From assembly GCF_000253055.1 (NCBI RefSeq), contig NC_016070.1, positions 90,001 through 122,000 on the forward strand: a stretch of 32,000 nucleotides of DNA, given 5' to 3'. The notes beneath the pieces were generated by a model. The model had not been told where the DNA came from and did no database searches. It was given only the letters and a program-made list of their open reading frames with translations. The position numbers and the translations under genes were made by a program. The DNA is from Thermoproteus tenax Kra 1 (GTDB taxonomy: Archaea > Thermoproteota > Thermoprotei > Thermoproteales > Thermoproteaceae). How positions within the stretch are numbered: position 1 is the stretch's first letter; the number at the start of each line of letters is the position of its first letter. This document shows positions 1 to 32,000 of the stretch, one piece after another.

Positions 1-12
1 AGAGCAACGGCC

Positions 13-462
13 ATGGGGCTCACCTACGACGAGTTTCAGCCCGGCGCGAGGATAGTGAGCCACGGCGTCACCGTCACAGAGTCCCACATAGTCCAATTTG
101 CAGGCCTCACGGGCGACCATAACCCGCTTCATCTAGACGAAGCTTACGCCAAGGGCACTATATTCGGCGGCAGGATCGCCCACGGCCTCCTTACTCTTTC
201 TCTAGCAGTGGGGCTCATAGCACACTATCTGTACGGAACCACCATAGCGTTGTTGGAGGCTGGCGGAAGGTTCCTCAAGCCGGTCAAGATAGGCGACACT
301 ATACGCGTGGAGGCCGAGGTGGTCGACAAAAGGCCCTCTGAGAAATACGACGGAGGTATAGTGCACCTGAGGCTTGACGTCAAGAACGACCGGGGCGACA
401 CAGTCGCCGTGGCTGAGATAAAGGCTCTGGTGTCGCGTAAGAGATGGCAAGGCTCTACGTAG
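13..462 (+). CDS. MaoC-like (R)-specific enoyl-CoA hydratase / hot-dog fold dehydratase
   Basis: 149-aa ORF with a MaoC/hot-dog style region (FAGLTGDHNPLHLD...GGRIAHG). Its 3' end overlaps the next gene by 19 nt. Confidence 0.8.
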   Translation: MGLTYDEFQPGARIVSHGVTVTESHIVQFAGLTGDHNPLHLDEAYAKGTIFGGRIAHGLLTLSLAVGLIAHYLYGTTIALLEAGGRFLKPVKIGDTIRVEAEVVDKRPSEKYDGGIVHLRLDVKNDRGDTVAVAEIKALVSRKRWQGST

Positions 463-1205
463 TGGGGCTGGGGATCTCGCCTGCGTTTTTGACTGAGGCC
501 GCCAAGGAGGCCTTGGAGCGCTCCGATTGCGTCTTCGCCGACTCCTACACAAGCTACTACGACTTCAGCAAGCTCGGCGCTCGCGTCACTCTTTTGGACA
601 GGAGGGAGCTCGAGGATAGAAGTGGGGCAGCCATAGAGGAGTGTCTGAGGAGGGGCAAGGACGCCGCCCTCTTGGTCCCCGGAGATCCCCTCACGGCCAC
701 TGCCCACGCCGCCCTCATAGCTGAGTTCAGGAGGAAGGGCCACGAGGTCGTGGTGATACCTGGAGTGTCCATAGTCTGCGCTGCGTTGTCGGCATCGTGT
801 CTCTCAGTATATAAGCTCGGAGGCGTGGCCACTGTGACGTACCCGAGGCTGGGAGTTTACTCGCTGAGGCCCTACGAGGTGGTCGAGCAGAATCTGCAGA
901 GGGGTCTCCACACGCTTCTGCTCCTCGATATAAGAGACGACGGAGGCTTCATGACGCCCTCGGACGCCGCCAATATACTGATGGAGCTTGAGGCGCGGGA
1001 GAGGAGGGGGGTCTTCAGCGGAGATAGAAGAGTGATAACGGTCTATCGCCTCGGTTGGCCCGAGGGAGGCGTAGCCGCGGCTCCGTTGGCCGAGTTGGCC
1101 TCTTCTGCATATCCAGCGCCGGCGGTAATCATAGTGCCCGCACGCCTCAGCCCTGTGGAGAGGGAGTGCCTCGTCTCGCTCTACGGAGCTCCCTTAGACA
1201 TATAA
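444..1205 (+). CDS. dphB: diphthine synthase (tetrapyrrole-methylase fold)
   Basis: 253 aa. N-terminus LYVVGLGISP...SDCVFADSYTS and PGDPLTATAH are typical of archaeal diphthine synthase. Confidence 0.9.
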   Translation: MARLYVVGLGISPAFLTEAAKEALERSDCVFADSYTSYYDFSKLGARVTLLDRRELEDRSGAAIEECLRRGKDAALLVPGDPLTATAHAALIAEFRRKGHEVVVIPGVSIVCAALSASCLSVYKLGGVATVTYPRLGVYSLRPYEVVEQNLQRGLHTLLLLDIRDDGGFMTPSDAANILMELEARERRGVFSGDRRVITVYRLGWPEGGVAAAPLAELASSAYPAPAVIIVPARLSPVERECLVSLYGAPLDI

Positions 1206-1226
1206 ACAGTCCGGATAGATATAGAC

Positions 1227-2999
1227 ATGAGCATTAGAGCGCCCATAGCAGTCGTAGTGGGGCACGTAGACGTGGGGAAGACCCTCCTTCTAGATAAGAT
1301 AAGGGGCACTGCTGTGGCCTACCGGGAGCCCGGCATGATAACGCAACACGTGGGGATGTCCTTCGTCCCGTGGGCGGCAGTGGAGAAGTTCGCAGGCCCT
1401 CTAGTGGATAAACTGAGGCTGAGGGGGAAGATATGGATCCCCGGCTTTCTCTTCATAGACACGCCGGGACACGCCGCTTTCTCCAACTTGAGGAAGAGGG
1501 GGGGTTCCGTGGCCGACGTGGCCGTGCTCGTCGTCGACATAACTTCGGGGCTCGAGGAACAAGGCCTTGAATCGCTCAACCTCATCAGAGCAAGAGGAGT
1601 GCCCTTCGTGATAGCGGCCAACAAGTTGGACAGAATCTATGGGTGGAAGTCGGAGCAGAATAGGCCGTTTCTCTTTTCAGTGGAACAACAAGACTGGCAC
1701 GCAGTCTCGTTGCTCGAGGAGTCCATCGGGAAGCTCATAGATCAACTGTCCAGGCTCGGCATAGAGGCGGATAGATATGATAGAGTCAGAGACTTTGCAC
1801 AACAAGTCCCTATAGTGCCCACGAGCGCCGTGACGGGCGAAGGCATAGCGGACCTACTCCTGACATTAGCCGGCATATCGCAGAGGTTTGTCTCAAAGGA
1901 GAAGCTCGCCGTCAGAGAGGGGCCCGCGAGAGGCGTTGTGATGGAGGTAAAGGAGGAGAGGGGGCTTGGCACCGTGTTGGACGCCATAATCTACGACGGA
2001 GTTATAAAGAGGGGCGACACCATAATGACGGCAGGTCTTGAGGGCGTAGTGACCGCTAGGGTGAAGATGTTGATAATGCCGAAGCCTCTGGACGAGATGA
2101 GGGACCCGGAGGACCGCTACAAATATGTAGATGAGGCCAAGGCCGCTGTCGGCGTGAGGATAGTGGCCGAGGGGCTTGAGGGAGTAGTCCCCGGCGCTCC
2201 GCTCCTAGTTGTGTCGGGCTCCATTGAGGAGACAGCTAAGGCTATAAGGGAGGAGATATCGGCGGTCAAAATAGAGTCTGACAAGGAGGGAGTAATAGCC
2301 CGCGCAGACACATTCGGCACTCTGGAGAGCATGGTGCTCTTCCTCAAACAGAACAATATACCTGTCAGAAAGGCCGACGTAGGCCCTCCCACTCATAAGG
2401 ACGTAGTAGAGGCCGTGCTGTCTAAGAGGAAGGATCCGGCGTATGGCGCAATATTGGCCTTCAATGTGAGGCCGCCGCCTGAGGTCGAAAAAGAGGCACA
2501 GTCCAGCGGCGTCAAGATAGTCAGGGGGGAGATACTGTATAAGGTCGTCGACGAGTACCTCAAGTGGGCCCAAGAACTGAGGGCGAAGGCCGTGGAGGCA
2601 GCTCTATCGCAGCTGGTGAGGCCAGGCATTATACAGATACTCCCCGGGTATGTCTTCAGAAGGAGAGATCCGGCGATTGTCGGAGTCAGAGTAGTTAAGG
2701 GGACTATTAAGCCGGGCTACACGTTGGTGAGGGCCGATGGGCGCGAAGTGGGCAAAATAATGCAGATCCAGCATCACGGCGCGCCGGTCCAAGAGGCCAA
2801 AGTGGGCGACGAGGTGGCGATCTCTATTGAGGGCGACATCATGGTGGGCAGACAGATAAAGGAGGGCGACGTGCTTTATGTGAGAATACCCGAGGACCAC
2901 TTCAAACAATGGGTGCTCCAATACAAGGCGCACCTCAGAGGCGATGAGAGGGAGGCCCTAGACGAATACGCAGACGTGCGGAAGAGTTGGCGGAGATGA
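1227..2999 (+). CDS. infB: translation initiation factor aIF5B (IF2-type GTPase)
   Basis: 590 aa. GTPase motifs [13 protein letters not shown] and NKLD. Length and domain order fit aIF5B. A TATA-like catataaa lies about 25 nt upstream. Confidence 0.95.
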
Positions 3000-3640
3000 C
3001 GAGCGACCTCGCGCTGGGGACCGTCCTTCTCGCCTGGATACTCCTCCTCTCAGGCGTATTGACGCGGAGGTTGTACCATCGCTGGACGGCGAGAGGCATG
3101 CCTCACAACAGAGCTGTGTACTACAACAGGAAGATAATACACGTCCTTGCGGGCGGCCTAGTCGCAGTGTTGCTCCCGCTTTTCTCCAGCTGGATAGTGC
3201 CCGTGGCCATGGCGCTCCTCCTATCGCTGTTCTTGTACGCCTCTAGGCGGGCCGGGAGACTCATGTACTGGTTCCAGACTCCTGACAACGCCTATGAGGT
3301 CCACTTCACGTTGGCGTGGGCGTTCGTAGTGTTTTTGACCTGGGCCATACTGGGGCAATTGAACGTGGGGATAGCCGCAATAACTTTCATGGCCTTCGGC
3401 GATGCCGTCACGGGCGTGGTGAGAAACCTCATGTACGGCAGAAGGACTAAGTCTTGGTGGGGCAATTTGGCGATGGCGCTCGTCTCAGTGCCCCTCGGCT
3501 ATTATTATGTCGGCCCCCTCGGAGCCCTCGCCGGCTTGGCGGCCAGTCTGGTGGAACACTTCGAGTGGCCGCCTCTGGACGACAACATCACCGTCCCGTT
3601 GGTGTCCCTACTAGTTATGTTGTTGCCGCGTCTCATCTAG
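2996..3640 (+). CDS. polytopic membrane protein, polyprenol/dolichol kinase - CTP-transferase family-like
   Basis: Multi-TM ORF. The [28 protein letters not shown] region resembles the GD..A..G...G..K..EGS motif of dolichol/phytol kinases. I prefer ATG 2996, which forms an ATGA overlap with the aIF5B stop, over TTG 2987. Confidence 0.5.
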
Positions 3641-4921
3641 CTGTCCCTCAAAGAGGGCCGTTTTGCCCGAGGCGAGGTAGGCTACAGCTATGGCCACCAT
3701 CGCGTAGGGCAGAGCGTTATAGCCGCCGGTCAGCTCTACGACCATTAATGTGACGGAGAGCGGCGCCTTTGCGGCGGCGCCGAGGAGCGACAGCATGCCC
3801 ACCAACACGAACGGGGCCGTTGGAACCCCCAGTATACGGTGGAAGATCAGCCCGACGTCAAGGCCGGCGAATGCCCCTATGATTATGCCGGGAATGAAGA
3901 CTCCGCCCACCTCTCCAGAGCCCAGAGTGAGGCCTGTCGCCAAGATCTTCAGCAGAGGCAGAAGAGCCAGAAGGAGCCAGATGGGCATAAGGGGGGAGGG
4001 GAGGCCTCCGATGGAGCCCCTCAGAGCGAGATAGGTCCAGCCGTACCCGGGGCCCACTACCTCAGGAGCTACGAGCCCGACGAGGCCCGTCGCAAGACCT
4101 CCGAGGGCCGGCCTCAGAACCTCGCTTTTGATAACTGCTCTGAATATGGTCGCGCTGCGCCTCAGCCATAAGACGTAGAGCACTGCGGCGCCGCCTTCTA
4201 TAGCTCCGAGGGCCGCGAAAAGGGGGAGGTACAGGGGGTCAAAAGCGATGGAGACTCCGCCGAAGATCGGGGCGAAGCCGACGACGGACCCAAACAGAGC
4301 GTAGCTGACGGCGCTGGCGACCAAGGCAGGATAGAGGACTCCCCTCTCGAACCCCTCTCTGTATAGGATTTCGGACGCCAGAACGGCGCCGCCCATAGGG
4401 GCCTTGAAGATAGCGCCTATACCTGCCCCGAGGGACACAATGAGCCCCAGCCTCGCCTCCTCCCTCCTCAGTTTAAGGACTCGGGCGGCCGCCGAGGCTA
4501 GGCCAGCGGCGAGCCTGCCTGTGGGACCCTCGGCGCCTGCGCTGCCTCCAGAGCCCAGAGTGATCGCCGACGCCAACAAGCCCGCCAACGTCTCCCTCAG
4601 CCCCAGTCTCCGGGCGTTGTGATAGGCGTTGAGAACTTCATCGGTGCTATACTCCCTCAGCCCCATCCGCCGTCTTATGAGGCCGACGGCCAAACCGCCC
4701 GCGGCGGCGATCACAGGGATCAACCAATAGCGGCCGAGCGACCACGCGACCTCGCCCCCCTCTCCCGGAGCCTCAGGAGCCCGATAGCCCGCCAATACTC
4801 CGAGGAGGATGAAAGAAGACGCCTTGACTCCGAAGTAGAACGCCAACGCGGCTACGCCAGACAGGAGGCCGAAAAGGGTTGACACGGCTAAGAGACGCAG
4901 AACGGCGCGCATAAAGGGCAT
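3611..4921 (-). CDS. ClC-family voltage-gated chloride channel / H+-Cl- exchanger
   Basis: 436 aa and about 10 TM segments. ClC selectivity-filter-like motifs GSGGSAGAEGP and GGVFIPG. The start could instead be Met4 (4912), given the TATA spacing. Confidence 0.85.
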   Translation of the reverse strand: MPFMRAVLRLLAVSTLFGLLSGVAALAFYFGVKASSFILLGVLAGYRAPEAPGEGGEVAWSLGRYWLIPVIAAAGGLAVGLIRRRMGLREYSTDEVLNAYHNARRLGLRETLAGLLASAITLGSGGSAGAEGPTGRLAAGLASAAARVLKLRREEARLGLIVSLGAGIGAIFKAPMGGAVLASEILYREGFERGVLYPALVASAVSYALFGSVVGFAPIFGGVSIAFDPLYLPLFAALGAIEGGAAVLYVLWLRRSATIFRAVIKSEVLRPALGGLATGLVGLVAPEVVGPGYGWTYLALRGSIGGLPSPLMPIWLLLALLPLLKILATGLTLGSGEVGGVFIPGIIIGAFAGLDVGLIFHRILGVPTAPFVLVGMLSLLGAAAKAPLSVTLMVVELTGGYNALPYAMVAIAVAYLASGKTALFEGQLDETRQQHN

Positions 4922-4954
4922 ACAAAATTTAAAAAATAACCTTTACGCCAGCAC

Positions 4955-5404
4955 GTGCCGACCTTTAAGGTAGTAGTCTCGGACCCGCTGAGTGGAAAAG
5001 CAGTTCAGTTCGAGGTAAAGGACCCGGCATCGCAGAGGTTCATCGGGCTTAAGATAGGCGATACTATAGACGCCTCGGTGCTCCCCGAGCTCAAGGCGCC
5101 CCCGGGGTCGAAGCTGAGGATAACAGGCGGCAGCGGCATCGAGGGGGCGCCCATGGTGCCCGGCGTGCCGGGGCAAGTTAAGAAATACGCTATACTTGCA
5201 ACGCCGCCTGGCTATAGGCCCAAGAAGTGGGGCGAGCGGCGCAAGAAGCTCGTTAGGGGCAACACCATATCTGACCAAATAGTGCAGATAAACACAGTAT
5301 TGGTCTACCCAGAGAACTATAGGGGGGAGCCCGTTGTGGCTCTAGGGCCAAAAGAGGTAGGAAAGTTGACGGGCCAAGCCCAACAGACGGAGCAACAGAG
5401 CTAG
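4955..5404 (+). CDS. rps6e: 30S ribosomal protein S6e
   Basis: 149 aa. The N-terminus (M)PTFKVVVSDPLSGKAVQFEV and the RITGGSGIEGAPM region are typical of S6e. GTG start 23 nt from an atttaaaaaataa TATA element. Confidence 0.9.
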   Translation: MPTFKVVVSDPLSGKAVQFEVKDPASQRFIGLKIGDTIDASVLPELKAPPGSKLRITGGSGIEGAPMVPGVPGQVKKYAILATPPGYRPKKWGERRKKLVRGNTISDQIVQINTVLVYPENYRGEPVVALGPKEVGKLTGQAQQTEQQS

Positions 5405-5647
5405 CTATTTAATTATCGACTTGGCGATTATCAGCGTAGTGGTGCTCCTTATCTTCTGCATTCTTCTGATTTTATCGGACACTATCTTTCGCAGATTCTC
5501 CGTTGTGTCTGTGGCTATTCTGACCACTAGATCGTAGGGACCGTAGACTATCATAGCCTCTTTGACCTCCGGCATCTTTGTCAAAGCCTCCAGAACCTCG
5601 TCCTCAGCTCCTATATCTGTATTTATGAATACAAATGCCTCAACCAT
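5405..5647 (-). CDS. stand-alone RAM (Lrp/AsnC ligand-binding) domain protein
   Basis: Only the last 80 aa of the 152-aa track ORF look real (MVEAFVFINTDIGAEDEVLEALTKMPEVKEAMIVYGPYDLVV...). ATG 5647 follows a cttaataatac TATA-like box. The upstream extension overlaps the ctaB ORF. Confidence 0.7.
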   Translation of the reverse strand: MVEAFVFINTDIGAEDEVLEALTKMPEVKEAMIVYGPYDLVVRIATDTTENLRKIVSDKIRRMQKIRSTTTLIIAKSIIK

Positions 5648-5682
5648 ATATGGACTAGCACTCGTATTATTAAGCTTTTTCC

Positions 5683-6543
5683 CTAGATGAGCAACGAGAT
5701 GAAGAAAAACGTGAGCAGAGGGCTCGACGATTTGAAGACGCGCCAGAAGGCCCGATCTGTGCGCTCTCTGAGGGCCACAAGCCCGAGGTATATGGCCAAA
5801 GCGGACGCCGGAGCCATGAACAACGCCGAGAGGAGGCCTCCGTACACAAAGGCCACGGCCCACATATACAGCGCCGAGAATATATCCAGAAACGCCACTA
5901 AGGCTATGGCCTTGTCTTCAGACAACATAGCCGTGAGCATGGGAACGCCCGCCTCTCTATATTCTTGTCTGTATACGTATGCCAATGACCATATGTGCGA
6001 GGGGATCCACACGTAGATCGCCATGGAGTAGAGAAGTGCCTCGAGAGTGAGCGGTTTGGCTGTGAGCCAACCTGAGAGAAGCGCGGCGTTGCCGGCGAAT
6101 CCCCCCAACAGGACATTGGACCAATGCCTCCTCTTGAGCAATATGGTGTACACTACGGTGTAGAAGAGCCAGCCGGCGACGACCGCCACTGTGGGGATGG
6201 GCCCTAGCCACAAGTAGGATAGTAGGAAGCCCGCGGCGGAGACAGCCAAGGAGTAGACCAGCGCGGCCGCAGGCCTCAGCCGGCCCGAAGGCAGAGGCCT
6301 CAGAGAAGTCCTCCGCATCCTCGCATCTATATCTCTCTCCCAGTATTGGTTGAACGCGGCGGAGCCGCCGGTGGAGAGGAGACCAACTGCCGCCAGCTCG
6401 AGGAGCCTCGGCCACGATATCTCTGGCAAGGCAGCATACACATAGCCCATAATGGAGGAGAGAATGAGGAGCCAGATCACCTTCGGCTTCAATAAAATTA
6501 GATAGTCCCGGATCACATCGATCTCAGGCCTGCTCCAGGACAC
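5683..6543 (-). CDS. ctaB: protoheme IX farnesyltransferase (heme O synthase, UbiA family)
   Basis: Polytopic protein with the UbiA motif NQYWERDIDARMRRT and LKPKVIWLL near the N-terminus. The track start is GTG 6585, but a TATA-like atatttattt lies inside that extension about 24 nt upstream of GTG 6543, so I prefer the shorter start. Confidence 0.85.
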   Translation of the reverse strand: MSWSRPEIDVIRDYLILLKPKVIWLLILSSIMGYVYAALPEISWPRLLELAAVGLLSTGGSAAFNQYWERDIDARMRRTSLRPLPSGRLRPAAALVYSLAVSAAGFLLSYLWLGPIPTVAVVAGWLFYTVVYTILLKRRHWSNVLLGGFAGNAALLSGWLTAKPLTLEALLYSMAIYVWIPSHIWSLAYVYRQEYREAGVPMLTAMLSEDKAIALVAFLDIFSALYMWAVAFVYGGLLSALFMAPASALAIYLGLVALRERTDRAFWRVFKSSSPLLTFFFISLLI

Positions 6544-6585
6544 GAGGTGAATTCGTTGTAGAAATAAATATTGTGGCCGAATCAC

Positions 6586-7111
6586 CCAAGTCCTACGCTA
6601 TATGTAAGCCTCGTTGTCCATTTTAAGATGGCGGCTAGCTCGATAGTCTTGCCCACGACGTACTTGGCGACGTTCCCTATCTAGCTTGAGGACTGATGCC
6701 TGCTCGCTTCTATGGAGAATATATGACTCCCTCCCCGCCCTAAAGGGCGAGGTTTGCTGTTTATGCTGGCGTACCGCCGCCGAGGCGCGACGGCGTTGCG
6801 TGGTGCATCTACACGGGCCTGAGCTTAGACAGTAGCTTGTACATTTTTTGGAATCAATCTTTAATGCATTTCTGATCTCAGGAAATTTCGGCGGGCCCCG
6901 ACACTTGCCGGGGGAACCTGAAATAATTTCGGCGAAAGACCGCTTGCAGCTCTAGGGATCCTAAAAAGGCGGCAGTTTTTGTTTCCTTTTGATGGGTCCG
7001 CCCCTTTGGGGTGAAGTAGGTCGTAAGCTTTTTAACTATAGCCAACATATTCTGACGACCCCCTGGAGGGGGCACATGAGCGGCCGCCACCTAGGCGGCT
7101 GCGGCCGCGAT
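6586..7111. other. about 0.5 kb region without a convincing ORF; candidate small RNA(s) or gene remnant
   Basis: Plus-strand T-runs at 6844-6849 and 6976-6980. GC hairpins at 7059-7072 (CCCCC-TGGA-GGGGG) and 7080-7102. The 10-nt direct repeat aatttcggcg occurs at 6884 and 6925. I could recognise no tRNA, RNase P or SRP signature. Confidence 0.25.
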
Positions 7112-7396
7112 CTAGGCGAAGTTCTCGATATACTCTAGCCAGAGCTCTAGGTCTTTTAGGTCGAGAGGCTCGACGTGTTCGCCCGATCGTATCTGTGCTT
7201 GAGTAAACCGTACGTATTCTCCCTCGCGCACGCCCCTCAGCACTATCAGCCTGTGCCCCTCCCCCTCTCCTATGCTTGCTGCCTCCTCTAACGACGGCGT
7301 CGTGAAAACGAGCTCTACATCGTTACCGTGCTCCTTTAAGACATAGCCGGGCGATGCCTCTACGTACCTCTTCAATTTGTCGTAGGTCACTCTCAT
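7112..7396 (-). CDS. hypothetical protein (94 aa)
   Basis: Clean ORF with ATG 7396, about 23 nt from the shared TATA element. I recognise no family. Confidence 0.6.
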   Translation of the reverse strand: MRVTYDKLKRYVEASPGYVLKEHGNDVELVFTTPSLEEAASIGEGEGHRLIVLRGVREGEYVRFTQAQIRSGEHVEPLDLKDLELWLEYIENFA

Positions 7397-7413
7397 AGAA
7401 GTCGGAGATCATT

Positions 7414-7425
7414 GATATAAATAAG
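7414..7425. promoter_or_regulatory. single TATA-like element (gatataaataag) equidistant from two divergent start codons
   Basis: The centre of the element is about 23 nt from ATG 7396 (minus strand) and about 23 nt from ATG 7442 (plus strand). Confidence 0.5.
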
Positions 7426-7441
7426 TGTAGATGATATAGCC

Positions 7442-7795
7442 ATGTTGCCGAGCTCCGTTCTAAGGCAGTTGTATGTACAGGGCAGTCTAAAAAACACAGC
7501 AGAGGGCGCCGAGTTTAAGCTGAGGAACATGTTGGCCCCCGCCACAATCATCGACATAGGGATCTCGGTGGACGGTGCACCAGTGCCCAAAGATAAAATA
7601 TTAGTAGTGTCGTCCTCGGGACGATACGAGGTCTCACAGTTGGAACAGCAAGGCTATAAATTCTCAGTGAGGGACGAGGTCGCTGTGGTGCTCAAGGGCA
7701 TGATGCTGTCGAGCGGCGCCCACAAGATAGAGATAAAGGCCAGGACAAGAGAATGGGGAGAGCTCTCATTTGATGTGACTGACGTTCTAAGATAA
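7442..7795 (+). CDS. hypothetical protein (117 aa)
   Basis: ORF with a leaderless-type promoter geometry. No family recognised. Confidence 0.6.
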   Translation: MLPSSVLRQLYVQGSLKNTAEGAEFKLRNMLAPATIIDIGISVDGAPVPKDKILVVSSSGRYEVSQLEQQGYKFSVRDEVAVVLKGMMLSSGAHKIEIKARTREWGELSFDVTDVLR

Positions 7796-7818
7796 CACGA
7801 GACCCCCTTTTTATTTAC

Positions 7819-8568
7819 ATGTCTATAGCCGTAGTCACGGGCTCCGGGCGCGGCATAGGGAGGGCTATAGCGCTCAGACTTGTCCGCGAAGGCTACAGAG
7901 TGGTGGTGAACGCCAAGAGGGGAGTCGCTGAGGCCGAGGAGACTTTACGCCTAGCTAAAGAGGCGGGAGGCGACGGCGCCGTGGTCATAGCCGACGTGGC
8001 CTCGCGGGAGGGATGTAGACAGTTGGTCCAGAGGACGCTGGATATATTCGGCGGTTTAGATGTATTTGTGAACAACGCAGGCCTCGGCCTCTATGCGCCG
8101 TTTGAGTCCGCCGACGATAAAATGATCGAGAAGCAGTTGGAGACTACACTTAAGTCTGTCATCTACTGCTCACAAGAGGCCGCCAGAGCCATGGCTAAAG
8201 GCGGCGTGATAATAAACGTGGCATCTATCGCAGGCCTTATGCCGTTCTATGGGCTCTCTATATACAGCGCGGCCAAAGCCGCAGTGATAAACTTAACTAG
8301 GGCTCTGGCTGTGGAGTTGGCCCCGAGGATCAGAGTAAACGCCGTGGCGCCCGGCGTAGTTAAGACGAAGATGGGCGAAAGCTTGTTGAAAGTGCTCGGC
8401 GTATCGGAGGAGGAGTTCGCGAGGCGTAATACACTCTTGGGGCAGATGGTTGAGCCGGAGCACGTCGCAGAGGCCGTAGTCGCGTTGATCAAAATTCCGA
8501 CTATAACGGGGCAAGTGCTTGTAGTAGACTCAGGCGAATCTCTGAGACACGGCGCGTTGCTCAGCTGA
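7819..8568 (+). CDS. short-chain dehydrogenase/reductase (FabG-like 3-oxoacyl reductase family)
   Basis: TGSGRGIG cofactor motif, NNAG, and catalytic YSAAKAA. 249 aa. Confidence 0.9.
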   Translation: MSIAVVTGSGRGIGRAIALRLVREGYRVVVNAKRGVAEAEETLRLAKEAGGDGAVVIADVASREGCRQLVQRTLDIFGGLDVFVNNAGLGLYAPFESADDKMIEKQLETTLKSVIYCSQEAARAMAKGGVIINVASIAGLMPFYGLSIYSAAKAAVINLTRALAVELAPRIRVNAVAPGVVKTKMGESLLKVLGVSEEEFARRNTLLGQMVEPEHVAEAVVALIKIPTITGQVLVVDSGESLRHGALLS

Positions 8569-9898
8569 TCAGTCCCTCCTCAGTACACTCCAATCTGCCC
8601 TTCGGCAAAAGCGACTCGACCCTCTCAAATCTCTTGGGGAAATATCCTCTGTATTTCTCAAGCTCGTCCATGTCGAGGACTCTCTCCTCTCCGTCCGATT
8701 TTATCGCCTTGTCGAGTAATAAGTCGACGTAGATTATCCTCCTCCCTATCTCGGGCGGCGTGTTCACGTTGATGTAAGTTCCGACAACTCTTCCAACTGC
8801 ATCATAGTAGGTGTGGACCACATAGGTGAGACCGGGCTTTATACATGTCAATGCATAGAAGCCCGGCTCTATCCGCGCCCCTATTCCGTCCAGAGTCCCT
8901 CCAGGCCTCAAATTGCGCTTTACCACGAGGGCTCCGCTCCTAAAACCCAGCGACGATCCCCTCATCCTAACTATATCTCCCCACGGCTTTATATGGAGTA
9001 TCTCGACGGGGCCCATGGCCAAGAACTCAGAGGCCTTTTCGTAGACTTCGGCGACTGCGTAGTCGAGAAGATCTAGACATCTCCCGAGCCCTTGTGCTCT
9101 CAGCGAGTGATGGCCCCTTATAGTCGGAGCAACTCGGGCGCGTATCTCATCCAGTTTGGCCTTGACCTCTCTATCGAATATAGAGATAAAGAGGCACTCG
9201 CCCCGCCTGACTACCTCGCCCTCGCGCCACGGTCCCGACGATATCCTGAGCATCTCCTCGTAGAGAGCCTGCGCCTCTCTGAGGATCTCCTCCTCTTGTG
9301 CGTACTGCGCCGACGACTTGAACTTCACTCCAAGACCTTGGAGCCCCAGCCTGCTCTCAGCTAATATGCGAAGCCTCACTACGTCCTCCTCGCCTATCCC
9401 TCTGCTGAACTTGACTCCGCCGATAGTGTCCAACTCTACGTATCTCCCGGCCACTATTATCTCGGGCAGGGCGAGGCCCTTGGCGGGCCCCACTGGAGGT
9501 TTAACAAGAGTAAAGAGGCGCACAGAGGGGTACACCACGTATCTTGAGGGCACCACGGCTCTGCCCCCCTCGGGAGTTACGACGTAGGTGGCGCCCGCCT
9601 CCTGGAGGGGCCTCGCCGCGAAGACTTCCTTCACGCCTCCGGCGGCCTGGACGAGAAAGGGATCCAGCTCTTCCTTCAGCACCTTAGCGAAGGTTTCTAC
9701 AGCTCCACAGTCGCCCATAACGACTATCCCGGACTTGCTCTCGTGGTCCTTAACTATAAGGTCGGGCGGAGAGTTATCCGGGGGGAGCCCGAGGCGTCTT
9801 GCAACTACTTCAGTGGGCTGAACTATTGAGAACCCGCGGTCGAGGGCCAGCTTGCTCAATGCAGTGGCGAAGATACCCCTTATCTTTACCTTATACAC
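8561..9898 (-). CDS. fau-1: probable ribonuclease FAU-1 (RNA-binding protein AU-1, RNase E/G-like with a DUF402-type C-terminus)
   Basis: 445 aa. The N-terminus (M)YKVKIRGIFATALSKLALDRGFSIVQP matches the characteristic FAU-1 start. GTG start. Convergent 8-nt overlap with the SDR gene. Confidence 0.8.
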   Translation of the reverse strand: MYKVKIRGIFATALSKLALDRGFSIVQPTEVVARRLGLPPDNSPPDLIVKDHESKSGIVVMGDCGAVETFAKVLKEELDPFLVQAAGGVKEVFAARPLQEAGATYVVTPEGGRAVVPSRYVVYPSVRLFTLVKPPVGPAKGLALPEIIVAGRYVELDTIGGVKFSRGIGEEDVVRLRILAESRLGLQGLGVKFKSSAQYAQEEEILREAQALYEEMLRISSGPWREGEVVRRGECLFISIFDREVKAKLDEIRARVAPTIRGHHSLRAQGLGRCLDLLDYAVAEVYEKASEFLAMGPVEILHIKPWGDIVRMRGSSLGFRSGALVVKRNLRPGGTLDGIGARIEPGFYALTCIKPGLTYVVHTYYDAVGRVVGTYINVNTPPEIGRRIIYVDLLLDKAIKSDGEERVLDMDELEKYRGYFPKRFERVESLLPKGRLECTEEGLIS

Positions 9899-9945
9899 GC
9901 CACGCTCGAACGGCTAAAGTTAAAAACGTTGGCTTCAGAGCCGCC

Positions 9946-10710
9946 GTGAAGATAGTATTGACCAACGACGACGGCCCCCACTCGCCCGCGCTACGCTCGA
10001 TAGTTAAGCTCTTGAGCTCCCAAGGACACCAAGTGGTAGTGGTAGTGCCCGAGAAACAGAGGAGCGCAGCAGGCTTTGCGAGGACGTACCACAAGCCCCT
10101 CAGAGTCAGGAAAGTCGGAGATATCTACGTCACAAACGGCTATCCGGCCGACGCAGTATTTCTGGCGTTGAAGCTCTTGGCCCCAGACGCAGAGTTGGTG
10201 CTAAGCGGAGTCAACGTAGGCGAGAACATCGGGTTTGAGTCCACCTACGGTAGCGGCACAATCGCGGCGGCCGTCCAAGCGGGTATATTGGGCTATAAAG
10301 GCGTGGCCGTGTCCATGGAGGACGGCGCCAAATGGGAGCTCGTGGCCTCGGCGCTTTCGGCGCTGGTCGACGCCGCGGCGGAACAATGGAGCGAGGGATT
10401 AGTGGCTGTGTCCGTCAACGTGCCGAGCTGTTGGAGCGGCGCCGTCGAGAGCCCCAAGTCTCTAGCGCTAGGCGTCTTCTCGGAAGCTCTCCACAGAGGT
10501 AGAGACCCCAGGGGAGAGGAGCTATACTGGCGCTGGGGACCCAGAGCGGACGCATTTCCTCCTGACACCGATGCCTACGCCTTCTATGTTTTGAGGGCTA
10601 TAACGGCCTTGGGCATCTGTACACACGGCGTATGTTCGGTCAGAGAGATAGCAGAGGAGATAAAGAGAAGGCTTGCCCTCCCGCCGGACCCCCACTGCGG
10701 CGGGAGTTGA
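9946..10710 (+). CDS. surE: 5'/3'-nucleotidase SurE
   Basis: (V)KIVLTNDDGPHSPAL is the SurE N-terminal signature. GTG 9946 lies about 25 nt downstream of ctaaagttaaaaac. The track start at 9799 overlaps FAU-1 and is probably not used. Confidence 0.9.
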   Translation: MKIVLTNDDGPHSPALRSIVKLLSSQGHQVVVVVPEKQRSAAGFARTYHKPLRVRKVGDIYVTNGYPADAVFLALKLLAPDAELVLSGVNVGENIGFESTYGSGTIAAAVQAGILGYKGVAVSMEDGAKWELVASALSALVDAAAEQWSEGLVAVSVNVPSCWSGAVESPKSLALGVFSEALHRGRDPRGEELYWRWGPRADAFPPDTDAYAFYVLRAITALGICTHGVCSVREIAEEIKRRLALPPDPHCGGS

Positions 10711-10747
10711 GCATATGCAAAGTTAATTACCTCCCGTCAGAGGGACC

Positions 10748-11941
10748 GTGAGTTGGCTGAGAGGAAACGTTGGCGTTATGATAGTTTCGTGGTTCCTCTT
10801 CGCGATATCTAACGCGCTGACCTTCCCCTATCTTTCAAAGTATATGCAACTAATGGGCGCCTCAGATGTAGACATAGGAGTGGCCGCCTCGTTGAGCTCA
10901 TTGGCCAACATGTTGGCTGTCCTCCCCGGGGGCGTCCTCACTGACGCAATAGGCAGAAGGAGGTCGATTATAATAGGCACGTGGGGGATCACGCTGACCC
11001 AGTTTTTGTACATGCTTGCACCCAACTGGTGGATATTCATGGCGGTCTACATTGTAGATTCAGCTCTCCATTTCTATCAACCAGCTCTGGCTGCAGTATT
11101 ATTGGACTCGTTGCCGCCCGAGAGACGCGGCGGCGGTATGATGTTGACGGCCGTTCTTCCGCAGATACCATGGCTCTTTCTGCCGCCTATAGGCGGATAT
11201 CTTTTGGATAGGTTCGGCCTCCTTGGCATGAGGCTCTCCTTCATGATATCTGGCGTCATATCGGCCAGTGTGGCTCTGTTCCGCATGAGGGCGTTGAGGG
11301 AGACTATAGAGGTGAGGAGAGTGGAGCCCAGGAAAATTGTCGCCATGTCTGTCGAGTCCTTGGAGTTCTGGAGGGGATTCGGCGAGCTTGACGCCTTTGT
11401 GAAATACGCAGTCGTCATGGGACTAATATCGAACTTTGCTGCAGTGCCGGCGCAACGCTTCGGCGTTCTTTACGCCACGGAGGTCTTGGGACTCGACAAT
11501 ACCCTCTGGGGAGTTCTGCAGAGCGCGTTGGCGGCGGTAGCCATAGTATTGGGCGTAGTCTTAACTCCAGTGATAGACAAGGCTCCGAGAGACGCGGCCC
11601 TCTTAGCCGGGACTGCGCTTTCAGCTGTCGGCTTCTTTGCGGTGGGCCTATGGCGCTCTGTAGCGGTCTTTGCGGTCGCCTTGTTGATGATAAACGTGGG
11701 CCTCGAGGTTATGACCGCAATAAGGCGCGCTGTAATAGGCGATAGGGTGAAGCCCAACAGCAGAGGGAGGGTGATGGGCCAGAGTCTGGCCTTTGAATAT
11801 ATGGGCGTGGTGTTTGGCGGCTTCGCCGGCGGTCTGTTGTACTCTCTATCGCCCCCTCTCTCGTTCCTCGCGTCCTCAGTTCTACTATTTGCATCGTCTT
11901 CATATCTGCTTCTGTATATTGCTCGCTCCCCTCGAACATAG
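10748..11941 (+). CDS. MFS-type transporter
   Basis: 397 aa, about 12 TM segments, and an MFS loop motif GVLTDAIGRRRS between TM2 and TM3. GTG start. Confidence 0.8.
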   Translation: MSWLRGNVGVMIVSWFLFAISNALTFPYLSKYMQLMGASDVDIGVAASLSSLANMLAVLPGGVLTDAIGRRRSIIIGTWGITLTQFLYMLAPNWWIFMAVYIVDSALHFYQPALAAVLLDSLPPERRGGGMMLTAVLPQIPWLFLPPIGGYLLDRFGLLGMRLSFMISGVISASVALFRMRALRETIEVRRVEPRKIVAMSVESLEFWRGFGELDAFVKYAVVMGLISNFAAVPAQRFGVLYATEVLGLDNTLWGVLQSALAAVAIVLGVVLTPVIDKAPRDAALLAGTALSAVGFFAVGLWRSVAVFAVALLMINVGLEVMTAIRRAVIGDRVKPNSRGRVMGQSLAFEYMGVVFGGFAGGLLYSLSPPLSFLASSVLLFASSSYLLLYIARSPRT

Positions 11942-12017
11942 AGGGAGACTACGTGCGGGCGAACGCTGGCCAAGAGGCTAGTGGAATCTATATATTCTCC
12001 TTGGAGGGTATATCTAC

Positions 12018-13190
12018 GTGGATGTGTTTCTCGCCGTCGCGGGCTCGCCCGACATCTCCGACGATGTGAAGAGATCTTACTACCAAGAGTACAGCGGCCA
12101 GCTCAAAGCTCTCGGCGTGTCCCTATCGCAGACCTCAGACATAGCGTTGATAGTTGCAATAACGGGAGGCTCTGAAAACGAGATAATGGCCAACGCTAGA
12201 CAGTACAACATAATAGTGGCGTGGCCCCACTACAACTCGCTGCCCTCGGCTCTGGAGGCGGCGGCAGCGCTGAGGGACTCCGGCAGATACACGAAAGTGA
12301 TCGCGCTATCGGCGCCCAAGGCGCATCTGGGAGACGGCGTTATAAAGATCCTGAGGCTTATGGAGCTGATAAAGGCCGGCACACCCCGCTTTGGGCTAAT
12401 AGGATCCCCGAACCCATGGCTCGTCTCGAGCAACATGAGCCTAGTGACGACAGATCAAATAACTATCGACGAGAGTTTAGCGGGCCTAGATATCAACGCA
12501 GGCCTAGTAGACGCCAGGCTCCTATTGAGGGGCGCTGTATCGAGCGAGTACGACGAGAGACAGATAGCTCCGGCGACCGCATACGCAAGAAGGCTGTTGG
12601 ACATAGCCAGATCGCGCGGTTGGGACGGGCTGACCTTGGGATGTTGGTGTTTCGACATAGGCTCCATCAAGAGGAGGGGGTGGACGCCGTGTATCTCGTT
12701 GGCCCTCCTCAACCAGATGGGGATGCCAGCTGCTTGCGAGGGAGACATGAGGGCTCTGTACTCAATGTACGTCTTATCTAAGCTCGCCGGCGGCCCGGCG
12801 TGGATGAGCAACGTCAACTACGCCGAGGGCGACCTGCTGGTCTTGACCCACGACGGGGCACCTCCAGCGATGGCCGAGGAATACTCGATCGTGCGGCGGA
12901 GCATAACCAACGCACCTGCGGCGATCAGAGCGAGGTTCCCCACGGGCATTACAGTGACGTTGTTGAGAGTTTCCGCCGATTTGAAAAAGGCGCTGTTATT
13001 GAAGGGCATCACAATAGAGCCGGAGAGAGTGGAGGCCTGCGCAACGCAGATAGGGGTCAAGTTGGTGGTGGGCACTGCGCGCGACGTAATTGAGGCGGGC
13101 CTCGGCAATCATTTGGCCTTTGTCTTGGACGACGTCTACGAAGAGGCGAGAGATTATTTAATCCATTTGGGCGCGAGAGTAATTCCGTGA
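12018..13190 (+). CDS. L-fucose/L-arabinose isomerase family-like protein
   Basis: 390 aa. The central region ...GWTPCISLALLNQMGMPAACEGDMRAL... resembles the catalytic core of fucose-isomerase-like proteins. GTG start. Confidence 0.55.
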   Translation: MDVFLAVAGSPDISDDVKRSYYQEYSGQLKALGVSLSQTSDIALIVAITGGSENEIMANARQYNIIVAWPHYNSLPSALEAAAALRDSGRYTKVIALSAPKAHLGDGVIKILRLMELIKAGTPRFGLIGSPNPWLVSSNMSLVTTDQITIDESLAGLDINAGLVDARLLLRGAVSSEYDERQIAPATAYARRLLDIARSRGWDGLTLGCWCFDIGSIKRRGWTPCISLALLNQMGMPAACEGDMRALYSMYVLSKLAGGPAWMSNVNYAEGDLLVLTHDGAPPAMAEEYSIVRRSITNAPAAIRARFPTGITVTLLRVSADLKKALLLKGITIEPERVEACATQIGVKLVVGTARDVIEAGLGNHLAFVLDDVYEEARDYLIHLGARVIP

Positions 13191-13235
13191 TGTATCCATC
13201 CGCTTGGGACATAATGACCGGAAAGAAGCCTCTGA

Positions 13236-13502
13236 TCAGACGCACTCGTAATTGATTACGTCTCTCAATAACTGGAAGACTAGACACCTCTCCTCAGCCC
13301 CTGTGCAAGGGCCTCGGCAAGCGACGCGGTACCCCTGAACCTCGCACGACACAACCACATCCCCAACCGTGTCGGCATTTTTCACACCTACGCCATAGGC
13401 CAACGCGGCGACGAGGAGCTCTAGGGGGGATAGGCTCGTAGGAACCTCCTTGTTGTTGACGACCAAACGCCCGCGTAAATACCGAGCTTCGACACTCTTC
13501 AT
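13236..13502 (-). CDS. small OsmC-like (possibly truncated) protein
   Basis: 88 aa. SPLELLVAALAYGVG resembles the OsmC/Ohr core, but the protein is much shorter than the usual ~140 aa. Confidence 0.35.
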   Translation of the reverse strand: MKSVEARYLRGRLVVNNKEVPTSLSPLELLVAALAYGVGVKNADTVGDVVVSCEVQGYRVACRGPCTGAEERCLVFQLLRDVINYECV

Positions 13503-13528
13503 ATATTTCCTTTTGTGAATTTACTTTT

Positions 13529-14089
13529 ATGGATTCAATAGGATTGATTGCAGCTCTGGCCATACTTATAGGAGCGTGGTACGCTATTGCATCATTGATA
13601 GGAAGAAGAATAAATATAAAATCTATAAAGAAATGTAATGAACTATGTTTAATTGAAAAATATTTAGTGACAGGTACTTCTTTCTTCGTAGAATTTAAAT
13701 GCAATTGGGCAAAATATCTAGGGGTTTTTGTCCAGAGACTTCCTTGGGATAATCCATTAAATCTTGTAGCCAGTTTGATATCTCTAAGGAAGCCTATGGC
13801 GATTGTCAAAGCTGAGTTAGATGCGCCAATCCCCTGGAGTCTGGACATGTCCAGCAAGGGGGCTCTGGGACATGCCGAGGAGATAGATGGATTTTTTGTG
13901 GTGAACAGAAACACGCCTAAGAGCTTAGTTAATGAGCTTGTCGATGCATGTAAAAAGTTAGGAATAACAAGGTTGATTTTGGGCGGAAGGCCGCCAATCC
14001 AGCTGTTTGTGCAATCAGACGACTGCGCTAGAGTCCTTCAATTATCGGAAAATATAATTAAAATTATTGCTAAACATACAAAGAAGTAA
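13529..14089 (+). CDS. hypothetical N-terminally membrane-anchored protein
   Basis: 186 aa with one N-terminal hydrophobic helix (IGLIAALAILIGAWYAIASLIG). It lies in the most AT-rich part of the window. I prefer it over the antisense ORF 13294..13914. Confidence 0.5.
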   Translation: MDSIGLIAALAILIGAWYAIASLIGRRINIKSIKKCNELCLIEKYLVTGTSFFVEFKCNWAKYLGVFVQRLPWDNPLNLVASLISLRKPMAIVKAELDAPIPWSLDMSSKGALGHAEEIDGFFVVNRNTPKSLVNELVDACKKLGITRLILGGRPPIQLFVQSDDCARVLQLSENIIKIIAKHTKK

Positions 14090-14118
14090 TACTTAAAAAT
14101 AAGAATAAGATAGCTCCT

Positions 14119-15909
14119 ATGGGTTTCTTTGACACCCCGGCCCCGTATATATTGGCTGGATTAGTATTATATTTTATTACATATATGACGTATTCAAAAT
14201 ATATAGATAGAAAGATATGGAGCGCCGATCCCAATAGACCAACTCCGGCGAGGATGTATTTTGACGGCGTAGAGTATTTCCCAGTATCTAAGTACGTCTT
14301 GTTCGGATATCAGTTCAAGTCAGTCGCAGCTCTGGGCCCCATCGTGGGCCCGTTGACCGCCGTATTGTTCTACGGTTGGGTTCCGGCTCTGCTCTGGGTG
14401 ATTTTCGGCAATATGTTCATTGGGTGGGTGCAAGACTATTCGGCCATGATGATGTCCATAAGGAGCGACGGCAGATCTATGGGGCCGATAACATACAAAC
14501 TGCTCGGCGGAAGGGCCAGGACCATCTTGTTGGTATATTTGATATTCTATCTCATAATAATAACCGCCGTATTTGAGTGGACCATCGTGGACGTGCTTAA
14601 TAGAGTTCCCGGCACATTTACCGCTGTGTTGTTCGTGCTGTTGGGAGGCATAGTCTTCGGCCAACTGGTCTTCAGAATGAAGATGGACGTGCTAAAGGCC
14701 ACGGTAATAGCCTTGCTCATAGTTCTTGCAGGATATTTCTTGGTGGCCTTTGTGCCAGCGGTGAGGAGCCCGCCGACGAACTTCTTGGACAATCCAGCCA
14801 CGTTGAGCCGCTTTCCGGCACCTAAGGGCGTTAACCCGGCCACTTTGACGTGGCCTGGAACATCTACAGCTTTGTTCTGGTTGATTGTAATTTCCGTTAT
14901 CTACCTAGCGGCCTCTCTGACTACTATGCCTAAGTTTCTACTGCCTACCGTCTATGTAGGCTATCTGCCGTCAATAATAGCGCTTGTACTGGTCCTAATA
15001 GCGGCCATCGCCACTCCACTGACAGGTCTCACAATCCAACAGACGTCCCTCAAGGCACTCTACGTGGATCCCCTAGTTAATCCCCAAGGAGGTCCGATCT
15101 GGCCAATACTCTTTGTTACAATAGCGTGCGGCGCAATATCGGGGTGGCATAGCCTGATCTCCTCAGGCCTCACTTCAAAACAGCTCGAGTATGAGACAGA
15201 TGCGTTGCCCGTCGGCGGAGGCGCCATGATGACCGAAGGCGCCGTGGCCCTCTCGTCGATAGCAGCTATGATGGTGTTAGCGGCTCCGCCGCTAGGGGCC
15301 GCCGCCTATGTGGTAGGCGCTACCACGCTTACGTCAAAGCTTCTGAACGTTCCACCTATATTTATGAGTATATTGTACGGCATATTCGTCACAGTAATGG
15401 GCCTAATAACATCTATGTTGTTTGTCAGAGTCTTCAGGCTCACTATGGCGGAGCTTTTCGAGAGATCTCCTCTAGGTAATAAGTATATAGCTACTTTGAT
15501 TATACTTATATTAAGTGGCTTTTTGGCCTTCGTAGGATCTTGGACCAACTTGTGGATATTCTTTGGTGGAACAAATCAGTTGTTGGCGGCTCTTGCCCTC
15601 CTACTTGTAGCTATATTCCTTGTCAGCCAGAAGAAGCCGTCGACGTACGTATTCATACCGGGCATATTTATGGCAGTGACTACCCTCGCGGCTCTGGCGT
15701 GGGAGACCTACGTCTATGGGCTATACGCTGTATTGAACAAGCCAATAGGCGTTCAGGCTGCGGCTGCTATGTTATATGGAAACTGGGTCGTAAGTGTGTC
15801 GAACTACATCTCAGCGGCATTCGGCGCATTGCTATTAATACTAGGTATTATAATGACATACTACTTAATAAAAGGCTGGTTAAGCTACAGAGCTGAAGCC
15901 AAAAAATAA
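14119..15909 (+). CDS. cstA: carbon starvation protein CstA family transporter (peptide/pyruvate uptake)
   Basis: 596 aa and polytopic. The N-terminal region ...FGYQFKSVAALGPIVGP...GWVPALLWVIFGNMFIGWVQDY is characteristic of CstA. Confidence 0.9.
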   Translation: MGFFDTPAPYILAGLVLYFITYMTYSKYIDRKIWSADPNRPTPARMYFDGVEYFPVSKYVLFGYQFKSVAALGPIVGPLTAVLFYGWVPALLWVIFGNMFIGWVQDYSAMMMSIRSDGRSMGPITYKLLGGRARTILLVYLIFYLIIITAVFEWTIVDVLNRVPGTFTAVLFVLLGGIVFGQLVFRMKMDVLKATVIALLIVLAGYFLVAFVPAVRSPPTNFLDNPATLSRFPAPKGVNPATLTWPGTSTALFWLIVISVIYLAASLTTMPKFLLPTVYVGYLPSIIALVLVLIAAIATPLTGLTIQQTSLKALYVDPLVNPQGGPIWPILFVTIACGAISGWHSLISSGLTSKQLEYETDALPVGGGAMMTEGAVALSSIAAMMVLAAPPLGAAAYVVGATTLTSKLLNVPPIFMSILYGIFVTVMGLITSMLFVRVFRLTMAELFERSPLGNKYIATLIILILSGFLAFVGSWTNLWIFFGGTNQLLAALALLLVAIFLVSQKKPSTYVFIPGIFMAVTTLAALAWETYVYGLYAVLNKPIGVQAAAAMLYGNWVVSVSNYISAAFGALLLILGIIMTYYLIKGWLSYRAEAKK

Positions 15910-15940
15910 ACATTTTTAACGTACCCTCTTTTCTCCTTTT

Positions 15941-16189
15941 GTGGGAATCCTCAACAGGATAAGAGAGGTAATCGAGGGAATGGCGGTGCATGGACAGGCG
16001 GCCTCAATTCTTAAAATCAAGGCACAGATAGATAATTTATTCATGATAATAACACTCGGCGACATGTTAGGCATACCGCTACTGCCGCCGTATTACTCGC
16101 TTAGGTTGCTCCCCTATATGTTCCCCAACATACAGAGTTGGAAAATGTATATGCTTAGGGAGAGAGACGTCACAGATATGATAGCATGA
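15941..16189 (+). CDS. small conserved protein, paralog A (82 aa), first gene of the ATPase operon
   Basis: Shares the core LG(D/E)(M/F)LGIPLL..YY..RLLPY...K..ML.E.D with ORF 18158..18421. GTG start about 25 nt after catttttaa. ATGA overlap with the next gene. Confidence 0.65.
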   Translation: MGILNRIREVIEGMAVHGQAASILKIKAQIDNLFMIITLGDMLGIPLLPPYYSLRLLPYMFPNIQSWKMYMLRERDVTDMIA

Positions 16190-17187
16190 TAGGGCTCAAG
16201 GGCCTTCTGGAGAGAAAGCCTAAGCTTAAGGTCATTATATATGCCGGTAAGGGAGGCCTCGGCAAAACGACTTTAAGCGCGGCGACATCGCTATTGTTAT
16301 CTAGGGACAAGCGGGTCCTAGTCTTCAGTACAGACCCTCAAGCCTCCCTAAGCGATGTCTTTGAGCGCGACGTCTTTGGAAAGGGTGAGGTCCAGATAGC
16401 AGAGAACCTCTATGTATTAGAGATAGATGCCGATAAAAGAATAAATGAGTATGTGACATCTATAAAAAGAAAAATAATTGATATGTATAAGTTGGATAAA
16501 CTGCCGCCAGATCTAGAGGAGTATATAGATAGCGCGGCCGCGGAGCCTGCTATGTACGAGAGCGCGGTGTACGACGCCATGGTCGACGTCGTTTCCGAGG
16601 GAAAATACGACTATTATATCTTCGATATGCCGCCGTTTGGACACGGAATAAGGATGATCGCGATGGCCGATATCTTGAGTAAATGGGTCGAAAAGATCAC
16701 CGAGCTGAGGCAACAAGCCTACGACTACGGCAGAGTGGCCTCGTCGCTCAAGCGCGCTAAACTCACGTACGAAGACGAAATACTCAAGGAGCTGCAGTAC
16801 ATAAGAGATAGAATAGTGGCCTTCAGAAATATAATAACTAACAGAGAGAGCGCATCGTTTATGGTGGTTGTAACTCCCGAAAAAATGAGCATACTAGATA
16901 CGGAGAAGGCCATCGAGATGTTCTCCTCTCTCGGCCTAGAGGTGTCCGGCATTGTTGTAAACCAAGTCTATCCCCCCGAGCTCTCTAAGGACCCCAGGAC
17001 GCCTGAGTACATAAGGAACAGAATAGAAGAGCAGAGGAAATATATGGATGAGATACGGCGTAAGTTCGGCGACTTGGTCATTTCAGTTGTGCCTATGTTG
17101 AACAGAGAGCCCAAGGGCCTCGAGGCGCTGTCCATAGTGGCCAAAGAGCTCTGGTCCCCAAGCAGACCGTTTGAGGAGTACCTATGA
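16186..17187 (+). CDS. ArsA/Get3 (TRC40)-family P-loop ATPase, motif-complete subunit
   Basis: Deviant Walker A GKGGLGKTT, STDPQASLSDVF and switch II FDMPPFGHG. 333 aa with no cysteine at all. Confidence 0.9.
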   Translation: MIGLKGLLERKPKLKVIIYAGKGGLGKTTLSAATSLLLSRDKRVLVFSTDPQASLSDVFERDVFGKGEVQIAENLYVLEIDADKRINEYVTSIKRKIIDMYKLDKLPPDLEEYIDSAAAEPAMYESAVYDAMVDVVSEGKYDYYIFDMPPFGHGIRMIAMADILSKWVEKITELRQQAYDYGRVASSLKRAKLTYEDEILKELQYIRDRIVAFRNIITNRESASFMVVVTPEKMSILDTEKAIEMFSSLGLEVSGIVVNQVYPPELSKDPRTPEYIRNRIEEQRKYMDEIRRKFGDLVISVVPMLNREPKGLEALSIVAKELWSPSRPFEEYL

Positions 17188-18161
17188 GGGCGTTGTTGAA
17201 CTCAAACACTAAGTTCTTCTTCTTCGGCGGAAAAGGCGGCGTAGGGAAGACGGTGGTCTCGGCGGCTGTGGCTCTGTACTTCGCCGATAGGGGAGAGAAG
17301 ACTTTATTGGCCAGCTTCAACCCGGTCCACTCGCTGTCGTCGCTGTTCCAACAGGACTTAAGCGGCGGCGATATCAAGAAGGTGGTTGGGCTTGAGAACC
17401 TATACGCAGTGGAGGTAGAAATCGACGACATAATAACGAAATATAAGGAGAGGGTCAGCACGCTGTTGAGAGAGCTGTTCAAGTGGGCCGAGCTACCGGT
17501 GGACACAAAGCCGTTGGTCGATATAGCGACGACGAACCCGTCTTTCCACGAGGCGGCCGCCTTCGACAAGATGATGGACGTAGTGTTGAACCAAGGGCAG
17601 AACTTCTCGCGCATTATATTTGATATGGCCGCTGTGGCCAACGCCGTGAGGCTGATAGGGCTTTCAAAGCTCTACGGGCTGTGGCTTCAGAGGACTATAA
17701 AGATGAGGCAGGAGGCCCTATCCTTGAGATACCAGCTGGCGTTTAGGAAGGAGAAAGTTATGGAGGAGATAAAGAAGGATCCCGTATTAAACGACTTGAT
17801 AAATCTTCAAGAGAGATATATTAAAGTTAGAGAAGTATTGAAGGATCCCAACATGACTCGGTTTATCTTTGTAACTATTCCCACGATGTTGTCAATATCT
17901 GTTGTGAAGAGGTTCATAGATATGGTAAGGGCGTACGAGATACCCATAGGCGGCGTGGTGGTCAATATGGTCATCCCGCGGGAGGAGGCAGAGAGAGACC
18001 AGACAGGCTTCCTTAAGTCTAAAAGCGAGGAGCAAGCCAAGAACTTGGAGCTTATAGACCGCTATTTCGGCGACTTAGTGCTGAGTAGAGTAAAACTGTT
18101 CCCAGAAGATATAGTGGGTATAGAGAGATTACGTCAATTTGTCAATGAGCTTATCAAATGA
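17184..18161 (+). CDS. ArsA/Get3-family P-loop ATPase, motif-degenerate subunit
   Basis: Walker A GKGGVGKTV is intact. The TDP motif reads SFNPVHSL (Asp to Asn), and switch II reads FDMAAVANAV, with no P..GH. There is no cysteine. ATGA overlaps at both ends. Confidence 0.9.
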   Translation: MRALLNSNTKFFFFGGKGGVGKTVVSAAVALYFADRGEKTLLASFNPVHSLSSLFQQDLSGGDIKKVVGLENLYAVEVEIDDIITKYKERVSTLLRELFKWAELPVDTKPLVDIATTNPSFHEAAAFDKMMDVVLNQGQNFSRIIFDMAAVANAVRLIGLSKLYGLWLQRTIKMRQEALSLRYQLAFRKEKVMEEIKKDPVLNDLINLQERYIKVREVLKDPNMTRFIFVTIPTMLSISVVKRFIDMVRAYEIPIGGVVVNMVIPREEAERDQTGFLKSKSEEQAKNLELIDRYFGDLVLSRVKLFPEDIVGIERLRQFVNELIK

Positions 18162-18421
18162 AAATTAAACAGATAATATATGATTTCTTATTTGGAGCTT
18201 TTTATCTAGATCTCTATAAGGAAGTTGCAAAGATCCATAAACAATTGTTGTTGGTTACAGAGTTTTTGGTCTTCGGCGAATTCCTGGGGATCCCCCTCCT
18301 CAGCTCTTACTACGCGATGAGGCTGTTGCCCTATTTCGTCGGAGAGCTATACGATTTCAAGTCCGAGATGCTCAAGGAGAAGGACCTCTTCGAGGAGATA
18401 GCGCACGTGGATGTCCACTGA
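18158..18421 (+). CDS. small conserved protein, paralog B (87 aa)
   Basis: Paralog of 15941..16189 (FGEFLGIPLLSSYYAMRLLPYF...KSEMLKEKD). ATGA overlap with the preceding ATPase gene. Confidence 0.7.
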   Translation: MKIKQIIYDFLFGAFYLDLYKEVAKIHKQLLLVTEFLVFGEFLGIPLLSSYYAMRLLPYFVGELYDFKSEMLKEKDLFEEIAHVDVH

Positions 18422-18860
18422 AGAATACTCTTGGCACACAATAGCTGTCGGCAATAGCATCCTGGGCGTGTATAACTTTATAGTGCTTGCGGCGCCTCCC
18501 GACTGGAAGCTCATTATTATGCCCATGGCCTCCGACATCTTCTCCTACGTGTCCAAAGACGGCGCCAAATGGGTGAGGGACGGCGAGGTAAAACACTTCA
18601 TAAAGGGGGGAAGAGAGTTCTTCGAGCTTGAGATCAAGGTCAAGCCGGGCAACAAGGCCAGAGCTGCCGGCTCTGCGGTAGAGTTCGGCGGCCACAGTGG
18701 AGTCTATTCAGTGGCCGAGGAGGGTCTTATCAAGAGGAAGAAGGCGTTAATAATAGAGGCCTATTGTCCCGAGACGGATAGAACGATCACAATAAAGATA
18801 AAGGGGGAGAGGGCGCCTCTAGAGGTCTTGAAATACGTTAAATTCAGTAGATGTCACTAA
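18411..18860 (+). CDS. hypothetical protein (149 aa), last gene of the ATPase operon
   Basis: Overlaps the previous ORF by 11 nt, consistent with translational coupling. No family recognised. Confidence 0.55.
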   Translation: MSTEEYSWHTIAVGNSILGVYNFIVLAAPPDWKLIIMPMASDIFSYVSKDGAKWVRDGEVKHFIKGGREFFELEIKVKPGNKARAAGSAVEFGGHSGVYSVAEEGLIKRKKALIIEAYCPETDRTITIKIKGERAPLEVLKYVKFSRCH

Positions 18861-19708
18861 GTTCTCTCGAATATCGAGAAATAATACGGCGTTTTGGAGA
18901 ACCTCTGCACTCTCGTTAGACCGGCCAACGGCAACAGATCTTCTATCATATCGGCGGTGAACACGTTGTTTCCGCTCCATAGAAAGACAGTCGCTATTGA
19001 GGGTAGCGCCGCTGCGTCCGTATTGCCTACGATGACCTTGCCGCCGCGCCTTAGACGGTCGACAAGACATTTGACCTCCCTGTATGGGTCTATGAACCAG
19101 TGGAAGGACTCAAACAATATCAAAGTATCATATTCGACTCTGCTTATTTCACAGGCGCTCGCGGCCCTCTCTAGAGACGTTATCCCCACCTCCGCTAGAT
19201 CTTTGATGGGCTCCTCACGTCTCTCGTATGTCTTTATATCGAGACCGGCCCTCCTCAGCTCTTCAGCCAGCGGGAATACCTCGCCTAGGAAGGGCGCCAA
19301 GGCTCTGCCTGTCGCTACTTTTTTGACCATTTCTATATAGATGTTCATAATGCTATAGTACCAAGGCGACATCAACATGGAGATCCTTAGGAGCTCAGCC
19401 ATTTCGTCCAGCCTGTTCAGAGATCGAGTAACAGAATCGTGGAAGTCCACAAACTGGACCCCCAGCGTTGACCTCAAAGAGGGCGGCCTCGGGCTCGCCT
19501 TGGGCTCCCCCCTCTGATTTACTTTGTTGCTCAACAGAAGCACCTTAAACAAAGAGTTGGCATATCTGTCGTTGCGACCTCGTAAAACGTTCCACCAGCT
19601 GAGCGCGTAGTACGCGCTTGTATCCAGCAAATCTTTAATGGGGCCTATTAGGGACAGCCTCTGTGCTACAGCCATCGTACGGTCATCCTCTGAAAACAGA
19701 CTAACCAT
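18857..19708 (-). CDS. class I SAM-dependent methyltransferase-like protein (motif I degenerate)
   Basis: The C-terminal half (YDTLILFESFHWFIDPYREVKCLVDRLRRGGKVIVGN) resembles methyltransferase type 11/12 post-I/III motifs. The glycine-rich motif I is not obvious. Confidence 0.45.
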   Translation of the reverse strand: MVSLFSEDDRTMAVAQRLSLIGPIKDLLDTSAYYALSWWNVLRGRNDRYANSLFKVLLLSNKVNQRGEPKASPRPPSLRSTLGVQFVDFHDSVTRSLNRLDEMAELLRISMLMSPWYYSIMNIYIEMVKKVATGRALAPFLGEVFPLAEELRRAGLDIKTYERREEPIKDLAEVGITSLERAASACEISRVEYDTLILFESFHWFIDPYREVKCLVDRLRRGGKVIVGNTDAAALPSIATVFLWSGNNVFTADMIEDLLPLAGLTRVQRFSKTPYYFSIFERT

Positions 19709-19716
19709 CTACTTCT

Positions 19717-20067
19717 TTAATTCATAAACATTTTTAATTTTTTAACTAAATATTCTGGGTTTTTAACGGGACCTTTATGTACTAGTCTTCTATTAAATAT
19801 AATCAACGGAACTTTGCCTGTTCTATATTTGGCCATGAGGTACAGCCCCCTCAGAGTTAGAGGGTTCGTAAATCTGACCCTAAACGAGCCGTTGAGACGC
19901 GACAAAGCCACCAATATTGCCTCAAAGTCGCTATCGCTCTTTTGCCCAAGATCTTCCGTCAACTCTATCTTAAACGCCTTAGCCACACTGTCGCACGTTC
20001 TACAGATACCGGCCCTAGTGGGGACAAACATAACGACCTCGAGCAGAGGCGCCTCCTGGGCGTCCAT
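19717..20067 (-). CDS. thioredoxin-fold CxxC protein (ArsD / DUF1462-like by eye)
   Basis: 116 aa. A beta1-like [16 protein letters not shown] (CxxC) and a C-terminal [26 protein letters not shown], arranged like ArsD/YuzD-type thioredoxin-fold proteins. Confidence 0.5.
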
Positions 20068-20077
20068 GCTCTTAATG

Positions 20078-20095
20078 TTATTTTTATTAAAAACC
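20078..20095. promoter_or_regulatory. AT-rich bidirectional promoter element (ttatttttattaaaaacc)
   Basis: Lies between the divergent starts 20067 (minus) and 20111 (plus), about 19-24 nt from each. Confidence 0.45.
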
Positions 20096-20110
20096 TTCTG
20101 CGAAGATCAT

Positions 20111-21250
20111 ATGATCCCCATTTCGGTGATGGTCGCCGGGATTGGAACCACTTCGTTCAAGATAAAGGGTAGATACGGCGTTGAGAGGCCGAGCGGCTTC
20201 GCGGCGCCCCTGAGGCCTGCAGTCACTTGGAACATCACCAAAAGGTGCAATCTCAAGTGTCTCCACTGTTATGTCGACGCAGGTCCCGCCGACTCCAGCG
20301 AGCTGACTACGGAGGAGGCCCTAGACGTAGTAGATCAGATGGCCGAGATAGGAGTGCCGATGGTTATATTCTCGGGCGGCGAGCCTCTGCTGAGGCCCGA
20401 CTTCTTTGACGTCGCGTCCTATGCAGGCAGCAAAGGGATAAAGCTCGTCATCTCGACTAACGGCACTCTAATAAGCAAAGAGGTCGCTAAAAGGCTGAAG
20501 GACCTTGGCTTCTACTACGTGGGCATAAGCCTCGACTCGGTAGACGGAGAGTACCACGACTACTTCAGAGGAGTGAAGGGCGCCTTCTCATCGGCGCTAT
20601 TGGGCATAAAGAACGCCGTGAATGCAGGCCTCGACGTAGGTCTCCGGTTCACAGTTACCGCGAAGAACATAGCCGAGGTTCCCAAATACCTGGAGTTCGC
20701 GGCCTCGTTGGGCGTGAGGAGAGTGACCTTCTACCATCTATCAGCAGCGGGGCGCGCCCAGAGGTTGGACAAGAGCTGGTATTATACCCCCGAGCAGTAT
20801 GTCGCCTTTATACACACGTTAATAGAATACGCGAGGAAATACGCAGGCGAGATAGAGATCGAGACCACGCTGGCTCCCTACGACGGCGTGTATATTGCGC
20901 TCACGTTGGGGAACGGCTCCGAGGAGTACCTCAAGTTCGTTGAGTCAGCGGGAGGCTGTGGAAGGAAGATGATCTCGATATATCCAAACGGCGACGTCTA
21001 TCCTTGCCAGTTCCTCGACTTCTACCGTCTGGGCAACGTGAGAGAGAGGAGGCTCAGAGAGATCTTAAGGCCAGATGCCGTAGAGCCCTTCGTCAACACT
21101 GAGAAGTATCTGAGGGGGCCTCGGTGCAGCGCCTGCGCCTACAAGAGGTACTGCAAGGGCGGCGACAGGGCAAGGGCCTACTACCTGACCGGAGACATGT
21201 GGGGCGACGACCCTCTGTGTCCTCTGCCGTCCATTCTGGCCCGGAACTAG
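20111..21250 (+). CDS. radical SAM protein with C-terminal SPASM domain (AhbC/AhbD/NirJ-like)
   Basis: CNLKCLHC (Cx3Cx2C), a GGEPLL motif, and C-terminal Cys clusters (GGCG...YPCQF...[14 protein letters not shown]...DPLCP). I prefer ATG 20111, about 24 nt after the TATA, over the track start 19814, which overlaps the divergent gene. Confidence 0.85.
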
Positions 21251-22305
21251 GCGGCCCCGTGCGTTGAGACGGCTTGTTGGCCCTTGTTGTGTGATCTGCC
21301 CAAGTCCTCTACGGCGAATTTCAAGGCGGCGGCTGCCCTCTCCACATCCGGTACGCGTATGGCCTCGTCCTCTGTGTGGGCAAGCTTGGGATCGCCGGGC
21401 CCGAAAGCCGCTATGTTTTTCGTCAGCTTGATCAACAGGTTGAAGTCGGCCGTTCCATATTTTTTGCTCAACTTGGGCTCAACGCCTATCTTCAACAGCC
21501 CCCTCACAAGCGCCCTGGCCGCGGGGTTCGTCGGGCTCACTTCGGCTGGGTCTACGCACGTCCTCACCACGGCAGGCAACCCCTCGAGCATCTTGAGTAG
21601 TTCCTCGCACGTGTGGCCCGGCGGAATCCTCACGTCCAGCACGGCTGCGCACTCCACTGGGACCTTGTTGGGGGCGTCGCCGCATCTCACCACAGTGGGC
21701 GTCACAGTGAAGTCGTTGTACCTTTCGCCGTGTCTCAACGTCTCCTTAACCTTCAAGTAGGCGTTGTACAGCTCCTCGAACGGATTCCCATATATTGGGC
21801 TGGAGGCGTGGCCGCCCCTTGTGTTAATCCTGAGCTCCACTTTGCCCCCGCCTCTGTAGGCATATGCTACGTGTAGATCAGTGGGCTCGCCCACGTAGAT
21901 GTAGTCGGGCCGCGGGGGCCCGCCCCTCAGTAGCTCCTCTGTGCCCACGCTGTCGTCTTCCTCAGCTGTGACCAGCGTGAGCACCAGAGTGCCGCTGGGA
22001 TTGGCCGTTCTGAAGGCCTCGAGATATGCCACAAGGGGGCCCTTATCGTCGACGGCCCCCCGCCCCCTCACCACGTCGCCCTCATCTCTCACCTCAAGCG
22101 GCCCAGCGACTGTGTCCATATGTGCGTGAAGCCATATGACCGGCTGGCCCCGCCCCCTCACTGCGATCACGTTGCCGGCCGAGTCTATCCATGCATCATC
22201 GGCGTGGTCTCTGGCGATACCCAACAGGAACTTCGCCAGCTCGCCCTCCCCATGCGAGGGGCTATATATGCTGAGCGCGCGCAACAATAGGCCCTTTAGG
22301 TCCAT
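21247..22305 (-). CDS. lysK: [LysW]-lysine/[LysW]-ornithine hydrolase (M20 family, ArgE/LysK)
   Basis: 352 aa. M20 motifs HAHMDTV and GRGAVDDKG. It sits in a lysW/X/Y/Z cluster. A TATA lies about 25 nt upstream. Confidence 0.85.
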
Positions 22306-22370
22306 GGCCTCCTAATAGAAACGGAATATAAAAATTAGGCGGAAGTTCGGCGCACTCCGTGGGAGTTAAG

Positions 22371-22380
22371 TTTTTATATA
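22371..22380 (+). promoter_or_regulatory. TATA-like box (tttttatata) of the lysX-like/lysY/lysZ operon
   Basis: Its centre is about 22 nt upstream of ATG 22398. Confidence 0.55.
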
Positions 22381-22397
22381 GGCTCGGTCGGGCCCCT

Positions 22398-22466
22398 ATG
22401 GAATTTGCGGGGAAAGCGGGGCCAGCGGGGCGAAGATATATATCATCTCCGAGAAGCCCGAGCTAG
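22398..22466 (+). promoter_or_regulatory. 22-codon leader ORF (MEFAGKAGPAGRRYISSPRSPS) with three tandem GCGGGG+codon units; candidate -1 frameshift sensor
   Basis: GCGGGGAAA, GCGGGGCCA and GCGGGGCGA at 22407-22433. The leader frame is +1 relative to the downstream enzyme frame, which is open from 22382 but has no ATG, GTG or TTG before 22478. Confidence 0.55.
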
Positions 22467-23083
22467 GGGAGAGGCTTTTGGCCAAGTTTATATCGGCCCG
22501 GGGTCTCTCAGCCGAGATAGTTGGCCTTGAGGGCGGCATCTCCTCGCCGGAGGGGCTCGCCGTAATTAGGACTAGGAACCAGTACTTGGGAGCGACCTAC
22601 GCCGCTGTATTTAGGCGGGCTGTTAACCAGGCCCACGCCATTTATAATGCCTTGAACAGACTCTACTGGTTGCCCAAGTTCGGCCCGCCCTTCATGGCGT
22701 TCGTCGAAGAGGACGCCGTAGAGAAAGTTGAGTTCGGCCCGCCCTGGCTCTTGGCTACTGCGTGGCGCCTCGGGCTTGACAGCGTAGTGACGAGCGTTGA
22801 GGGGGCCAAGAGCGTGGTGGAGCACCGCTCCTACATGAGGAATCCCCTGGCCAAGGCCAGCGTAGTGATGCCCAAGCCCAGGGAGGTCAAAAGGGTCTTC
22901 GCCGTGGCAGGCATGTCCGACGGAATAGTGGACGAACTCTTGAGGGCCACAGGCTTGAGATACGCCGAGGTGGCCCTGGGCGTGTACGAGGACGGCGAGC
23001 GCGTCATAGACGTCGACCCCATCCCCGAGCTCGACGAGGCCCGCGCAAGGCTCTTGGCAGAATTTCTGGCGTCGGAGACATGA
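22398..23083 (+). CDS. short, divergent RimK/LysX/ArgX-like protein (expression appears to need a -1 shift from ATG 22398)
   Basis: The enzyme frame begins ...AKIYIISEKPELGERLLAKFISARGLSAEIV, which resembles a pre-ATP-grasp N-terminus. The C-terminus ...GLRYAEVALGVYEDGERVIDVDPIPEL resembles the end of an ATP-grasp. It occupies the first slot of the lysY-lysZ operon. It is only about 215 aa and lacks an obvious central ATP-grasp domain. Confidence 0.45.
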
Positions 23084-24135
23084 AGGTCTGTATAATAGGC
23101 GCATCGGGGTTCACGGGGGGCGAGCTCCTGAGAATACTTCTCAGCCACAGCGGAGTGGAGGTCGTCTGTGCCACGTCTAGGAAGTTCAAGGGCGAGTACG
23201 TCTACAGAGTGCACCCAAATCTGAGGGGGTTCACAAACCTCAAGTTTGTGGAGCCGAGCATAGACGTAGCCCTTAAGGCCGACGCCGTGTTCTTGGCGCT
23301 TCCTCACGGCGAGTCTGTCAAGTGGGTCCCCCAGCTCTACGAACACGGCCTGTACGTCGTAGATCTCAGCGCAGACTTCAGACTGAAGGACCCTAACGCC
23401 TACGTAGAGTGGTACAGATGGCCTCAGCCCCATCCCTACCCCGATCTGCTTAAGAGGGCCGTCTACGGGTTGCCCGAGTTGCACAGAGAGGAGCTCCCCG
23501 GCGCTAAGTTGATCGCATCGCCGGGCTGCACAGCGACGGCGTCCATCATGGCTCTGGCGCCTCTCGCAAAGGAGGGCCTCATAGACTCCGGCCCCATCGT
23601 CGTCGACGTCAAGATGGGCTCCTCGGGCGCCGGAGCAGAGGGCTCAGTGTTGGACATGCACAGCCACAGGACGTACGTGATAAGGCCCTACGAGCCCGTG
23701 CACCACAGACATACGGCTGAGGTCGAGCAAGAGCTCACTAGGCTGGCCGGCAGAGAGGTAAAAGTTGCCTACACGCCGCACGCAGTGGATGTTGTCAGAG
23801 GCATTCTCTCGACGGGGCACGTCTTTACTGAGAAGGACGTGGAGGAGCCCTCCCTCTGGAAGGCCTATCGATCTCTATACGGAGACAGCAAGTTCGTGAG
23901 AATAGTGAAGGACAAGATAGGGCTTGCGCGCTACCCGAATATAAAGTACATCTTGGGCACTAATATAGTGGACGTCGGCTTCGAGATAGATAGAAGGATG
24001 AGGAGGATAGTGGCGTTCGCAGCCCTAGACAACCTCGTCAGAGGCGCCGGCGGACAGGCAGTGCAAGCCTTCAATATAGCTGTGGGCTTCCCTGAGGACG
24101 AAGGACTTAGATATATACCGCCCCACCCGATATGA
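23080..24135 (+). CDS. lysY: [LysW]-aminoadipyl/glutamyl-phosphate reductase (ArgC family)
   Basis: [18 protein letters not shown] Rossmann start and the catalytic SPGCTATA motif. ATGA overlap with the upstream gene. Confidence 0.9.
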
Positions 24136-24917
24136 TAATAGTAGTCAAGTTGGGCGGCTCTGTAGTCTGCAAGGACCCCTCAAAGGCCATAGCGGACTTA
24201 GCCAAATACGCCGATGTGGCAGTCGTAGTACATGGGGGCGGCTGTATGGTGAACGAGGTGATGAAGGCGATGGGGCTCCAACCCAAGTTTCTCACGCATC
24301 CCGGCGGAGTAGTCAGCAGATTTACCGACTATGAGACATTGAGGGCCTTCGTGATGACCATGATGTGGATAAACAAGAACATAGTGGCCTCTCTGGCATC
24401 GCTCAGAGTGCCCGCGCTAGGTCTCTCAGGCGCCGACAACATGGTGTTGAGGGCTAAGAGGAAGGAGAAAGTGATAATAGTCGACGAGAGGGGCAGACAG
24501 AGGGTCGTCGATGGAGGCTACAGCGGCAAGATCACTGAGATAGACGTCAAAGCGCTTCTGCCGCCGCCGCTCAAAGTGTTGGCGCCGATCGCCGTATCGG
24601 AGAAGGGCGAGCTCCTGAATATAGATGGAGATCAAGTGGCCTTTGAGATAGCCTCGAGGCTCATGAGCAAACTGGTGATATTGAGCGACGTTGACGGTTT
24701 GATCATAGGGGGAAAAGTCGTGGGCAGACTCACGCCCCAGGAGGCCCTCGAGCTGGCCAAGTCGGACGAGGTCAAGGGAGGCATGAAGAGGAAGTTGATC
24801 GCGGCAGCCGAGGCGGCCAAAAGCGGAGTAGAGACCATAATATACAACGGTCTCGTCGAGTCACCCATAGAGAAGGCCCTCGCCGGAGCGGGTACTCATA
24901 TTATACCTAGTTCCTAA
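24132..24917 (+). CDS. lysZ: [LysW]-aminoadipate/glutamate kinase (ArgB family)
   Basis: IVVKLGGSV and VVVHGGG amino-acid-kinase motifs. ATGA overlap with lysY. Confidence 0.9.
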
Positions 24918-24961
24918 TTAAAGGGAAGAAAAATTTAAATACTATTTAAAAAAGGACTAAT

Positions 24962-25147
24962 ATGGCTAAAGTAAAGCTAACGGCAGTATGTAAAGTATGT
25001 GGTAGCGAGATAGAGCTTCCCGAGGACGTGATGGACGGCGAGATCACTTCGTGTCCCACGTGCGGCACACGTTATATTGTCAGACTGAAGGGCGAGAAAG
25101 TCGAGCTGGAGGAGTTCAAGGGGGACGTGGAGGACTACGGAGAATAA
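24962..25147 (+). CDS. lysW: amino-group carrier protein LysW
   Basis: 61 aa. Zinc ribbon CKVCGS...CPTCG and an acidic C-terminal tail ending EDYGE (LysW-type EDWGE). It has its own TATA about 25 nt upstream. Confidence 0.9.
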   Translation: MAKVKLTAVCKVCGSEIELPEDVMDGEITSCPTCGTRYIVRLKGEKVELEEFKGDVEDYGE

Positions 25148-25165
25148 TCCTCGCTTTTTATCAAC

Positions 25166-25175
25166 ATTTTAATAC
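25166..25175 (+). promoter_or_regulatory. TATA-like box (attttaatac) of argG
   Basis: Its centre is about 23-24 nt upstream of ATG 25194. Confidence 0.55.
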
Positions 25176-25193
25176 GAGCTATTAAGCCCCTCC

Positions 25194-25232
25194 ATGCCCT
25201 CGGGGCGAGAAAGATCAGTAGAATCGCGTTAG
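25194..25232 (+). promoter_or_regulatory. 12-codon leader ORF (MPSGRERSVESR) with UCG GGG CGA; candidate -1 frameshift sensor for arginine
   Basis: ATG 25194 is +1 relative to the argG frame. The G-run 25202-25205 is followed by the Arg codon CGA. 3 of the 12 leader codons are Arg. Confidence 0.55.
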
Positions 25233-26404
25233 CGTATTCGGGCGGTTTGGACACCACTGTTGCGATAAAGTGGCTATCCGAGAAGTATAACGCTGAGGTC
25301 ATAACAGTGACTGTAGATGTGGGCCAGGAGGAGGACTTCCAAGAGGTCGAGTCTAGAGCGTATAAAGCGGGCGCGGCGAAACACTACACTATAGACGCCA
25401 AGAGGGAATTCGCCGAGGAATATATAGCTAGAGCGGTGCTGATGAACGCGATGTACGAGGGGAAATATCCCCTCGGGACAGCCCTCGCGAGGCCTCTGAT
25501 TGTGTCGAAGACCGTCGAGGTAGCAAGGCGCGAGGGGGCAGACGCAATAGCCCATGGGAGCACCAGTAAGGGCAACGACCAAGTGCGTTTCGATGTGACG
25601 GCCAAGGCGTTGGCCCCCGATCTAGAGATCTTGGCGCCAGCCAGAGTGTGGGGCATGGGGAGGGAGCAAGAGATCGACTACGCGAGGAGACACGGCATAC
25701 CTATACCGGAGGCCCACAAGAAGTACAGCATCGACGAAAACTTGTGGACGCGCTCCATTGAGGGAGGGCCTGTCGACGACCAGAGAGCTGAGCCGCCCGA
25801 GGACGCCTTTAAGTGGACTGTACAGCCCGAGAAGGCGCCTGACCAGCCGACATATGTCGAGATAGAGTTCTCCAACGGGCTCCCTAGGTCGATAAACGGA
25901 GAGCGCGTGGACATGCTCCAAGCAGTCAGAGCGTTGAACAACGTGGGAGGTCTGAACGGCGTTGGGCGCATTGACCACATTGAGAGCAGGCTCGTGGGAT
26001 TCAAGAGCCGCGAAGTATACGAGGCGCCGGCGGCGGTGATACTCTACGAGGCCCACCGCGATTTAGAGAAGTTGGTCCTCACGCCGAGGGAGCTACGGTT
26101 TAAACACACTGTGTTGGACCCCCTATGGGCAGATCTAGTGTATCAAGGCCTGTGGGTTGAACCGTTGAGGCAGTCGCTGGAGGCCGCCGCCAGAGAGATG
26201 GAAAGATGGGTGGACGGCTGGGTGAAAGTTAAGCTGTATAGAGGGTCTCTACAGGTGGTCGCCCGCGACTCTAAATACGGAACATACAGCAGAGATATAG
26301 CGGATTACTCCACGGGGTGGTATCCCTCAGACGAGGAAGCGCGCGGCTTCATAGAGATGTGGTCGCTCCACAGCCTCCTGGCATTGAAAAAACGTGGTCA
26401 ATAA
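25194..26404 (+). CDS. argG: argininosuccinate synthase (body in frame from 25202; appears to need a -1 shift from ATG 25194)
   Basis: RIALAYSGGLDTTVAIKWL PP-loop N-terminus, plus the GSTSKGNDQVRF and ENLWTRS(I)EGG motifs. The track start TTG 25247 would delete the AYSGG part of the ATP-binding motif. There is no in-frame ATG, GTG or TTG upstream of it. Confidence 0.9.
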
Positions 26405-26554
26405 ATTCAAAGCTAAATATTATAATTCCAATAATAAATACAGATATAGAATAAAAAGATTTTAATATTATTAAAAATAAAAATAGTTTGCAAATTTAGA
26501 TATTACTCTATATAAGCGATGAAAGAGATATAAAGAGGATGAAAGGGGTCTTCG

Positions 26555-26725
26555 ATGGGGTCAGGATCGCCCAAGCTGAACACTGTGGTGTGTCCCAACT
26601 GCAAACGCCCCGTGAGACCGAAGGAGTGTAGCAGAAAAAGCTTGTCGAAAAGATACGTGTTAGTGACGTACTGTTGCCCGAGGTGTGGTATAGAGCTGAT
26701 CACTGAACATATAGAGGTTACATAA
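26555..26725 (+). CDS. small zinc-ribbon protein (56 aa; below the ORF-track size cutoff)
   Basis: MGSGSPKLNTVVCPNCKRPV...YCCPRCGIELITEHIEVT has two CPxC pairs about 27 residues apart. ATG 26555 lies about 24 nt after gatataaagagg. Confidence 0.4.
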   Translation: MGSGSPKLNTVVCPNCKRPVRPKECSRKSLSKRYVLVTYCCPRCGIELITEHIEVT

Positions 26726-26780
26726 AGTCAGCGAGGATTATATACTAGCCACCTATTTTTAAAAACAGATCGGCCCGACT

Positions 26781-27323
26781 GTGGAGATTCTGTTGCTCCT
26801 CCACGGTTCCAAGGATCCCAGATATCGCGAATCAGTAGAGAGATTCGCGGGGAGGCTCGGGCTCAAGTACGCGTTCCTCGAGGGCTTTGAGCCGAGACCC
26901 GGCGTATTATATCTCCCCATCTTCGTCGCCCCAGGCGCCGACTACAGAAAAGCTCTGTCGTTGGCAAACCTCAAGGCGCCGCCATTGATTAGATGGCCGG
27001 GCTTCGCCGACTATCTGAGATCGCTTAGGGCAGACGTCTATATATTTCACGGAAGCGACGAGCCTGAGTACATAAACGAGGTCGCCTCATTGGGGCTCAG
27101 ATTCGCTTTCATCGAGGGCGAGCCCTCTCTGAAGTCTGTGGGCTGTAGAGGGCTTGGGGCGCCTGTAGTGTTGACGCGCGGCATTATCTACGACAGAGCC
27201 TCCGAGTTGTGGAGGGAGGCGGGCTGTCGCTACGAGCTTCTGCCGCCACTCTTCGAACAGGAGGGCTTCGTACAGTATTTCTCCTCAGCGCTCAGCTCGT
27301 TGTTGGCCAAGATTCAACAATAG
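26781..27323 (+). CDS. CbiX/SirB-like sirohydrochlorin chelatase (small type)
   Basis: 180 aa. The (V)EILLLLHGSKDP start resembles the CbiX HGS motif, and there is a second IFHGSDEP repeat. GTG start about 22 nt after ctatttttaaaaac. Confidence 0.5.
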   Translation: MEILLLLHGSKDPRYRESVERFAGRLGLKYAFLEGFEPRPGVLYLPIFVAPGADYRKALSLANLKAPPLIRWPGFADYLRSLRADVYIFHGSDEPEYINEVASLGLRFAFIEGEPSLKSVGCRGLGAPVVLTRGIIYDRASELWREAGCRYELLPPLFEQEGFVQYFSSALSSLLAKIQQ

Positions 27324-28284
27324 CGGCGATCTGTCTGCCGACCTCCTCAGTGGTGGCCCGCCCTCCTATGTCCGGCGTAGCTACCCCGCGCCTCAAGGCC
27401 TCCTCAACGGCGCCTCTAACAGCGTTTGCAGCGTCTTGGCGGCCCATCCATTCGAACATCATTGCGGCGGACAATATGGTCGCTATCGGATTGGCTATCC
27501 CCTTTCCAGCTATGTCGAAGGCCGCCCCGTGGATCGGCTCGAACATGGCCTTTTTGTCTCCAATATTCGCCGAGGGCGCCAGCCCCAAGCTACCTGCCAC
27601 TTGTGCGGCGAGATCGGTGAGGATATCCCCGTATTGGTTCGTCGTCAACACAACGTCGAAGCGCGAGGGATTCCTTACAAGCTCCATCGCTGCTGCGTCT
27701 ACGTACATTTCCTCCACTTGAAGCCCATCGAGCTCCCCCCTGGCCACATCCCTAAAGAAGGCGTCGACCACCCTCAACACATTGGACTTTGTGACGATAG
27801 TCACTTTCCGCCTCCTCATTTCGGCGTACCTCCTCGCCACTCTAGCCACCCTCGCCGTGCCCTCCCTCGTTATGACCTTCAGAGCAATCGCCACATCGCC
27901 CACTCTATATTCGGCGCCCACATAGACATCTTCGACGTTCTCCCTCACGAAGACGCAATCGATGGGCTTGACAGCAGGCACGCCGGGGAGGTTCTTTGCA
28001 GGCCTTATGTTGGCGTACAACACGTACTTCATCCTTATCGCGGACGTTACATCGTAGGCGGTCTCGCCCACGGGGCCCTTCAGTACGGCGTCGGCGGAGT
28101 CCACGATCTTCCACGCCTCGTCGGGCATAGGTTTGCCATACTTCCTCGCGGCTACGTCGCCCGCCTCCACGACCTTTATATCGAGCGGTATTGAGAAACG
28201 CCGCGCGGCCGCCTCTATCACCTTCAGCGTGGCCGACACTACCTCGGGCCCTATGCCGTCGCCCGGGATTACGGCAAGCTTCAT
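27292..28284 (-). CDS. homoisocitrate / 3-isopropylmalate dehydrogenase (beta-decarboxylating dehydrogenase family)
   Basis: MKLAVIPGDGIGPEV start, and the NQYGDILTDLAA and EPIHGAAFDIAGKGIANP motifs. ATG 28284 lies about 24 nt after TTTAAAA. The track start 28314 overlaps that TATA. Confidence 0.9.
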   Translation of the reverse strand: MKLAVIPGDGIGPEVVSATLKVIEAAARRFSIPLDIKVVEAGDVAARKYGKPMPDEAWKIVDSADAVLKGPVGETAYDVTSAIRMKYVLYANIRPAKNLPGVPAVKPIDCVFVRENVEDVYVGAEYRVGDVAIALKVITREGTARVARVARRYAEMRRRKVTIVTKSNVLRVVDAFFRDVARGELDGLQVEEMYVDAAAMELVRNPSRFDVVLTTNQYGDILTDLAAQVAGSLGLAPSANIGDKKAMFEPIHGAAFDIAGKGIANPIATILSAAMMFEWMGRQDAANAVRGAVEEALRRGVATPDIGGRATTEEVGRQIAAIVESWPTTS

Positions 28285-28402
28285 AACGCCAGAAAATGTG
28301 TGAGTTTTAAACATAGAGCGCGCCCATCTGGGGACTCGGGGGCCCCAGCCACCTAGCTCGATCGCCTAAGGAGCTCGACAAGCCGATGTTCTATAGAGCC
28401 GC

Positions 28403-29068
28403 CTATCGGCATAGGGCCTCCGCGAGTAGGCCCGAGAGCTTGAGCGCCTCCTCCCTCCTTAAGTACCGCCCCCTCCTAGGCACCACAAGGGCCCTCTCTG
28501 TCCCGTCTGTCAGACTCGCCGGTATGACGGCGAGGACGCTCTCGAGAGACAAGAGCTCGTCTAAGGCAGGGCCCAGAGCTCTGGCGTAGCTCTCAGGCAA
28601 GATTGCCAAGACTGCCCCGAACCTCTTCAGTAAGGCTTGCGTCCTCTCCGGGACCCCCCTCTCCAGAGACCACCTGGCCAGCTCATCGCGGCGTAGAGCG
28701 TTTAAGGTTGCCTCGTAGGGGATAATGGGCTCATCCCAGCGGATCAAGCCGTATCGAGCGCTTACGATGAACAGCTCAGCTCTGGCACATTGTCGCACTC
28801 TATAGAAGATCGACCTCACTTGCGCGAAGGATCCACCGTACATCTCTACGGCGGGCTTAATAAAGCTCTGTAGCGCCTCCCTATATGTGTTCTCCCTCTC
28901 CAGGTCGAAGCCGGGCACGCCCAAGCCTCTGACCTTCAGCGCCTCCACGACGGAGCTCCAGTCCACTTTCTTCCTCTTAGTGCAGTGGGCCAGTATCAAT
29001 AGATCCCTAGACTTGAACCTCTCCCTCAACTGTTCCGCCGTTATGTCCTCTATTGAGACGAGAGGCAT
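28403..29068 (-). CDS. hypothetical protein (DUF6884-like pattern by eye)
   Basis: 221 aa. LILAHCTKRKK...PAVEMYGGSF...LFIVSARYGLIRWDEPIIPYEATL resembles the C..K / Y.G / SA.YGL / PY signature, recalled from memory. It has its own TATA-like box. Confidence 0.45.
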   Translation of the reverse strand: MPLVSIEDITAEQLRERFKSRDLLILAHCTKRKKVDWSSVVEALKVRGLGVPGFDLERENTYREALQSFIKPAVEMYGGSFAQVRSIFYRVRQCARAELFIVSARYGLIRWDEPIIPYEATLNALRRDELARWSLERGVPERTQALLKRFGAVLAILPESYARALGPALDELLSLESVLAVIPASLTDGTERALVVPRRGRYLRREEALKLSGLLAEALCR

Positions 29069-29116
29069 CGACCAAAAGCCTCTACTATATTTTAGCTCTG
29101 GGGCGCTACAGCTGAA

Positions 29117-30534
29117 CTAAGGGGCGGAGGGCGCTTGGAGGGAGCCCAGCTGTTTCAACACTATGTTGGTCAACGTGGATTTAACGCCTCTGACCGACCT
29201 TATATCCTCTATTATTCTGTTCAATTCCTCAGCGTTGGAGGCCACCACTCTTGCGACGATATCGAAATCCCCAGTGACCTCTCCCACGTTGACGACGCCG
29301 CTAATCGTGGACACTCTGCGGGCCACCGAGGTGGTGTATACGTTTTCGTCCACTTTTATCCAGATGAACGCCTCAATATGTTTGTTTACATACGCCTTAT
29401 ATCTCACGCCCGTGACCTTCTCCAAGATCTCCAAGAGGTCCTCGTCTCTAAGCCTCCTCGCGTTCGTGGATTTGAGCTCCTCCACGACTTTGGCCAGAGT
29501 CTCCTCGTCTACCTTCACGCCGAGTCTCTCAAGCCGGTGGGCCACGGCGCGCCTTCCGCTATATTTGTCTAGGGAGAAGTCCCTCGACCTCCCCACGACC
29601 TCGGGCGGAAACGGCTCGTAGGTCTCTGGATTCGCCAGTACACCTGCTTGGTGGACGCCGGCCTTGTGAGTGAACACATTGTCGCCAGTTATGGGGAAGG
29701 TGGGCATCTGGGCGATCCCGCTGGCCGCCTCCACCAGCGAGGCCAAGTAGGGGAGCTTCGCCATATCGATGAGCTTGACGCCCTTGTGGTAGTAGTAGGC
29801 CGCGACGAAGACTTGGAGAGGGGTGATACCTGCTCTCTCCCCGAGGCCGTTCACTGTCGTGTGAACTACGTCGGCTCCGCCCTCGGTCGCAGCCATTGAG
29901 TTGGCCACGGCCATCCCTAAGTCGTTGTGGGCGTGTATATCTAGTCCGACCCCAGGCACGGCCTCCTTCAGCTTCGAGAAGAGTTGGCGCGCTCTATCGG
30001 GAGTGAGTATCCCCACTGTGTCGGCAATGCTCACTCTGTCCGCGCCTGCGTCTCGCGCAGTTTTTACCACTTGTATAAGGTAGTCGAGGTCTGCCCTAGT
30101 GGCGTCTTCGGCTGTGAACCTCACCTTCACGCCGGCGCCTCTCGCGAACTCCACGTGTTCGGCGATTATGGCCAAAGCCTCCTCTCTGGTCTTCCTGTGT
30201 TTGTGCTTCAGATGTATATCGCTGACGCCGTAGAAGATGGCGACTCTGTCGGGCTCAAGCGACGTCGCGTTCTCTATATCTGATTTGACGGATCTGCTGT
30301 GGACGACTATCTCGCTCTTGATTTCGCCGTCTCGCTTCAGAGCTATTATCTTCGAGATAGCCGATCTGACGTCGGGCGCCACGTTTGGGTCGCCCACCTC
30401 TATTAAGTGGACGCCTACATCCGACAGAGACTTCGCTATCTTGATCCTCCATTCCTCAGAGAATATAACGCCCGGAGTCTGCTCGCCCTCTCTCAGCGTC
30501 GAGTCGAGAATTTTTATGCTTTCCCCGAACTCAT
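29117..30534 (-). CDS. homocitrate synthase (LeuA/HCS family) with C-terminal RAM domain; body in frame with GTG 30553, but the likely initiation is ATG 30534 plus a -1 shift
   Basis: LDSTLREGEQTPG and HAHNDLGMAVANS...NGLGERAGI form a DRE-TIM core. The last ~90 aa (EAFIWIKVDENV...GDFDIVARVVASNAEELNRIIEDIRSVRGV) form an Lrp/AsnC-type RAM domain instead of a LeuA dimerisation domain. GTG 30553 abuts the TATA box. Confidence 0.9.
30514..30534 (-). promoter_or_regulatory. 6-codon leader ORF (MSSGKA) with UCG GGG AAA; candidate -1 frameshift sensor for lysine
   Basis: On the minus strand: ATG 30534, TCG 30528-26, GGG 30525-23 (G-run 30526-30523), AAA 30522-20 and TAA 30516-14. The ATG is +1 relative to the HCS frame. 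Confidence 0.55.
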
Positions 30535-30553
30535 GGCGGCTGAACCGACCCAC

Positions 30554-30561
30554 TATATAAA
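30554..30561 (-). promoter_or_regulatory. TATA box (TTTATATA on the minus strand) of the homocitrate synthase gene
   Basis: Its centre is about 23-24 nt upstream of ATG 30534. It directly abuts GTG 30553, so that GTG is unlikely to lie within the transcript. Confidence 0.55.
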
Positions 30562-30596
30562 CCTAACTCGCGGAGGAGAGTCTATATAGAAAATAG

Positions 30597-31085
30597 CTAC
30601 TTCGAGCCCCTTATCTTCAGATATTCAGTCAAGCCGCCGGCCTTGAGGATCTCGAGCGCAAGCCCCGACAGCGGCTTGCCCTTTATCACCTCGCCGGTGG
30701 ACAAGTTCACCACCTCGCCTGTCTCAACACGGACGACGACCTCATCGCCGTCTCTGACCCTCCCCCTCGCCGGGGCCTGCAACACTGGCAGTCCCACGTT
30801 GATGGCGTTCCGGAAGAAGATTCTGGCGAACGACTCGGCCACTACGGCCAATACACCGGCCCCCTTCAGTGCCGTGGCCGCTTGCTCGCGGCTGCTCCCC
30901 ATCCCGAAGGCTCTGCCGGCCACTATCACGGCCCCCTTAGCCTTCTTCGGGAACTCGGGATCTAGAGGCTCCATGGCGTGTTGGCCCAGGACGGCCGGGT
31001 CAGTATATACTAGATATCTGGCAGGTATAATTACGTCGGTATCTATCTTGTCGCCGTAGACCAAGGCCCTCCCCCTTATTTCCAT
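30597..31085 (-). CDS. 3-isopropylmalate/homoaconitate dehydratase small subunit (LeuD/HacB family)
   Basis: 162 aa. [29 protein letters not shown] and [13 protein letters not shown] motifs. No large-subunit gene lies next to it in this window. Confidence 0.9.
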
Positions 31086-31157
31086 AGCCGCTGAGCCTAT
31101 ATAGCTTTTAAAAGTTCCGTCCTTCAGGGAGAAGGCCTATATATAGAGAGGCAAATC

Positions 31158-31167
31158 TTTAAATATA
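31158..31167 (+). promoter_or_regulatory. TATA-like box (tttaaatata) of ilvB
   Basis: Its centre is about 22-23 nt upstream of ATG 31185. Confidence 0.55.
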
Positions 31168-31184
31168 GGTTAAATAGTGCCCCT

Positions 31185-31247
31185 ATGGATTCGGGGGTTA
31201 CATCGGGGCTCGAGGGGATCGCCCCAATAGGGTGGTCGACAGAGTAA
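31185..31247 (+). promoter_or_regulatory. 20-codon leader ORF (MDSGVTSGLEGIAPIGWSTE) with three G-run sites followed by Val, Leu and Ile codons; candidate -1 frameshift sensor
   Basis: TCGGGGGTT at 31191-99, TCGGGGCTC at 31203-11 and GAGGGGATC at 31212-20. The leader frame is +1 relative to the ilvB frame, which is open from 31178. Confidence 0.5.
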
Positions 31248-32000
31248 TCGACACACTAAGGGAGCTGAAAGTAAGACATATCCTGGGGATCACAGGCGGT
31301 TCAATAATGGCGTTGTTCGACGCAGCGTATTTCGTAGACGACATAGACGTAATAATGTTCAGACACGAGCAGGGCGCTGCACATGCAGCCGAGGGCTACG
31401 CCAGAGTTGCCAAGAGGCCCGCCGTGGTTGCTGCAACCAGCGGCCCCGGCGCCACCAACTTGGTGACTGGGCTGACGGACGCCTACATGGACTCAGTCCC
31501 CGTAGTGGCCATAACTGGGCAAGTGGCCACGTGGGTCTTCGGAAGAGACGGATTCCAAGAGACGGACATACTGGGCGTGGCCACGCCTATAACTAAATGG
31601 GTCTATCAAGTGAGGAGGCCGGAGGAGGCATCGCCAGCAGTCAGGATCGCCTACGAGATATCGGCATTGGGGAGACCGGGCCCGACTTTAGTGGATCTGC
31701 CCAGAGATATACAGATACAGACTCCGCGAGGGGAGGCCGCTATTCCGATAAATGTGACCAAGTTTATACCTCCAAGGCCTCGCCACGAGGATATAGCGAG
31801 GGCGGCGAAGATAATAATTGAGGCCCAGAGACCCGTAGTCCTCGCGGGCGGCGGAGTCCTCTGGTCGGGCGCCACGAGAGAGGTGATAGAGCTCGCCGAG
31901 AGGATAGGAGCGCCTATAGTTTCAACTCTTCCTGGGAAGGCCGCAATACCTCACAACCACCCGTTGTATCTAGGGCCCGCCGGAATGCACGGAAGGGCCG
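31185..32000 (+). CDS. ilvB: acetolactate synthase large subunit (ThDP enzyme), 5' partial, runs off the window
   Basis: The frame containing GTG 31232 reads VVDRVIDTLRELKVRHILGITGGSIMALFDA...HEQGAAHAAEGYARV...SGPGATNLVTGL...DSVPVVAITGQV. There is no stop before 32000, so it is absent from the ORF track. The start is either GTG 31232 or ATG 31185 plus a -1 shift. Confidence 0.85.

Follow-up and report, generated by a model that had tools for sequence, protein, structure and literature searches.

What do two adjacent Get3/ArsA-like ATPases do in an archaeon in which a gene for a very small protein lies on the outer side of each? The question is raised by a 32,000-nucleotide stretch of the Thermoproteus tenax Kra 1 genome (NC_016070.1, positions 90,001 to 122,000), called the window here. 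An earlier note on this DNA described a five-gene operon of mirror symmetry and proposed a heterodimeric ATPase whose subunits have dedicated small partners. The five open reading frames are present as described, all on the + strand, with a 4-nt overlap (ATGA) at three junctions and an 11-nt overlap at the fourth, and the orthologous operon of Pyrobaculum calidifontis has the same overlaps. The operon starts earlier than had been supposed, since a cstA gene on the same strand ends 31 nt upstream of CstX-A and makes it six co-oriented genes, encoding the CstA permease, CstX-A, ATPase 1, ATPase 2, CstX-B and p149 (Table 1). The note was right that an ArsB or Acr3 permease is absent, as are ArsR and ArsC, from the scanned open reading frames of the window, but it missed the CstA permease directly upstream, which recurs at most related loci. 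We infer from its sequence and position that TTAAAAATAA upstream of cstA may be an archaeal TATA element. The 31-nt spacer between CstA and CstX-A contains TTTTTAA and a T-rich run, and could hold an internal terminator or promoter.

Table 1. Features of the T. tenax locus, with positions counted in the window.
Feature	Position	Strand	Description
AT-rich promoter-like stretch	14085..14118	+	TTAAAAATAA ~17-26 nt before the cstA ATG; read from sequence
CstA-family permease, 596 aa	14119..15909	+	Pfam CstA 2.7e-96; first gene of the module
CstX-A, 82 aa, GTG start	15941..16189	+	Small predicted helical-hairpin protein, DUF7990 by homology
ATPase 1, 333 aa	16186..17187	+	Get3/ArsA-like, canonical catalytic motifs
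ATPase 2, 325 aa	17184..18161	+	Get3/ArsA-like, degenerate catalytic site
CstX-B, 87 aa, ends HVDVH	18158..18421	+	Divergent paralogue of CstX-A
p149, 149 aa	18411..18860	+	Accessory protein, predicted all-β, conserved Cys/His, no family match
Thioredoxin-fold CxxC protein, 116 aa	19717..20067	-	Recurrent accessory gene of the cluster

The permease is strongly hydrophobic along its whole length and shares 38% identity in its N-terminal core (E = 9e-32) with E. coli CstA, whose RefSeq product name is 'pyruvate transporter'; a search for a solved structure of CstA found none. The CstA family carries pyruvate and possibly peptides, and its E. coli members are proton-coupled symporters that require no ATPase.

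It is near certain that the module is the conserved cstA-cstX-arsA-homologue operon. This gene cluster is already known, having been described from genome comparisons by Castillo & Saier (2010, Int J Microbiol 2010:187373; PMC2963123). The small family, which the earlier note did not recognize, is their CstX, an equation that we base on how large the proteins are, where they lie and how the Pyrobaculum operon matches, and not on direct sequence comparison. The T. tenax locus and the 2010 operons have in common CstA, a CstX of ~90 aa, two single-domain ArsA homologues of ~330 aa and no ars genes. The 2010 paper proposes that the ArsA homologues energize CstA with CstX as the linker, reports co-evolving trees of CstA, CstX and ArsA, and describes a Pyrobaculum arsenaticum operon with two CstX paralogues and two ATPases, Par1 (334 aa) and Par2 (327 aa), that are ~31% identical; these are also the lengths of the P. 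calidifontis orthologues found here. Our literature search found no later paper on CstX and no experimental test of the cluster, and queries on CstX, PF25952, CC-star, BagA/BagB and CstA with ArsA/Get3 returned nothing beyond PMC2963123 and a Get3 survey that does not mention CstA (PMC6593721). What we add is the degeneracy pattern of ATPase 2, the predicted hairpin and conservation rank of CstX, the features of p149 and the frequency of the thioredoxin-fold partner.

Both ATPases carry one Pfam ArsA_ATPase domain (1.6e-70 for ATPase 1 and 1.2e-60 for ATPase 2) and belong to TIGR00345 Get3/ArsA/TRC40, scoring 230 bits for ATPase 1 and 209.5 for ATPase 2 where the cut-off is 135; this model takes in ArsA as well as Get3/TRC40. 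They are 30% identical to each other. Neither contains a single cysteine, so that the ArsA triad and the CxxC zinc clasp of Get3 are both missing, as had been noticed before. ATPase 1 has the P-loop GKGGLGKT, the switch I motif S-x-D-P-Q-A-S-L and the switch II motif D-x-x-P-x-G-H, and the key positions (DPQAS, PxGH) are kept in 69-70 of 70 aligned orthologues. In ATPase 2 the P-loop is intact, but switch I reads S-x-N-P-V-H-S-L, with asparagine replacing the canonical aspartate, and switch II reads D-x-A-x-x-A-N-A instead of D-x-x-P-x-G-H. The asparagine is found in all 73 aligned orthologues and the A-N-A in 72-73 of them, whereas Methanocaldococcus jannaschii Get3 (MjGet3) and Chlamydomonas ARSA1, aligned to ATPase 2, have canonical motifs at those switch positions. 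The motif states of the two ATPases are thus anciently differentiated and independent of lineage, as would suit an obligate heterodimer in which one of the sites is degenerate. On these grounds ATPase 1 and ATPase 2 very probably form a heterodimer, and the loss of the catalytic aspartate together with the degenerate switch II points to an asymmetric one. The 2010 paper states that the conserved aspartate can be replaced only by asparagine but, in its available text, does not tie the asparagine to one ATPase of each pair (PMC2963123); here it is tied to ATPase 2.

The best matches among solved structures are the archaeal Get3 proteins of M. jannaschii (3ug6, 3.9e-59, the closest to ATPase 1) and M. 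thermautotrophicus (3zq6, 2.5e-54), to which the T. tenax ATPases are closer than to ArsA. The alignment to MjGet3 is colinear through the region of the TRC40-insert and of the helices that make up the hydrophobic client groove of Get3, with ~5 residues missing, and the aligned segments of MjGet3 and MtGet3 hold CDFC and CEFC where the T. tenax proteins have no cysteine. Both archaeal Get3 proteins bind tail-anchored proteins in vitro. Colinearity through the groove region would suit a chaperone role equally well, and we consider a dedicated Get3-like chaperone or insertase, which comes near to what the note had proposed, to be an unlikely alternative: the heterodimer would take the CstX hairpin or segments of CstA into its groove and deliver or assemble them at the membrane, with ATP spent on biogenesis. 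Its closest solved relatives, its membership of TIGR00345 and the nearly gap-free alignment through the groove-forming helices are as this reading would have them.

The small ORFs are real genes. The earlier note had called their products paralogous, and this holds, with a BLASTP E value of 3e-15 at 33% identity and the common core LG(D/E)xLGIPLL..YY..RLLPY. Their conservation, which the note had proposed to check, is borne out by 360 homologues in a database search and matches in at least 587 species-representative genomes. Because close homologues carry the PF25952 label, membership of the T. tenax proteins in DUF7990 is probable by homology: the 120 listed of the 360 homologues all bear the label, some of them being 90-94% identical, and a local Pfam search gave no match. 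The invariant residues are G40, G44, P46, Y51, Y52, R55, P58, K68 and D76 in CstX-A numbering, and an AF2 model of CstX-A has two helices, 2-42 and 50-81, at pLDDT 76, so that a hairpin of helices is the predicted fold of CstX. HMM and structure searches, also suggested in the note, gave one sub-threshold model and no fold or sequence match of CstX to a solved structure. The sole curated model detecting the T. tenax proteins is NCBIfam NF041419, cory-CC-star, with 36 bits (E = 4.6e-9) for CstX-A and 26 bits (E = 8.8e-6) for CstX-B against a cut-off of 80 bits. Cory-CC-star proteins end in Cys-Cys, whereas CstX-A (...DMIA) and CstX-B (...HVDVH) end otherwise and have no cysteine at all; we reject membership and regard cory-CC-star as probably a distant branch of the CstX superfamily.

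CstX is also the best conserved component of the system, with a median identity to bacterial loci of 54%; the corresponding figures for ATPase 1, ATPase 2 and CstA are 47%, 38% and 37%. Get3 clients are recognized through generic hydrophobicity. The core of CstX is moderately hydrophobic, as a client would be, with a borderline 19-residue Kyte-Doolittle maximum of 1.58 in CstX-A, but the hydrophobic segment is central instead of C-terminal and is followed by ~20 conserved charged residues. Moreover, particular Gly, Asp, Pro, Tyr and Arg positions of its tip hardly vary across two domains of life, and invariant polar and proline residues inside a hydrophobic tip suit a specific multi-partner interface. 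It would in addition be uneconomical to keep a targeting factor permanently encoded in the operon for the sake of a single protein of 82 aa.

A census of gene neighbourhoods, which the earlier note had also proposed, covered the best 80 of at least 587 loci, ranked by CstX similarity and drawn from archaea and many bacterial phyla. Both ATPase types lie beside CstX in all 69 assessable loci of these 80. In the same sample, 66 of 71 loci have CstA no more than 2.5 kb upstream of CstX, and one more has it downstream; the CstA-adjacent loci come from Thermoproteota, from Bathyarchaeia and from eight or more bacterial phyla, and the order CstA then CstX is conserved among them. The proposed heterodimer with dedicated small partners fares unevenly: the differentiated ATPase pair is co-inherited, but a single CstX accompanies the two ATPases in 40 of 81 loci. 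The mirror symmetry is genuine in T. tenax and, among these loci, specific to Thermoproteota, whereas bacteria with two CstX copies have them in tandem upstream, not flanking the ATPases.

Two loci lack a nearby CstA: in L012 (Actinomycetota) none lies within ~2.4 kb upstream or 5 kb downstream, and in L069 (Thermoflexus) none within roughly 5-7 kb on each side. Both have the order CstX-CstX-ATPase1-ATPase2, so the ATPase/CstX core is separable from CstA, at least on the chromosome. A core without adjoining CstA would be expected of a free-standing chaperone, although a chaperone leaves the near-universal linkage to CstA unexplained. The 2010 paper says that CstX never occurs without CstA (PMC2963123), from which L012 and L069 differ. 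These loci, and a distant similarity to BagA/BagB, would also agree with a fortuitous or merely co-regulatory adjacency, in which CstX and the ATPases have an unrelated cytoplasmic role such as BagAB-like stress protection. We hold this to be very improbable, given that CstA adjoins in 66-67 of 71 loci in conserved order (best 80 of at least 587), that tree co-evolution is reported in the 2010 paper (PMC2963123), and that the BagA/BagB scores are far below their cut-offs.

With a CstA permease adjoining, the likeliest function is that of an ATPase which works with a transporter, and no longer that of a free-standing chaperone. We propose that ATPase 1 and ATPase 2 would form an asymmetric heterodimer with its hydrolytic site on ATPase 1, and that ATPase 2, from which the catalytic aspartate and the Gly-His of switch II have been lost, probably still binds ATP. 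The heterodimer would dock on the cytoplasmic face of CstA via the helical-hairpin CstX and there drive or gate CstA transport by binding and hydrolysing ATP, in parallel to ArsA, with which ArsB, a secondary carrier, becomes a pump driven by ATP. We give this mechanism as a whole about an even chance of being right. Heterodimer formation, docking on CstA, the coupling role of CstX, the substrate and the direction of transport are all inferences, for which gene content, conservation, synteny, motif states and predicted folds are the observed ground. In favour of the mechanism we count the synteny with CstA, the differentiated motif states of the two ATPases, the high conservation and predicted hairpin of CstX, the ArsA/ArsB precedent, the start/stop overlaps kept in Pyrobaculum, the absence of ars genes from the scanned window ORFs and the fact that the 2010 proposal was reached independently. 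To our knowledge, there is little precedent for ATP-driven coupling of an uptake carrier when no binding protein takes part, which speaks against the mechanism. Also entered on that side of the account were the CstA-less loci, the likeness to Get3, the T-runs of the spacer and the restriction of the census to the best 80 of at least 587 loci.

The same synteny would be expected if the ATPase pair were instead a nucleotide-sensing gate, an ATP/ADP-dependent regulator of CstA that responds to energy or carbon status with CstX as its tether, much as Trk/Ktr-type systems have regulatory nucleotide-binding subunits. A conserved, degenerate and probably non-hydrolysing site such as that of ATPase 2 typically serves in sensing or regulation, and E. 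coli CstA-family members work as symporters with no ATPase. We nonetheless judge a gate unlikely: ATPase 1 keeps all canonical hydrolytic motifs in essentially all orthologues, which suggests real turnover, though switch-type regulators hydrolyse too.

CstX-B, p149 and the thioredoxin-fold CxxC protein are lineage-restricted accessory parts. The p149 sequence is 100% identical to a T. tenax hypothetical protein and belongs to a family of 68 representative clusters in which C119, C148 and R124 are invariant and H95 and H149 nearly so. Homologues occur in 13 of 81 loci, always at the cluster, and a B-type CstX has the same place as in T. tenax, beside a p149 homologue, in all 12 Thermoproteota loci that have a B-type copy. 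An AF2 model of p149 has ten strands (pLDDT 94.3, pTM 0.88); its best fold matches (Tsi3, BT_1490, PsbP/Mog1-like) are too borderline, at TM ~0.5, for a function to be assigned. The thioredoxin-fold family flanks or sits within the cluster in 23 of 81 loci, in archaea and bacteria, with an invariant CxxC and one conserved proline; the T. tenax member matches Pfam Thioredoxin_3 weakly (E = 0.0087, below cut-off). Both families are absent from the 2010 description, which places CstY (~210 aa) in other archaea only (PMC2963123); compared by size alone, the p149 family (143-185 aa) is smaller.

If coupling is true, what is known of ArsA/ArsB, where a carrier becomes a primary pump with the help of an accessory ATPase, would extend to a family of nutrient transporters that occurs throughout archaea and bacteria, and a large group of prokaryotic "Get3-like" ATPases of debated function would gain a physiological role. 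A broader reading is possible, though we find it rather doubtful: CstX would be a new type of coupling subunit that docks an asymmetric, Cys-free Get3-like heterodimer on a CstA carrier, and the nutrient transporters that result, driven or gated by ATP, would be a widespread class (at least 587 species-level genomes in two domains) made of neither ABC nor P-type modules, with the thioredoxin-fold CxxC and Cys/His β-proteins as optional, ArsD-like accessories for substrate or redox sensing. The prokaryotic 'Get3-like' groove would then serve transporter coupling and not tail-anchor targeting. The prediction of this system dates from 2010, and the genes concerned are now a small, tractable and well-defined set, made up of CstA, CstX and two ATPases, of which one is catalytic and the other degenerate.

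Several known systems resemble this one in part. In E. coli cstA-ybdD, too, a small ORF comes after a gene of the CstA family, but ATPases are absent, and YbdD/YjiX (DUF466) is unrelated to CstX (hhalign probability 0.4%). M. tuberculosis BagA/BagB (Rv3679/Rv3680), to which the earlier note had pointed, are likewise two adjacent genes for single-domain Get3/ArsA-like ATPases. The analogy is a distant one: the BagA model (NF053622, cut-off 400) gives at best 48 bits and the BagB model (NF053621, cut-off 521) 33 bits, which rules out membership; the similarity is limited to the N-terminal P-loop region, and a CstX cluster from Actinomycetota comes no nearer to BagAB than that of T. tenax. Archaeal and eukaryotic Get3 is a homodimer with a CxxC zinc clasp and two catalytic protomers, whereas the T. 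tenax pair is probably a heterodimer, lacks cysteine, has one degenerate site and is encoded in a transporter operon; we know of no Get1/2-like receptor for such ATPases. ArsA proper is ruled out by the single domains, the missing Cys triad, the lack of ars genes nearby (ArsD as well as ArsB/Acr3, ArsR and ArsC) and scores of 97 and 108 bits against the TIGR04291 equivalog cut-off of 650. ArsA, encoded in an ars operon, is a single chain of ~583 aa that has two domains and a metalloid-binding Cys triad, compared to two ~330-aa chains without cysteine in T. tenax, where the carrier is CstA instead of ArsB/Acr3 and there is an extra small subunit, CstX. Even so, ArsA/ArsB is the established precedent for a same-family ATPase energizing a secondary carrier: in the E. 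coli R773 pump, an ATPase of the same superfamily, also without a transmembrane segment, associates with a secondary carrier and has two homologous but functionally unequal nucleotide sites.

The earlier note had described five genes of this operon, and their reading frames, coordinates and overlaps hold on the plus strand: neighbouring genes overlap by 4 nt (ATGA) at three junctions and by 11 nt at the fourth. The two small proteins are paralogous, as it had claimed (33% identity, E = 3e-15 by BLASTP). The two ATPases are 30% identical to each other. As the note had read, they contain zero cysteines each, and none of ArsB, Acr3, ArsR or ArsC was found among the scanned ORFs of the window. Its picture of a putatively heterodimeric, cysteine-free Get3/ArsA-like pair with a conserved small partner was right, but it overlooked the CstA permease gene, whose stop codon lies 31 nt upstream of the CstX-A gene on the same strand. 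The window CstA is 38% identical to the E. coli pyruvate transporter CstA in the N-terminal core. The orthologous locus of Pyrobaculum calidifontis encodes CstA, DUF7990, ArsA, ArsA, DUF7990 and a 143-aa protein, with identical 4-nt and 11-nt overlaps. The 31-nt cstA/cstX-A spacer contains TTTTTAA and then a T-rich run (CTCTTTTCTCCTTTT). This might serve as an internal promoter or terminator of archaeal type, and transcription of cstA may therefore at times be separate from that of the five genes after it.

Features of the T. tenax window, and of related census loci where a locus handle (L) is given
Feature	Position	Strand	Remark
Minus-strand ORF	13294-13914	-	overlaps 186-aa ORF; probably no gene
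186-aa ORF	13529-14089	+	directly upstream of cstA; no family match
CstA-family permease, 596 aa	14119-15909	+	Pfam CstA 2.7e-96
cstA/cstX-A spacer	15910-15940		31 nt
CstX-A, 82 aa	15941-16189	+	GTG start; paralogue of CstX-B
ATPase 1, 333 aa	16186-17187	+	ArsA_ATPase 1.6e-70
ATPase 2, 325 aa	17184-18161	+	ArsA_ATPase 1.2e-60
CstX-B, 87 aa	18158-18421	+	paralogue of CstX-A
CstX-B C-terminus	18404-18421		HVDVH
p149, 149 aa	18411-18860	+	p149 family
p149 C-terminus	18852-18860
283-aa ORF	18857-19708	-	convergent with p149, ends overlap 4 nt
Thioredoxin-fold CxxC protein	19717-20067	-	857 nt beyond p149
Radical SAM/SPASM-domain protein	19814-21250	+	listed TTG start
Amino-acid biosynthesis genes	21247-31085
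CxxC protein, L008	10031-10417		one of several further sites
CxxC protein, L015	3342-3824		one of several further sites
CxxC protein, L050	9405-9818		one of several further sites
CstX-CstX-ATPase1-ATPase2, L012	2432-5070		no CstA nearby
217-aa protein, L012	1648-2301	-	divergent, upstream

The module almost certainly belongs to an operon type that is already published. Using SEED, Castillo and Saier (Int J Microbiol 2010, PMC2963123) identified clusters of cstA and arsA homologues in 26 genomes. The small family that the earlier note did not recognise matches their CstX, a single-TMS protein of ~90 aa present in 24 of the 26 genomes, and by homology it corresponds to Pfam DUF7990 (PF25952). 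The paper also describes two adjacent ArsA homologues of Pyrobaculum arsenaticum that are 31% identical, Par1 with 334 aa and Par2 with 327 aa, two paralogous CstX proteins of that organism, Par11 and Par12, and CstY (~210 aa) in five archaea; it proposes that CstA is energised by the ArsA homologues, with CstX as the linker. The sizes of Par1 and Par2 match the P. calidifontis orthologues found here, so both the gene cluster and the leading hypothesis are already in print. Our literature search found no later paper on prokaryotic CstX, and CstA goes unmentioned in the survey of Get3-like proteins from 2019 (PMC6593721).

A word-indexed protein database holds 360 CstX homologues, and all 120 of those listed carry a precomputed PF25952 label; a pattern scan in which each species was represented by one genome confirmed at least 587 relatives. 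For a census, the 80 loci most similar in CstX, out of these at least 587, were taken and their stop-to-stop ORFs searched with the six window proteins. They come from archaea (Thermoproteota, Bathyarchaeia) and bacteria (Desulfobacterota, Chloroflexota, Actinomycetota, Acidobacteriota, Methylomirabilota/Rokubacteria, Nitrospirota, Spirochaetes, Alphaproteobacteria, WOR-3). ATPase-1-type and ATPase-2-type genes both follow CstX in every locus with enough downstream sequence (69 of 69), and of the 71 loci whose upstream sequence is long enough, 66 have CstA at most 2.5 kb upstream of CstX; one further locus has it downstream. Beside these counts, we find it very improbable that CstA and the CstX/ATPase genes are unrelated neighbours, a reading that would suit two loci with two CstX genes and both ATPases but no CstA nearby, L012 (an Actinomycetota MAG) and L069 (Thermoflexus). 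Within the sequence around them, these two are exceptions, new here, to the rule stated in PMC2963123 that CstX is never found without CstA. The 217-aa protein upstream in L012 has a hydrophobic N-terminal segment.

Gene contents and orders across the census thus define a conserved core of CstA, one or two copies of CstX, ATPase 1 and ATPase 2. CstX is single in 40 loci and double in 40, so one dedicated small partner per ATPase subunit, as the earlier note had proposed, is not general. Two-copy bacterial loci have CstX in tandem between CstA and ATPase 1. Among the census loci, the mirror-symmetric layout with flanking CstX genes occurs only in Thermoproteota, and one Pyrodictiaceae locus has a p149-CstX-B pair upstream of CstA.

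Both ATPases pass the TRC40/GET3/ArsA subfamily model (230 bits for ATPase 1 and 209.5 for ATPase 2, cut-off 135); on the ArsA equivalog, with its cut-off of 650 bits, they score far lower (97 and 108), and they fall below the cut-offs of the BagA and BagB models. Among solved structures they come closest to Get3 of M. jannaschii (3ug6) and of M. thermautotrophicus (3zq6) and to Chlamydomonas ARSA1 (5zme), with alignments that are colinear across the helical subdomain forming the Get3 groove, about five residues missing. The CxxC motif of these two archaeal Get3 proteins has no equivalent in the window ATPases.

The two ATPases differ in their switch motifs, which we compared across 70 ATPase-1 and 73 ATPase-2 orthologues. 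The P-loop, GKGG[LV]GKT, is intact in both. ATPase 1 has S-x-D-P-Q-A-S-L as switch I and D-x-x-P-x-G-H as switch II, kept in essentially all 70 orthologues. ATPase 2 has S-x-N-P-V-H-S-L, with the Asn in 73 of 73, and D-x-A-x-x-A-N-A. In Get3, hydrolysis depends on the switch I Asp (D57 in yeast), and a D57N exchange locks the protein with ATP bound. By this precedent, the Asn suggests that ATPase 2 binds ATP and barely hydrolyses it, and the two proteins would form an obligate asymmetric heterodimer. ATP held in this way would also suit a purely regulatory nucleotide sensor, which we consider quite unlikely beside the preserved switches of ATPase 1. The invariant degeneracy of ATPase 2 is new in this analysis: PMC2963123 notes that the conserved ATPase Asp is replaceable only by Asn, and its available passages do not link this swap to a particular partner within the pairs.

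Of all components, CstX shows the strongest conservation, with a median identity of 54% between the window protein and bacterial orthologues (ATPase 1, 47%; ATPase 2, 38%; CstA, 37%), although choosing the loci on CstX similarity biases this comparison. Its nearly invariant core reads G-D-x-L-G-x-P-L-L-P-P-Y-Y-S-L-R-L-L-P-Y, then W-K-R...R-E-R-D-x-T-D. The AF2 model of the monomer, built from 71 sequences, consists of two long helices, residues 2-42 and 50-81, meeting at the conserved GIPLLPP turn (mean pLDDT 76). This predicted hairpin and the exceptional conservation are new here, and no solved structure resembling CstX was found by fold or by sequence. The 19-residue Kyte-Doolittle maximum (1.58 in CstX-A, 1.99 in CstX-B) is borderline for a membrane span, and the hydrophobic stretch has an invariant acidic residue mid-segment. 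A dedicated Get3-type chaperone or insertase serving CstX or CstA would make use of the groove subdomain; however, the position-specific invariant polar and proline residues of CstX are unlike a generic Get3 client and would fit a specific interface or functional site, and we judge the chaperone reading unlikely.

YbdD, which accompanies CstA in E. coli as its small partner, is not related to CstX. CstX matches the NCBIfam model cory-CC-star weakly (36 and 26 bits, cut-off 80), and window CstX lacks the terminal Cys-Cys from which that family takes its name. The C-terminus of CstX-B has the counterpart EFDVH in Pyrobaculum. Metal-ligand-like C-termini recur in CstX-B, p149 and cory-CC-star, while the ATPases lack zinc-clasp cysteines.

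Two accessory proteins, the p149 family and a CxxC partner, are also new in this analysis. Among 1.84 billion representatives, a profile search recovered only 68 p149 clusters (140-200 aa). The family has three invariant residues, C119, C148 and R124, and two nearly invariant ones, H95 and H149 at the C-terminus; p149 is possibly metal-binding. Its AF2 model is all-β and confident (pLDDT 94.3, pTM 0.88), with borderline fold matches to Tsi3, BT_1490 and PsbP/Mog1-like proteins (TM about 0.5). By the family HMM, 13 of 81 loci have p149 (12 in Thermoproteota, one in Anaerolineae), in every case at the cluster; p149 is a lineage-restricted accessory. Clustering of flanking ORFs brought out the second accessory, a thioredoxin-fold protein whose CxxC is invariant. 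In 23 of 81 loci, archaeal as well as bacterial, its gene is beside the cluster or within it, and the protein matched no Pfam or NCBIfam family at cut-off. By analogy, it might play an ArsD-like role or act as a redox sensor for the CstA-CstX-ATPase system.

Some neighbouring ORFs recur as well. The 186-aa ORF is found at the equivalent site in Pyrobaculum (32% identity, E = 3e-22) and in about 8 loci of Thermoproteales. Here and in other Thermoproteus loci, p149 and the CxxC gene have the 283-aa ORF between them; its only match, to a methyltransferase, stays below threshold (E = 0.02). The listed start of the radical SAM/SPASM gene overlaps the opposite-strand CxxC gene, so translation probably begins further downstream; the Pyrobaculum cluster has radical SAM genes nearby too, but the census revealed no conserved linkage. 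The genes beyond (M20 peptidase, semialdehyde dehydrogenase, amino-acid kinase, argininosuccinate synthase, isopropylmalate/homoisocitrate-type dehydrogenase, a homocitrate-synthase-like protein with an AsnC ligand domain, and aconitase small subunit) are ordinary housekeeping context.

The best-supported reading, to which we give about an even chance, is a refined Castillo-Saier mechanism. Judging from the motifs and the predicted hairpin, a Get3-like heterodimer, catalytic at one site and degenerate at the other, would be tethered to CstA by CstX and would spend ATP to drive or gate CstA-mediated transport; our data fit energising and gating of CstA alike. ArsA/ArsB provides the precedent for an ATPase-coupled carrier, and the putative asymmetric pair resembles ArsA in this respect, whose A1 and A2 halves are unequal.

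Follow-up and report, generated by a model that had tools for sequence, protein, structure and literature searches.

Introduction

In bacterial attenuation (trp, his, leu, thr, ilvGMEDA, ilvBN), a short leader ORF carries regulatory codons that report the charging of the cognate tRNA, and the output is a terminator or an antiterminator hairpin in the 5' UTR, for which coupled transcription and translation are needed. The leaders described here likewise place such codons in a short ORF, and their amino-acid sets are the same as those of the bacterial attenuators (Thr and Ile for thr; Leu, Val and Ile for ilv; Leu for leu). They differ in that there is no UTR and, at argG, no conserved structure was found; leader and enzyme ORF overlap, and the regulatory outcome would be a switch of reading frame. 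A different parallel is fucA1 of Sulfolobus solfataricus, a single gene in which a classical A AAA AAT heptamer in mid-gene joins two long ORFs; to our knowledge, metabolite or tRNA sensing has never been proposed for it. As in the present case, a crenarchaeal -1 frameshift is required for the full-length enzyme (reviewed in PMC8211752).

Recoding events that both sense a signal and carry out the feedback response form a recognized class, which includes prfB and antizyme (PMC5009743). As in the leaders examined here, prfB has a short ORF1 and a functional product in another frame; as in our proposal, slow filling of the A-site codon lets its P-site tRNA slip, and the missing A-site ligand is the gene's own product, so that the shift serves feedback in both roles. 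The prfB shift is nevertheless in the +1 direction, what waits in its A site is a stop codon for RF2 rather than a sense codon for an aminoacyl-tRNA, it uses a Shine-Dalgarno-like stimulator, and it concerns a single bacterial gene, on an mRNA with a leader, and not a set of biosynthetic operons. The antizyme frameshift also senses and effects within a metabolic feedback circuit (PMC5009743), but it is eukaryotic, occurs in the +1 direction at a stop codon, and has polyamines as its ligand, acting on the nascent peptide and the ribosome. The mechanics proposed here are those of the leftward (-1) hungry-codon frameshifting of starved Escherichia coli (Gallant and Lindsley, 1992, as cited in PMC8211752; discussed in PMC5009743), in which the A site is empty at the limiting codon and the peptidyl-tRNA re-pairs one base upstream. 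That shift is an error phenomenon on reporter genes, whereas the one considered here would be conserved and programmed at defined sites; a 2016 review by Atkins (PMC5009743) knew of no example in which a hungry-codon shift makes trans-frame proteins under starvation.

Results

We analyzed a 32,000-nt stretch of Thermoproteus tenax Kra 1 DNA (the window; NC_016070.1, positions 90,001 to 122,000), in which four biosynthetic genes, lysX-like, argG, homocitrate synthase (HCS) and ilvB, follow a single layout (Table 1): a TATA box is followed by an ATG in the wrong frame, by NNG GGG with a codon for the product of the pathway next to it, and by an early stop, and the enzyme ORF lies in the -1 frame (4/4). 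A first-pass annotation had described the out-of-frame ATG and the G GGG, and all four sites read as it stated; its further claim that the leaders terminate in the 0 frame after 6-22 codons agrees with leader ORFs of 6, 12, 20 and 22 codons. The TATA 8-mers begin 25-27 nt 5' of the four ATGs, the spacing seen at conventional genes of the window, as had also been claimed, and 22-24 nt is a typical distance for archaeal leaderless transcription (PMC6028130). Because of this spacing, transcription probably starts at or near the leader ATG. The codon entering the A site corresponds, as proposed, to the pathway product, and the orthologues agree. The enzyme ORFs behind the leaders are intact and conserved.

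Table 1. Leader features of the four window genes, by position in the window.
Feature	Position	Strand	Remarks
TATA box TTTATATA, lysX-like/lysY/lysZ/lysW operon	22373..22380	+	begins 25 nt 5' of leader ATG; spacing as in conventional leaderless genes
LysX/ArgX operon 0-frame leader ORF MEFAGKAGPAGRRYISSPRSPS	22398..22466	+	ATG 22398, GAA TTT GCG GGG AAA GCG GGG CCA GCG GGG CGA; stop 22464-22466
Three tandem slip-and-sensor units, lysX-like	22409..22433	+	Lys, Pro, Arg sensors
Unit G GGG AAA (Lys)	22409-22415	+
Unit G GGG CCA (Pro)	22418-22424	+
Unit G GGG CGA (Arg)	22427-22433	+
LysX/ArgX-like ATP-grasp ORF, -1 frame	22409..23083	+	open from first slip site; conserved core from about 22433
argG TATA box TTTTAATA	25167..25174	+	begins 27 nt 5' of leader ATG
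argG 0-frame leader ORF MPSGRERSVESR	25194..25232	+	ATG 25194, CCC TCG GGG CGA; stop 25230-25232
argG slip site G GGG, then Arg sensor CGA	25202..25208	+	NCG GGG CGA in 17/17 Thermoproteus and Pyrobaculum loci
Argininosuccinate synthase ORF, -1 frame	25202..26404	+	begins GARKISRIALAYSGGLDTT
HCS TATA box TTTATATA	30554..30561	-	begins 27 nt 5' of leader ATG
HCS 0-frame leader ORF MSSGKA, then stop	30514..30534	-	ATG 30534, AGT TCG GGG AAA GCA TAA
HCS slip site G GGG, then Lys sensor AAA	30520..30526	-	G GGG 30526-30523; AAA 30522-30520
Homocitrate synthase ORF, -1 frame	29117..30526	-	begins GESIKILDSTLREGEQ; C-terminal RAM/LysM-like domain
ilvB TATA box TTTAAATA	31158..31165	+	begins 27 nt 5' of leader ATG
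ilvB 0-frame leader ORF MDSGVTSGLEGIAPIGWSTE	31185..31247	+	ATG 31185, GAT TCG GGG GTT ACA TCG GGG CTC GAG GGG ATC; stop 31245-31247
Three slip-and-sensor units, ilvB	31193..31220	+	Val, Leu, Ile sensors
Unit G GGG GTT (Val)	31193-31199	+
Unit G GGG CTC (Leu)	31205-31211	+
Unit G GGG ATC (Ile)	31214-31220	+
Acetolactate synthase large-subunit ORF, -1 frame	31193..32000	+	continues past window end

The earlier account of in-frame starts stood for three of the genes. The lysX-like enzyme frame has no ATG, GTG or TTG back to a stop at 22379; the first canonical start in the argG frame is TTG 25247, which falls within AYSGG-L; and the sole HCS candidate, GTG 30553, adjoins the TATA box and is missing in orthologues. 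What had been omitted was a GTG at 31232 of ilvB, 3' of the G-runs. Because most ilvB orthologues have GTC, GTT or GTA there, this codon is not a conserved start. Canonical in-frame starts are generally absent from the orthologues; exceptions with a GTG or TTG codon are the window ilvB and a few orthologues, among them one thrC locus (L116) and one argG locus (L017).

The lysX-like protein gave no significant match to any Pfam or NCBIfam model. The label is nonetheless upheld, at the level of structure prediction, because the AlphaFold model (pLDDT 94.8) has ArgX/LysX as its best structural matches (TM 0.81-0.84). A Pro sensor in this operon has a biochemical explanation, since T. tenax is able to form proline from ornithine through ornithine cyclodeaminase (PMC3189178).

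More than 40 Thermoproteus and Pyrobaculum loci, assembled independently of one another, have this layout, which thus does not depend on sequencing method or assembly; they include the genome records of P. aerophilum IM2, P. islandicum and P. oguniense as well as dozens of metagenome-assembled genomes and metagenome contigs. Orthologous 5' regions from different assemblies retained the ATG in its wrong frame, a G at -1, the GGG codon and the amino acid encoded next. The G at -1 and the GG at 0/+1 showed 100% conservation over 96 unique contexts, and the two preceding bases were variable; so were the flanking positions and the residues that they encode in the -1 frame. In all orthologues detected by the scans, the open -1 frame reached back to the first G-run. 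Sensors changed synonymously (Val GTT/GTC/GTA, Leu CTC/CTT, Ile ATC/ATT/ATA) while the amino acid stayed constant, and their third base was never G; CGA makes up 3-5% of Arg codons and CCA 7-13% of Pro codons.

Counted by family, the lysX operon had 17 Lys, 17 Pro and 17 Arg sensors, the codons being identical in 17/17 leaders and their order permuted in Pyrobaculum; argG had Arg in 17/17. HCS had 6 Lys, with P. aerophilum additional (TCG GGG AAA in Thermoproteus loci, CAG GGG AAA in P. aerophilum). For ilvB the tally was 22 Val, 22 Leu and 13 Ile: Val and Leu occur in every complete Thermoproteus/Pyrobaculum-like leader tabulated and the Ile unit in most, the third unit being degenerate (A GGG ATT) or lost in some lineages. 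Two families that the first-pass annotation did not contain, thrC and leuA, extend the rule that the sensor follows the pathway and bring the analysis to six families. The thrC leaders (5 Thr and 5 Ile, with more from later loci) sense Thr in both genera, through a single unit in Thermoproteus-like thrC, with Ile added in Pyrobaculum; leuA has Leu.

A motif-agnostic scan of 647 kb of Thermoproteaceae loci returned 23 genes with a '-1 architecture', and G GGG was present in 23/23; the six hits for a '+1 architecture' were noise. For the four genes, sensors would match pathway products by chance with a probability of about 1e-8; for the six families the figure was about 5e-12. Because of these two results, chance is excluded as the origin of the layout and the sensor match. 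At the level of sequence, the comparisons thus demonstrate a conserved anatomy, a reading-frame requirement and a correspondence of sensor and pathway, and all the comparative checks suggested in the first-pass annotation spoke for its reading.

At loci where argG belongs to an operon, its ATG falls within the 3' end of lysW, with GGAGGA 2 nt upstream. The leader module is portable: in P. oguniense a second copy precedes lysY and is coupled to it by an ATGA overlap, the TGA that closes the -1 frame of this copy sharing bases with the lysY ATG. Conventional starts were found outside Thermoproteales for argG of Sulfolobales, Desulfurococcales, Ignisphaera and Korarchaeia, and also for ilvB and leuA of Caldivirga. 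A conserved RNA structure was looked for 3' of the argG slip site and was not found.

Discussion

We consider it likely that these leaders are amino-acid-responsive -1 ribosomal frameshift devices, and we infer from the features described above that the ribosome slips, that slipping depends on tRNA charging, and where transcription is initiated. Transcription would begin at, or adjacent to, an ATG offset by one base from the reading frame of the enzyme, and 2-4 codons later a G-preceded GGG would enter the P site while the A site holds a codon for the pathway end product, usually rare or single-isoacceptor (CGA, CCA, AAA, ACA, GTN/CTY/ATY). With abundant cognate aminoacyl-tRNA, the sensor would be decoded, translation would terminate a few codons on, and the enzyme would not be made. 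When that aminoacyl-tRNA is short, the empty A site (the 'hungry codon') would allow peptidyl-tRNA-Gly to re-pair one base back, perfectly, from GGG to GGG; a -1-frame codon G+XY (Glu, Ala, Gly or Asp) would then be read and enzyme synthesis would follow. Tandem units would act as an OR gate, responding to Lys, Pro or Arg for the LysW operon and to Val, Leu or Ile for ilvB, and the new frame would be locked after a shift because the remaining G-runs then read C GGG or A GGG, a non-slippery register. On these leaderless mRNAs the net effect would be a feedback resembling attenuation.

As a slippery sequence, G GGG is unusual, which counts against this mechanism, as does the failure to find a stimulatory structure at argG. 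The peptidyl-tRNA at the first slip site has only 3-4 residues, and a short peptidyl-tRNA favours drop-off in bacteria, a further point against it. The degenerate or missing third ilvB unit of some lineages, the GTG in frame after the leader in the window ilvB and a few orthologues, and the conventional starts of Caldivirga ilvB and leuA also weigh on this side.

Among the alternatives, the one that fares best, although we regard it as improbable, is a -1 frameshift that is required but constitutive, giving low fixed expression or persisting as an evolutionary relic, with amino-acid supply irrelevant. The requirement for the frame is established, and the lack of a detectable stimulatory RNA structure at argG is compatible with it. 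It leaves without a reason, however, the pathway-product identity of the A-site codon in six families, the retention of that identity through synonymous changes, and the choice of rare single-isoacceptor codons together with multiplied units bearing different sensors.

Somewhat less probable still is that the ATG ORF is a regulatory uORF, the enzyme being translated from a non-canonical in-frame codon (ATA, ATT, ATC, CTG and others) or by re-initiation, with stalling at the sensor modulating output and no frameshift. Some orthologues do have AAG ATH soon after the site, leuA of P. aerophilum is annotated with a 'possible unusual start codon', and the few in-frame GTG or TTG codons noted above would fit. 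Yet near-cognate starts are nowhere conserved in position, and Pyrobaculum thrC has none before its zinc-ribbon cysteines; the promoter-defined distance points to the ATG and not to an in-frame codon, and leaderless mRNAs have no upstream ribosome-binding site for internal initiation. Neither the absolute conservation of G at -1 nor the openness of the -1 frame from the first G-run is accounted for.

Slippage of RNA polymerase on the G-run, adding one G to some transcripts and so placing the ATG in frame with the enzyme, seems very unlikely. One additional G at any of the sites would bring the ATG into frame, and slippage on homopolymers is known as a means of recoding (PMC5009743), but the runs of 4-5 G are much below known slippage tracts, several insertions over three tandem runs would throw the ATG out of frame once more, the argG sites of Pyrobaculum are far inside an operon transcript, and the conserved identity of the next codon is left unexplained. 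Homopolymer errors of sequencing or assembly, or pseudogenes, have a negligible chance of being the answer: an additional G per site would give ordinary starts, but orthologous loci with the same G-runs refute this reading, the run lengths (which the first-pass annotation had wished to see checked) being identical, with no extra G, in more than 40 loci of unrelated projects, including P. aerophilum IM2 and P. islandicum, so that the frame offset is not an artefact, and the intact, conserved enzyme ORFs speak against pseudogenes.

The first-pass annotation knew of no amino-acid-sensing frameshift leaders on archaeal biosynthetic genes, and our literature search for a natural use of hungry-codon frameshifting found none. 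If the frameshift mechanism is true, each of these enzymes would be switched on by shortage of its own amino acid, an apparently undescribed mode of control.

Anatomy of the out-of-frame leaders

The first-pass annotation had proposed that four amino-acid biosynthesis genes of the window, the lysX-like gene, argG, the homocitrate synthase (HCS) gene and ilvB, begin with hungry-codon -1 frameshift attenuators. The four sites were re-read and translated, and the ATG, the G-run, the codon that follows it, the early stop and the -1 frame of the enzyme all matched that description exactly. Translation of all frames placed the conserved enzyme sequence in the -1 frame in 4/4 genes; ArgG, HCS and IlvB were identified by NCBIfam with scores above the NCBIfam cut-offs. 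Each leader, that is, the short 0-frame ORF opened by the out-of-frame ATG, carries slip-and-sensor units made up of a G GGG run and the next ("sensor") codon, which encodes a product of the pathway. The runs are 4 G long, or 5 where the sensor starts with G. Across all families the 0-frame leaders span 6-26 codons and the enzyme frame is without a conserved start.

A frame scan bore out two further claims: (i) the enzyme frames of lysX-like and argG have no ATG, GTG or TTG before the conserved residues, and (ii) the only in-frame start of HCS, GTG 30553, abuts the TATA box. The ilvB layout had also been described exactly; an in-frame GTG at 31232, 3' of the G-runs, had gone unmentioned. Most relatives have GTC, GTT or GTA at this position, so the start is not conserved. 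Both the leader anatomy and the frame requirement can be read directly from the DNA.

Conventional starts had been assigned to neighbouring genes, and lysK, lysW and the genes for the isocitrate/homoisocitrate-type dehydrogenase and the small aconitase-type subunit do start in this way, as do lysY, lysZ and the DUF6884 gene. From the start of the TATA 8-mer to the ATG the distance is 25-30 nt (mode 27) in the recoded genes versus 25-29 nt in most conventional genes, in line with the earlier remark that the two spacings are alike. Leaderless transcription in archaea, first found in P. aerophilum, is characterised by a promoter box at a distance of 22-24 nt from the start (PMC6028130).

Coordinates of leaders and associated features. 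L-numbers denote fetched comparison loci or contigs, and the figure after the colon is the position in that contig; all other positions are those of the window.
Feature	Position	Strand	Description
lysX-like leader	ATG 22398	+	22-codon ORF: ATG GAA TTT GCG GGG AAA GCG GGG CCA GCG GGG CGA ... TAG
argG leader	ATG 25194	+	12-codon ORF: ATG CCC TCG GGG CGA ... TAG
HCS leader	ATG 30534	-	ATG AGT TCG GGG AAA GCA TAA
ilvB leader	ATG 31185	+	20-codon ORF: ATG GAT TCG GGG GTT ACA TCG GGG CTC GAG GGG ATC ... TAA
lysX-like gene	22430-23083	+	
HCS gene	29117-30526	-	
DUF6884 gene	28403-29068	-	221-aa protein
asR3 match	7058-7113	-	Pyrobaculum antisense RNA (RF02793, 71 bits)
thrC leaders	L007:6773, L008:2785, L011:7157, L012:7177	-	generic scans
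thrC leaders	L115:10094	+	
thrC leaders	L114, L116, about 50-170 nt upstream of 10001		
leuA leaders	L083:15192, L084:15195, L111:9942 (L111 = P. aerophilum IM2)		Leu sensor (ATG GNT TCG GGG CTC)
Second Pro/Lys/Arg leader, P. oguniense TE7	L010:3410 (region 3360-3549)		own TATA box
Caldivirga argG, out of frame	L015:9987		ATG GAT AAC CTG GGA CGA
argG out of frame, other Thermoproteales	L016:5773; L018, L029 (Vulcanisaeta)		

Conservation in Thermoproteus and Pyrobaculum

An argG-anchored scan with one genome per species took in 7 Thermoproteus, 8 Pyrobaculum and 6 Vulcanisaeta/Caldivirga/Thermocladium loci, together with other archaea and bacteria, and an ilvB-anchored metagenome scan contributed 28 more contigs; the Thermoproteaceae sequence covered amounts to about 650 kb around three anchor genes. 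This was the orthologue comparison that the first-pass annotation had put forward as a check, and the out-of-frame ATG, the G-run and the sensor amino acid are indeed retained in Thermoproteus and Pyrobaculum. Upstream of argG, every locus of the two genera has ATG ... NCG GGG CGA; the enzyme follows in the -1 frame and lacks an in-frame start. The promoter contexts of argG are of two kinds: some loci have their own TATA box, and in Pyrobaculum and at one Thermoproteus locus the final lysW codons (GAC TAT GGC GAG TAA) supply the ATG, and GGAGGA lies 2 nt 5' of it. The slip-and-sensor unit thus persists in two different initiation contexts.

The two genera share the three sensors of the lysX-like leader, ordered AAA, CCA, CGA in Thermoproteus versus CCA, AAA, CGA in Pyrobaculum, and the HCS leader reads TCG GGG AAA in Thermoproteus versus CAG GGG AAA in P. 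aerophilum IM2. Pyrobaculum-like contigs have ATG TCG GGG GTA (NNN) TCG GGG CTY ... NNG GGG ATT ahead of ilvB. The third (Ile) unit of ilvB is degenerate in L089, L090, L092, L103 and L110 (A GGG ATT/ATA) and likewise degenerate or lost in L085, L095 and L102; the Val and Leu units are always retained, even in these Pyrobaculum-like lineages. At window positions 31214-31225, the third ilvB G-run and the CCCC 3' of it (GGGGATCGCCCC) could form a 4-bp GC hairpin, and this sequence is kept at the nucleotide level in Thermoproteus ilvB leaders.

Two further families, thrC and leuA, came from generic scans of the fetched loci. The thrC gene encodes threonine synthase (TIGR00260, 269 bits) and is the first gene of a thrC-aspartokinase-asd operon. 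Its leader in Pyrobaculum, ATG NNG GGG ATT TCG GGG ACA, has Ile and Thr sensors; in Thermoproteus-like contigs, ATG CYT TCG GGG ACA ATA has one Thr unit only, and the Ile codon after it is without a G-run. The leader of leuA (2-isopropylmalate synthase) reads ATG GAT TCG GGG CTC GTC GGG TAA in Thermoproteus and ATG GCT TCG GGG CTC GTA CAA TAA in P. aerophilum; the same leader is implied by N-termini such as YGFGAR and YGVGAR of the database proteins from T. tenax, P. arsenaticum and P. islandicum.

In P. oguniense TE7, lysX-like and lysY are set apart by an insertion of about 480 nt, after which comes a second Pro/Lys/Arg leader. The -1 frame of this leader is 38 codons long and closes with a TGA that overlaps the start of lysY (ccATGA). 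This arrangement suggests that lysY of P. oguniense could be reached by shifted ribosomes only, in a form of frameshift-dependent translational coupling. With this duplicate placed before lysY, the leader behaves as a transferable regulatory module.

Proposed slip sites and sensor codons

Pooling of 143 sites gave 96 unique 27-nt contexts. In all of these (96/96) the base 5' of the P-site codon is G, the first two positions of that codon are GG, and re-pairing of the P-site tRNA in the -1 frame is possible; the codon itself is GGG in 94/96 and GGA in the other two (2/96). The two bases ahead of the G-run vary (TCG, GCG, ACG, CTG, GAG, GTG, CCG, CAG, CGG, AAG). The codon before GGG is mostly TCG, and C stands at -2 in 73/96 contexts. 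On the 3' side it is the sensor amino acid and not its nucleotides that is kept (Val as GTT/GTC/GTA, Leu as CTC/CTT, Ile as ATC/ATT/ATA), and the enzyme-frame residues from the same bases vary by species, e.g., GGYIGAR, GGQFGAR and GGRFGAR. Such a pattern is the signature of selection on decoding of the sensor in the 0 frame plus a -1 slippery context.

The sensors number 17 Lys, 17 Pro and 17 Arg in the lysX operon, 17 Arg in argG, 6 Lys in HCS, and 22 Val, 22 Leu and 13 Ile in ilvB. When codon identity was compared, the match between codon and pathway was complete in six families. From local amino-acid frequencies, the chance of such matches is about 1e-8 for the four genes and about 5e-12 with thrC and leuA added. 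Conservation and this codon-to-pathway rule are, like the anatomy, observed. Sensors are mostly rare synonymous codons: CGA makes up 3-5% of Arg codons, CCA 7-13% of Pro, ACA 12-19% of Thr and AAA 23-28% of Lys. With all leaders pooled, no sensor ends in G or begins with T; NNG codons are presumably readable by two isoacceptors and would so be less sensitive to starvation. The rescuing -1 codon is always G+XY, encoding Glu, Ala, Gly or Asp. The sensors are thus, by prediction, codons whose aminoacyl-tRNA can become limiting, being pathway products and mostly rare.

Controls and variants

A motif-agnostic scan, which asked for an ATG with an upstream AT-rich box, a short 0-frame ORF and a long shifted ORF without any start, returned 23 matches in the -1 direction, 23/23 with G GGG, versus six matches in the +1 direction that were noise. 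Other slippery motifs (A AAN, T TTN, C CCN, G GGH) gave only noise in the Thermoproteaceae loci. In Sulfolobales, Desulfurococcales, Ignisphaera and Korarchaeia, argG has an ordinary in-frame ATG 2-5 codons before VLAYSGG. Conventional starts were likewise found for argF, argH, hom, both aconitase subunits and GDH of Pyrobaculum, and for ilvB and leuA of Caldivirga.

No stimulatory structure was found with RNAalifold in 14 argG leaders (consensus -1.7 kcal/mol, no helix near the slip site), and the tandem-slippery heptamer X XXY YYZ is not conserved at the sites, where only the P-site tetranucleotide G GGG is. Several candidates were set aside: a CCCC...GGGG hairpin around the ATG is present in the window and is not conserved upstream in orthologues; for a G-quadruplex, argG, HCS and leuA have a single G-run each; and, among the candidates from relaxed scans, the gene after a Trp-rich upstream ORF at L098:1402, crotonase-like by sequence inspection, has its own in-frame ATG. 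The matches of these scans at L085:9447, L095:17696, L015:2055 and L102/L106:1515 and the antisense 'ATG GGG TGA' matches proved to be in-gene, antisense or ordinary starts. The window has no Rfam match besides asR3, which lies elsewhere and adjoins the divergent gene pair at 7396/7442, and no tRNA genes were found in it.

Possible variant slip sites in other Thermoproteales (G GGA, A AAC or G GAA plus a cognate codon) come from few sequences. Caldivirga argG and the ilvB leader of contig L096 have a putative G GGA slip site. Vulcanisaeta argG reads ...(C/T)TA AAC CGG, possibly an A AAC slip site and its Arg codon; at another locus, L014, no recognisable argG start was found. In L099 and L105 (about 33-34% GC) and in L097, L098, L100, L101 and L109 (about 45% GC), the ilvB/leuA 5' ends have a Shine-Dalgarno-like GGTGG or GGTGAT followed by ATG GAA (CTT/TTG/TTA), some also with ...TTG GAA ATC; the enzyme lies in the -1 frame, with no in-frame start in L099 or L105. 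Thermocladium argG (L017) has CTG GAA CGA. In these low-GC lineages and Thermocladium, G GAA plus a Leu, Ile or Arg codon may be a variant of the same device.

The lysX-like protein and neighbouring genes

The lysX-like gene was found in Thermoproteus and Pyrobaculum only and is annotated 'hypothetical' everywhere; its product had no significant match to a sequence family or profile. The AlphaFold model (pLDDT 94.8) showed a shortened ArgX/LysX ATP-grasp fold, and the top Foldseek matches were 3vpb (ArgX), 5k2m (LysX/ArgX) and 3vpd (LysX), with TM 0.81-0.84 and E values of 1e-14 to 1e-16; the TM of 0.84 was reached with both 3vpb and 5k2m. The first gene of the operon is accordingly predicted to have the LysX/ArgX fold. 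The Pro sensor makes biochemical sense because the LysW/ArgX pathway yields ornithine, which T. tenax ornithine cyclodeaminases can turn into proline (PMC3189178). Residues about 366-458 of HCS form a C-terminal LysM/RAM-like (AsnC_trans_reg) domain (NF040947, E = 8e-18), so that feedback control at the protein level may also be possible. The DUF6884 gene lies between the HCS and isocitrate/homoisocitrate-type dehydrogenase genes, apparently in the same transcription unit.

Discussion

In the mechanism proposed here, ribosomes would initiate at the 5'-proximal ATG and bring tRNA-Gly onto GGG in the P site, whereupon a kinetic race would begin at the A site. If the sensor codon is decoded fast, translation would terminate a few codons on; if the A site stays vacant, peptidyl-tRNA-Gly would slip back by one base onto the identical GGG, and reading would go on in the enzyme frame. 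We infer that transcription starts at or next to the ATG, that the ribosome slips and that the slip depends on how far the tRNA is charged. The A-site codons (AAA, CGA, CCA, GTN, CTY, ATY, ACA) cannot re-pair at -1 (GAA, GCG, GCC etc.), and the event would thus not be classical tandem slippage; once the frame has shifted, the later G-runs present C GGG or A GGG, so that the frame would be locked.

Constitutive frameshifting would also deliver the enzyme frame, but it leaves the sensor rule unexplained. If the enzyme were instead initiated separately at a non-canonical codon, the invariant G at -1 would be left without a reason, and no near-cognate start is conserved in position. Transcriptional slippage adding a G in the run is unlikely: the runs are 4-5 long and in tandem copies, below the long homopolymers (typically at least 7 bases) on which it depends, and it takes no account of the sensor codon. 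Sequencing or assembly error and pseudogenes are excluded, as the frame disruption is common to more than 40 loci from independent assemblies, finished genome records among them, and the ORFs are intact. A P-site slip at a vacant A site is the only reading that covers all the features.

The canonical -1 programmed frameshift uses a heptamer X XXY YYZ on which both the P- and A-site tRNAs re-pair, with a stimulatory hairpin or pseudoknot 5-9 nt downstream. In contrast, these leaders have no conserved A-site re-pairing, and there is no helix near the argG site. They resemble prfB in that the P-site tRNA would slip when the A site is empty, and what is then made would relieve the shortage. As in the prfB/antizyme class, a short ORF1 ends soon after the shift site and a functional product requires the shift; the ligand (aminoacyl-tRNA), the direction and the use across several pathways would be new. 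We would assign the leaders to this class, as sensor-effector frameshifting. With transcription attenuators they share a leader ORF with codons for the regulated amino acid; unlike these, the leader overlaps the enzyme ORF, with no conserved structure (argG) and no terminator/antiterminator pair. Bacterial attenuators use Thr and Ile for thr, Val/Leu/Ile for ilv and Leu for leu, and the amino-acid sets chosen here are the same.

The leaders explain a long-standing annotation problem, in which N-termini are truncated, over-extended or chimeric in public databases. The leuA gene of P. aerophilum carries the NCBI label 'with possible unusual start codon', and UniProt LEU1_PYRAE starts MASGLVQIKIFD, a two-frame chimera in which the 0-frame leader is joined to the -1 frame; LysX-like proteins are listed as truncated 'hypothetical proteins', and the annotated start of P. 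islandicum ThrC is a TTG that lies 5' of the gene's TATA box. The anomaly has so far been noticed as an annotation problem only. The first-pass annotation knew of no account of amino-acid-sensing frameshift leaders on archaeal genes, and our full-text literature search, which may not be exhaustive, likewise found no description of them. For hungry-codon frameshifting that yields trans-frame proteins, 'no examples are known' (2016 Atkins review, PMC5009743), and a 2021 review of recoding in Archaea mentions neither Pyrobaculum nor Thermoproteus.

Leaderless mRNAs leave no room for riboswitches, T-boxes or attenuators. To our knowledge, little is known of amino-acid sensing in archaea that have them. 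The leaders would sense amino-acid supply with about 10-35 nucleotides, the A site serving as sensor, without RNA structure or protein factor. The rule, NNG GGG plus a codon, is simple enough for predicting the amino acids that control a gene, and the module could be reused as a compact, thermostable synthetic sensor. We hold, with moderate confidence, that the Thermoproteales have a regulon-wide and purely translational equivalent of attenuation, in which slip site and product codon gate each pathway on leaderless or coupled mRNAs, tandem modules provide OR logic, the device is portable and relatives use other slip sites. If this is true, hungry-codon frameshifting would for the first time be seen in natural, programmed use, and Archaea would have a new class of amino-acid sensor.

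Follow-up and report, generated by a model that had tools for sequence, protein, structure and literature searches.

Three tandem 9-nt units at the head of the lysX-like/lysY/lysZ operon of Thermoproteus tenax Kra 1 appear to form the functional core of a programmed -1 ribosomal frameshift switch, one that probably senses amino acid supply. On the evidence of comparative sequence analysis, we put the probability of this reading at roughly 70%. The operon lies in the 32,000-nucleotide stretch of DNA analyzed here (NC_016070.1, positions 90,001 to 122,000), referred to as the window, and all coordinates are those of the window (Table 1). With slightly less confidence, we propose that at least five amino acid biosynthetic operons in the Thermoproteaceae are controlled by such "frameshift attenuators," which would act on leaderless mRNAs and report the supply of charged tRNA.

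Table 1. Features of the lysX-like, argG, homocitrate synthase, and ilvB loci in the window
Feature	Position	Strand	Details
TATA box of lysX-like/lysY/lysZ operon	22373-22380	+	TTTATATA
ATG, presumed leaderless start codon, 0 frame	22398-22400	+	
0-frame leader ORF	22398-22466	+	ATG GAA TTT GCG GGG AAA GCG GGG CCA GCG GGG CGA AGA ... TAG
Unit 1, GCG GGG AAA	22407-22415	+	slip run G GGG 22409-22412; sensor codon AAA (Lys) 22413-15
Unit 2, GCG GGG CCA	22416-22424	+	slip run 22418-22421; sensor codon CCA (Pro) 22422-24
Unit 3, GCG GGG CGA	22425-22433	+	slip run 22427-22430; sensor codon CGA (Arg) 22431-33
TAG ending 22-codon 0-frame ORF	22464-22466	+	unslipped ribosomes would stop here
LysX/ArgX-like ATP-grasp ORF (putative), compact, divergent, -1 frame	22409-23083	+	structured part from KIYIIS, 22433
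lysY/argC and lysZ/argB	23080-24917	+	lysY/argC 23080-24135; lysZ/argB 24132-24917; ATGA overlaps
argG candidate frameshift leader	25167-25232	+	TATA TTTTAATA 25167-74, 19 nt, ATG 25194 CCC TCG GGG CGA (Arg) ... TAG 25230-32
argG enzyme ORF, -1 frame	25202-26404	+	
Homocitrate synthase candidate leader	30514-30561	-	TATA 30561-30554, 19 nt, ATG 30534-32 AGT TCG GGG AAA (Lys) GCA TAA 30516-14
Homocitrate synthase ORF, -1 frame	30526 down to 29117	-	
ilvB (acetolactate synthase large subunit) candidate leader	31158-31247	+	TATA 31158-65, 19 nt, ATG 31185, TAA 31245-47
ilvB enzyme ORF, -1 frame	from 31193, beyond window end	+	

The preliminary description of this DNA had noted three in-frame Ala-Gly-X units, an enzyme frame at -1 that is open from 22382, and ATGA overlaps joining lysY and lysZ, and reanalysis of the sequence and its frames agreed on all of these, with overlaps at 23080-83 (lysX-like/lysY) and 24132-35 (lysY/lysZ). 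Tandem Repeats Finder reported a 9-nt period with 2.8 copies at 22407-22431, and the pattern GGGG-N5-GGGG-N5-GGGG occurred once in the 32-kb window and in 0 of 100 dinucleotide-preserving shuffles. The leader ORF translates as MEFAGKAGPAGRRYISSPRSPS before its stop codon. Its ATG lies 19 nt after the TATA box, where a leaderless start would lie, and a spacing of 17 to 21 nt recurs at four further ORFs that begin with ATG or GTG, one of them at locus L007 and the other three in the window. Counted from a BRE-like AAG, the same box reads AAG-TTTTTATA. According to GeneMarkS-2, leaderless starts in archaea have their promoter box at a distance of about 26 nt (PMC6028130). No terminator-like element was detected in a scan downstream of the ATG.

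The enzyme frame is at offset 2 (equivalent to -1) relative to ATG 22398 and opens immediately past TAG 22379-81, itself just 3' of the TATA box, and no ATG, GTG, or TTG occurs in this frame of the window sequence ahead of TTG 22478. A change of frame is needed because TAG 22379 closes the enzyme frame and no start is available until TTG 22478. That TTG had been raised as a possible sole start and was rejected: it is not conserved (relatives read CTT CTC, CTA CTC, or similar at this position), and initiation there would remove strand 1 together with part of helix 1 from the confidently predicted LysX/ArgX fold, which was modeled with a pLDDT of 94.

The protein behind the leader had no match to any Pfam or NCBIfam model at E values up to 0.1, including the RimK/ATP-grasp and LysX models, and a profile search against the PDB returned only 5k2m (E = 1.3). 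In the AlphaFold2 model (pLDDT 94), strand 1 (IYIIS) occupies residues 2 to 6, and the best Foldseek matches were ArgX 3vpb (E 4e-15, TMq 0.84), then LysX/ArgX 5k2m and LysX 3vpd. On this model, the product is a putative ligase with a predicted ATP-grasp fold that most closely matches solved LysX/ArgX structures; it is smaller than LysX by about 60 residues (TMt 0.66). Its gene context includes lysW, lysY, lysZ, and lysK, and its homologs, annotated at lengths of 148 to 248 amino acids, were found in Thermoproteus and Pyrobaculum only, plus one distant Vulcanisaeta homolog. No canonical LysX was found by tblastn in the window or the locus flanks, and a database search returned no Thermoproteus or Pyrobaculum protein among the named top matches, a result that is only suggestive because few matches carry names. 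The T. tenax genome paper found no glutamate 5-kinase and proposed that proline is made from ornithine via ornithine cyclodeaminase (PMC3189178). A link between the proline codon CCA and the lysine/arginine pathway is plausible but inferential, and the route from ornithine is only a proposal for T. tenax.

The lysX-like leader was compared across about 45 Thermoproteus and Pyrobaculum loci from 21 lineages, with lineages defined at <93% nucleotide identity. L052, which looks rearranged, was left out of the analysis. The ATG and the -1 offset were kept in all of about 45 loci, none being in frame, and a TATA box lay 16 to 21 nt 5' of the ATG in every orthologous locus (42 scored). The ATG was invariant although the overlapping enzyme-frame residues differ (Y/H, G/E), and changes in codon 2 were mainly synonymous or conservative in the 0 frame (GAA/GAC/GAT). 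Comparative alignment, which the preliminary description had proposed as a check, revealed that the repeat and its AAA, CCA, and CGA codons are retained in both genera, even though unit order differs by genus (K-P-R versus P-K-R). The GGGG-AAA unit was present in 18 of 21 nonredundant lineages (missing in L007 and L016, unaligned in L001), GGGG-CCA in all lineages but L010 (GGGA-CCA), and GGGGCGA in all but L016/L043 and L038. Some lineages have lost units: L016/L049 retains Pro as its sole unit, the Lys unit is missing from L007, and CCA replaces CGA in L038. A second Arg codon (AGA 22434-36) that had been listed beside the repeat is present in T. tenax, but its position reads GAG, GGA, GGG, GCG, or TTT in relatives, and it is not part of the device. 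The 0-frame ORF is 22 codons long in Thermoproteus and mostly 25 codons in Pyrobaculum.

Constraint on the leader was also visible in the enzyme frame, where third positions were invariant at 12 of 13 leader sites versus 12 of 100 downstream sites in Thermoproteus, and at 8 of 11 versus 5 of 100 in Pyrobaculum. No other stretch of the gene is as conserved as the leader, and its enzyme-frame codons GGG (21% of Gly) and GAA (16% of Glu) are nonpreferred. This pattern, together with the kept identity of the permuted units, indicates selection on the leader nucleotides. In the outgroup, the Vulcanisaeta homolog lacks G-run units and begins at an ordinary in-frame GTG. The metagenomic contig L044 carries an unrelated 1-nt deletion farther downstream, and Pyrobaculum oguniense has a second, decayed copy (L018).

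The same cassette precedes argG, the homocitrate synthase gene, and ilvB in the window and thrC in Pyrobaculum, each with codons that match its pathway, which lends independent support to the earlier suggestion of amino acid sensing. The argG frame has no start until TTG 25247, which encodes the L of the SGGLDT motif, and the NCBIfam argG alignment begins at the slip site. NCG GGG CGA was kept in every locus with a recovered argG 5' end. In Pyrobaculum, the argG ATG sits within the final lysW codons. Where argG follows lysW directly, the final Tyr codon of lysW is TAT in 10 of 10 sequences, and this codon creates the ATG; where argG has its own promoter, it is TAC in 6 of 6. Initiation of Pyrobaculum argG at this lysW-internal ATG, with GGAGG just 3 nt upstream, is assumed here. 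Readthrough of the lysW stop into argG was also considered and was rejected: it needs abutting genes, and in other Thermoproteus loci stops lie between the two and argG has a promoter to itself.

For homocitrate synthase (TIGR02146 score, 516 versus a cutoff of 413.6), the leader recurs in T. uzoniensis and L047 as ATG CGT TCG GGG AAA, and the listed ORF start, GTG 30553, directly abuts the 3' side of the TATA box. Upstream in-frame starts chosen by gene callers were rejected as a class, as they read through or abut the TATA box. The ilvB leader reads ATG GAT TCG GGG GTT (Val) ACA TCG GGG CTC (Leu) GAG GGG ATC (Ile), and its enzyme was identified with TIGR00118 (291 bits for the window fragment; 574.8 versus a cutoff of 538 for the near-full-length L047 copy). 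Its Val, Leu, and Ile codons were kept as GTC/CTC/ATC in T. uzoniensis and L047 and as GTA/CTT/ATT in Pyrobaculum L050, and the thrC leader of Pyrobaculum has GGGG-Thr with or without GGGG-Ile. Across these leaders, sensor codons differ only synonymously in the 0 frame (GTT/GTC/GTA, CTC/CTT, ATC/ATT, ACA/ACG), changes that do alter the corresponding -1-frame residue. Almost all units in all leaders carry NNG GGG in phase, the one lapse being the first lysX-like unit of L010 (CTG GGA). The device is not universal among biosynthetic genes: ordinary starts were seen at the P. islandicum chorismate-binding gene and argH and at the window's aconitase small-subunit gene.

Pathway end products match the sensor codons in all families: K/P/R for the lysX-like gene, R for argG, K for homocitrate synthase, V/L/I for ilvB, and T, with or without I, for thrC. 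NCBIfam models supported the identities of the enzymes behind the four further leaders. From amino acid frequencies, the chance of such a match is about 5e-7 if lysX is left out and about 5e-10 if it is counted. Early TATA-spacing histograms were uninformative owing to too few strict TATA matches, but a later control scan of 133 kb for TATA-N16-22-ATG beside a long ORF succeeded, finding 12 cases in frame 0, 18 at -1, and 1 at +1, and all 18 of the -1 cases were these five gene families. In the lysX-like leader, AAA, CCA, and CGA all rank last or nearly last in use among their synonyms, and CGA is the rarest or second-rarest codon overall. Rarity is not the common property of sensor codons, however, since CTC and GTC in the ilvB leaders are frequent (rank 52/61 and 54/61), which rules out rare codons as the full explanation.

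RNA structure did not account for the leaders. RNAalifold on 21 leaders gave only a 4-bp pairing (-2.9 kcal/mol), the single-sequence leader fold had a z-score of +0.56, and Rfam returned no match, leaving a riboswitch or conserved structure without any trace in these analyses. An RNA G-quadruplex was rejected because the number of G runs is not common to all leaders: Pyrobaculum has a fourth run upstream of the ATG, Thermoproteus has three, and argG, homocitrate synthase, and thrC leaders have one or two.

A mechanism consistent with these features would begin with a leaderless lysX-like operon mRNA translated from ATG 22398, on which the ribosome would meet three NNG GGG XXX units in the first 11 codons. 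With GGG in the P site and the A site awaiting Lys-tRNA (AAA), Pro-tRNA (CCA), or Arg-tRNA (CGA), the peptidyl-tRNA-Gly could re-pair perfectly one base back on G GGG, and a ribosome that slipped would read the -1 frame into the LysX/ArgX-like ligase, with lysY and lysZ following by translational coupling at the ATGA overlaps. Prompt decoding of the sensor codons would leave the ribosome in the 0 frame to terminate at TAG 22464. If slips occur during the wait at the A site and other ribosomes stop in frame, scarcity of an end product would raise slip efficiency and thus enzyme output, with OR logic across the three units. One-tRNA slippage in the P site next to a vacant A site, under limitation for aminoacyl-tRNA, is established and needs no stimulatory structure (PMC8211752; PMC5009743). 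A 2021 review lists one archaeal case of -1 frameshifting only (PMC8211752), and no description of a device like this one was found in the searched literature.

The required and conserved frame change would fit equally well with a constitutive -1 shift at G GGG that sets a fixed low level of expression, the following codons being kinetic pauses or historical accidents. The lysX-like and argG leader codons, rarest or nearly rarest for their amino acids, point the same way, and for the lysX-like leader alone simple slow-codon reading fits just as well as sensing. What makes a constitutive shift unlikely as a general account is that ilvB leaders carry common codons (CTC and GTC) and that the amino acid fits the pathway in five of five gene families despite synonymous change and unit permutation, a match with a chance of about 5e-7 or less. 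Sensing could also operate with no frameshift at all, on a separate leader peptide whose sensor-codon stalling modulates an enzyme initiated at a noncanonical codon in its own frame; short leaderless mycobacterial ORFs sense amino acids without frameshifting (bioRxiv 10.1101/834739), and some Pyrobaculum loci (L009, L010, and P. islandicum) have an in-frame upstream GTG or ATG. These starts, however, are 1 to 12 nt past the TATA box and are missing in most lineages, a stop closes the frame there in the window, L001, and L011-13, and a near-cognate start between the ATG and strand 1 is conserved nowhere. This explanation, which we regard as very unlikely, would also leave the invariant in-phase NNG GGG and the constant -1 offset (18 versus 1 at +1) unexplained.

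Known sites of transcriptional slippage are runs of about seven or more A or T. By simple arithmetic, an RNA polymerase that slipped on G4 and added one G would align the ATG with the enzyme, as would 1 nt inserted anywhere between them, and other systems do express genes by such slippage (PMC5009743). Four G residues are very short beside those sites, the nucleotide 3' of the run varies (A, C, or G), and correction at the RNA level leaves unexplained why the next codon matches the pathway and varies solely synonymously; we give it little credence. G runs are error prone in some sequencing chemistries, and the L044 deletion and the decayed L018 copy could be taken as signs of homopolymer errors, pseudogenes, or phase-variable G tracts. 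Miscalled G runs had been named earlier as a possible weakness, but the same -1 arrangement recurs in about 45 independent assemblies from many projects, including the finished genomes of T. uzoniensis, P. islandicum, P. oguniense, and Pyrobaculum sp. WP30. With 0 of about 45 loci in frame, miscalls, pseudogenes, and phase variation are excluded for practical purposes, and the recurrence across five gene families essential for amino acid synthesis, in the most conserved stretch of the lysX-like gene, argues likewise.

The proposed switch shares overlapping 0 and -1 ORFs, a shift-dependent product, and conservation in relatives with canonical -1 frameshift sites, but it lacks the X XXY YYZ heptamer. 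Only the P-site tRNA would re-pair (G GGG); the A-site codons (CCA, CGA, CTC, GTT, ATC, and ACA) cannot re-pair at -1, and no stimulatory stem-loop or pseudoknot was found 5 to 9 nt past the slip site. The elementary one-tRNA mechanism proposed here is that of the hungry-codon -1 frameshifting of Gallant and Lindsley (PMC8211752; PMC5009743), in which the tRNA on the P-site codon can re-pair in full one base upstream, as NNG GGG would permit in these leaders. Those shifts are known mainly from starved Escherichia coli at engineered or incidental sites, whereas the sites here are conserved and would be programmed for essential enzymes; the review by Atkins considers a natural role of hungry-codon frameshifting unclear. 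Saccharolobus solfataricus fucA1, a cellular archaeal gene that needs a -1 shift and the only archaeal case reported according to the 2021 review (PMC8211752), has an A AAA AAT heptamer deep in the gene, a putative downstream stem-loop, and no metabolite link, unlike the G GGG runs in the first 11 codons described here. In bacterial prfB (RF2) and eukaryotic antizyme, slow A-site decoding also reports product availability and thereby sets how much of the shifted-frame protein is made, but these are single genes with +1 shifts at stop codons that sense release factor or polyamines, in contrast to a -1 shift at interchangeable amino acid codons in a multi-operon set.

Bacterial attenuation relies on leader peptides such as trpL, thrL, ilvL/ivbL, hisL, and pheL, and in E. 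coli the thr leader encodes Thr plus Ile and the ilv leader Val/Leu/Ile. The thrC and ilvB leaders here have parallel codon sets, and in both systems a short 5' ORF with end-product codons would read charged-tRNA supply through ribosome speed. The bacterial output is transcriptional, through terminator and antiterminator RNA, while the proposed device would be a translational counterpart, in which ribosomes on a leaderless mRNA change reading frame. Mutually exclusive hairpins were not found in these leaders, the leader ORF is nested in the coding region of the enzyme, and one sensor codon per amino acid takes the place of codon runs. Mycobacterial polycysteine ORFs, which are cysteine-responsive attenuators, are likewise leaderless, sit at operon heads, and sense cognate codons, but they are bacterial, involve no frameshift, and precede a gene with its own start (bioRxiv 10.1101/834739).

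The analysis brings to light a compact putative LysX/ArgX-like ligase missed by family models. If the frameshift reading is correct, current annotations of Thermoproteus and Pyrobaculum give wrong starts or truncated products for LysX-like, ArgG, homocitrate synthase, IlvB, and ThrC. The leaders would form a new cis-regulatory class and be the first known case, in any cellular organism, of programmed frameshifting that controls a set of several operons, taking cellular archaeal -1 frameshift genes from one to many and making hungry-codon frameshifting, a laboratory phenomenon, a natural and selected form of control. The cassette should also be portable for synthetic biology, where a one-codon swap should switch the amino acid sensed. 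Bacteria sense charged tRNA via attenuation and T-boxes, and to our knowledge no cis-acting counterpart is on record for archaea. The leaders of the Thermoproteaceae point to a previously undescribed archaeal way of sensing amino acid supply, which would fill this gap with a very simple mechanism free of RNA structure and suited to leaderless mRNAs at 85-100 °C.

From 22398 to 22466 the window reads ATG GAA TTT GCG GGG AAA GCG GGG CCA GCG GGG CGA AGA TAT ... TAG, a short ORF whose product in the frame of the ATG (the 0 frame) is MEFAGKAGPAGRRYISSPRSPS, followed by a stop. Tandem Repeats Finder returned a 9-nt period at 22407 to 22431, and GGGG-N5-GGGG-N5-GGGG is present once in the window and absent from all 100 shuffles. 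The triple repeat and its reading frame, as given in the preliminary description, were confirmed in every detail. The lysX-like ORF lies at offset 2 (−1) relative to ATG 22398 and is, as had been claimed, open from 22382, immediately 3' of a TAG (22379 to 22381) within the TATA region. From 22382 onward the enzyme frame has no ATG, GTG, or TTG before TTG 22478. The ATGA overlaps attributed to lysY and lysZ were found at 23080 to 23083 and 24132 to 24135.

Annotated lysX-like homologs span 148 to 248 aa, their N-termini are widely scattered, and the long versions extend through the TATA box. DNA from 19 genome and 25 metagenome loci, chosen via protein-core patterns and hence blind to the leader, gave a uniform picture. 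In all 42 loci with the 5' end present, which represent 21 lineages at <93% nucleotide identity, an ATG follows a TATA box at a distance of 16 to 21 nt, with the enzyme frame at −1 from that ATG in 42 of 42 and in frame in none. The need for a change of frame is shared by all of them. Finished genomes (Pyrobaculum sp. WP30, P. oguniense, T. uzoniensis, and P. islandicum) are among these loci, and the constancy of the arrangement therefore excludes G-run miscalls, the artifact that the preliminary description had itself raised, as well as pseudogenes and phase variation. Individual damaged copies were seen: a 1-nt deletion within the lysX-like gene of one metagenomic contig (L044, 170 to 180) is probably an assembly error. 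A second copy in P. oguniense TE7 (L018, 2820 to 3000), has the decayed leader ATG AAC GAG GGG CCA GAG GTG GAA ATG; its enzyme frame is interrupted by a stop in the N-terminal part and its product is truncated (P0028, 148 aa), so that it is probably a pseudogene.

The ATG is conserved, whereas the overlapping enzyme-frame residues differ (Y or H, then G or E). TATA-to-start spacing of 17 to 21 nt equals that at four additional ORFs (three of them in the window and one in locus L007). In leaderless archaeal genes the promoter box lies ~26 nt from the start (PMC6028130), which the lysX-like spacing fits, and Pyrobaculum is where leaderless mRNAs were originally reported (PMC6028130). Most Pyrobaculum leaders, and not those of Thermoproteus, also conserve a run of 5 to 6 G's (GTGGGGGGT ATG) between the TATA box and the ATG, 2 to 9 nt upstream of the latter (e.g., L011, 3001 to 3010), possibly reflecting transcription start choice or a fourth G tract.

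The repeat is conserved in relatives, in keeping with the earlier proposal. The unit order is GGGG-AAA, GGGG-CCA, GGGG-CGA in Thermoproteus and GGGG-CCA, GGGG-AAA, GGGG-CGA in Pyrobaculum, the same units permuted. Exceptions include GGGA-CCA in place of a G4 run (L010), a third unit GGGG-CCA instead of GGGG-CGA (metagenomic contig L038, ~1510), loss of the Lys unit (L007), and retention of the Pro unit alone (L016/L049). Invariant enzyme-frame third positions number 12/13 in the leader versus 12/100 downstream in Thermoproteus and 8/11 versus 5/100 in Pyrobaculum (5/40 and 1/40, respectively, in the first 120 nt), although indels beyond ~100 nt may somewhat inflate the downstream figure. No downstream window of leader length is equally conserved. 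The enzyme-frame codons of the units are nonpreferred ones (GGG accounts for 21% of Gly codons and GAA for 16% of Glu codons). Sequence comparison indicates that selection on the lysX-like leader acts at the nucleotide level.

The same device was found on other operons, first on inspection of the lysW-argG spacer and then by a scan for ATG ... NNG GGG XXX accompanied by a long ORF at −1, followed by reading of the sequences; here XXX is termed the sensor codon. Leaders precede argG, homocitrate synthase, ilvB, and, in Pyrobaculum, thrC, the first gene of a thrC-ask-asd-hom operon divergent from the lysX-like gene, where the Thr unit (GGGG-ACA or GGGG-ACG) follows GGGG-ATT (Ile) in some species. 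The four enzymes match NCBIfam models for argininosuccinate synthase (NF001770, 544.7 versus a cutoff of 334), homocitrate synthase (TIGR02146, 516 versus 413.6), acetolactate synthase (TIGR00118, 574.8 versus 538), and threonine synthase (TIGR00260, 275.6 versus 167). No start codon occurs in the ArgG frame until the L of the SGGLDT motif. The leader ATG of argG in Pyrobaculum and T. uzoniensis is embedded in the final codons of lysW (GAC T ATG GCG AGT AAA TCG GGG CGA). Among the lysW 3' ends compared (window 25134 to 25147; L007 to L017, L045), the final Tyr codon of the gene is TAT, generating the ATG, in 10/10 distinct sequences with argG directly following and TAC in 6/6 where argG has its own promoter.

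Leaders and neighboring genes. Positions are in the window unless a locus (L number) is named.
Feature	Position	Strand	Arrangement or units
lysK-like M20 hydrolase	21247-22305	−	divergent
lysX-like gene	22433-23083		
lysY/argC	23080-24135		
lysZ/argB	24132-24917		
lysW	24962-25147		
argG leader	25167-25232	+	lysW-argG spacer; TATA box TTTTAATA (25167-74), 19 nt, ATG 25194 CCC TCG GGG CGA ... TAG (GGGG-CGA); enzyme at −1
argG leader, all loci with argG 5' end recovered			NCG GGG CGA (Arg)
argG	end at 26404		
Homoisocitrate dehydrogenase	27292-28314	−	
Homocitrate synthase	29117-30553	−	C-terminal Lrp/AsnC ligand-binding (RAM-type) domain
Homocitrate synthase leader	30514-30561	−	TATA box, 19 nt, ATG 30534 AGT TCG GGG AAA (Lys); enzyme at −1
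Homocitrate synthase leader, T. uzoniensis and L047			ATG CGT TCG GGG AAA
ilvB leader	31158-31247	+	TATA box, 19 nt, ATG 31185; GGG GTT (Val), GGG CTC (Leu), GGG ATC (Ile); enzyme at −1
ilvB	from about 31190		
ilvB leader, T. uzoniensis and L047			GTC / CTC / ATC
ilvB leader, Pyrobaculum L050			GTA / CTT / ATT
thrC leaders, Pyrobaculum (also L009, L022)	L046 ~9840; L048 ~9790; L049 9806	−	
thrC leader, P. islandicum and L009			GGG ATT (Ile), GGG ACA (Thr)
thrC leader, L007 and L022			GGG ACA (Thr)
thrC leader, L016/L049			GGG ACG (Thr)

Two further G runs were noted. In metagenomic contig L052 (1 to 120), an ilvB-like leader (ATG ACT ACG GGG CTT) is fused to the end of a C-terminal TPP-enzyme motif and may represent a rearrangement or a paralog. 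The aconitase small-subunit-like gene (30597 to 31085, minus strand) starts in frame with ATG GAA ATA AGG GGG AGG (31085 to 31050), with a G run in phase and an Arg codon next to it, where a −1 slip would abort the protein; this run may be chance.

In each of the five families, the codon that follows GGG specifies a pathway end product. From amino acid frequencies, the chance of such a match is ~5e-7 without the lysX-like leader and ~5e-10 with it, an estimate that is post hoc, yet the argG, homocitrate synthase, thrC, and ilvB assignments leave no freedom. Changes in sensor codons are confined to the third base and keep the 0-frame amino acid while the −1-frame residue varies (behind the Val unit it is Y, R, Q, or I), which argues that selection reads the ATG frame. 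When TATA-N16-22-ATG sites adjoining a long ORF were collected from 133 kb as a control, 12 ORFs were in frame, 18 were at −1, and 1 was at +1, and all 18 at −1 fell in the five families. Scanner matches lacking a TATA box lay within genes and had unrelated codons. These findings supported the view of the leader as a sensor and extended it beyond this one leader to argG, homocitrate synthase, ilvB, and thrC.

Other properties that the leaders might have shared fared less well. CGA and CCA are rare, but rarity was rejected as the common feature of sensor codons, since CTC (the commonest Leu codon) and GTC (rank 54 of 61) are frequent. A G-quadruplex was rejected as the device, not being common to the leaders. 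RNAalifold on 21 leaders gave nothing beyond a 4-bp pairing, the window leader folded no better than shuffles (z = +0.56), and Rfam gave no match. Elsewhere in the window, 7058 to 7113 (minus strand) matches Pyrobaculum asRNA3 (RF02793; 71 bits versus a gathering score of 46).

Read from sequence, the frameshift mechanism would begin with initiation at the 5'-terminal ATG. When GGG occupies the P site, tRNA-Gly could re-pair just as well on G GGG after moving back by one base. A quickly filled A-site codon would hold the 0 frame, with termination 2 to 17 codons on; scarcity of the cognate aminoacyl-tRNA would leave the A site vacant and permit one-tRNA slippage into the enzyme frame. Such "hungry" −1 slippage is established and requires no stimulatory structure (PMC8211752; PMC5009743). 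Multiple units would act as OR logic, three units offering three chances to shift. All slip sites lie within codons 3 to 11, where the short nascent chain and short 5' mRNA may favor slippage. The ATGA overlaps could relay the decision to lysY and lysZ, and the C-terminal domain of homocitrate synthase suggests allosteric control on top of its leader.

The lysX-like protein had no Pfam or NCBIfam match at a threshold as loose as E 0.1. An AlphaFold2 model from 22 sequences (pLDDT 94, pTM 0.90), in which strand 1 is IYIIS, encoded from 22436, best matched Sulfolobus tokodaii ArgX by Foldseek against the PDB (3vpb, E 4e-15, TMq 0.84), other best matches being LysX/ArgX of T. kodakarensis (5k2m) and T. 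thermophilus LysX (3vpd). At ~216 aa versus ~280 aa, it is ~60 residues shorter than LysX. Because of this predicted fold and its gene context, the label "lysX-like" was right, though sequence models miss the protein. Homologs were confined to Thermoproteus and Pyrobaculum, apart from one distant Vulcanisaeta homolog of the compact form (24% identity) that adjoins canonical LysX (L019, 813 to 2544) and starts with an ordinary in-frame GTG. Canonical LysX was not found in the window or locus flanks, and its absence from Thermoproteus and Pyrobaculum among the named top database matches is suggestive only.

Frameshifting, hungry codons, and leader peptides are known parts. A 2021 review of archaeal recoding lists fucA1 as the sole reported archaeal −1 frameshift case (PMC8211752), and neither it nor the 2016 Atkins review (PMC5009743) mentions Pyrobaculum or Thermoproteus. 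Literature searches that paired frameshifting with these taxa, LysX, lysine biosynthesis, attenuation, or leader peptides turned up no relevant work within incomplete journal coverage; as far as could be found, a programmed amino acid sensor combining these parts across several operons is undescribed. Glutamate 5-kinase is missing from T. tenax, which does have homologs of ornithine cyclodeaminase (PMC3189178), so its proline may depend on the LysW pathway. The proposed shift and its putative regulation are supported by sequence and comparison, and their interpretation now spans a family-wide set of leaders rather than one.

Follow-up and report, generated by a model that had tools for sequence, protein, structure and literature searches.

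A predicted frameshift attenuator in the argG leader of Thermoproteus tenax, with related leaders on other amino-acid operons

In the bacterial prfB gene, encoding release factor 2, a short 0-frame ORF ends just past the shift site. A slow A-site event, the decoding of a stop codon by the release factor, lets the P-site tRNA slip in the +1 direction with the help of a Shine-Dalgarno-like stimulator, and the product relieves the shortage that caused the shift. The fungal arginine attenuator peptide (AAP), encoded by a uORF of arg-2 and CPA1, is conserved and about 24 residues long; as a nascent peptide it senses free arginine and stalls the ribosome, repressing at high arginine without any frameshift. 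In the bacterial attenuation leaders thrL, ilvL, leuL, hisL, trpL and pheL, runs of cognate codons in a short ORF make expression dependent on ribosome speed, the read-out being transcriptional by means of terminator and antiterminator hairpins; the E. coli pheL leader also frameshifts, which its authors deem incidental (PMC3082878). Hungry-codon −1 frameshifting (Gallant and Lindsley) and the +1 shift of Ty1 at CUU_AGG_C, which likewise contains a rare Arg codon, each involve a single P-site tRNA and a scarce A-site aminoacyl-tRNA, without the need for a downstream structure. Such events have been described as errors or as a fixed-ratio device of viruses and transposons, and for starvation-specific trans-frame proteins "no examples are known" (Atkins et al. 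2016, PMC5009743). In Archaea, the sole reported case of −1 PRF is the fucA1 gene of Saccharolobus solfataricus, encoding an alpha-L-fucosidase, in which the shift occurs on an A_AAA_AAT heptamer in mid-gene with no known link to an amino acid (PMC8211752).

Here, we analysed the argG leader in a stretch of 32,000 nucleotides from the hot-spring archaeon Thermoproteus tenax Kra 1 (contig NC_016070.1, positions 90,001 to 122,000; hereafter the window, whose numbering is used throughout). The lysW and argG genes lie in one frame, parted by the lysW TAA codon (25145-25147), and the argG frame is open from position 25148, reading ...HALGARKISRIALAYSGGLDTTVAIKWL. The first ATG, GTG or TTG in this frame is TTG 25247, located within the SGGLDT ATP-binding motif, and the ORF listing gives argG as 25247..26404 (385 aa). 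The ATG at 25194-25196 is in the +1 frame relative to argG and opens a short ORF with the codons ATG CCC TCG GGG CGA GAA AGA TCA GTA GAA TCG CGT TAG. A conceptual −1 slip at 25202-25208 yields MPSGARKISRIALAYSGG..., so that the predicted product, MPSG-ARKISRIALAYSGG..., would comprise 403 aa with a normal-looking ArgG N-terminus. The encoded protein is 88-90% identical to Thermoproteus ArgG (88% to that of T. uzoniensis) and contains the SGGLDT motif; its ArgG database matches carry PF00764 and PF20979.

This arrangement, including the G-run 25202-25205 as a perfect −1 re-pairing site with CGA in the A site, was the subject of the original prediction, and all of its statements on the argG leader sequence proved correct in every detail. 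The count of three Arg codons among the 12 leader codons holds as well. The extra Arg codons past the slip site probably do not count as evidence in their own right, since they are mostly AGA triplets arising from Lys codons of the −1 frame and are not universal among the leaders. The features of the locus are compiled in Table 1. The spacing between the TATA-like box and ATG 25194 is normal for the window, in which the corresponding gap of ordinary well-defined genes is 17-23 nt. Archaeal leaderless genes typically have 22-24 nt between promoter box and start, and P. aerophilum is the organism in which leaderless mRNAs were first found (PMC6028130).

Table 1. Positions of the argG leader, its neighbouring genes and the related leaders in the window
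Feature	Position	Strand	Remarks
TATA-like promoter box TTTTAATA of argG	25167..25174	+	19 nt upstream of ATG 25194
Leader ORF, 0 frame, ATG..TAG, MPSGRERSVESR*	25194..25232	+	ATG is the inferred leaderless start codon
Proposed slip site G_GGG	25202..25205	+	GGG 25203-25205 can re-pair perfectly with GGG 25202-25204
Putative sensor codon CGA (Arg), 0-frame A site	25206..25208	+	the same in all argG leaders with G_GGG, G_GGA or G_GAA; rarest Arg codon
argG coding sequence, −1 frame, GGG GCG AGA AAG ... TAA	25202..26404	+	
lysW (carrier protein), upstream of argG	24962..25147	+	NCBIfam NF041070
LysX/ArgX-like operon leader	22373..22466	+	TATA 22373-22380, ATG 22398, stop TAG 22464-66
Putative slip/sensor units of the LysX/ArgX-like leader	GGGGAAA 22409-15 (Lys), GGGGCCA 22418-24 (Pro), GGGGCGA 22427-33 (Arg)	+	
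LysX/ArgX homologue, compact ATP-grasp, 218 aa, −1 frame	22427..23083	+	first gene of the operon
lysY/argC	23080-24135	+	in the LysX/ArgX-like operon
lysZ/argB	24132-24917	+	in the LysX/ArgX-like operon
Homocitrate synthase leader	30514..30561	-	TATA 30561-30554; ATG AGT TCG GGG AAA GCA TAA (30534-30514)
ilvB (acetolactate synthase) leader	31158..31247	+	TATA 31158-65, ATG 31185, stop 31245-47

Comparison across archaea revealed that the layout, comprising an out-of-frame start, NNG GGG CGA, a short 0-frame ORF and argG in the −1 frame, is kept in 17 tabulated argG loci of Thermoproteus and Pyrobaculum, including the finished genomes of P. oguniense, P. arsenaticum, P. islandicum and Pyrobaculum sp. 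WP30, and in two further Pyrobaculum assemblies. An equivalent short 0-frame ORF is present in all related argG loci. In the 17 tabulated loci the −1 frame contains no canonical start before the conserved N-terminal residues; the GTG or TTG codons that occur in the argG frame of some genomes are found only at or inside LAYSGG. These data bear on the possibility of a sequencing or assembly error in the homopolymer, or of an argG pseudogene, considered because one missing G would suffice to restore the frame. The same frame layout recurs in more than 25 independent assemblies obtained with different technologies, finished genomes among them, and on five further operons, and ArgG is 75-90% identical across genera without internal stops. 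Sequencing error is thus refuted by the comparative data, and we regard error and pseudogene alike as next to impossible explanations.

The proposed slip site itself is conserved. G_GGG is invariant in 17 of 17 Thermoproteus and Pyrobaculum argG leaders, and the base before GGG is always G, though it occupies the synonymous third position of TCG or ACG; only re-pairing explains this invariance. Likewise, CGA is invariant in all argG leaders with G_GGG, G_GGA or G_GAA, the latter two being represented by G_GGA_CGA in Caldivirga and G_GAA_CGA in Thermocladium (L016). G_GGA could re-pair by wobble, and the shift from G_GAA to GGA in Thermocladium needs one G:U pair in the middle position. In Vulcanisaeta, the leader reads GTG...A_AAC_CGG and contains several slippery spots, which renders the site ambiguous. 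The lysW stop in the −1 frame and the 0-frame stop bracket the shift window to about five codons centred on TCG GGG CGA. In agreement with a change of frame at this point, variable alignment columns fall on the −1-frame wobble position in 140 of 280 cases downstream of the site versus 2 of 16 upstream. In Pyrobaculum, the leader ATG lies within the last lysW codons (GAC TAT GGC GAG TAA): the lysW Tyr codon is TAT, creating the ATG, in all 10 genomes where argG abuts lysW, and TAC in all three with a separate argG promoter.

ArgG could instead start in its own frame at a non-canonical codon, or be translated by reinitiation past a regulatory uORF. RefSeq models of ArgG assume that ATC, ATA or CTG is read as Met, database models begin with MGASK.., MALAYSGG.. 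or MAYSGG.., some genomes have a GTG two codons ahead of AYSGG, and in Thermocladium an in-frame TTG or ATG directly follows the short ORF. However, the candidate codon before GGG varies (CTC, TTC, ATC, AAC, GTC), and there is accordingly no conserved non-canonical start, while initiation at TTG 25247 would remove part of the ATP-binding motif. Moreover, the −1 frame never contains a stop between the slip site and LAYSGG and encodes conserved residues there (K-I-x-[RK]-[IV]-x-L), the synonymous G before GGG would be left unexplained, and a leaderless mRNA offers nothing upstream that could direct internal initiation. Translation without a frameshift hence appears quite improbable to us. In the controls, that is Sulfolobales, Desulfurococcales, Ignisphaera, one Methanodesulfokora (Korarchaeia) genome and bacteria, argG does have an in-frame start 2-8 codons before LAYSGG, which is ATG in all of them but one (TTG, L020). 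For Thermocladium, frameshifting may not be obligatory, judging from the in-frame TTG of its argG and from its LysX-like gene, in which an in-frame ATG lies just past a four-codon uORF.

Slippage of RNA polymerase on the G run, converting GGGG to GGGGG, would produce an in-frame mRNA and the same protein, and G runs are the common element of the Thermoproteus and Pyrobaculum leaders. We consider this explanation very improbable. Transcriptional slippage takes place on long homopolymers, usually of 7 or more A/T, and a run of four G is far below those known (Atkins et al. 2016, PMC5009743). In addition, the Caldivirga and Thermocladium sites lack a homopolymer, the Pyrobaculum site lies deep in the lysW transcript and far from the transcription start, and the cognate nature of the sensor codons described below would be unexplained. 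Taken together, the original claim, in which translation of ArgG begins at the out-of-frame ATG 25194 and enters the argG frame by a −1 slip on the G run with an Arg codon in the A site, is backed in each of its parts by comparison.

We next consider what could make the site slip. CGA is the rarest Arg codon, accounting for 2.4-7% of Arg codons, and CGG, the sensor codon of Vulcanisaeta, is the rarest one there. Across operons, the sensor codons are not uniformly rare: CGA, AAA, CCA and GTT are minor codons, but no Leu codon is commoner than CTC. These genomes do not avoid in-frame G_GGG in their ordinary long ORFs (observed/expected 1.3-1.4; the test restricted to the first 12 codons, with 32 genes only, was underpowered). 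The tetramer alone can therefore not be very slippery, and the leader sites need an extra factor, which we infer to be proximity to the 5′-end of a leaderless mRNA together with an empty A site. RNAalifold analysis of 15 argG leaders yielded no conserved downstream RNA structure and no helix adjoining the site (consensus −0.41 kcal/mol), and an Rfam scan of positions 22000-26500 at E <= 1 gave no match. This lack of structure and of an Rfam family fits one-tRNA "hungry" slippage, which works without a stimulator (PMC8211752). A search for tRNA genes in the window found none.

In line with these results, the argG leader corresponds only in part to canonical −1 PRF: two overlapping ORFs in 0/−1 relation are conserved in homologues, and there is neither a stimulatory hairpin or pseudoknot nor a heptamer X_XXY_YYZ for tandem slippage. 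The site reads G_GGG_CGA, and only its P-site tetramer is slippery, since CGA would need to re-pair with GCG. As at one-tRNA hungry codons, re-pairing in the −1 frame is open to the P-site tRNA.

The same succession of start, G_GGG, sensor codon and −1 ORF was found in 48 leaders belonging to six operons, with perfect re-pairing on G_GGG in all 48 and a 0-frame stop 1-15 codons past the sensor codon. The elements are only 20-60 nt long, with 3-10 residues ahead of the slip site that are not conserved between operons. In the LysX/ArgX-like operon, the order of the sensor codons is K-P-R in Thermoproteus and P-K-R in Pyrobaculum; in T. tenax, ornithine can serve as a source of proline (PMC3189178). 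The 218-aa homologue encoded by its first gene has an AF2 model with pLDDT 94, matches ArgX (3vpb) best in Foldseek (TM 0.84) and is found by profile search against PDB sequences with E = 4e-7; two ATP-grasp paralogues of Thermocladium score about equally against the sequences of ArgX and LysX structures, and such scores do not assign them to either family. The longer database models of the LysX-like protein (MWGHGSGARGESG... and MGLCGVYGSG...) were rejected, as they start inside or too near the TATA box. The homocitrate synthase leader has AAA (Lys) as sensor codon, and the −1 frame encoding the enzyme extends to 29117; the leader is also kept in L003, L004, L029, P. aerophilum (L089) and P. 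islandicum (L090). The ilvB leader, which L004 and L029 share, contains three G_GGG units with GTT (Val), CTC (Leu) and ATC (Ile) as the respective next codons, and its enzyme, in the −1 frame, extends beyond the end of the window. A Leu codon follows G_GGG in leuA, the paralogue of homocitrate synthase, and Ile and Thr codons follow it in the thrC operon. The argH gene was considered as a further member and discarded: in Pyrobaculum it has a normal ATG and lies behind a small Zn-ribbon gene.

The argG and lysX-like leaders have the 8-mer CGGGGCGA in common and in the same phase, as originally predicted, and the lysX-like copy at 22426-22433 is conserved across genomes. Five copies of this 8-mer are present in the window, where 1.9 are expected, and 3 of 100 shuffles reach five; the bare copies alone are thus not significant, and the significance of the leaders derives from conservation and context rather than from the 8-mer count. 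The three other copies (391, 4268 and 9198 on the minus strand) are internal to ORFs, with the phase or the strand differing, and are irrelevant here.

In all six operons, the codon after G_GGG is cognate to the product of the pathway, Arg in the case of argG. Such a match would arise by chance with a probability of 2e-11 to 5e-10, and among 720 permutations only one is cognate throughout. This match weighs on a further explanation, according to which the frameshift is ribosomal but constitutive, serving low expression at a fixed efficiency or representing a tolerated ancestral indel, in either case blind to amino-acid supply. The free occurrence of G_GGG in ordinary genes and the fact that some sensor codons are common speak for it. 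Nevertheless, a constitutive shift leaves unexplained why the A-site codons in six operons are always cognate (chance about 1e-10), in a set that even includes the paralogue pair of homocitrate synthase (Lys) and leuA (Leu) and the triples K/P/R and V/L/I, and why the rarest Arg codon is chosen in each lineage. We therefore deem it unlikely.

The sequences and their comparison show directly how the frames are arranged and conserved, how far the promoter box lies from the start, how narrowly the shift is confined and how the sensor codons match their pathways, and also that a downstream structure is absent. From these, we infer a ribosomal shift in the −1 direction that becomes more efficient as the cognate aminoacyl-tRNA runs short; a +2 shift may be compatible with the sequence as well. 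Hence, with good confidence we propose that, on a leaderless argG mRNA, peptidyl-tRNA-Gly slips by −1 when the next aminoacyl-tRNA is scarce, which would switch on the enzyme. The mRNA would have its 5′-end at or beside ATG 25194, where ribosomes would start in a frame ending after 12 codons. At codon 4, the peptidyl-tRNA-Gly would reside on GGG, preceded by G, with CGA in the A site. With prompt delivery of the Arg-tRNA for CGA, the ribosome would keep its frame and terminate without producing ArgG. With Arg-tRNA scarce, the paused P-site tRNA-Gly would slip back by one base with perfect re-pairing on G_GGG, presumably aided by the nearness of the 5′-end, GCG would be read next, and translation would continue into the full argG frame. 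The site would thereby combine obligatory recoding with the sensing of arginine supply. Somewhat more cautiously, we also think it probable that argG belongs to a Thermoproteaceae regulon of "frameshift attenuators", every one of them carrying its own end-product codon or codons: leaderless mRNAs with 1-3 early G_GGG sites plus end-product codons, on which only a shortage of the cognate aminoacyl-tRNA would shift ribosomes.

Set against the described systems, the argG leader shares with autoregulatory recoding sensors such as prfB and antizyme an early 0-frame stop and a full product that would need the shift and, as with prfB, would relieve the causal shortage. Unlike prfB and antizyme, where the direction is +1 and the signal a stop codon or polyamines, the shift would be −1 and governed by a sense codon and its aminoacyl-tRNA. 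In further contrast to prfB, argG-type leaders lack a Shine-Dalgarno-like stimulator, are placed at the extreme 5′-end of a leaderless mRNA and belong to a whole operon set, in archaea. As in bacterial attenuation, a short ORF enriched in cognate codons (in six operons) would make expression dependent on ribosome speed, and even the codon sets equal those of the bacterial attenuators, namely Thr+Ile (thr), Val/Leu/Ile (ilv) and Leu (leu). However, there are no mutually exclusive terminator and antiterminator structures, the read-out would not be transcriptional, one sensor codon per slip site replaces the codon runs, and the enzyme lacks a start codon of its own and would be fused to the leader N-terminus by the frameshift. 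The similarity to hungry-codon and Ty1 shifting would extend to the single P-site tRNA, the scarce A-site aminoacyl-tRNA, the dispensable downstream structure and, for Ty1, the rare Arg codon; here, such a shift is proposed as the normal route to housekeeping enzymes. Like fucA1, argG would be a crenarchaeal cellular gene requiring a −1 shift, differing from it in the type and position of the site and in the proposed tie to an amino acid. With the AAP it would have in common a short upstream ORF that makes an arginine-pathway enzyme responsive to arginine, whereas the leaders described here are short and share no conserved peptide between operons.

Our literature search, which for the most part did not extend to papers in subscription journals, found no report of these frameshifts. 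The database proteins for ArgG, homocitrate synthase and the LysX-like ligase begin at scattered positions, and the P. aerophilum homocitrate synthase entry is labelled "possible unusual start codon". In the public annotation of Thermoproteaceae, the N-termini of ArgG, homocitrate synthase, isopropylmalate synthase, acetolactate synthase, threonine synthase and the LysX/ArgX-like ligase are wrong or truncated, and a simple rule could correct them. The sensor codon also predicts the pathway, as it tells homocitrate synthase (Lys) from its paralogue isopropylmalate synthase (Leu). Being small and free of structure, the elements make the maintenance of the reading frame early on a leaderless mRNA directly testable, and they could serve as heat-stable parts of amino-acid biosensors.

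If true, the proposed mechanism would represent the first case in nature of hungry-codon frameshifting employed to sense metabolism, and would fill a gap noted in review, namely starvation-driven hungry-codon shifts that yield functional proteins (PMC5009743). It would raise the cellular −1 frameshift cases in Archaea from one (PMC8211752) to a whole regulon, and would constitute a purely translational counterpart of bacterial attenuation as well as a cis-regulatory class specific to organisms with leaderless mRNAs. It would further show how single amino acids can be sensed during translation by organisms with mRNAs devoid of 5′-untranslated regions.

The argG frame of the window is that of lysW; it reopens at 25148, reads ...HALGARKISRIALAYSGGLDTTVAIKWL... 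and ends at the stop 26402-26404. As originally predicted, it contains no ATG, GTG or TTG ahead of TTG 25247, which lies inside the SGGLDT nucleotide-binding motif, and ATG 25194, from which argG was proposed to start before a -1 slip, is one base out of phase with the gene. The layout proposed at 25166-25232 was borne out by the window sequence: the ORF from ATG 25194 reads ATG CCC TCG GGG CGA GAA AGA TCA GTA GAA TCG CGT TAG (MPSGRERSVESR*), and a computed -1 shift following the Gly codon yields MPSGARKISRIALAYSGG... as the N-terminus of the argG product. To calibrate promoter spacing, we used those other genes of the window in which both the TATA-like 8-mer and the start are clear-cut; the two are separated by 17-23 nt (lysW 20, lysK 21, aconitase small subunit 20). 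The out-of-frame ATG 25194 is therefore at just the distance that a leaderless start codon should have, and TTG 25247 is off this position. Leaderless mRNAs were first discovered in Pyrobaculum aerophilum, and the promoter box of archaeal leaderless genes is typically found 22-24 nt from the start (PMC6028130).

The ArgG of the window is 88% identical to that of T. uzoniensis and 90% to that of a Thermoproteaceae MAG, which places the window in Thermoproteus. The same construction was observed at every Thermoproteus and Pyrobaculum locus fetched, with argG in the -1 frame relative to a short leader ORF and with no canonical start ahead of the conserved N-terminal residues; a GTG or TTG in the argG frame is present in some genomes, but only at or inside LAYSGG. 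The Thermoproteus leader reads ATG CCN TCG GGG CGA with a stop 1-7 codons later (e.g. MPSGRR*), and that of Pyrobaculum ATG GCG AGT AAA TCG GGG CGA. A sequencing error as the source of the frame break was ruled out by the same layout in the finished genomes of P. oguniense, P. arsenaticum, P. islandicum and Pyrobaculum sp. WP30 and in many independent MAGs. Variants are found in Caldivirga (ATG GAT AAC CTG GGA CGA), in a related MAG (CAG GAA CGA) and in Thermocladium (CTG GAA CGA CGT TGA), where G_GAA_CGA replaces G_GGG_CGA and in-frame TTG or ATG alternative starts are present as well. In two Vulcanisaeta genomes argG lacks an ATG, and a +1-frame GTG is present at leaderless spacing (GTG AAT TNC CTA AAC CGG ... 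GTA AAA TCG); the possible slip sites are A_AAC_CGG, whose Arg codon is rare, C_CCA and A_AAA_T, the choice among them being ambiguous. In the control genomes (Sulfolobales, Desulfurococcales, Ignisphaera, a Methanodesulfokora (Korarchaeia) genome, Dehalococcoidia, an anammox bacterium and cyanobacteria) argG has an ordinary in-frame start 2-8 codons ahead of LAYSGG, which is ATG in all but one (TTG in locus L020). At the argG locus of an uncultured Thermoproteaceae MAG (ArgG 66% identical), no leader with ATG or with CGA is present; an in-frame GTG lies only ~10 nt past a TATA-like box, and a second GTG ORF is out of frame.

The open-frame limits intersect at TCG GGG CGA, which we therefore take as the site of the frame change. 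In Pyrobaculum, the lysW stop closes the -1 frame right ahead of ATC/AAC/GTC GGG GCG. The 0 frame of the leader stops 2-11 codons past CGA, and the shortest Thermoproteus leaders hold only CCN TCG GGG CGA AGA between start and stop. In six operon groups, the wobble position of the -1 frame holds 140 of the 280 variable columns downstream of the site and 2 of the 16 upstream. The base ahead of GGG is invariably G in the tabulated leaders, even though it occupies the third, synonymous position of codons for Ser, Thr, Ala, Val or Leu; re-pairing in the P site requires this G, and nothing else explains it. The codon used as start by RefSeq models varies (CTC, TTC, ATC, AAC, GTC). Where argG abuts lysW, the lysW Tyr codon supplies the ATG and is TAT in 10/10 genomes; it is TAC in 3/3 genomes with a separate argG promoter and ATG. 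The comparison supports the -1 slip originally proposed, and it is highly probable that ArgG synthesis requires a -1 shift at G_GGG_CGA.

The anatomy of the leader fits one-tRNA 'hungry' -1 slippage, which is set off by aminoacyl-tRNA limitation independently of stimulatory elements (PMC8211752). The P-site tRNA-Gly has a perfect -1 re-pairing partner and the A-site codon, here termed the sensor codon, is unable to re-pair. No conserved downstream RNA structure was seen in the argG leaders, and no Rfam family matched the stretch 22000-26500 (E <= 1). Of the Arg codons, CGA is used least in Thermoproteus, Pyrobaculum, Caldivirga and Thermocladium, and CGG, the one in the Vulcanisaeta leader, is used least in that genus; among the other sensor codons AAA, CCA and GTT are minor and CTC is not. 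A +2 event instead of the -1 shift may also be compatible with the sequence. Transcriptional slippage on the G run, which would supply the extra base, is unlikely, because the run is only 4 nt long and is missing from the variants of Caldivirga and Thermocladium, and because the Pyrobaculum site is far from every promoter.

A scan anchored on TATA spacing revealed further operons with a putative -1 shift leader of this design (see the table).

Features of the leaders and associated genes (window coordinates unless a comparison locus, L, is named)
Feature	Position	Strand	Details
LysX/ArgX-like-lysY-lysZ leader	22373-22466	+	TATA 22373-80; three G_GGG units, 9 nt spacing
218-aa LysX/ArgX-like ORF	22427-23083	+	-1 frame; overlaps lysY/argC, then lysZ/argB
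lysW	24962-25147	+	NCBIfam carrier_LysW_Arch; stop TAA
TATA-like box TTTTAATA of argG	25167-25174	+	ends 19 nt ahead of ATG 25194
GGGG of argG leader	25202-25205	+	window sequence
CGA of argG leader	25206-25208	+	window sequence
Homocitrate synthase leader	30534-30514 (with TATA 30514-30561)	-	ATG AGT TCG GGG AAA GCA TAA; Lys; enzyme in -1 frame
ilvB (TIGR00118) leader	31185-31247 (TATA from 31158)	+	TCG GGG GTT ... TCG GGG CTC GAG GGG ATC
leuA-leuB leader (leuA, homocitrate synthase paralogue)	P. aerophilum, P. islandicum		ATG GCT TCG GGG CTC GTR (CAA) TAA; Leu
thrC-aspartokinase-asd-hom (TIGR00260) leader	five Pyrobaculum loci		NNG GGG ATT TCG GGG ACA; Ile, Thr
Pyrobaculum leuA-leuB / thrC-operon leaders	ATG at L089 7044, L090 3233, L088 4055	-	also L007, L008, L011, L012
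Zinc-ribbon ORF overlapping/adjoining argH start (Pyrobaculum)	L083 7243-7398; L088 8240-8419
Thermocladium LysX/ArgX loci	L017 3999-3181 (-), 108-953 (+), 4140-4864 (+)		equivalents in L086
Vulcanisaeta argG leaders	L081 5963-6040; L087 1746-1811
argG region, uncultured Thermoproteaceae MAG	L014 2440-2540

The Lys leader of homocitrate synthase recurs in three other Thermoproteus genomes, P. aerophilum and P. islandicum; GTG 30553, the mechanically listed start of this ORF, was ruled out as it abuts the TATA box. The ilvB leader, with Val, Leu and Ile sensors, was found in the window and in two other Thermoproteus genomes, and its third unit, GGGGATCGCCCC, has the potential to fold into a small hairpin of 4 bp as well. 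In all 48 tabulated leaders, except those inside lysW, the ATG lies 17-21 nt (mostly 19) past the TATA box, and all slip sites fall within the first 11 codons. With one entry per operon, the probability that all codons following G_GGG would by chance specify products of their own pathways is 2e-11 by a strict and 5e-10 by a loose count, and among 720 permutations only the observed sensor-to-operon assignment is fully cognate. Ordinary starts are seen at about 25 other genes in the window, among them aIF5B, S6e, CLC channel, UbiA, HMG-CoA reductase, SDR, SurE, MFS transporter, CstA and ArsA. Pyrobaculum argH likewise starts normally; directly 5′ of it lies a conserved ORF of 51-59 aa that encodes a zinc ribbon with four cysteines (MGQRTVVCPNCKKPV...CCPRCG...) and has a TATA box of its own.

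The 8-mer CGGGGCGA at 22426-22433, which argG had been noted to share with a lysX-like leader, proved to belong to the leader of the neighbouring operon upstream, where it is the last of three slip units. This leader (ATG GAA TTT GCG GGG AAA GCG GGG CCA GCG GGG CGA ... TAG), whose three-unit form is present at 15 loci, carries the sensor codons AAA (Lys), CCA (Pro) and CGA (Arg) in Thermoproteus and the order Pro, Lys, Arg in Pyrobaculum. The 218-aa protein has no match in Pfam or NCBIfam and is annotated 'hypothetical' everywhere. The label 'lysX-like' is right, because a profile search (E = 4e-7 to ArgX) and the AlphaFold (AF2) model (pLDDT 94), which can be superposed on the ArgX of S. tokodaii (3vpb, TM 0.84) and on the bifunctional T. 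kodakarensis LysX/ArgX, both point to ArgX/LysX. The protein is a compact ATP-grasp homologue of these and a candidate LysW ligase, ~60 residues shorter than characterised LysX/ArgX, and its family is confined to Thermoproteus, Pyrobaculum and Thermocladium. The LysX/ArgX-like enzymes would feed lysine and arginine, and also proline through ornithine cyclodeaminase, a route in the list of the T. tenax genome paper (PMC3189178); the three sensor codons suggest that control is multivalent, with each of the three products of this common pathway taking part. Thermocladium has two ATP-grasp LysX/ArgX paralogues, one of which begins ATG GAA CGA, the ORF being in the -1 frame, while the one adjoining lysW has a plain GTG start. 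Its 238-aa LysX-like gene has a four-codon uORF, ATG GAA CGA CAA TGA, overlapping an in-frame ATG.

Ordinary Thermoproteus and Pyrobaculum ORFs contain in-frame G_GGG at 1.3-1.4x the expected frequency, compared with 1.0 in Sulfolobales and Desulfurococcales, as counted in the long ORFs of the window and of comparison loci L001-L013, L029, L083 and L088-L090. A slip site would not be expected to show such an excess. Since the tetramer is not avoided in ordinary ORFs, it is not dangerous by itself and extra determinants must exist; candidates are the nascent chain, which is still very short, and the short 5′ end of a leaderless mRNA.

Frameshift leaders can also explain systematic N-terminus annotation errors. 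The Thermoproteaceae ArgG, LysX-like and homocitrate synthase models in the databases (P0001-P0029, P0121-P0150 and P0151-P0224) have scattered, truncated or over-extended N-termini, those of ArgG beginning at MALAYSGG, MAYSGG, MDTTVAI, MGASK (with ATC taken as Met) or much further in. The sole trace in public data is the label of the P. aerophilum homocitrate synthase, 'leuA with possible unusual start codon'. We found no published report of these leader frameshifts in the full-text literature searched, and the genes go unmentioned in the GeneTack survey. The sole case of -1 PRF reported in Archaea is fucA1, according to a 2021 review (PMC8211752), and for starvation-specific trans-frame products 'no examples are known' according to a 2016 reference review (PMC5009743).

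On the basis of the slippage anatomy and the codon usage, we propose an amino-acid sensor role for the leader, and the shift probably senses the cognate aminoacyl-tRNA. With ample Arg-tRNA, CGA would be decoded and the ribosome would terminate; with scarce Arg-tRNA, it would pause at CGA and slip, and ArgG would be made. Translational coupling would extend this control to the downstream genes of operons with overlapping genes, as at the ATGA junctions 23080 and 24132. The leaders share the logic of bacterial attenuation (thrL, ilvL, leuL), including the codon sets, with the Pyrobaculum leuA (Leu) and thrC operon (Ile, Thr) leaders following the codon logic of E. coli leuL and thrL, and they share their read-out with prfB. 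Some defining features of the canonical X_XXY_YYZ-plus-structure class, and some of the attenuator class, were tested for and are absent, which places the leaders outside both; judged by their sequence, they are filed as putative regulatory programmed frameshifting by hungry-codon slippage. Taken together, the argG leader looks like one member of a family-wide regulon of frameshift-based amino-acid sensors.

Follow-up and report, generated by a model that had tools for sequence, protein, structure and literature searches.

A proposed translational lysine sensor at the start of the homocitrate synthase gene of Thermoproteus tenax, with sister leaders before other amino acid biosynthesis operons

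The window analyzed here is a stretch of 32,000 nucleotides of the Thermoproteus tenax Kra 1 genome (NC_016070.1, positions 90,001 to 122,000), in which the minus strand carries an open reading frame at 29117..30553 coding for homocitrate synthase (HCS) of the fungal/archaeal type, LysS. The product scores 516 bits against TIGR02146 (cut-off 413.55), has domain matches to PF00682, PF22617 and PF01037, contains the N-terminal substrate and metal motif LDSTLREGEQ, and is LysM-like at its C-terminus. HCS opens the aminoadipate pathway, whose product is lysine, and the RAM type of domain mediates lysine feedback in the Sulfolobus HCS. Public annotations of the gene are inconsistent: they include truncations of 445 aa that lack the catalytic motif, and one P. 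aerophilum entry is named "possible unusual start codon".

The features of the region are collected in Table 1. A preliminary description of the locus had listed the TATA box TTTATATA (30561-30554), the GTG at 30553, the ATG at 30534, the G-run, the AAA and the TAA on the minus strand, and each of them lies where it was placed. The short ORF that opens with this ATG, MSSGKA followed by a stop codon, is presumably the 0 frame of a leaderless mRNA. The HCS frame runs through the same nucleotides in −1 relative to the ATG (GGG 30526, GAA 30523, then AGC, ATA, AAA, ATT, CTC and GAC), so that a −1 slip would yield MSSG-ESIKILDSTLREGEQ, as had been predicted, in a product of 472 aa; the alignment with the structure of the S. 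acidocaldarius HCS (6KTQ) begins at residue 7 of this trans-frame product. The spacing of 27 nt between the first base of the TATA box and the ATG equals the spacing between TATA box and start codon of other genes in the window. It should be noted that elements resembling (G)CTATATAG or AATATAG occupy the same relative position as the second AT-rich element in Thermoproteus and Pyrobaculum loci.

Table 1. Features of the HCS leader and of the sister leaders in the window.
Feature	Position	Strand	Remarks
TATA box TTTATATA of the HCS promoter	30554..30561	minus	first base 27 nt upstream of ATG 30534
HCS leader ORF, ATG AGT TCG GGG AAA GCA TAA (MSSGKA-stop)	30514..30534	minus	0 frame
Leader start ATG	30534-30532	minus	out of frame with HCS
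G-run of the HCS leader	30526-30523	minus	4 G
Lys codon AAA of the HCS leader	30522-30520	minus	
0-frame stop TAA of the HCS leader	30516-30514	minus	
Proposed −1 slip site G GGG AAA	30520..30526	minus	invariant in 22/22 distinct ungapped alignments
HCS reading frame	29117..30526	minus	−1 relative to the leader; C-terminal RAM/AsnC-type domain
GTG, mechanical start of ORF 29117..30553	30551..30553	minus	rejected as the real start
Second AT-rich element TTTCTATATAGA, core CTATATAG	30581..30592	minus	about 20-30 nt upstream of the main TATA box
Sister leader MEFAGKAGPAGRRYISSPRSPS-stop, orfX-lysYZW	22398..22466	plus	three slip sites; TATA 22371-22380
orfX-leader slip site G GGG AAA (Lys)	22409-22415	plus	
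orfX-leader slip site G GGG CCA (Pro)	22418-22424	plus	
orfX-leader slip site G GGG CGA (Arg)	22427-22433	plus	
Sister leader MPSGRERSVESR-stop, argG	25194..25232	plus	G GGG CGA (Arg) 25202-25208
TATA box TTTTAATA of the argG leader	25167-25174	plus	27 nt
Sister leader MDSGVTSGLEGIAPIGWSTE-stop, ilvB	31185..31247	plus	TATA 31158-31165
ilvB-leader slip site G GGG GTT (Val)	31193-31199	plus	
ilvB-leader slip site G GGG CTC (Leu)	31205-31211	plus	
ilvB-leader slip site G GGG ATC (Ile)	31214-31220	plus	

We compared 25 distinct 5' regions of HCS genes, drawn from genomes and metagenomes of Thermoproteus and Pyrobaculum and including P. aerophilum, P. islandicum, P. arsenaticum/oguniense, P. neutrophilum and metagenomic sequences, with retrieved loci rather than whole genomes as the sampling unit. 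This comparison, which the preliminary description had called for, gives the same picture in all 25: a TATA box, 25-28 nt (mode 27), an ATG, one to three codons and then NNG GGG AAA, with G GGG AAA 5-11 nt past the out-of-frame ATG and HCS in the −1 frame relative to it. Being common to all of these homologous regions, the architecture is more than a chance arrangement. The distance from the TATA box to the ATG is in every relative the one that ordinary leaderless genes of the window show, and ten mapped P. aerophilum transcripts reportedly have no 5'-UTR (PMC2151090).

Ordinary initiation at GTG 30553, on a transcript that either begins at the second AT-rich element (CTATATAG) or extends from the hacB/leuD-like gene by read-through, would give the N-terminal peptide MGRFSRHEFGESIK. 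In favor of this GTG, it is in frame and has an AT-rich element 36-37 nt ahead of it, and the hacB/leuD-like gene is co-directional with a gap of only 43 nt. We nevertheless regard this explanation as very unlikely, and the doubt already cast on the GTG is borne out by the relatives, most of which lack any canonical start in the HCS frame. The GTG is missing from L001-L005, L009, L081 and other loci, where an in-frame stop lies in or beside the TATA box; past the TATA region and ahead of the ATG, the HCS frame is closed by TAA or TGA in L001-L005 and by TAG in P. aerophilum, with no canonical start afterwards. In at least 14 of the 25 HCS sequences, the stretch from the closest preceding in-frame stop, which often falls within the TATA box, to LDSTLREGEQ contains not a single ATG, GTG or TTG in the HCS frame. 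In Pyrobaculum, the gene upstream of HCS is divergent, so read-through into HCS is impossible, and the extended N-termini annotated for HCS share only the stretch that back-translates to ATG...GGGGAA.

In the HCS alignments (22/22 distinct ungapped), the GGGGAAA columns are invariant and the flanking bases are essentially randomized. The codon before GGG is TCG, CAG, GCG or CCG (Ser, Gln, Ala or Pro), always with G as the third base, and the homologous leader peptides, each ended by a stop codon, vary accordingly: MRSGKA, MRSGKT, MNSGKA, MSQGKAASQY, MTSSGKP, MRSGKTAQ, MRQGKDGLRY, MHSGKEGIR, MRSGKEATR, MEQAGKLRY, MHQGKEESGFSTPR and MPGKDTQRFSTQH. Fixed nucleotides combined with a changing residue before glycine are, on the evidence of these alignments, the signature of a −1 re-pairing site and not of a conserved peptide, in line with the role first suggested for the G-run. 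In the genes of the window, GGG accounts for 23% of Gly codons and AAA, the minor Lys codon, for 29% of Lys codons; among the HCS genes of ten relatives in which codons were counted, the share of AAA ranges from 0/12 to 5/26 in seven, and AAA is a common or the majority Lys codon in three. The 0 frame ends 2-10 codons past the slip site, and the −1 frame stays open for about 446-479 codons.

One additional G or A would restore the HCS frame, and homopolymer runs are prone to error, which would fit a G-run indel from sequencing or assembly, a pseudogene, or slippage of RNA polymerase with addition of a G or A. Such an artefact or non-ribosomal origin is, however, highly improbable: exactly four G and three A are found in 25 independent sequences, finished genomes included, and the HCS gene is otherwise intact and conserved. 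The known sites of transcriptional slippage also have runs far longer than four G or three A, and the identity of the next codon would not matter to a slipping polymerase.

The reading that we prefer, and consider quite probable, is that of a leaderless HCS mRNA with amino acid sensing through a −1 slip of tRNA-Gly in the P site at a hungry codon. Transcription would begin about 25-27 nt past the TATA box; the only start codon then usable would be the 5'-terminal AUG 30534, whose frame is not that of HCS. Once Met-Ser-Ser has been made, the P site would hold peptidyl-tRNA-Gly on GGG while the A site presents AAA, a rare Lys codon. Since the base before GGG is also G, this tRNA could shift by −1 without losing any of its three G:C pairs, which would turn the A-site AAA into GAA. 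The outcome would be set by whichever tRNA reaches the A site first. If Lys-tRNA(UUU) arrives quickly, frame 0 would be kept and translation would terminate after six codons with no enzyme made; if it is scarce, the slipped state would be captured by Glu-tRNA on GAA, resulting in full-length HCS. We therefore propose that the HCS leader is a translational lysine sensor that acts on the entry step of the aminoadipate pathway.

With respect to known classes of frameshift sites, the long −1 ORF and the 0 frame ending soon after the site are those of a −1 frameshift gene, and full −1 re-pairing (G GGG), as in hungry-codon shifting, is available in 25/25 HCS leaders and before every other sensor codon described below. 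The canonical heptamer X XXY YYZ is absent: the P site re-pairs and the A site does not, as after a slip the tRNAs for the sensor codons (AAA in HCS; CGA, CCA, CTC, GTY, ATY and ACG in the sister leaders) would face GAA, GCG, GCC and the like, with a mismatch at the first position. We found no stimulatory hairpin or pseudoknot 5-9 nt downstream; the RNAalifold consensus of 14 lineages amounts to −2.9 kcal/mol with zero compensatory pairs, and the fold of a single sequence is not significant (z = −0.35). The absence of downstream structure is as expected for slippage in the P site only. Because G GGG NNN is non-canonical and a stimulatory structure was not found, a high efficiency of slipping is not guaranteed. 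In the ordinary genes of the window, in-frame G GGG occurs 60 times in 6836 codons, including before CTC, GTC, ATC and once before AAA, so that the motif alone cannot be a strong shifter and the 5'-proximal context must contribute to slipping.

A search of the whole window at the Rfam gathering thresholds gave only asR3 at 7058-7113, the leader corresponding to no known RNA family or riboswitch, and no tRNA-Gly or tRNA-Lys gene was found in the window. Two other interpretations of the motif were dropped. As an Lrp/LysM-type palindrome (TTC-N3-GAA), GGGGAAA would need a TTC half that is missing in Pyrobaculum (CCAGGGGAAAG). As a Shine-Dalgarno-like element for a downstream AUA or AUU, GGGG would stand at a spacing that varies over 5-14 nt, and the cognate codons would be left unexplained.

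Five further operon types share the design of the HCS leader: in every one, the enzyme is read in −1 and codons for products of the pathway directly follow G GGG. Three of these types lie in the window (Table 1). The −1 frame of the leader at 22398..22466 is orfX (to 23083), for which no NCBIfam or Pfam match was obtained, followed by lysY, lysZ and lysW; the codons after G GGG are AAA, CCA and CGA, and the same three amino acids are kept in the leaders of L116, L113 and L115. The Pro codon fits the pathway only if proline derives from ornithine, which has been proposed for T. tenax (PMC3189178). In P. arsenaticum, the −1 frame of the leader upstream of lysY is an ORF of 46 codons whose TGA overlaps the lysY ATG (ATGA), and frame 0 ends 85 nt before the end of this ORF. 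The argG leader, with CGA as its sensor codon, opens in −1 into argininosuccinate synthase (to 26404), the AYSGGLDT motif of which precedes the mechanical TTG start at 25247; it is kept as MPSGRRR-stop in L116. The −1 frame of the ilvB leader (GTY, CTC and ATC) is the acetolactate synthase large subunit, which runs off the window, and this leader is kept in L001-L005, L099, L108 and L116. The remaining two types stand before leuA, with CTC (Leu), and thrC-ask-asd, with ATT and ACG (Ile and Thr).

These leaders were also approached by a blind scan of 95 kb for a TATA box and ATG at the start of a short ORF overlapped by a long ORF. The scan returned 15 cases. In 15/15, the long ORF is in −1 and an in-frame G GGG is present, with no case of a long +1 ORF and none without G GGG among the 15, and all of them stand before amino acid biosynthesis operons. 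The chance of the match between sensor codon and pathway is about 4e-10 by a rough estimate. The Arg, Pro and Lys sensors are rare synonyms (CGA is 2% of Arg codons and CCA 9% of Pro codons, beside the value for AAA given above). Outside the clade, 162 kb of other archaeal loci contained no such leaders, 231 kb of bacterial loci gave one chance match to the pattern, and in Vulcanisaeta the 21 kb surrounding argG are free of G GGG leaders. The device thus seems to be restricted to the Thermoproteus/Pyrobaculum clade. Overall, the role of the Lys codon as a sensor, which had been suggested from the HCS locus by itself, appears strongly reinforced by the pathway-matched codons after G GGG in the five further operon types.

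The sister leaders also bear on a real but constitutive −1 shift of low efficiency that sets low expression without sensing amino acids. Since HCS has a C-terminal RAM domain (LysM-like; PF01037), another layer of control is already present; a constitutive shift would need G GGG only, however, and predicts neither the pathway-cognate next codon in six operon types nor the rare synonyms used for Arg, Pro and Lys. We consider it quite unlikely.

A further alternative is a regulatory uORF proper, after which HCS would be made by termination and reinitiation, or by internal initiation, at an AUA, AUU, AUC or GUA near the uORF stop. Such a start is implied by current NCBI annotations (MKILD..., MILD..., MLDSTLREGEQ); the 0-frame stop lies 2-6 codons from the slip site in most lineages; and the leader stop overlaps an NTA codon of the HCS frame as ATAA in the window, L009, L084 and L088 and as GTAA in L001-L005 and L104. 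This NTA-A overlap is, however, automatic wherever a +1-frame TAA sits on a hydrophobic codon. A canonical start near the uORF stop occurs only in L007 and L008, where the leader stop overlaps an in-frame GTG-ATG (TGATG) and reinitiation is thus possible, and a conserved canonical start is lacking. The leader stop of L090 and L109 falls within the catalytic core; counted from the first base of the LDSTLREGEQ Asp codon, it comes 10 nt later. Reinitiation also leaves unexplained the invariance of GGGGAAA against codon bias while the peptide varies, the G GGG directly before every sensor codon in six operon types, and the enzyme frame that is always −1 and never +1. On balance, this explanation is unlikely.

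Taking the frameshift reading as the basis, the HCS, argG, orfX-lysYZW, ilvB, leuA and thrC-ask-asd leaders would form one set, each with the codons of its own end products. In such a frameshift attenuator, a leaderless mRNA would hold, within its first 3-11 codons, at least one unit of G GGG and a sensor codon, and a scarce cognate aminoacyl-tRNA would let the peptidyl-tRNA-Gly slip −1 into the enzyme frame, thereby switching on operons for lysine, arginine/proline, branched-chain amino acid and threonine biosynthesis. It seems to us reasonably likely that frameshift attenuators act regulon-wide in Thermoproteus and Pyrobaculum as an archaeal counterpart of attenuation and as the first natural use of hungry codons, with several sensor codons in one leader working as an OR-gate.

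A close mechanistic precedent is hungry-codon leftward (−1) frameshifting in E. coli, in which the P-site tRNA slips while the A site is vacant (Gallant and Lindsley constructs; the one-tRNA regime of dnaX; PMC8211752, PMC5009743). There, as in the HCS leader, the P-site tRNA is able to re-pair perfectly one base back, and a limiting A-site aminoacyl-tRNA suffices with no downstream structure required, which we propose for the HCS leader likewise. Hungry-codon shifting is known from starvation of reporter or mutant genes and not as an evolved switch, and of starvation-specific trans-frame products "no examples are known" (Atkins et al. 2016, PMC5009743). In contrast to those constructs, the present leaders are conserved, have their site 2-10 codons from the 5' end, and are proposed to gate biosynthetic enzymes. 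The only established archaeal −1 programmed frameshift is that of Sulfolobus solfataricus fucA1 (PMC1616953, PMC8211752), also a crenarchaeal gene that needs a −1 shift for its full-length product; it differs in having a canonical A AAA AAT heptamer mid-gene between two long ORFs, with no link to leaderless first codons and no amino acid logic.

With bacterial attenuation (trpL, thrL, leuL, ilvL/ivbL, hisL), the leaders share a very short 5' ORF rich in codons of the regulated amino acids and, as proposed here, the speed of the ribosome at these codons as the signal. Multivalent attenuators of E. coli respond to Thr and Ile for thr and to Val, Leu and Ile for ilv, and the multivalent codons of the thrC and ilvB leaders parallel them. 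In contrast to bacterial attenuation, no mutually exclusive terminator and antiterminator hairpins were found, leader and enzyme ORF overlap rather than following one another, one to three sensor codons each come with G GGG, and the proposed output is a change of frame and not transcriptional read-through. Like prfB (RF2, +1 at CUU UGA) and antizyme (+1, polyamines), the leaders have an early-ending 0-frame ORF and a full product that needs a frameshift, and we propose that here, too, the speed of A-site decoding sets the shift, with feedback from the product of the pathway; those are single-gene systems with a +1 shift, a stop codon in the A site and an SD-like or pseudoknot stimulator, whereas here the shift is −1, the codon is a sense codon, and a regulon is concerned. 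In mycobacteria, leaderless short ORFs of polycysteine reportedly attenuate downstream biosynthetic genes (bioRxiv 10.1101/834739). They resemble the leaders proposed here, presumably leaderless as well, in being 5'-terminal and rich in the sensed amino acid, and differ in being bacterial, in using a run of Cys codons as the sensor, and in involving no change of frame.

Our literature search found no description of such leaders in Pyrobaculum or Thermoproteus. The mRNAs of Crenarchaeota are mostly leaderless, and the control of their biosynthetic genes by amino acids is poorly understood; these organisms are mostly not known to use Shine-Dalgarno-led initiation or the RNA-structure attenuators and T-boxes found in bacteria. 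If the proposed mechanism holds, a leaderless mRNA can carry a cis-acting amino acid sensor within its first few codons, and hungry-codon frameshifting would have its first natural regulatory use. The archaeal genes expressed by a −1 shift would go from one (fucA1) to a whole regulon, and start and product would be corrected for dozens of mis-annotated genes, among them HCS entries of 445 aa, argG and ilvB entries that lack their catalytic motifs, and entries with invented AUA or AUC starts.

On the minus strand, the DNA downstream of the LeuD/HacB-type gene that precedes the gene for homocitrate synthase (HCS) reads, from the stop codon of the former (TAG 30599–30597), TAG, CTATTTTCTATATAGACTCTCCTCCGCGAGTTAGG, TTTATATA, GTG, GGTCGGTTCAGCCGCC, ATG AGT TCG GGG AAA GCA TAA and AAATTCTCGACTCGACGCTGAGAGAGGGCGAGCAG. 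The preliminary description had placed here a leader with a lysine codon at a slip site, and on re-reading of the window sequence all its coordinates for the leader elements proved exact. The long ORF encodes a homocitrate synthase with a RAM/AsnC-type domain at the C-terminus and lies in the −1 frame relative to the leader ATG. The product predicted after a −1 slip on G GGG is MSSG followed by ESIKILDSTLREGEQ..., and the solved S. acidocaldarius HCS (6KTQ) aligned from residue 7 of this trans-frame product.

Elements of the HCS leader and sister leaders in the window
Feature	Position	Strand	Leader peptide; codon after G GGG
HCS TATA box TTTATATA	30561–30554	−	
GTG, mechanical ORF start	30553	−	
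HCS leader ATG	30534	−	MSSGKA-stop; AAA (Lys)
G-run GGGG	30526–30523	−	
Sensor codon AAA (Lys)	30522–30520	−	
Leader stop TAA	30516–30514	−	
HCS long ORF (mechanical listing)	29117–30553	−	
orfX leader, then lysY, lysZ, lysW	ATG 22398 (22398–22466)	+	MEFAGKAGPAGRRYISSPRSPS-stop; AAA (Lys), CCA (Pro), CGA (Arg)
Argininosuccinate synthase (argG) leader	ATG 25194 (25194–25232)	+	MPSGRERSVESR-stop; CGA (Arg)
Acetolactate synthase large subunit (ilvB) leader	ATG 31185 (31185–31247)	+	MDSGVTSGLEGIAPIGWSTE-stop; GTT (Val), CTC (Leu), ATC (Ile)

Elsewhere in the window (e.g., genes at 1227, 7442, 14119, 28403–29068, 30597–31085), a TATA-like 8-mer begins 25–31 nt ahead of the start codon; judged from the sequence, with predicted transcription start sites, this is the leaderless arrangement reported in a study of P. 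aerophilum transcripts (PMC2151090). The first T of the HCS TATA box precedes the leader ATG by 27 nt and the GTG by 8 nt. This GTG was ruled out as the HCS start because it fails on conservation among the 25 distinct 5′ regions compared, which fits the earlier claim that it is not the real start.

About 20–30 nt upstream of the HCS TATA box lies an AT-rich, partly palindromic element, CTATATAG / AATATAG (30581–30592, minus strand). It recurs at the equivalent place in fetched Thermoproteus and Pyrobaculum loci (L001–L009, L081–L091), although the gene upstream of HCS runs in the same direction as HCS in one genus and divergently in the other, and may be a second promoter, a divergent promoter or a regulator site.

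A protein search showed that the N-termini of Thermoproteus and Pyrobaculum HCS in public records are chaotic: dozens of 445-aa entries begin at VFSEEW, past the catalytic LDSTLREGEQ motif, others begin at MLDST, MILDST or MKILD, further ones bear unrelated extensions, and the P. aerophilum IM2 entry is titled "with possible unusual start codon". HCS DNA was obtained from GTDB genomes, exact-protein look-ups and a metagenome scan with a clade-specific pattern whose anchor was the HCS coding core and not the leader. The comparison across relatives, which the preliminary description had proposed, found the leader architecture in all 25 regions: a TATA 8-mer is followed, 25–28 nt (mode 27) from its first base, by an ATG outside the HCS frame, 1–3 codons lead to NNG GGG AAA, the 0 frame stops 2–10 codons further on, and HCS lies in the −1 frame.

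With the sequences anchored on the motif, GGGGAAA is the sole fully invariant block, and both the 18-nt spacer between TATA and ATG and the sequence 3′ of the motif are essentially randomised between lineages. The residue before Gly drifts, its codon being TCG (Ser), CAG (Gln), GCG (Ala) or CCG (Pro), but the G in third position, on which −1 re-pairing would depend, never changes. GGG accounts for 23% of Gly codons and AAA for 29% of Lys codons in window genes; in the HCS genes of the ten relatives counted, the AAA share of Lys codons is 0/12 to 5/26 in seven, and AAA is common or in the majority in the other three (P. aerophilum, P. islandicum and locus L089).

Identical run lengths in many metagenomes and in finished genomes exclude a sequencing indel or pseudogene. 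On leader runs of 4 G or 3 A, transcriptional slippage is unlikely, and it would not depend on the identity of the next codon. No conserved RNA structure was found after the proposed HCS slip site (RNAalifold −2.9 kcal/mol, zero compensatory pairs; z = −0.35).

In at least 14 of the 25 regions, the HCS frame contains no ATG, GTG or TTG from the closest in-frame stop on the 5′ side, which is often a TAA or TAG within the TATA box, up to the catalytic motif. The gene upstream of HCS in Pyrobaculum is divergent, and therefore read-through from it cannot supply HCS translation. Outgroup HCS genes (Vulcanisaeta/Caldivirga-like "Thermoproteaceae" loci of ~57% identity, Sulfolobales, Desulfurococcales and one 66%-identity relative) have ordinary in-frame ATG, GTG or TTG starts. 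The serious rival to frameshifting is termination followed by reinitiation at a non-canonical AUA, AUU, AUC or GUA near the leader stop, as implied by the NCBI annotation. This stop often shares bases with an NTA codon of the HCS frame (ATAA, GTAA) and, in loci L007/L008, with a real ATG (TGATG). However, the stops of L090 and L109 lie 10 nt beyond the first base of the LDSTLREGEQ Asp codon, the HCS frame has no conserved start codon, and reinitiation does not account for the invariance of G GGG AAA at the nucleotide level.

In L007/L008 (~2496–2530), an in-frame ATG two codons ahead of LDSTLREGEQ shares bases with the TGA of the leader MTSSGKP-stop (GTGATG). HCS could use reinitiation here; frameshifting and reinitiation may coexist, or the arrangement may represent an intermediate stage in evolution.

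Both strands of the window were scanned for an ATG with a short ORF (≤25 codons) containing an in-frame X XXX, the −1 frame being open for at least 120 codons. A TATA box 25–28 nt ahead of the ATG is present in just four matches, each of which belongs to an amino-acid biosynthesis gene. With the mechanical starts TTG 22478 (orfX) and TTG 25247 (argG), conserved sequence at the N-terminus of each protein is lost; for argininosuccinate synthase this includes the AYSGGLDT motif, which is essential. In the window, ilvB contains an in-frame GTG, but this is not conserved (GTC in L116 and L001–L005).

The orfX product is a conserved protein of ~225 aa (window 22397–23083, plus strand; L115 3205–3878; L113 664–1337; L116 7143–7828), which has no Pfam or NCBIfam match and no recognisable family. 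The gene lies directly upstream of lysY–lysZ in Thermoproteus and separately in Pyrobaculum, and is preceded by the Lys/Pro/Arg leader, its presumed controlling element.

In the fetched DNA, the same scan found nine more Thermoproteus loci with an ilvB leader (Val, Leu, Ile). Leaders of 2-isopropylmalate synthase (MVSGLA-stop, MASGLVQ-stop, MDSGLVG-stop; TCG GGG CTC, Leu) occur in Pyrobaculum and Thermoproteus, and MEGISGTAY...-stop leaders (GGG ATT Ile, GGG ACG Thr) precede a thrC-like PALP gene, aspartate kinase and aspartate-semialdehyde dehydrogenase. The orfX leaders of P. arsenaticum and P. ferrireducens carry the same three sensor amino acids reordered (Pro, Lys, Arg), that of Thermoproteus L116 Lys, Pro, Arg; the L116 argG leader is MPSGRRR-stop. 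Proline is plausible as a product of the LysW/ornithine route because T. tenax has ornithine cyclodeaminase genes and makes lysine via aminoadipate (PMC3189178).

As a control, TATA–ATG sites were collected on both strands of 95 kb from six sources. They comprise 13 ordinary long ORFs and 15 short ORFs that overlap a long −1 ORF, and each of the 15 has an in-frame G_GGG; no short ORF with a long +1 ORF, or without G_GGG, was found among them. No G_GGG leader was found in 162 kb of other archaeal loci, and the one match in 231 kb of bacterial loci was judged to be chance. The chance that all 11 sensor codons of six operon types fall within the pathway products is roughly 4 × 10−10, and the sensor codons for Arg, Pro and Lys are rare among their synonyms: CGA makes up 2% of Arg codons, CCA 9% of Pro codons and AAA 29% of Lys codons. 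This occurrence before other amino-acid operons is the strongest evidence for the putative frameshift leader.

Two further loci should be noted. In L113 of P. arsenaticum (7766–7905), a leader MSLGPEGKVGRAASTH-stop with Lys and Arg sensor codons has a −1 ORF of only 46 codons, whose TGA overlaps the lysY ATG (ATGA), and frame 0 stops 85 nt before the −1 ORF end; a frameshift would feed translational coupling to lysY rather than a fusion product. In Vulcanisaeta moutnovskia (L117 9900–10010), argG is annotated from ATC, with no canonical in-frame start upstream of AYSGGLD; a +1-frame GTG lies 23–29 nt after a TATA-like box, without G GGG, and the gene may have a different start or recoding solution.

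In the proposed mechanism, the ribosome would initiate on the 5′-terminal AUG and, two to ten codons on, would have peptidyl-tRNA-Gly paired to GGG and the sensor codon exposed in the A site. As long as that site stays vacant, tRNA-Gly could move between GGG(0) and GGG(−1) without base-pairing cost, and the first aminoacyl-tRNA to bind would set the frame: the sensed one frame 0, an abundant tRNA that reads GNN (for Glu, Ala, Gly or Asp) frame −1. Multiple G GGG units within one leader would act as an OR gate. In ordinary genes an in-frame G_GGG occurs at 0.9% of codons, including before CTC, GTC, ATC and once AAA, and therefore the efficiency of leader sites must be context-dependent or modest. 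More speculatively, three G:C pairs perhaps hold the peptidyl-tRNA at 85–100 °C, and closeness to the 5′ end, with little upstream mRNA and a very short nascent chain, perhaps sets leader sites apart from ordinary ones.

The leader would work like hungry-codon leftward frameshifting of the Gallant type and the one-tRNA regime of −1 PRF (PMC8211752), and its regulatory logic is common to bacterial leader-peptide attenuation and the RF2 and antizyme sensors. The lack of an X XXY YYZ heptamer and of a stimulator sets the leader apart from canonical −1 PRF sites, and the lack of alternative hairpins, together with its overlap with the gene, from transcription attenuators. A review of recoding in archaea from 2021 (PMC8211752) gives fucA1 as the sole −1 PRF known in this domain, and Atkins et al. 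2016 (PMC5009743) write of starvation-specific trans-frame products that "no examples are known". Our literature searches found no published description of frameshift leaders in Pyrobaculum or Thermoproteus.

The window scan gave no Rfam match at the HCS leader; the only one in the window is the Pyrobaculum antisense RNA asR3 (RF02793; 7058–7113, minus strand; 71 bits vs. a gathering score of 46). The stretch at ~14000–20000 has a G+C content of 0.48–0.49 vs. 0.55–0.59 elsewhere and may be a horizontally acquired or integrated segment.

Many Thermoproteus and Pyrobaculum HCS and ArgG database entries (P0021–P0073, P0131–P0149 and others) are cut downstream of catalytic motifs or begin at invented non-canonical codons, and ilvB of L116 is uncalled between 16049 and 17914; these systematic annotation errors in HCS, ArgG and ilvB records are due to the leaders.

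Taken together, our results confirm the HCS leader as first observed, and the evidence, drawn from sequence comparison, supports its interpretation as a frameshift leader. It appears to be one instance of a wider regulatory device, apparently undescribed.

Follow-up and report, generated by a model that had tools for sequence, protein, structure and literature searches.

The 3' end of the window, by which we mean the whole 32,000-nt stretch of Thermoproteus tenax Kra 1 DNA that was analysed (NC_016070.1, positions 90,001 to 122,000), raises the question of how the ribosome reaches ilvB, which encodes the large subunit of acetolactate synthase. The ilvB frame lies on the plus strand, opens after a TAG stop codon at 31175-31177 and extends from 31178 to 32000, where it runs off the window. 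Past the TATA box of the transcription unit (TTTAAATA, 31158-31165) lies a mini-ORF of 20 codons (MDSGVTSGLEGIAPIGWSTE and a stop codon, 31185-31247, plus strand), which is one base ahead (+1) of the ilvB frame, ilvB being in the -1 frame of this leader. An earlier, sequence-only reading had placed the leader ORF at ATG 31185 in the +1 frame, with three G-runs, an ilvB frame open from 31178 and an in-frame GTG at 31232, and all of these coordinates were confirmed. Its position for the ATG stood, and its distance of about 22 nt from the string tttaaatata was sharpened to 27 nt from the first T of the TATA box, with a gap of 17 nt between the string and the ATG. Start codons of leaderless mRNAs are expected approximately 25-30 nt past the TATA box, and ATG 31185 is accordingly spaced; we predict that transcription starts there and that this ATG forms the 5' end of a leaderless mRNA. 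A TATA-like box at 27-nt spacing from the start codon also precedes six ordinary genes in the window, and a report on P. aerophilum describes leaderless transcripts (PMC2151090).

The leader reads ATG GAT TCG GGG GTT ACA TCG GGG CTC GAG GGG ATC ... TAA and contains three putative slip sites. At G GGG GTT (31193-31199; G-run 31193-31197), Gly GGG would occupy the P site and Val the A site; the A-site codon is Leu at G GGG CTC (31205-31211; G-run 31205-31208) and Ile at G GGG ATC (31214-31220; G-run 31214-31217). Three in-frame sites of the form G GGG [G/C/A]TN within 10 codons occurred once in the window when both strands were counted, against 0.003 expected from 300 simulations of a first-order Markov model.

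We compared 14 distinct ilvB loci of the Thermoproteaceae (Thermoproteus and Pyrobaculum), including the window; these loci are mutually related, and the counts given for them therefore overstate the number of independent events. The relatives were gathered with a full-length query, since the 256-aa fragment in the window had matched partial proteins only, and they encode full-length AHAS with the TPP_enzyme_N, M and C domains, followed downstream by ilvN and then ilvC. A scan of genome contigs returned mostly generic AHAS motifs and four relevant loci. Among the matches listed for the metagenome pattern TCGGGGGTN{1,4}TCGGGGCT, L101, L135 and L167 were real, and the rest were random GC-rich sequence. 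Two short JGI contigs (L081 and L082) were set aside because they look chimeric, each carrying upstream a fused piece of ilvC or of the AHAS C-terminus.

The leader ATG and its +1 frame were kept in all 14 loci, while the ilvB-frame residues over this ATG varied (N, D, H or Y). The spacing from TATA box to ATG was 27-30 nt in the relatives and 28-30 nt in Pyrobaculum. The succession of Val, Leu and Ile codons after the G-runs, to which the sequence-only reading had drawn attention, held in orthologous leaders for Val (TCG GGG GTN) and Leu (TCG GGG CTY) in 14/14 loci each, but for Ile (NNG GGG ATY) in 8/14 only; L135 has a version with 3 G, and the site is absent from L002, L003, L210, L211 and L212. 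The Leu site lies 9 or 12 nt past the Val site, and the length differences between sites are always whole codons. Wherever a slip-competent G GGG occurs in the 14 leaders (36 sites), the next codon is one for Val (14), Leu (14) or Ile (8), and the GGG codons without a preceding G are followed by Trp or Ser.

In ten of the 14 loci, the stretch from the leader ATG to the conserved core offers ilvB no in-frame ATG, GTG or TTG; in the window, L001 and L002, an in-frame stop codon also separates the TATA box from the leader ATG. Four loci (the window, L003, L101 and L002) do have an in-frame GTG close to where the core starts, and some initiation at this codon is possible there. In the window it is GTG 31232-31234 on the plus strand, a possible secondary start in this genome only, and the homologous codon is GTC or GTT in most relatives. 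Because 10/14 loci lack a canonical in-frame start, GTG 31232 is not the conserved start, and the simpler model that the sequence-only reading had kept in view, initiation at this GTG, does not describe the conserved mechanism. In-frame TTG or GTG codons at -7 or -10 in L209, L210, L211 and L212 were rejected as starts because they lack conservation and lie no more than 18-22 nt past the first T of the TATA box. In NCBI, the protein records start at ATA in P. islandicum and P. arsenaticum, at CTG in P. aerophilum and at ATC in L083; the P. islandicum ATA lies 7 nt 5' of the leader ATG, probably ahead of the transcript start, and the P. aerophilum CTG and P. arsenaticum ATA lie inside helix 1.

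These GTG codons and record starts are what a plain overlapping upstream ORF could draw on, with IlvB initiated at its own codon, namely GTG 31232 in the window, similar GTGs in L003, L101 and L002, and non-canonical ATA, CTG or ATC elsewhere. Variants of this explanation would have ribosomes terminate and reinitiate, with the leader merely tuning access, or would make the leader a classical stalling leader peptide. However, no canonical start lies in range in most loci, the non-canonical starts differ in codon and position between species, and the frozen G-runs are left unexplained. A stall at hungry codons would moreover lower reinitiation during starvation, which is the wrong sign. We consider this group of explanations, taken jointly, quite unlikely.

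The nucleotides of the G-runs are constrained beyond the needs of the IlvB protein. The ilvB-frame codons over the runs, GGG GGT ... GGG GCT, are identical in 14/14 loci, whereas each of the 22 further Gly or Ala positions that are invariant in the gene body is encoded by more than one codon (Fisher, approximately 7e-5). GGT and GCT are minor codons here (7% and 14%, respectively), and their frozen third-position T, which is synonymous in the ilvB frame, makes the other frame read GTN (Val) and CTN (Leu). Outgroups without the device have an ordinary start: L213 and L004 carry an in-frame start at the expected place, and the Sulfolobales locus L214 carries an in-frame TTG. L213 is, at a guess from its ArgG relatives, Vulcanisaeta-like. 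On these comparisons, the view that recoding would be needed to reach ilvB is well supported.

No terminator-like sites were found in 30900-31500. The consensus fold of the ilvB leaders reached -2.7 kcal/mol with no covarying pair, the leaders folded no better than shuffled sequences (z-scores from -1.3 to +1.2), and the single Rfam match was at chance level (E 8.6). We rejected a conserved RNA structure, intron or riboswitch on these fold, covariation and Rfam results, and a G-quadruplex because most relatives have only two or three G-runs. A possible GGGGC...GCCCC hairpin at 31205-31225 is confined to three Thermoproteus-like sequences. Removal of 3n+2 nt between the ATG and the core, by a short bulge-helix-bulge intron or other RNA processing, would be in keeping with the richness of the Thermoproteales in unusual tRNA introns (PMC3189178) and with L081, which reads ATGTCG followed directly by AAACGT, as though 29 nt were missing. 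The leaders nevertheless show neither conserved helices nor covariation, none folds better than shuffled sequence, and both L081 and L082 look like chimeric assemblies; we regard such processing as barely credible.

The core idea of the sequence-only reading, a leaderless +1 mini-ORF with -1 slips at G GGG, was strengthened by the arrangement in 14/14 loci and the frozen synonymous sites, and also by three other operons in the window that have their own end-product codons. We scanned the window for ORFs of at most 45 codons that have a TATA-like box 25-31 nt 5' of the ATG and beside which the -1 or +1 frame stays open for 120 codons or more; G-runs were not demanded. The scan returned exactly four loci, all of them amino-acid biosynthesis genes with NNG GGG and with a TATA-to-ATG spacing of 27 nt, within the range expected of leaderless mRNAs. 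A variant without the TATA requirement gave many matches inside genes and was uninformative. A match at the minus-strand ATG 3280 of L210 was a false positive, since a conserved GTG start lies one base later.

The second leader (ATG AGT TCG GGG AAA GCA TAA, encoding MSSGKA; 30514-30534, minus strand) precedes the gene for homocitrate synthase (29117-30535, minus strand), which lies in its -1 frame. Its TATA box (TTTATATA, 30561-30554, minus strand) is 27 nt upstream of the ATG, and its putative slip site is G GGG AAA (Lys, 30526-30520, minus strand). The enzyme matched TIGR02146 LysS with 516 bits (cut-off 413) and the Pfam families HMGL-like, HCS_D2 and AsnC_trans_reg, the last part of the protein being a C-terminal RAM (Lrp/AsnC ligand-binding) domain. 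The sole upstream in-frame start is GTG 30553, which abuts the TATA box. The leader is kept in the same place in L001 as ATG CGT TCG GGG AAA ACG TAA. The third leader (ATG CCC TCG GGG CGA ... TAG, encoding MPSGRERSVESR; 25194-25232, plus strand) precedes argG, which encodes argininosuccinate synthase (25193-26404, plus strand; Pfam Arginosuc_synth and Arginosuc_syn_C) in the -1 frame of the leader; its TATA box (TTTTAATA, 25167-25174, plus strand) is 27 nt upstream of the ATG, and the putative slip site is G GGG CGA (Arg, 25202-25208, plus strand). In the window sequence, no canonical start of argG lies ahead of the AYSGGLD motif, and the annotated N-termini of ArgG orthologues are heterogeneous. 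These two leaders also count against a plain upstream ORF: that of argG terminates within the AYSGGLD motif, and there is no conserved start codon at the end of the homocitrate synthase leader.

The fourth leader (ATG GAA TTT GCG GGG AAA GCG GGG CCA GCG GGG CGA ... TAG; 22398-22466, plus strand) precedes an operon with lysY and lysZ (22397-24917, plus strand) in its -1 frame. The TATA box (TTTTTATA, 22371-22378, plus strand) is 27 nt upstream of the ATG, and three putative slip sites on the plus strand place Lys (22409-22415), Pro (22418-22424) and Arg (22427-22433) in the A site. The first ORF of the operon (22397-23083, plus strand) has 228 aa and no assigned function; it had no match in NCBIfam, PDB sequences or Pfam apart from one at chance level, and its single-sequence AlphaFold model had a pLDDT of 35. 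Its first canonical in-frame start, TTG 22478, would cut off the N-terminal strand. lysY/argC (23080-24135, plus strand) overlaps this ORF by ATGA and is followed by the ORF holding lysZ, which encodes [LysW]-aminoadipate/[LysW]-glutamate kinase (open frame 24111-24917, plus strand; start not fixed). The argG and lysY/lysZ-operon leaders were seen in the DNA of the window only.

The codons in the A site of the four leaders correspond to the end products of the genes behind them: Val, Leu and Ile for ilvB, Lys for homocitrate synthase, Arg for argG, and Lys, Pro and Arg for the lysY/lysZ operon. According to the T. tenax genome paper (PMC3189178), Lys is made via the aminoadipate pathway and one proposed route to Pro runs through ornithine cyclodeaminase, which makes the set of the lysY/lysZ operon coherent. 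Each end-product codon occurs once per leader and not in runs. The chance that the A-site codons would fall into the right product sets is approximately 3e-7 from amino-acid frequencies and approximately 2e-6 when based on what follows G GGG in ordinary genes. The sensor codons are mostly rare (CGA, 2% of Arg; CCA, 9% of Pro; GTT, 11% of Val; AAA, 29% of Lys), with the exception of CTC, the commonest Leu codon. In ordinary genes of the window, in-frame NNG GGG pairs were not avoided (65 observed against 52 expected); by itself, G GGG can hence not be a strongly slippery sequence, and we assume an extra context, for instance that the site falls at codons 3-11 of a leaderless mRNA or that a rare codon follows it in the A site.

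This match bears on two further explanations. The -1 shift might be obligatory and constitutive, of fixed low efficiency and indifferent to the A-site codon, or the polymerase might slip on the G-run. Both draw on the same missing starts and frozen G-runs that call for recoding, and G-run reiterative transcription near the start site of bacterial pyrG lends polymerase slippage a precedent. Against a constitutive shift, the A-site codons fit the pathway at 9/9 window-leader sites and 36/36 ilvB sites (chance approximately 1e-6), and the middle T of the Val, Leu and Ile codons does not vary, even though the enzyme frame would tolerate synonymous changes there. Polymerase slippage is further disfavoured by the runs themselves, which, at only 4-5 G and a distance of 7 to 30 nt from the transcript start, would share the RNA-DNA hybrid with other bases. 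We judge constitutive recoding, in either form, to be unlikely. The TCGGGG repeats might instead be a protein-binding operator or an RNA-binding site past the transcription start, with the frame relations as by-products. They extend from approximately +6 (Pyrobaculum) or +9 (window) to approximately +33 of the predicted transcript, a frequent zone for archaeal repressors, and TCGGGG or GCGGGG recurs in four promoters of related pathways. An operator would, however, leave the missing start codon unsolved, and the repeat spacing shifts by whole codons (9 or 12 nt) rather than by helical phase. A single copy suffices at homocitrate synthase and argG, and one regulator for BCAA, Lys and Arg genes cannot explain a pathway-specific codon after each run. 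An operator or binding site thus appears very improbable.

We place the probability of the explanation that we prefer at roughly 0.7: an obligatory -1 slip in the P site, early on leaderless mRNAs, that is favoured when the A-site aminoacyl-tRNA is scarce. In such a mechanism, the mRNA would begin at, or within a base of, an AUG whose frame differs by one base from that of the enzyme gene. Ribosomes would initiate at this AUG and, within 3 to 11 codons, come upon at least one NNG GGG site. There, peptidyl-tRNA-Gly on GGG in the P site could move back by one base and again pair perfectly, since the G ahead of the codon provides a second GGG. If the A site were filled fast, the leader frame would be kept and translation would terminate after a peptide of 6 to 22 residues; if the A site were empty because the matching aminoacyl-tRNA was scarce, the P-site tRNA would slip by -1 and the enzyme would be made. 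Sites in series would work as an OR gate. The next genes, ilvN and lysY, would be translated by coupling, as each overlaps the end of the ORF ahead of it (ilvB in the case of ilvN). Slippage at G GGG is itself presumed here, and the match between codons and pathways, together with the use of rare codons, lends indirect support to the idea that its rate may track tRNA charging as a response to starvation.

The proposed device combines features of several known ones. E. coli attenuators (ilvBN/ivbL, ilvGMEDA, trp and his) likewise have a short leader ORF in which end-product codons read tRNA charging, and their control can be multivalent (Val and Leu for ilvBN; Val, Leu and Ile for ilvGMEDA). 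End-product codons are present in the leader ORFs described here, with one codon per amino acid instead of a run, but the hairpins of the bacterial ilvB/ivbL type (intrinsic terminator and antiterminator) were not found, and the structural gene has neither its own start codon nor a ribosome-binding site and overlaps the leader. The output would be a change of frame rather than transcript elongation. With no terminator, antiterminator or conserved RNA structure, the leader is not a bacterial-type ilvB attenuator. Nor does it resemble a canonical -1 frameshift site: there is no X XXY YYZ heptamer for tandem slippage, since the ilvB A-site codons would be read as GGU, GCU and GAU after a -1 shift, which leaves the P-site tRNA as the only one able to re-pair, and there is no conserved hairpin or pseudoknot 5-9 nt downstream. 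In Sulfolobus solfataricus fucA1, the only established archaeal case, a -1 programmed frameshift is also needed to express a crenarchaeal enzyme (PMC1616953; PMC8037382), but its tandem-slippage heptamer A AAA AAT lies mid-gene instead of at the 5' end and has no tie to amino-acid codons. prfB (RF2) and antizyme share an obligatory early frameshift whose efficiency reports the product (RF2) or a metabolite (polyamines), with a slow A site driving the P-site slip. Their shifts, however, are +1, at a stop codon and aided by a Shine-Dalgarno or pseudoknot stimulator, whereas those proposed here would be -1, at sense codons, for several amino acids and in many operons of one genome.

The closest parallel is hungry-codon leftward (-1) frameshifting in E. 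coli, reportedly described by Gallant and Lindsley in 1992. It shares X XXY re-pairing in the P site beside a limiting A-site codon and the absence of a need for downstream structure; an identical triplet one base upstream is present as NNG GGG at 36/36 ilvB sites and 9/9 window-leader sites. The known E. coli cases are confined to errors and to engineered reporters on which starvation was imposed, whereas in the Thermoproteaceae four enzymes would ordinarily be reached through such a shift, conserved and placed at codons 3-11 of leaderless mRNAs. We found no published description of such frameshift leaders in the literature. A review of recoding states that for trans-frame proteins made by hungry-codon shifts "no examples are known" (Atkins et al. 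2016; PMC5009743, section 31).

Taken together, ilvB and the three other amino-acid biosynthesis genes seem to lack a usable start codon of their own and to be reached only by a -1 slip at GGGG, directly ahead of a codon for a product of the pathway, which would be a new means of sensing amino-acid scarcity. If true, hungry-codon frameshifting would here have its first natural role in gene control, something that recoding specialists have sought, and archaea would gain a second kind of programmed frameshift. The ilvB, homocitrate synthase and argG genes and the lysY/lysZ operon, and probably others, would be mis-annotated in every Thermoproteaceae genome, and the frameshift leader would explain the truncated or non-canonical annotated starts of these enzymes. 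The rule of a TATA box, approximately 27 nt, ATG, NNG GGG, a sensor codon and a long -1 ORF can be searched for genome-wide, and the codon after the G-run would predict the controlling amino acid of each operon. Little is known so far of the means by which archaeal operons individually sense the supply of amino acids, and to our knowledge no leader-peptide attenuation or T-box system has been established in them. It appears somewhat probable that the Thermoproteaceae run a set of amino-acid operons by G GGG mini-ORF leaders that convert the level of uncharged tRNA into -1 frameshifting; such leaders would correspond, in archaea, to attenuation and T-box control, and would form a compact sensor of tRNA charging that needs no protein and works on mRNAs without a 5' untranslated region.

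Downstream of a TATA box (TTTAAATA, 31158-31165, forward strand), the ilvB leader ORF opens at ATG 31185, runs through ATG GAT TCG GGG GTT ACA TCG GGG CTC GAG GGG ATC GCC CCA ATA GGG TGG TCG ACA GAG and terminates at TAA, encoding MDSGVTSGLEGIAPIGWSTE. The -1 frame of this ORF is the frame of ilvB, which is closed by a TAG at 31175-31177, is open from 31178 onward and contains a GTG at 31232 (forward strand). The sequence-only reading had described here three G-run slip sites followed by Val, Leu and Ile codons; rechecking of the coordinates confirmed that description exactly. Three in-frame sites of the form G GGG plus G/C/A-T-N within ten codons occurred once in the window, against 0.003 expected per first-order Markov simulation.

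In archaea of this kind most mRNAs are leaderless, as has been reported for P. aerophilum (cited in PMC2151090). At six ordinary genes of the window, with starts at 4955 and 14119 (forward strand) and at 31085, 28284, 22305 and 9898 (reverse strand), the first base of a TATA-like box lies 27 nt 5' of the start codon. ATG 31185 fits this spacing exactly; for GTG 31232 the distance to the box is 74 nt. The box-to-ATG distance is 28-30 nt in the Pyrobaculum relatives, and an adjacent ordinary gene of P. aerophilum (L085) has its own box 29 nt before a GTG start, as read from the sequence by eye. The transcription start site of ilvB is predicted to lie at the leader ATG or within a base of it.

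We compared 14 distinct ilvB loci at their 5' ends, namely that of the window, three other Thermoproteus-like loci and ten Pyrobaculum loci, the last including P. islandicum, P. aerophilum and P. arsenaticum. The nearest ilvB relative of the window, from a Thermoproteus MAG, showed 87% amino-acid identity. In every locus, an ATG whose frame leads that of ilvB by one base is followed by TCG GGG GTN (14/14) and then, zero or one codon later, by TCG GGG CTY (14/14). A further codon separates the ATG from TCG GGG GTN in three of the four Thermoproteus-like loci (L001, L209 and that of the window); elsewhere the two adjoin. The overlapping ilvB-frame residues vary among N, D, H and Y; the conserved item is the leader ATG itself. 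A third site, NNG GGG ATY, is present in eight loci, where the preceding codon is GAG, ATG, ACG, CGG or CAG and thus ends in G in every case; one locus (L135) has a three-G version, and the site is missing from five. The proposed conservation of V/L/I codons after G-runs in orthologous leaders therefore held throughout for Val and Leu and only in part for Ile. The codon after each of the 36 slip-competent sites in the 14 leaders is for Val (14), Leu (14) or Ile (8), and that after GGG codons lacking a preceding G is for Trp or Ser.

In a Sulfolobales MAG (L214, about 990-1030), ilvB is called from TTG, and a short ORF in the +1 frame, ATG GAA CTT TGG GTG GTG CAT TCG GAA ATC AGG TGA (MELWVVHSEIR), has Leu, Val-Val and Ile codons without a G GGG site; this single sequence may represent a different leader-peptide device. 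Two short JGI contigs (L081 and L082, both at 1-180) carry, fused to the 5' region of ilvB, fragments of ilvC or of the AHAS C-terminus, L081 joining ATGTCG to AAACGT as though the leader lacked 29 nt; both look like chimeric assemblies.

From the leader ATG to the conserved GI[TP]GG core, no ATG, GTG or TTG occurs in the ilvB frame in 10 of the 14 loci, and in the window and two compared loci (L001 and L002) an in-frame stop separates the TATA box from the ATG. The simpler model offered by the sequence-only reading, initiation at GTG 31232, is workable only in the window and three other loci and is thus not the conserved mechanism. Gene callers place the IlvB N-terminus inconsistently, with database versions of 548 to 602 residues, and the first codon of the NCBI record is ATA in P. 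islandicum (L084, 1501) and P. arsenaticum (L088, 1501), CTG in P. aerophilum (L085, 1501) and ATC in a Pyrobaculum MAG (L083, 3001). This misannotation is systematic and is caused by the leader. The gene is not a pseudogene, since it encodes a well-conserved AHAS and is followed by ilvN and ilvC; the organisms compared include autotrophs, which are obliged to make branched-chain amino acids (PMC3189178).

Translated along with ilvB, the G-runs give GGG GGT ... GGG GCT, and these four codons are the same in all 14 sequences. As a control, 14 other invariant Gly and eight other invariant Ala columns of the gene body each showed two to four synonymous codons (single-codon columns, 4/4 over the G-runs vs 0/22; Fisher test, about 7e-5). 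The invariant bases are the very ones that build the four- or five-G run, plus the middle T that makes the other frame GTN or CTN; GGT (7%) and GCT (14%) are minor codons in T. tenax. Inspection of the alignment by eye revealed that substitutions 3' of the third site fall at ilvB-frame third positions (TCA/TCG/TCC, CGA/CGT/CGG, GTT/GTG/GTC) and alter the leader-frame residue, which indicates that the enzyme frame is under protein selection past that site. The enzyme-frame peptide across the G-runs, G-G-x-[FI]-G-A, resembles the in-frame Sulfolobales IlvB N-termini MGGAFGNQ and MGDALGNQ (P0226, P0234 and P0238), and this N-terminal extension may predate the slip sites.

We scanned the window for ATG-initiated ORFs of at most 45 codons that have a TATA-like hexamer 25-31 nt upstream of the ATG and a neighbouring frame (-1 or +1) free of stops over 120 codons or more; G-runs were not a criterion. 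Four loci were recovered, ilvB and three more, and the long ORF is in the -1 frame at all four. Leader (a), ATG AGT TCG GGG AAA GCA TAA (30514-30534, reverse strand, ATG at 30534), precedes a homocitrate synthase gene (TIGR02146 above the cut-off, with a C-terminal RAM domain). Leader (b), ATG CCC TCG GGG CGA GAA ... TAG (25194-25232, forward strand), precedes argG, and leader (c), ATG GAA TTT GCG GGG AAA GCG GGG CCA GCG GGG CGA ... (22398-22466, forward strand), precedes a 228-aa ORF that is followed, through an ATGA overlap, by lysY/argC and then by the [LysW]-aminoadipate/[LysW]-glutamate kinase gene lysZ. In each of the three, the TATA octamer begins exactly 27 nt 5' of the ATG and the conserved protein starts directly past the slip site in the -1 frame. 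None has a canonical in-frame start before the conserved core; the sole upstream in-frame GTG of homocitrate synthase adjoins the TATA box, and the first in-frame start codon of argG lies within the GGLD motif.

The A-site codon is one for Lys at homocitrate synthase and one for Arg at argG, and leader (c), belonging to the shared Lys/ornithine pathway, has Lys, Pro and Arg codons. For T. tenax, Lys synthesis is reported to follow the aminoadipate pathway, and a proposed route to Pro runs through ornithine cyclodeaminase (PMC3189178). The probability of all nine A-site codons matching the right product sets by chance is about 3e-7 from amino-acid frequencies and about 2e-6 from codons following in-frame G GGG in ordinary genes. 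Such leaders are absent from other window genes (aIF5B, S6e, CLC channel, UbiA, SurE, MFS, CstA, ArsA and others) and from the non-first genes lysK, an isopropylmalate/homoisocitrate-type dehydrogenase and a small aconitase-type subunit. The homocitrate synthase leader is kept in L001 (ATG CGT TCG GGG AAA ACG TAA), and the annotated ArgG N-termini of relatives are mixed at the protein level (MALAYSGG, MGRIALAYSGG, MGASK[IV]VLAYSGG, MAYSGG and MDTTVAIKW).

The homocitrate synthase gene (29117-30535, reverse strand) is leuA-like, and its C-terminal Lrp/AsnC (RAM) ligand-binding domain weakly resembles LysM; together with the Lys leader, lysine control may therefore be twofold, allosteric and through the leader. 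The 228-aa ORF (22397-23083, forward strand) occupies the place expected of lysX or argX, 5' of lysY; it matched nothing in NCBIfam or among PDB sequences and gave one chance-level match in Pfam, and its single-sequence AlphaFold model (pLDDT 35) was of no use.

At the RNA level, a terminator scan of the ilvB leader region gave no match, an Rfam search gave only a chance-level match, the consensus fold of 13 leaders reached -2.7 kcal/mol with no covarying pairs, and none of the four window leaders folded better than its own shuffles. A possible hairpin, GGGGC-N11-GCCCC (or GGGG-AUCG-CCCC; 31205-31225, forward strand), begins 5 nt past slip site 1 and is limited to three nearly identical Thermoproteus-like sequences, too alike to judge pairing conservation. 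There is thus no support for an intron, a riboswitch or a classical stimulatory structure, and a G-quadruplex is ruled out because many relatives have just two G-runs.

Only one reading accounts for all loci, a -1 shift of the ribosome somewhere between the ATG and the stop codon of the leader. In the shortest leader (L003), which stops two codons past the Leu codon, P-site re-pairing one base back is possible nowhere but at the two G GGG sites. These are not tandem-slippage heptamers; since the A-site tRNA cannot re-pair, the P-site tRNA would slip alone, in competition with A-site filling. Three features favour a slip rate that would track the charging of the tRNA matching the A-site codon: the A-site codons specify pathway products, they are mostly rare (CGA makes up 2% of Arg codons, CCA 9% of Pro codons, GTT 11% of Val codons and AAA 29% of Lys codons), and serial sites would work as an OR gate. 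Ordinary window genes do not avoid in-frame NNG GGG pairs, which are slightly over-represented (65 observed vs 52 expected), and so G GGG alone is not strongly shifty; position at codons 3-11 on an mRNA without upstream RNA, or a rare A-site codon, would have to contribute, which is speculation.

The geometry is that of E. coli hungry-codon leftward frameshifting, in which P-site slippage opposes A-site filling. The device resembles bacterial leader-peptide attenuators on the sensing side and the obligatory early frameshifts of prfB and antizyme, which serve as sensors, on the output side, although it lacks the defining features of attenuators and of canonical -1 frameshift sites. The only established archaeal frameshift, in Sulfolobus fucA1, uses an A AAA AAT heptamer in mid-gene (PMC1616953), and a 2016 recoding review stated that "no examples are known" for useful trans-frame proteins arising from hungry-codon frameshifting (PMC5009743). 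A 2021 archaeal recoding review mentions neither Pyrobaculum, Thermoproteus nor acetolactate synthase, the GeneTack survey does not list ilvB, homocitrate synthase, argG or the lysY/lysZ-operon genes, and frameshifts go unmentioned in the T. tenax genome paper. We found no prior description in the literature searched, which covered subscription journals poorly, so an earlier report is possible.

The interpretation of the sequence-only reading is supported and considerably extended; the leaders of homocitrate synthase, argG and the 228-aa ORF/lysY/lysZ operon also carry NNG GGG sites ahead of genes that lie in the -1 frame and have no start of their own. Because the comparative evidence is strong, we put the probability that recoding is needed to express these enzymes at roughly 0.85. 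Given recoding, the match between codons and pathways makes an amino-acid-sensing role likely; starvation would then raise enzyme output, which is the right sign for feedback.
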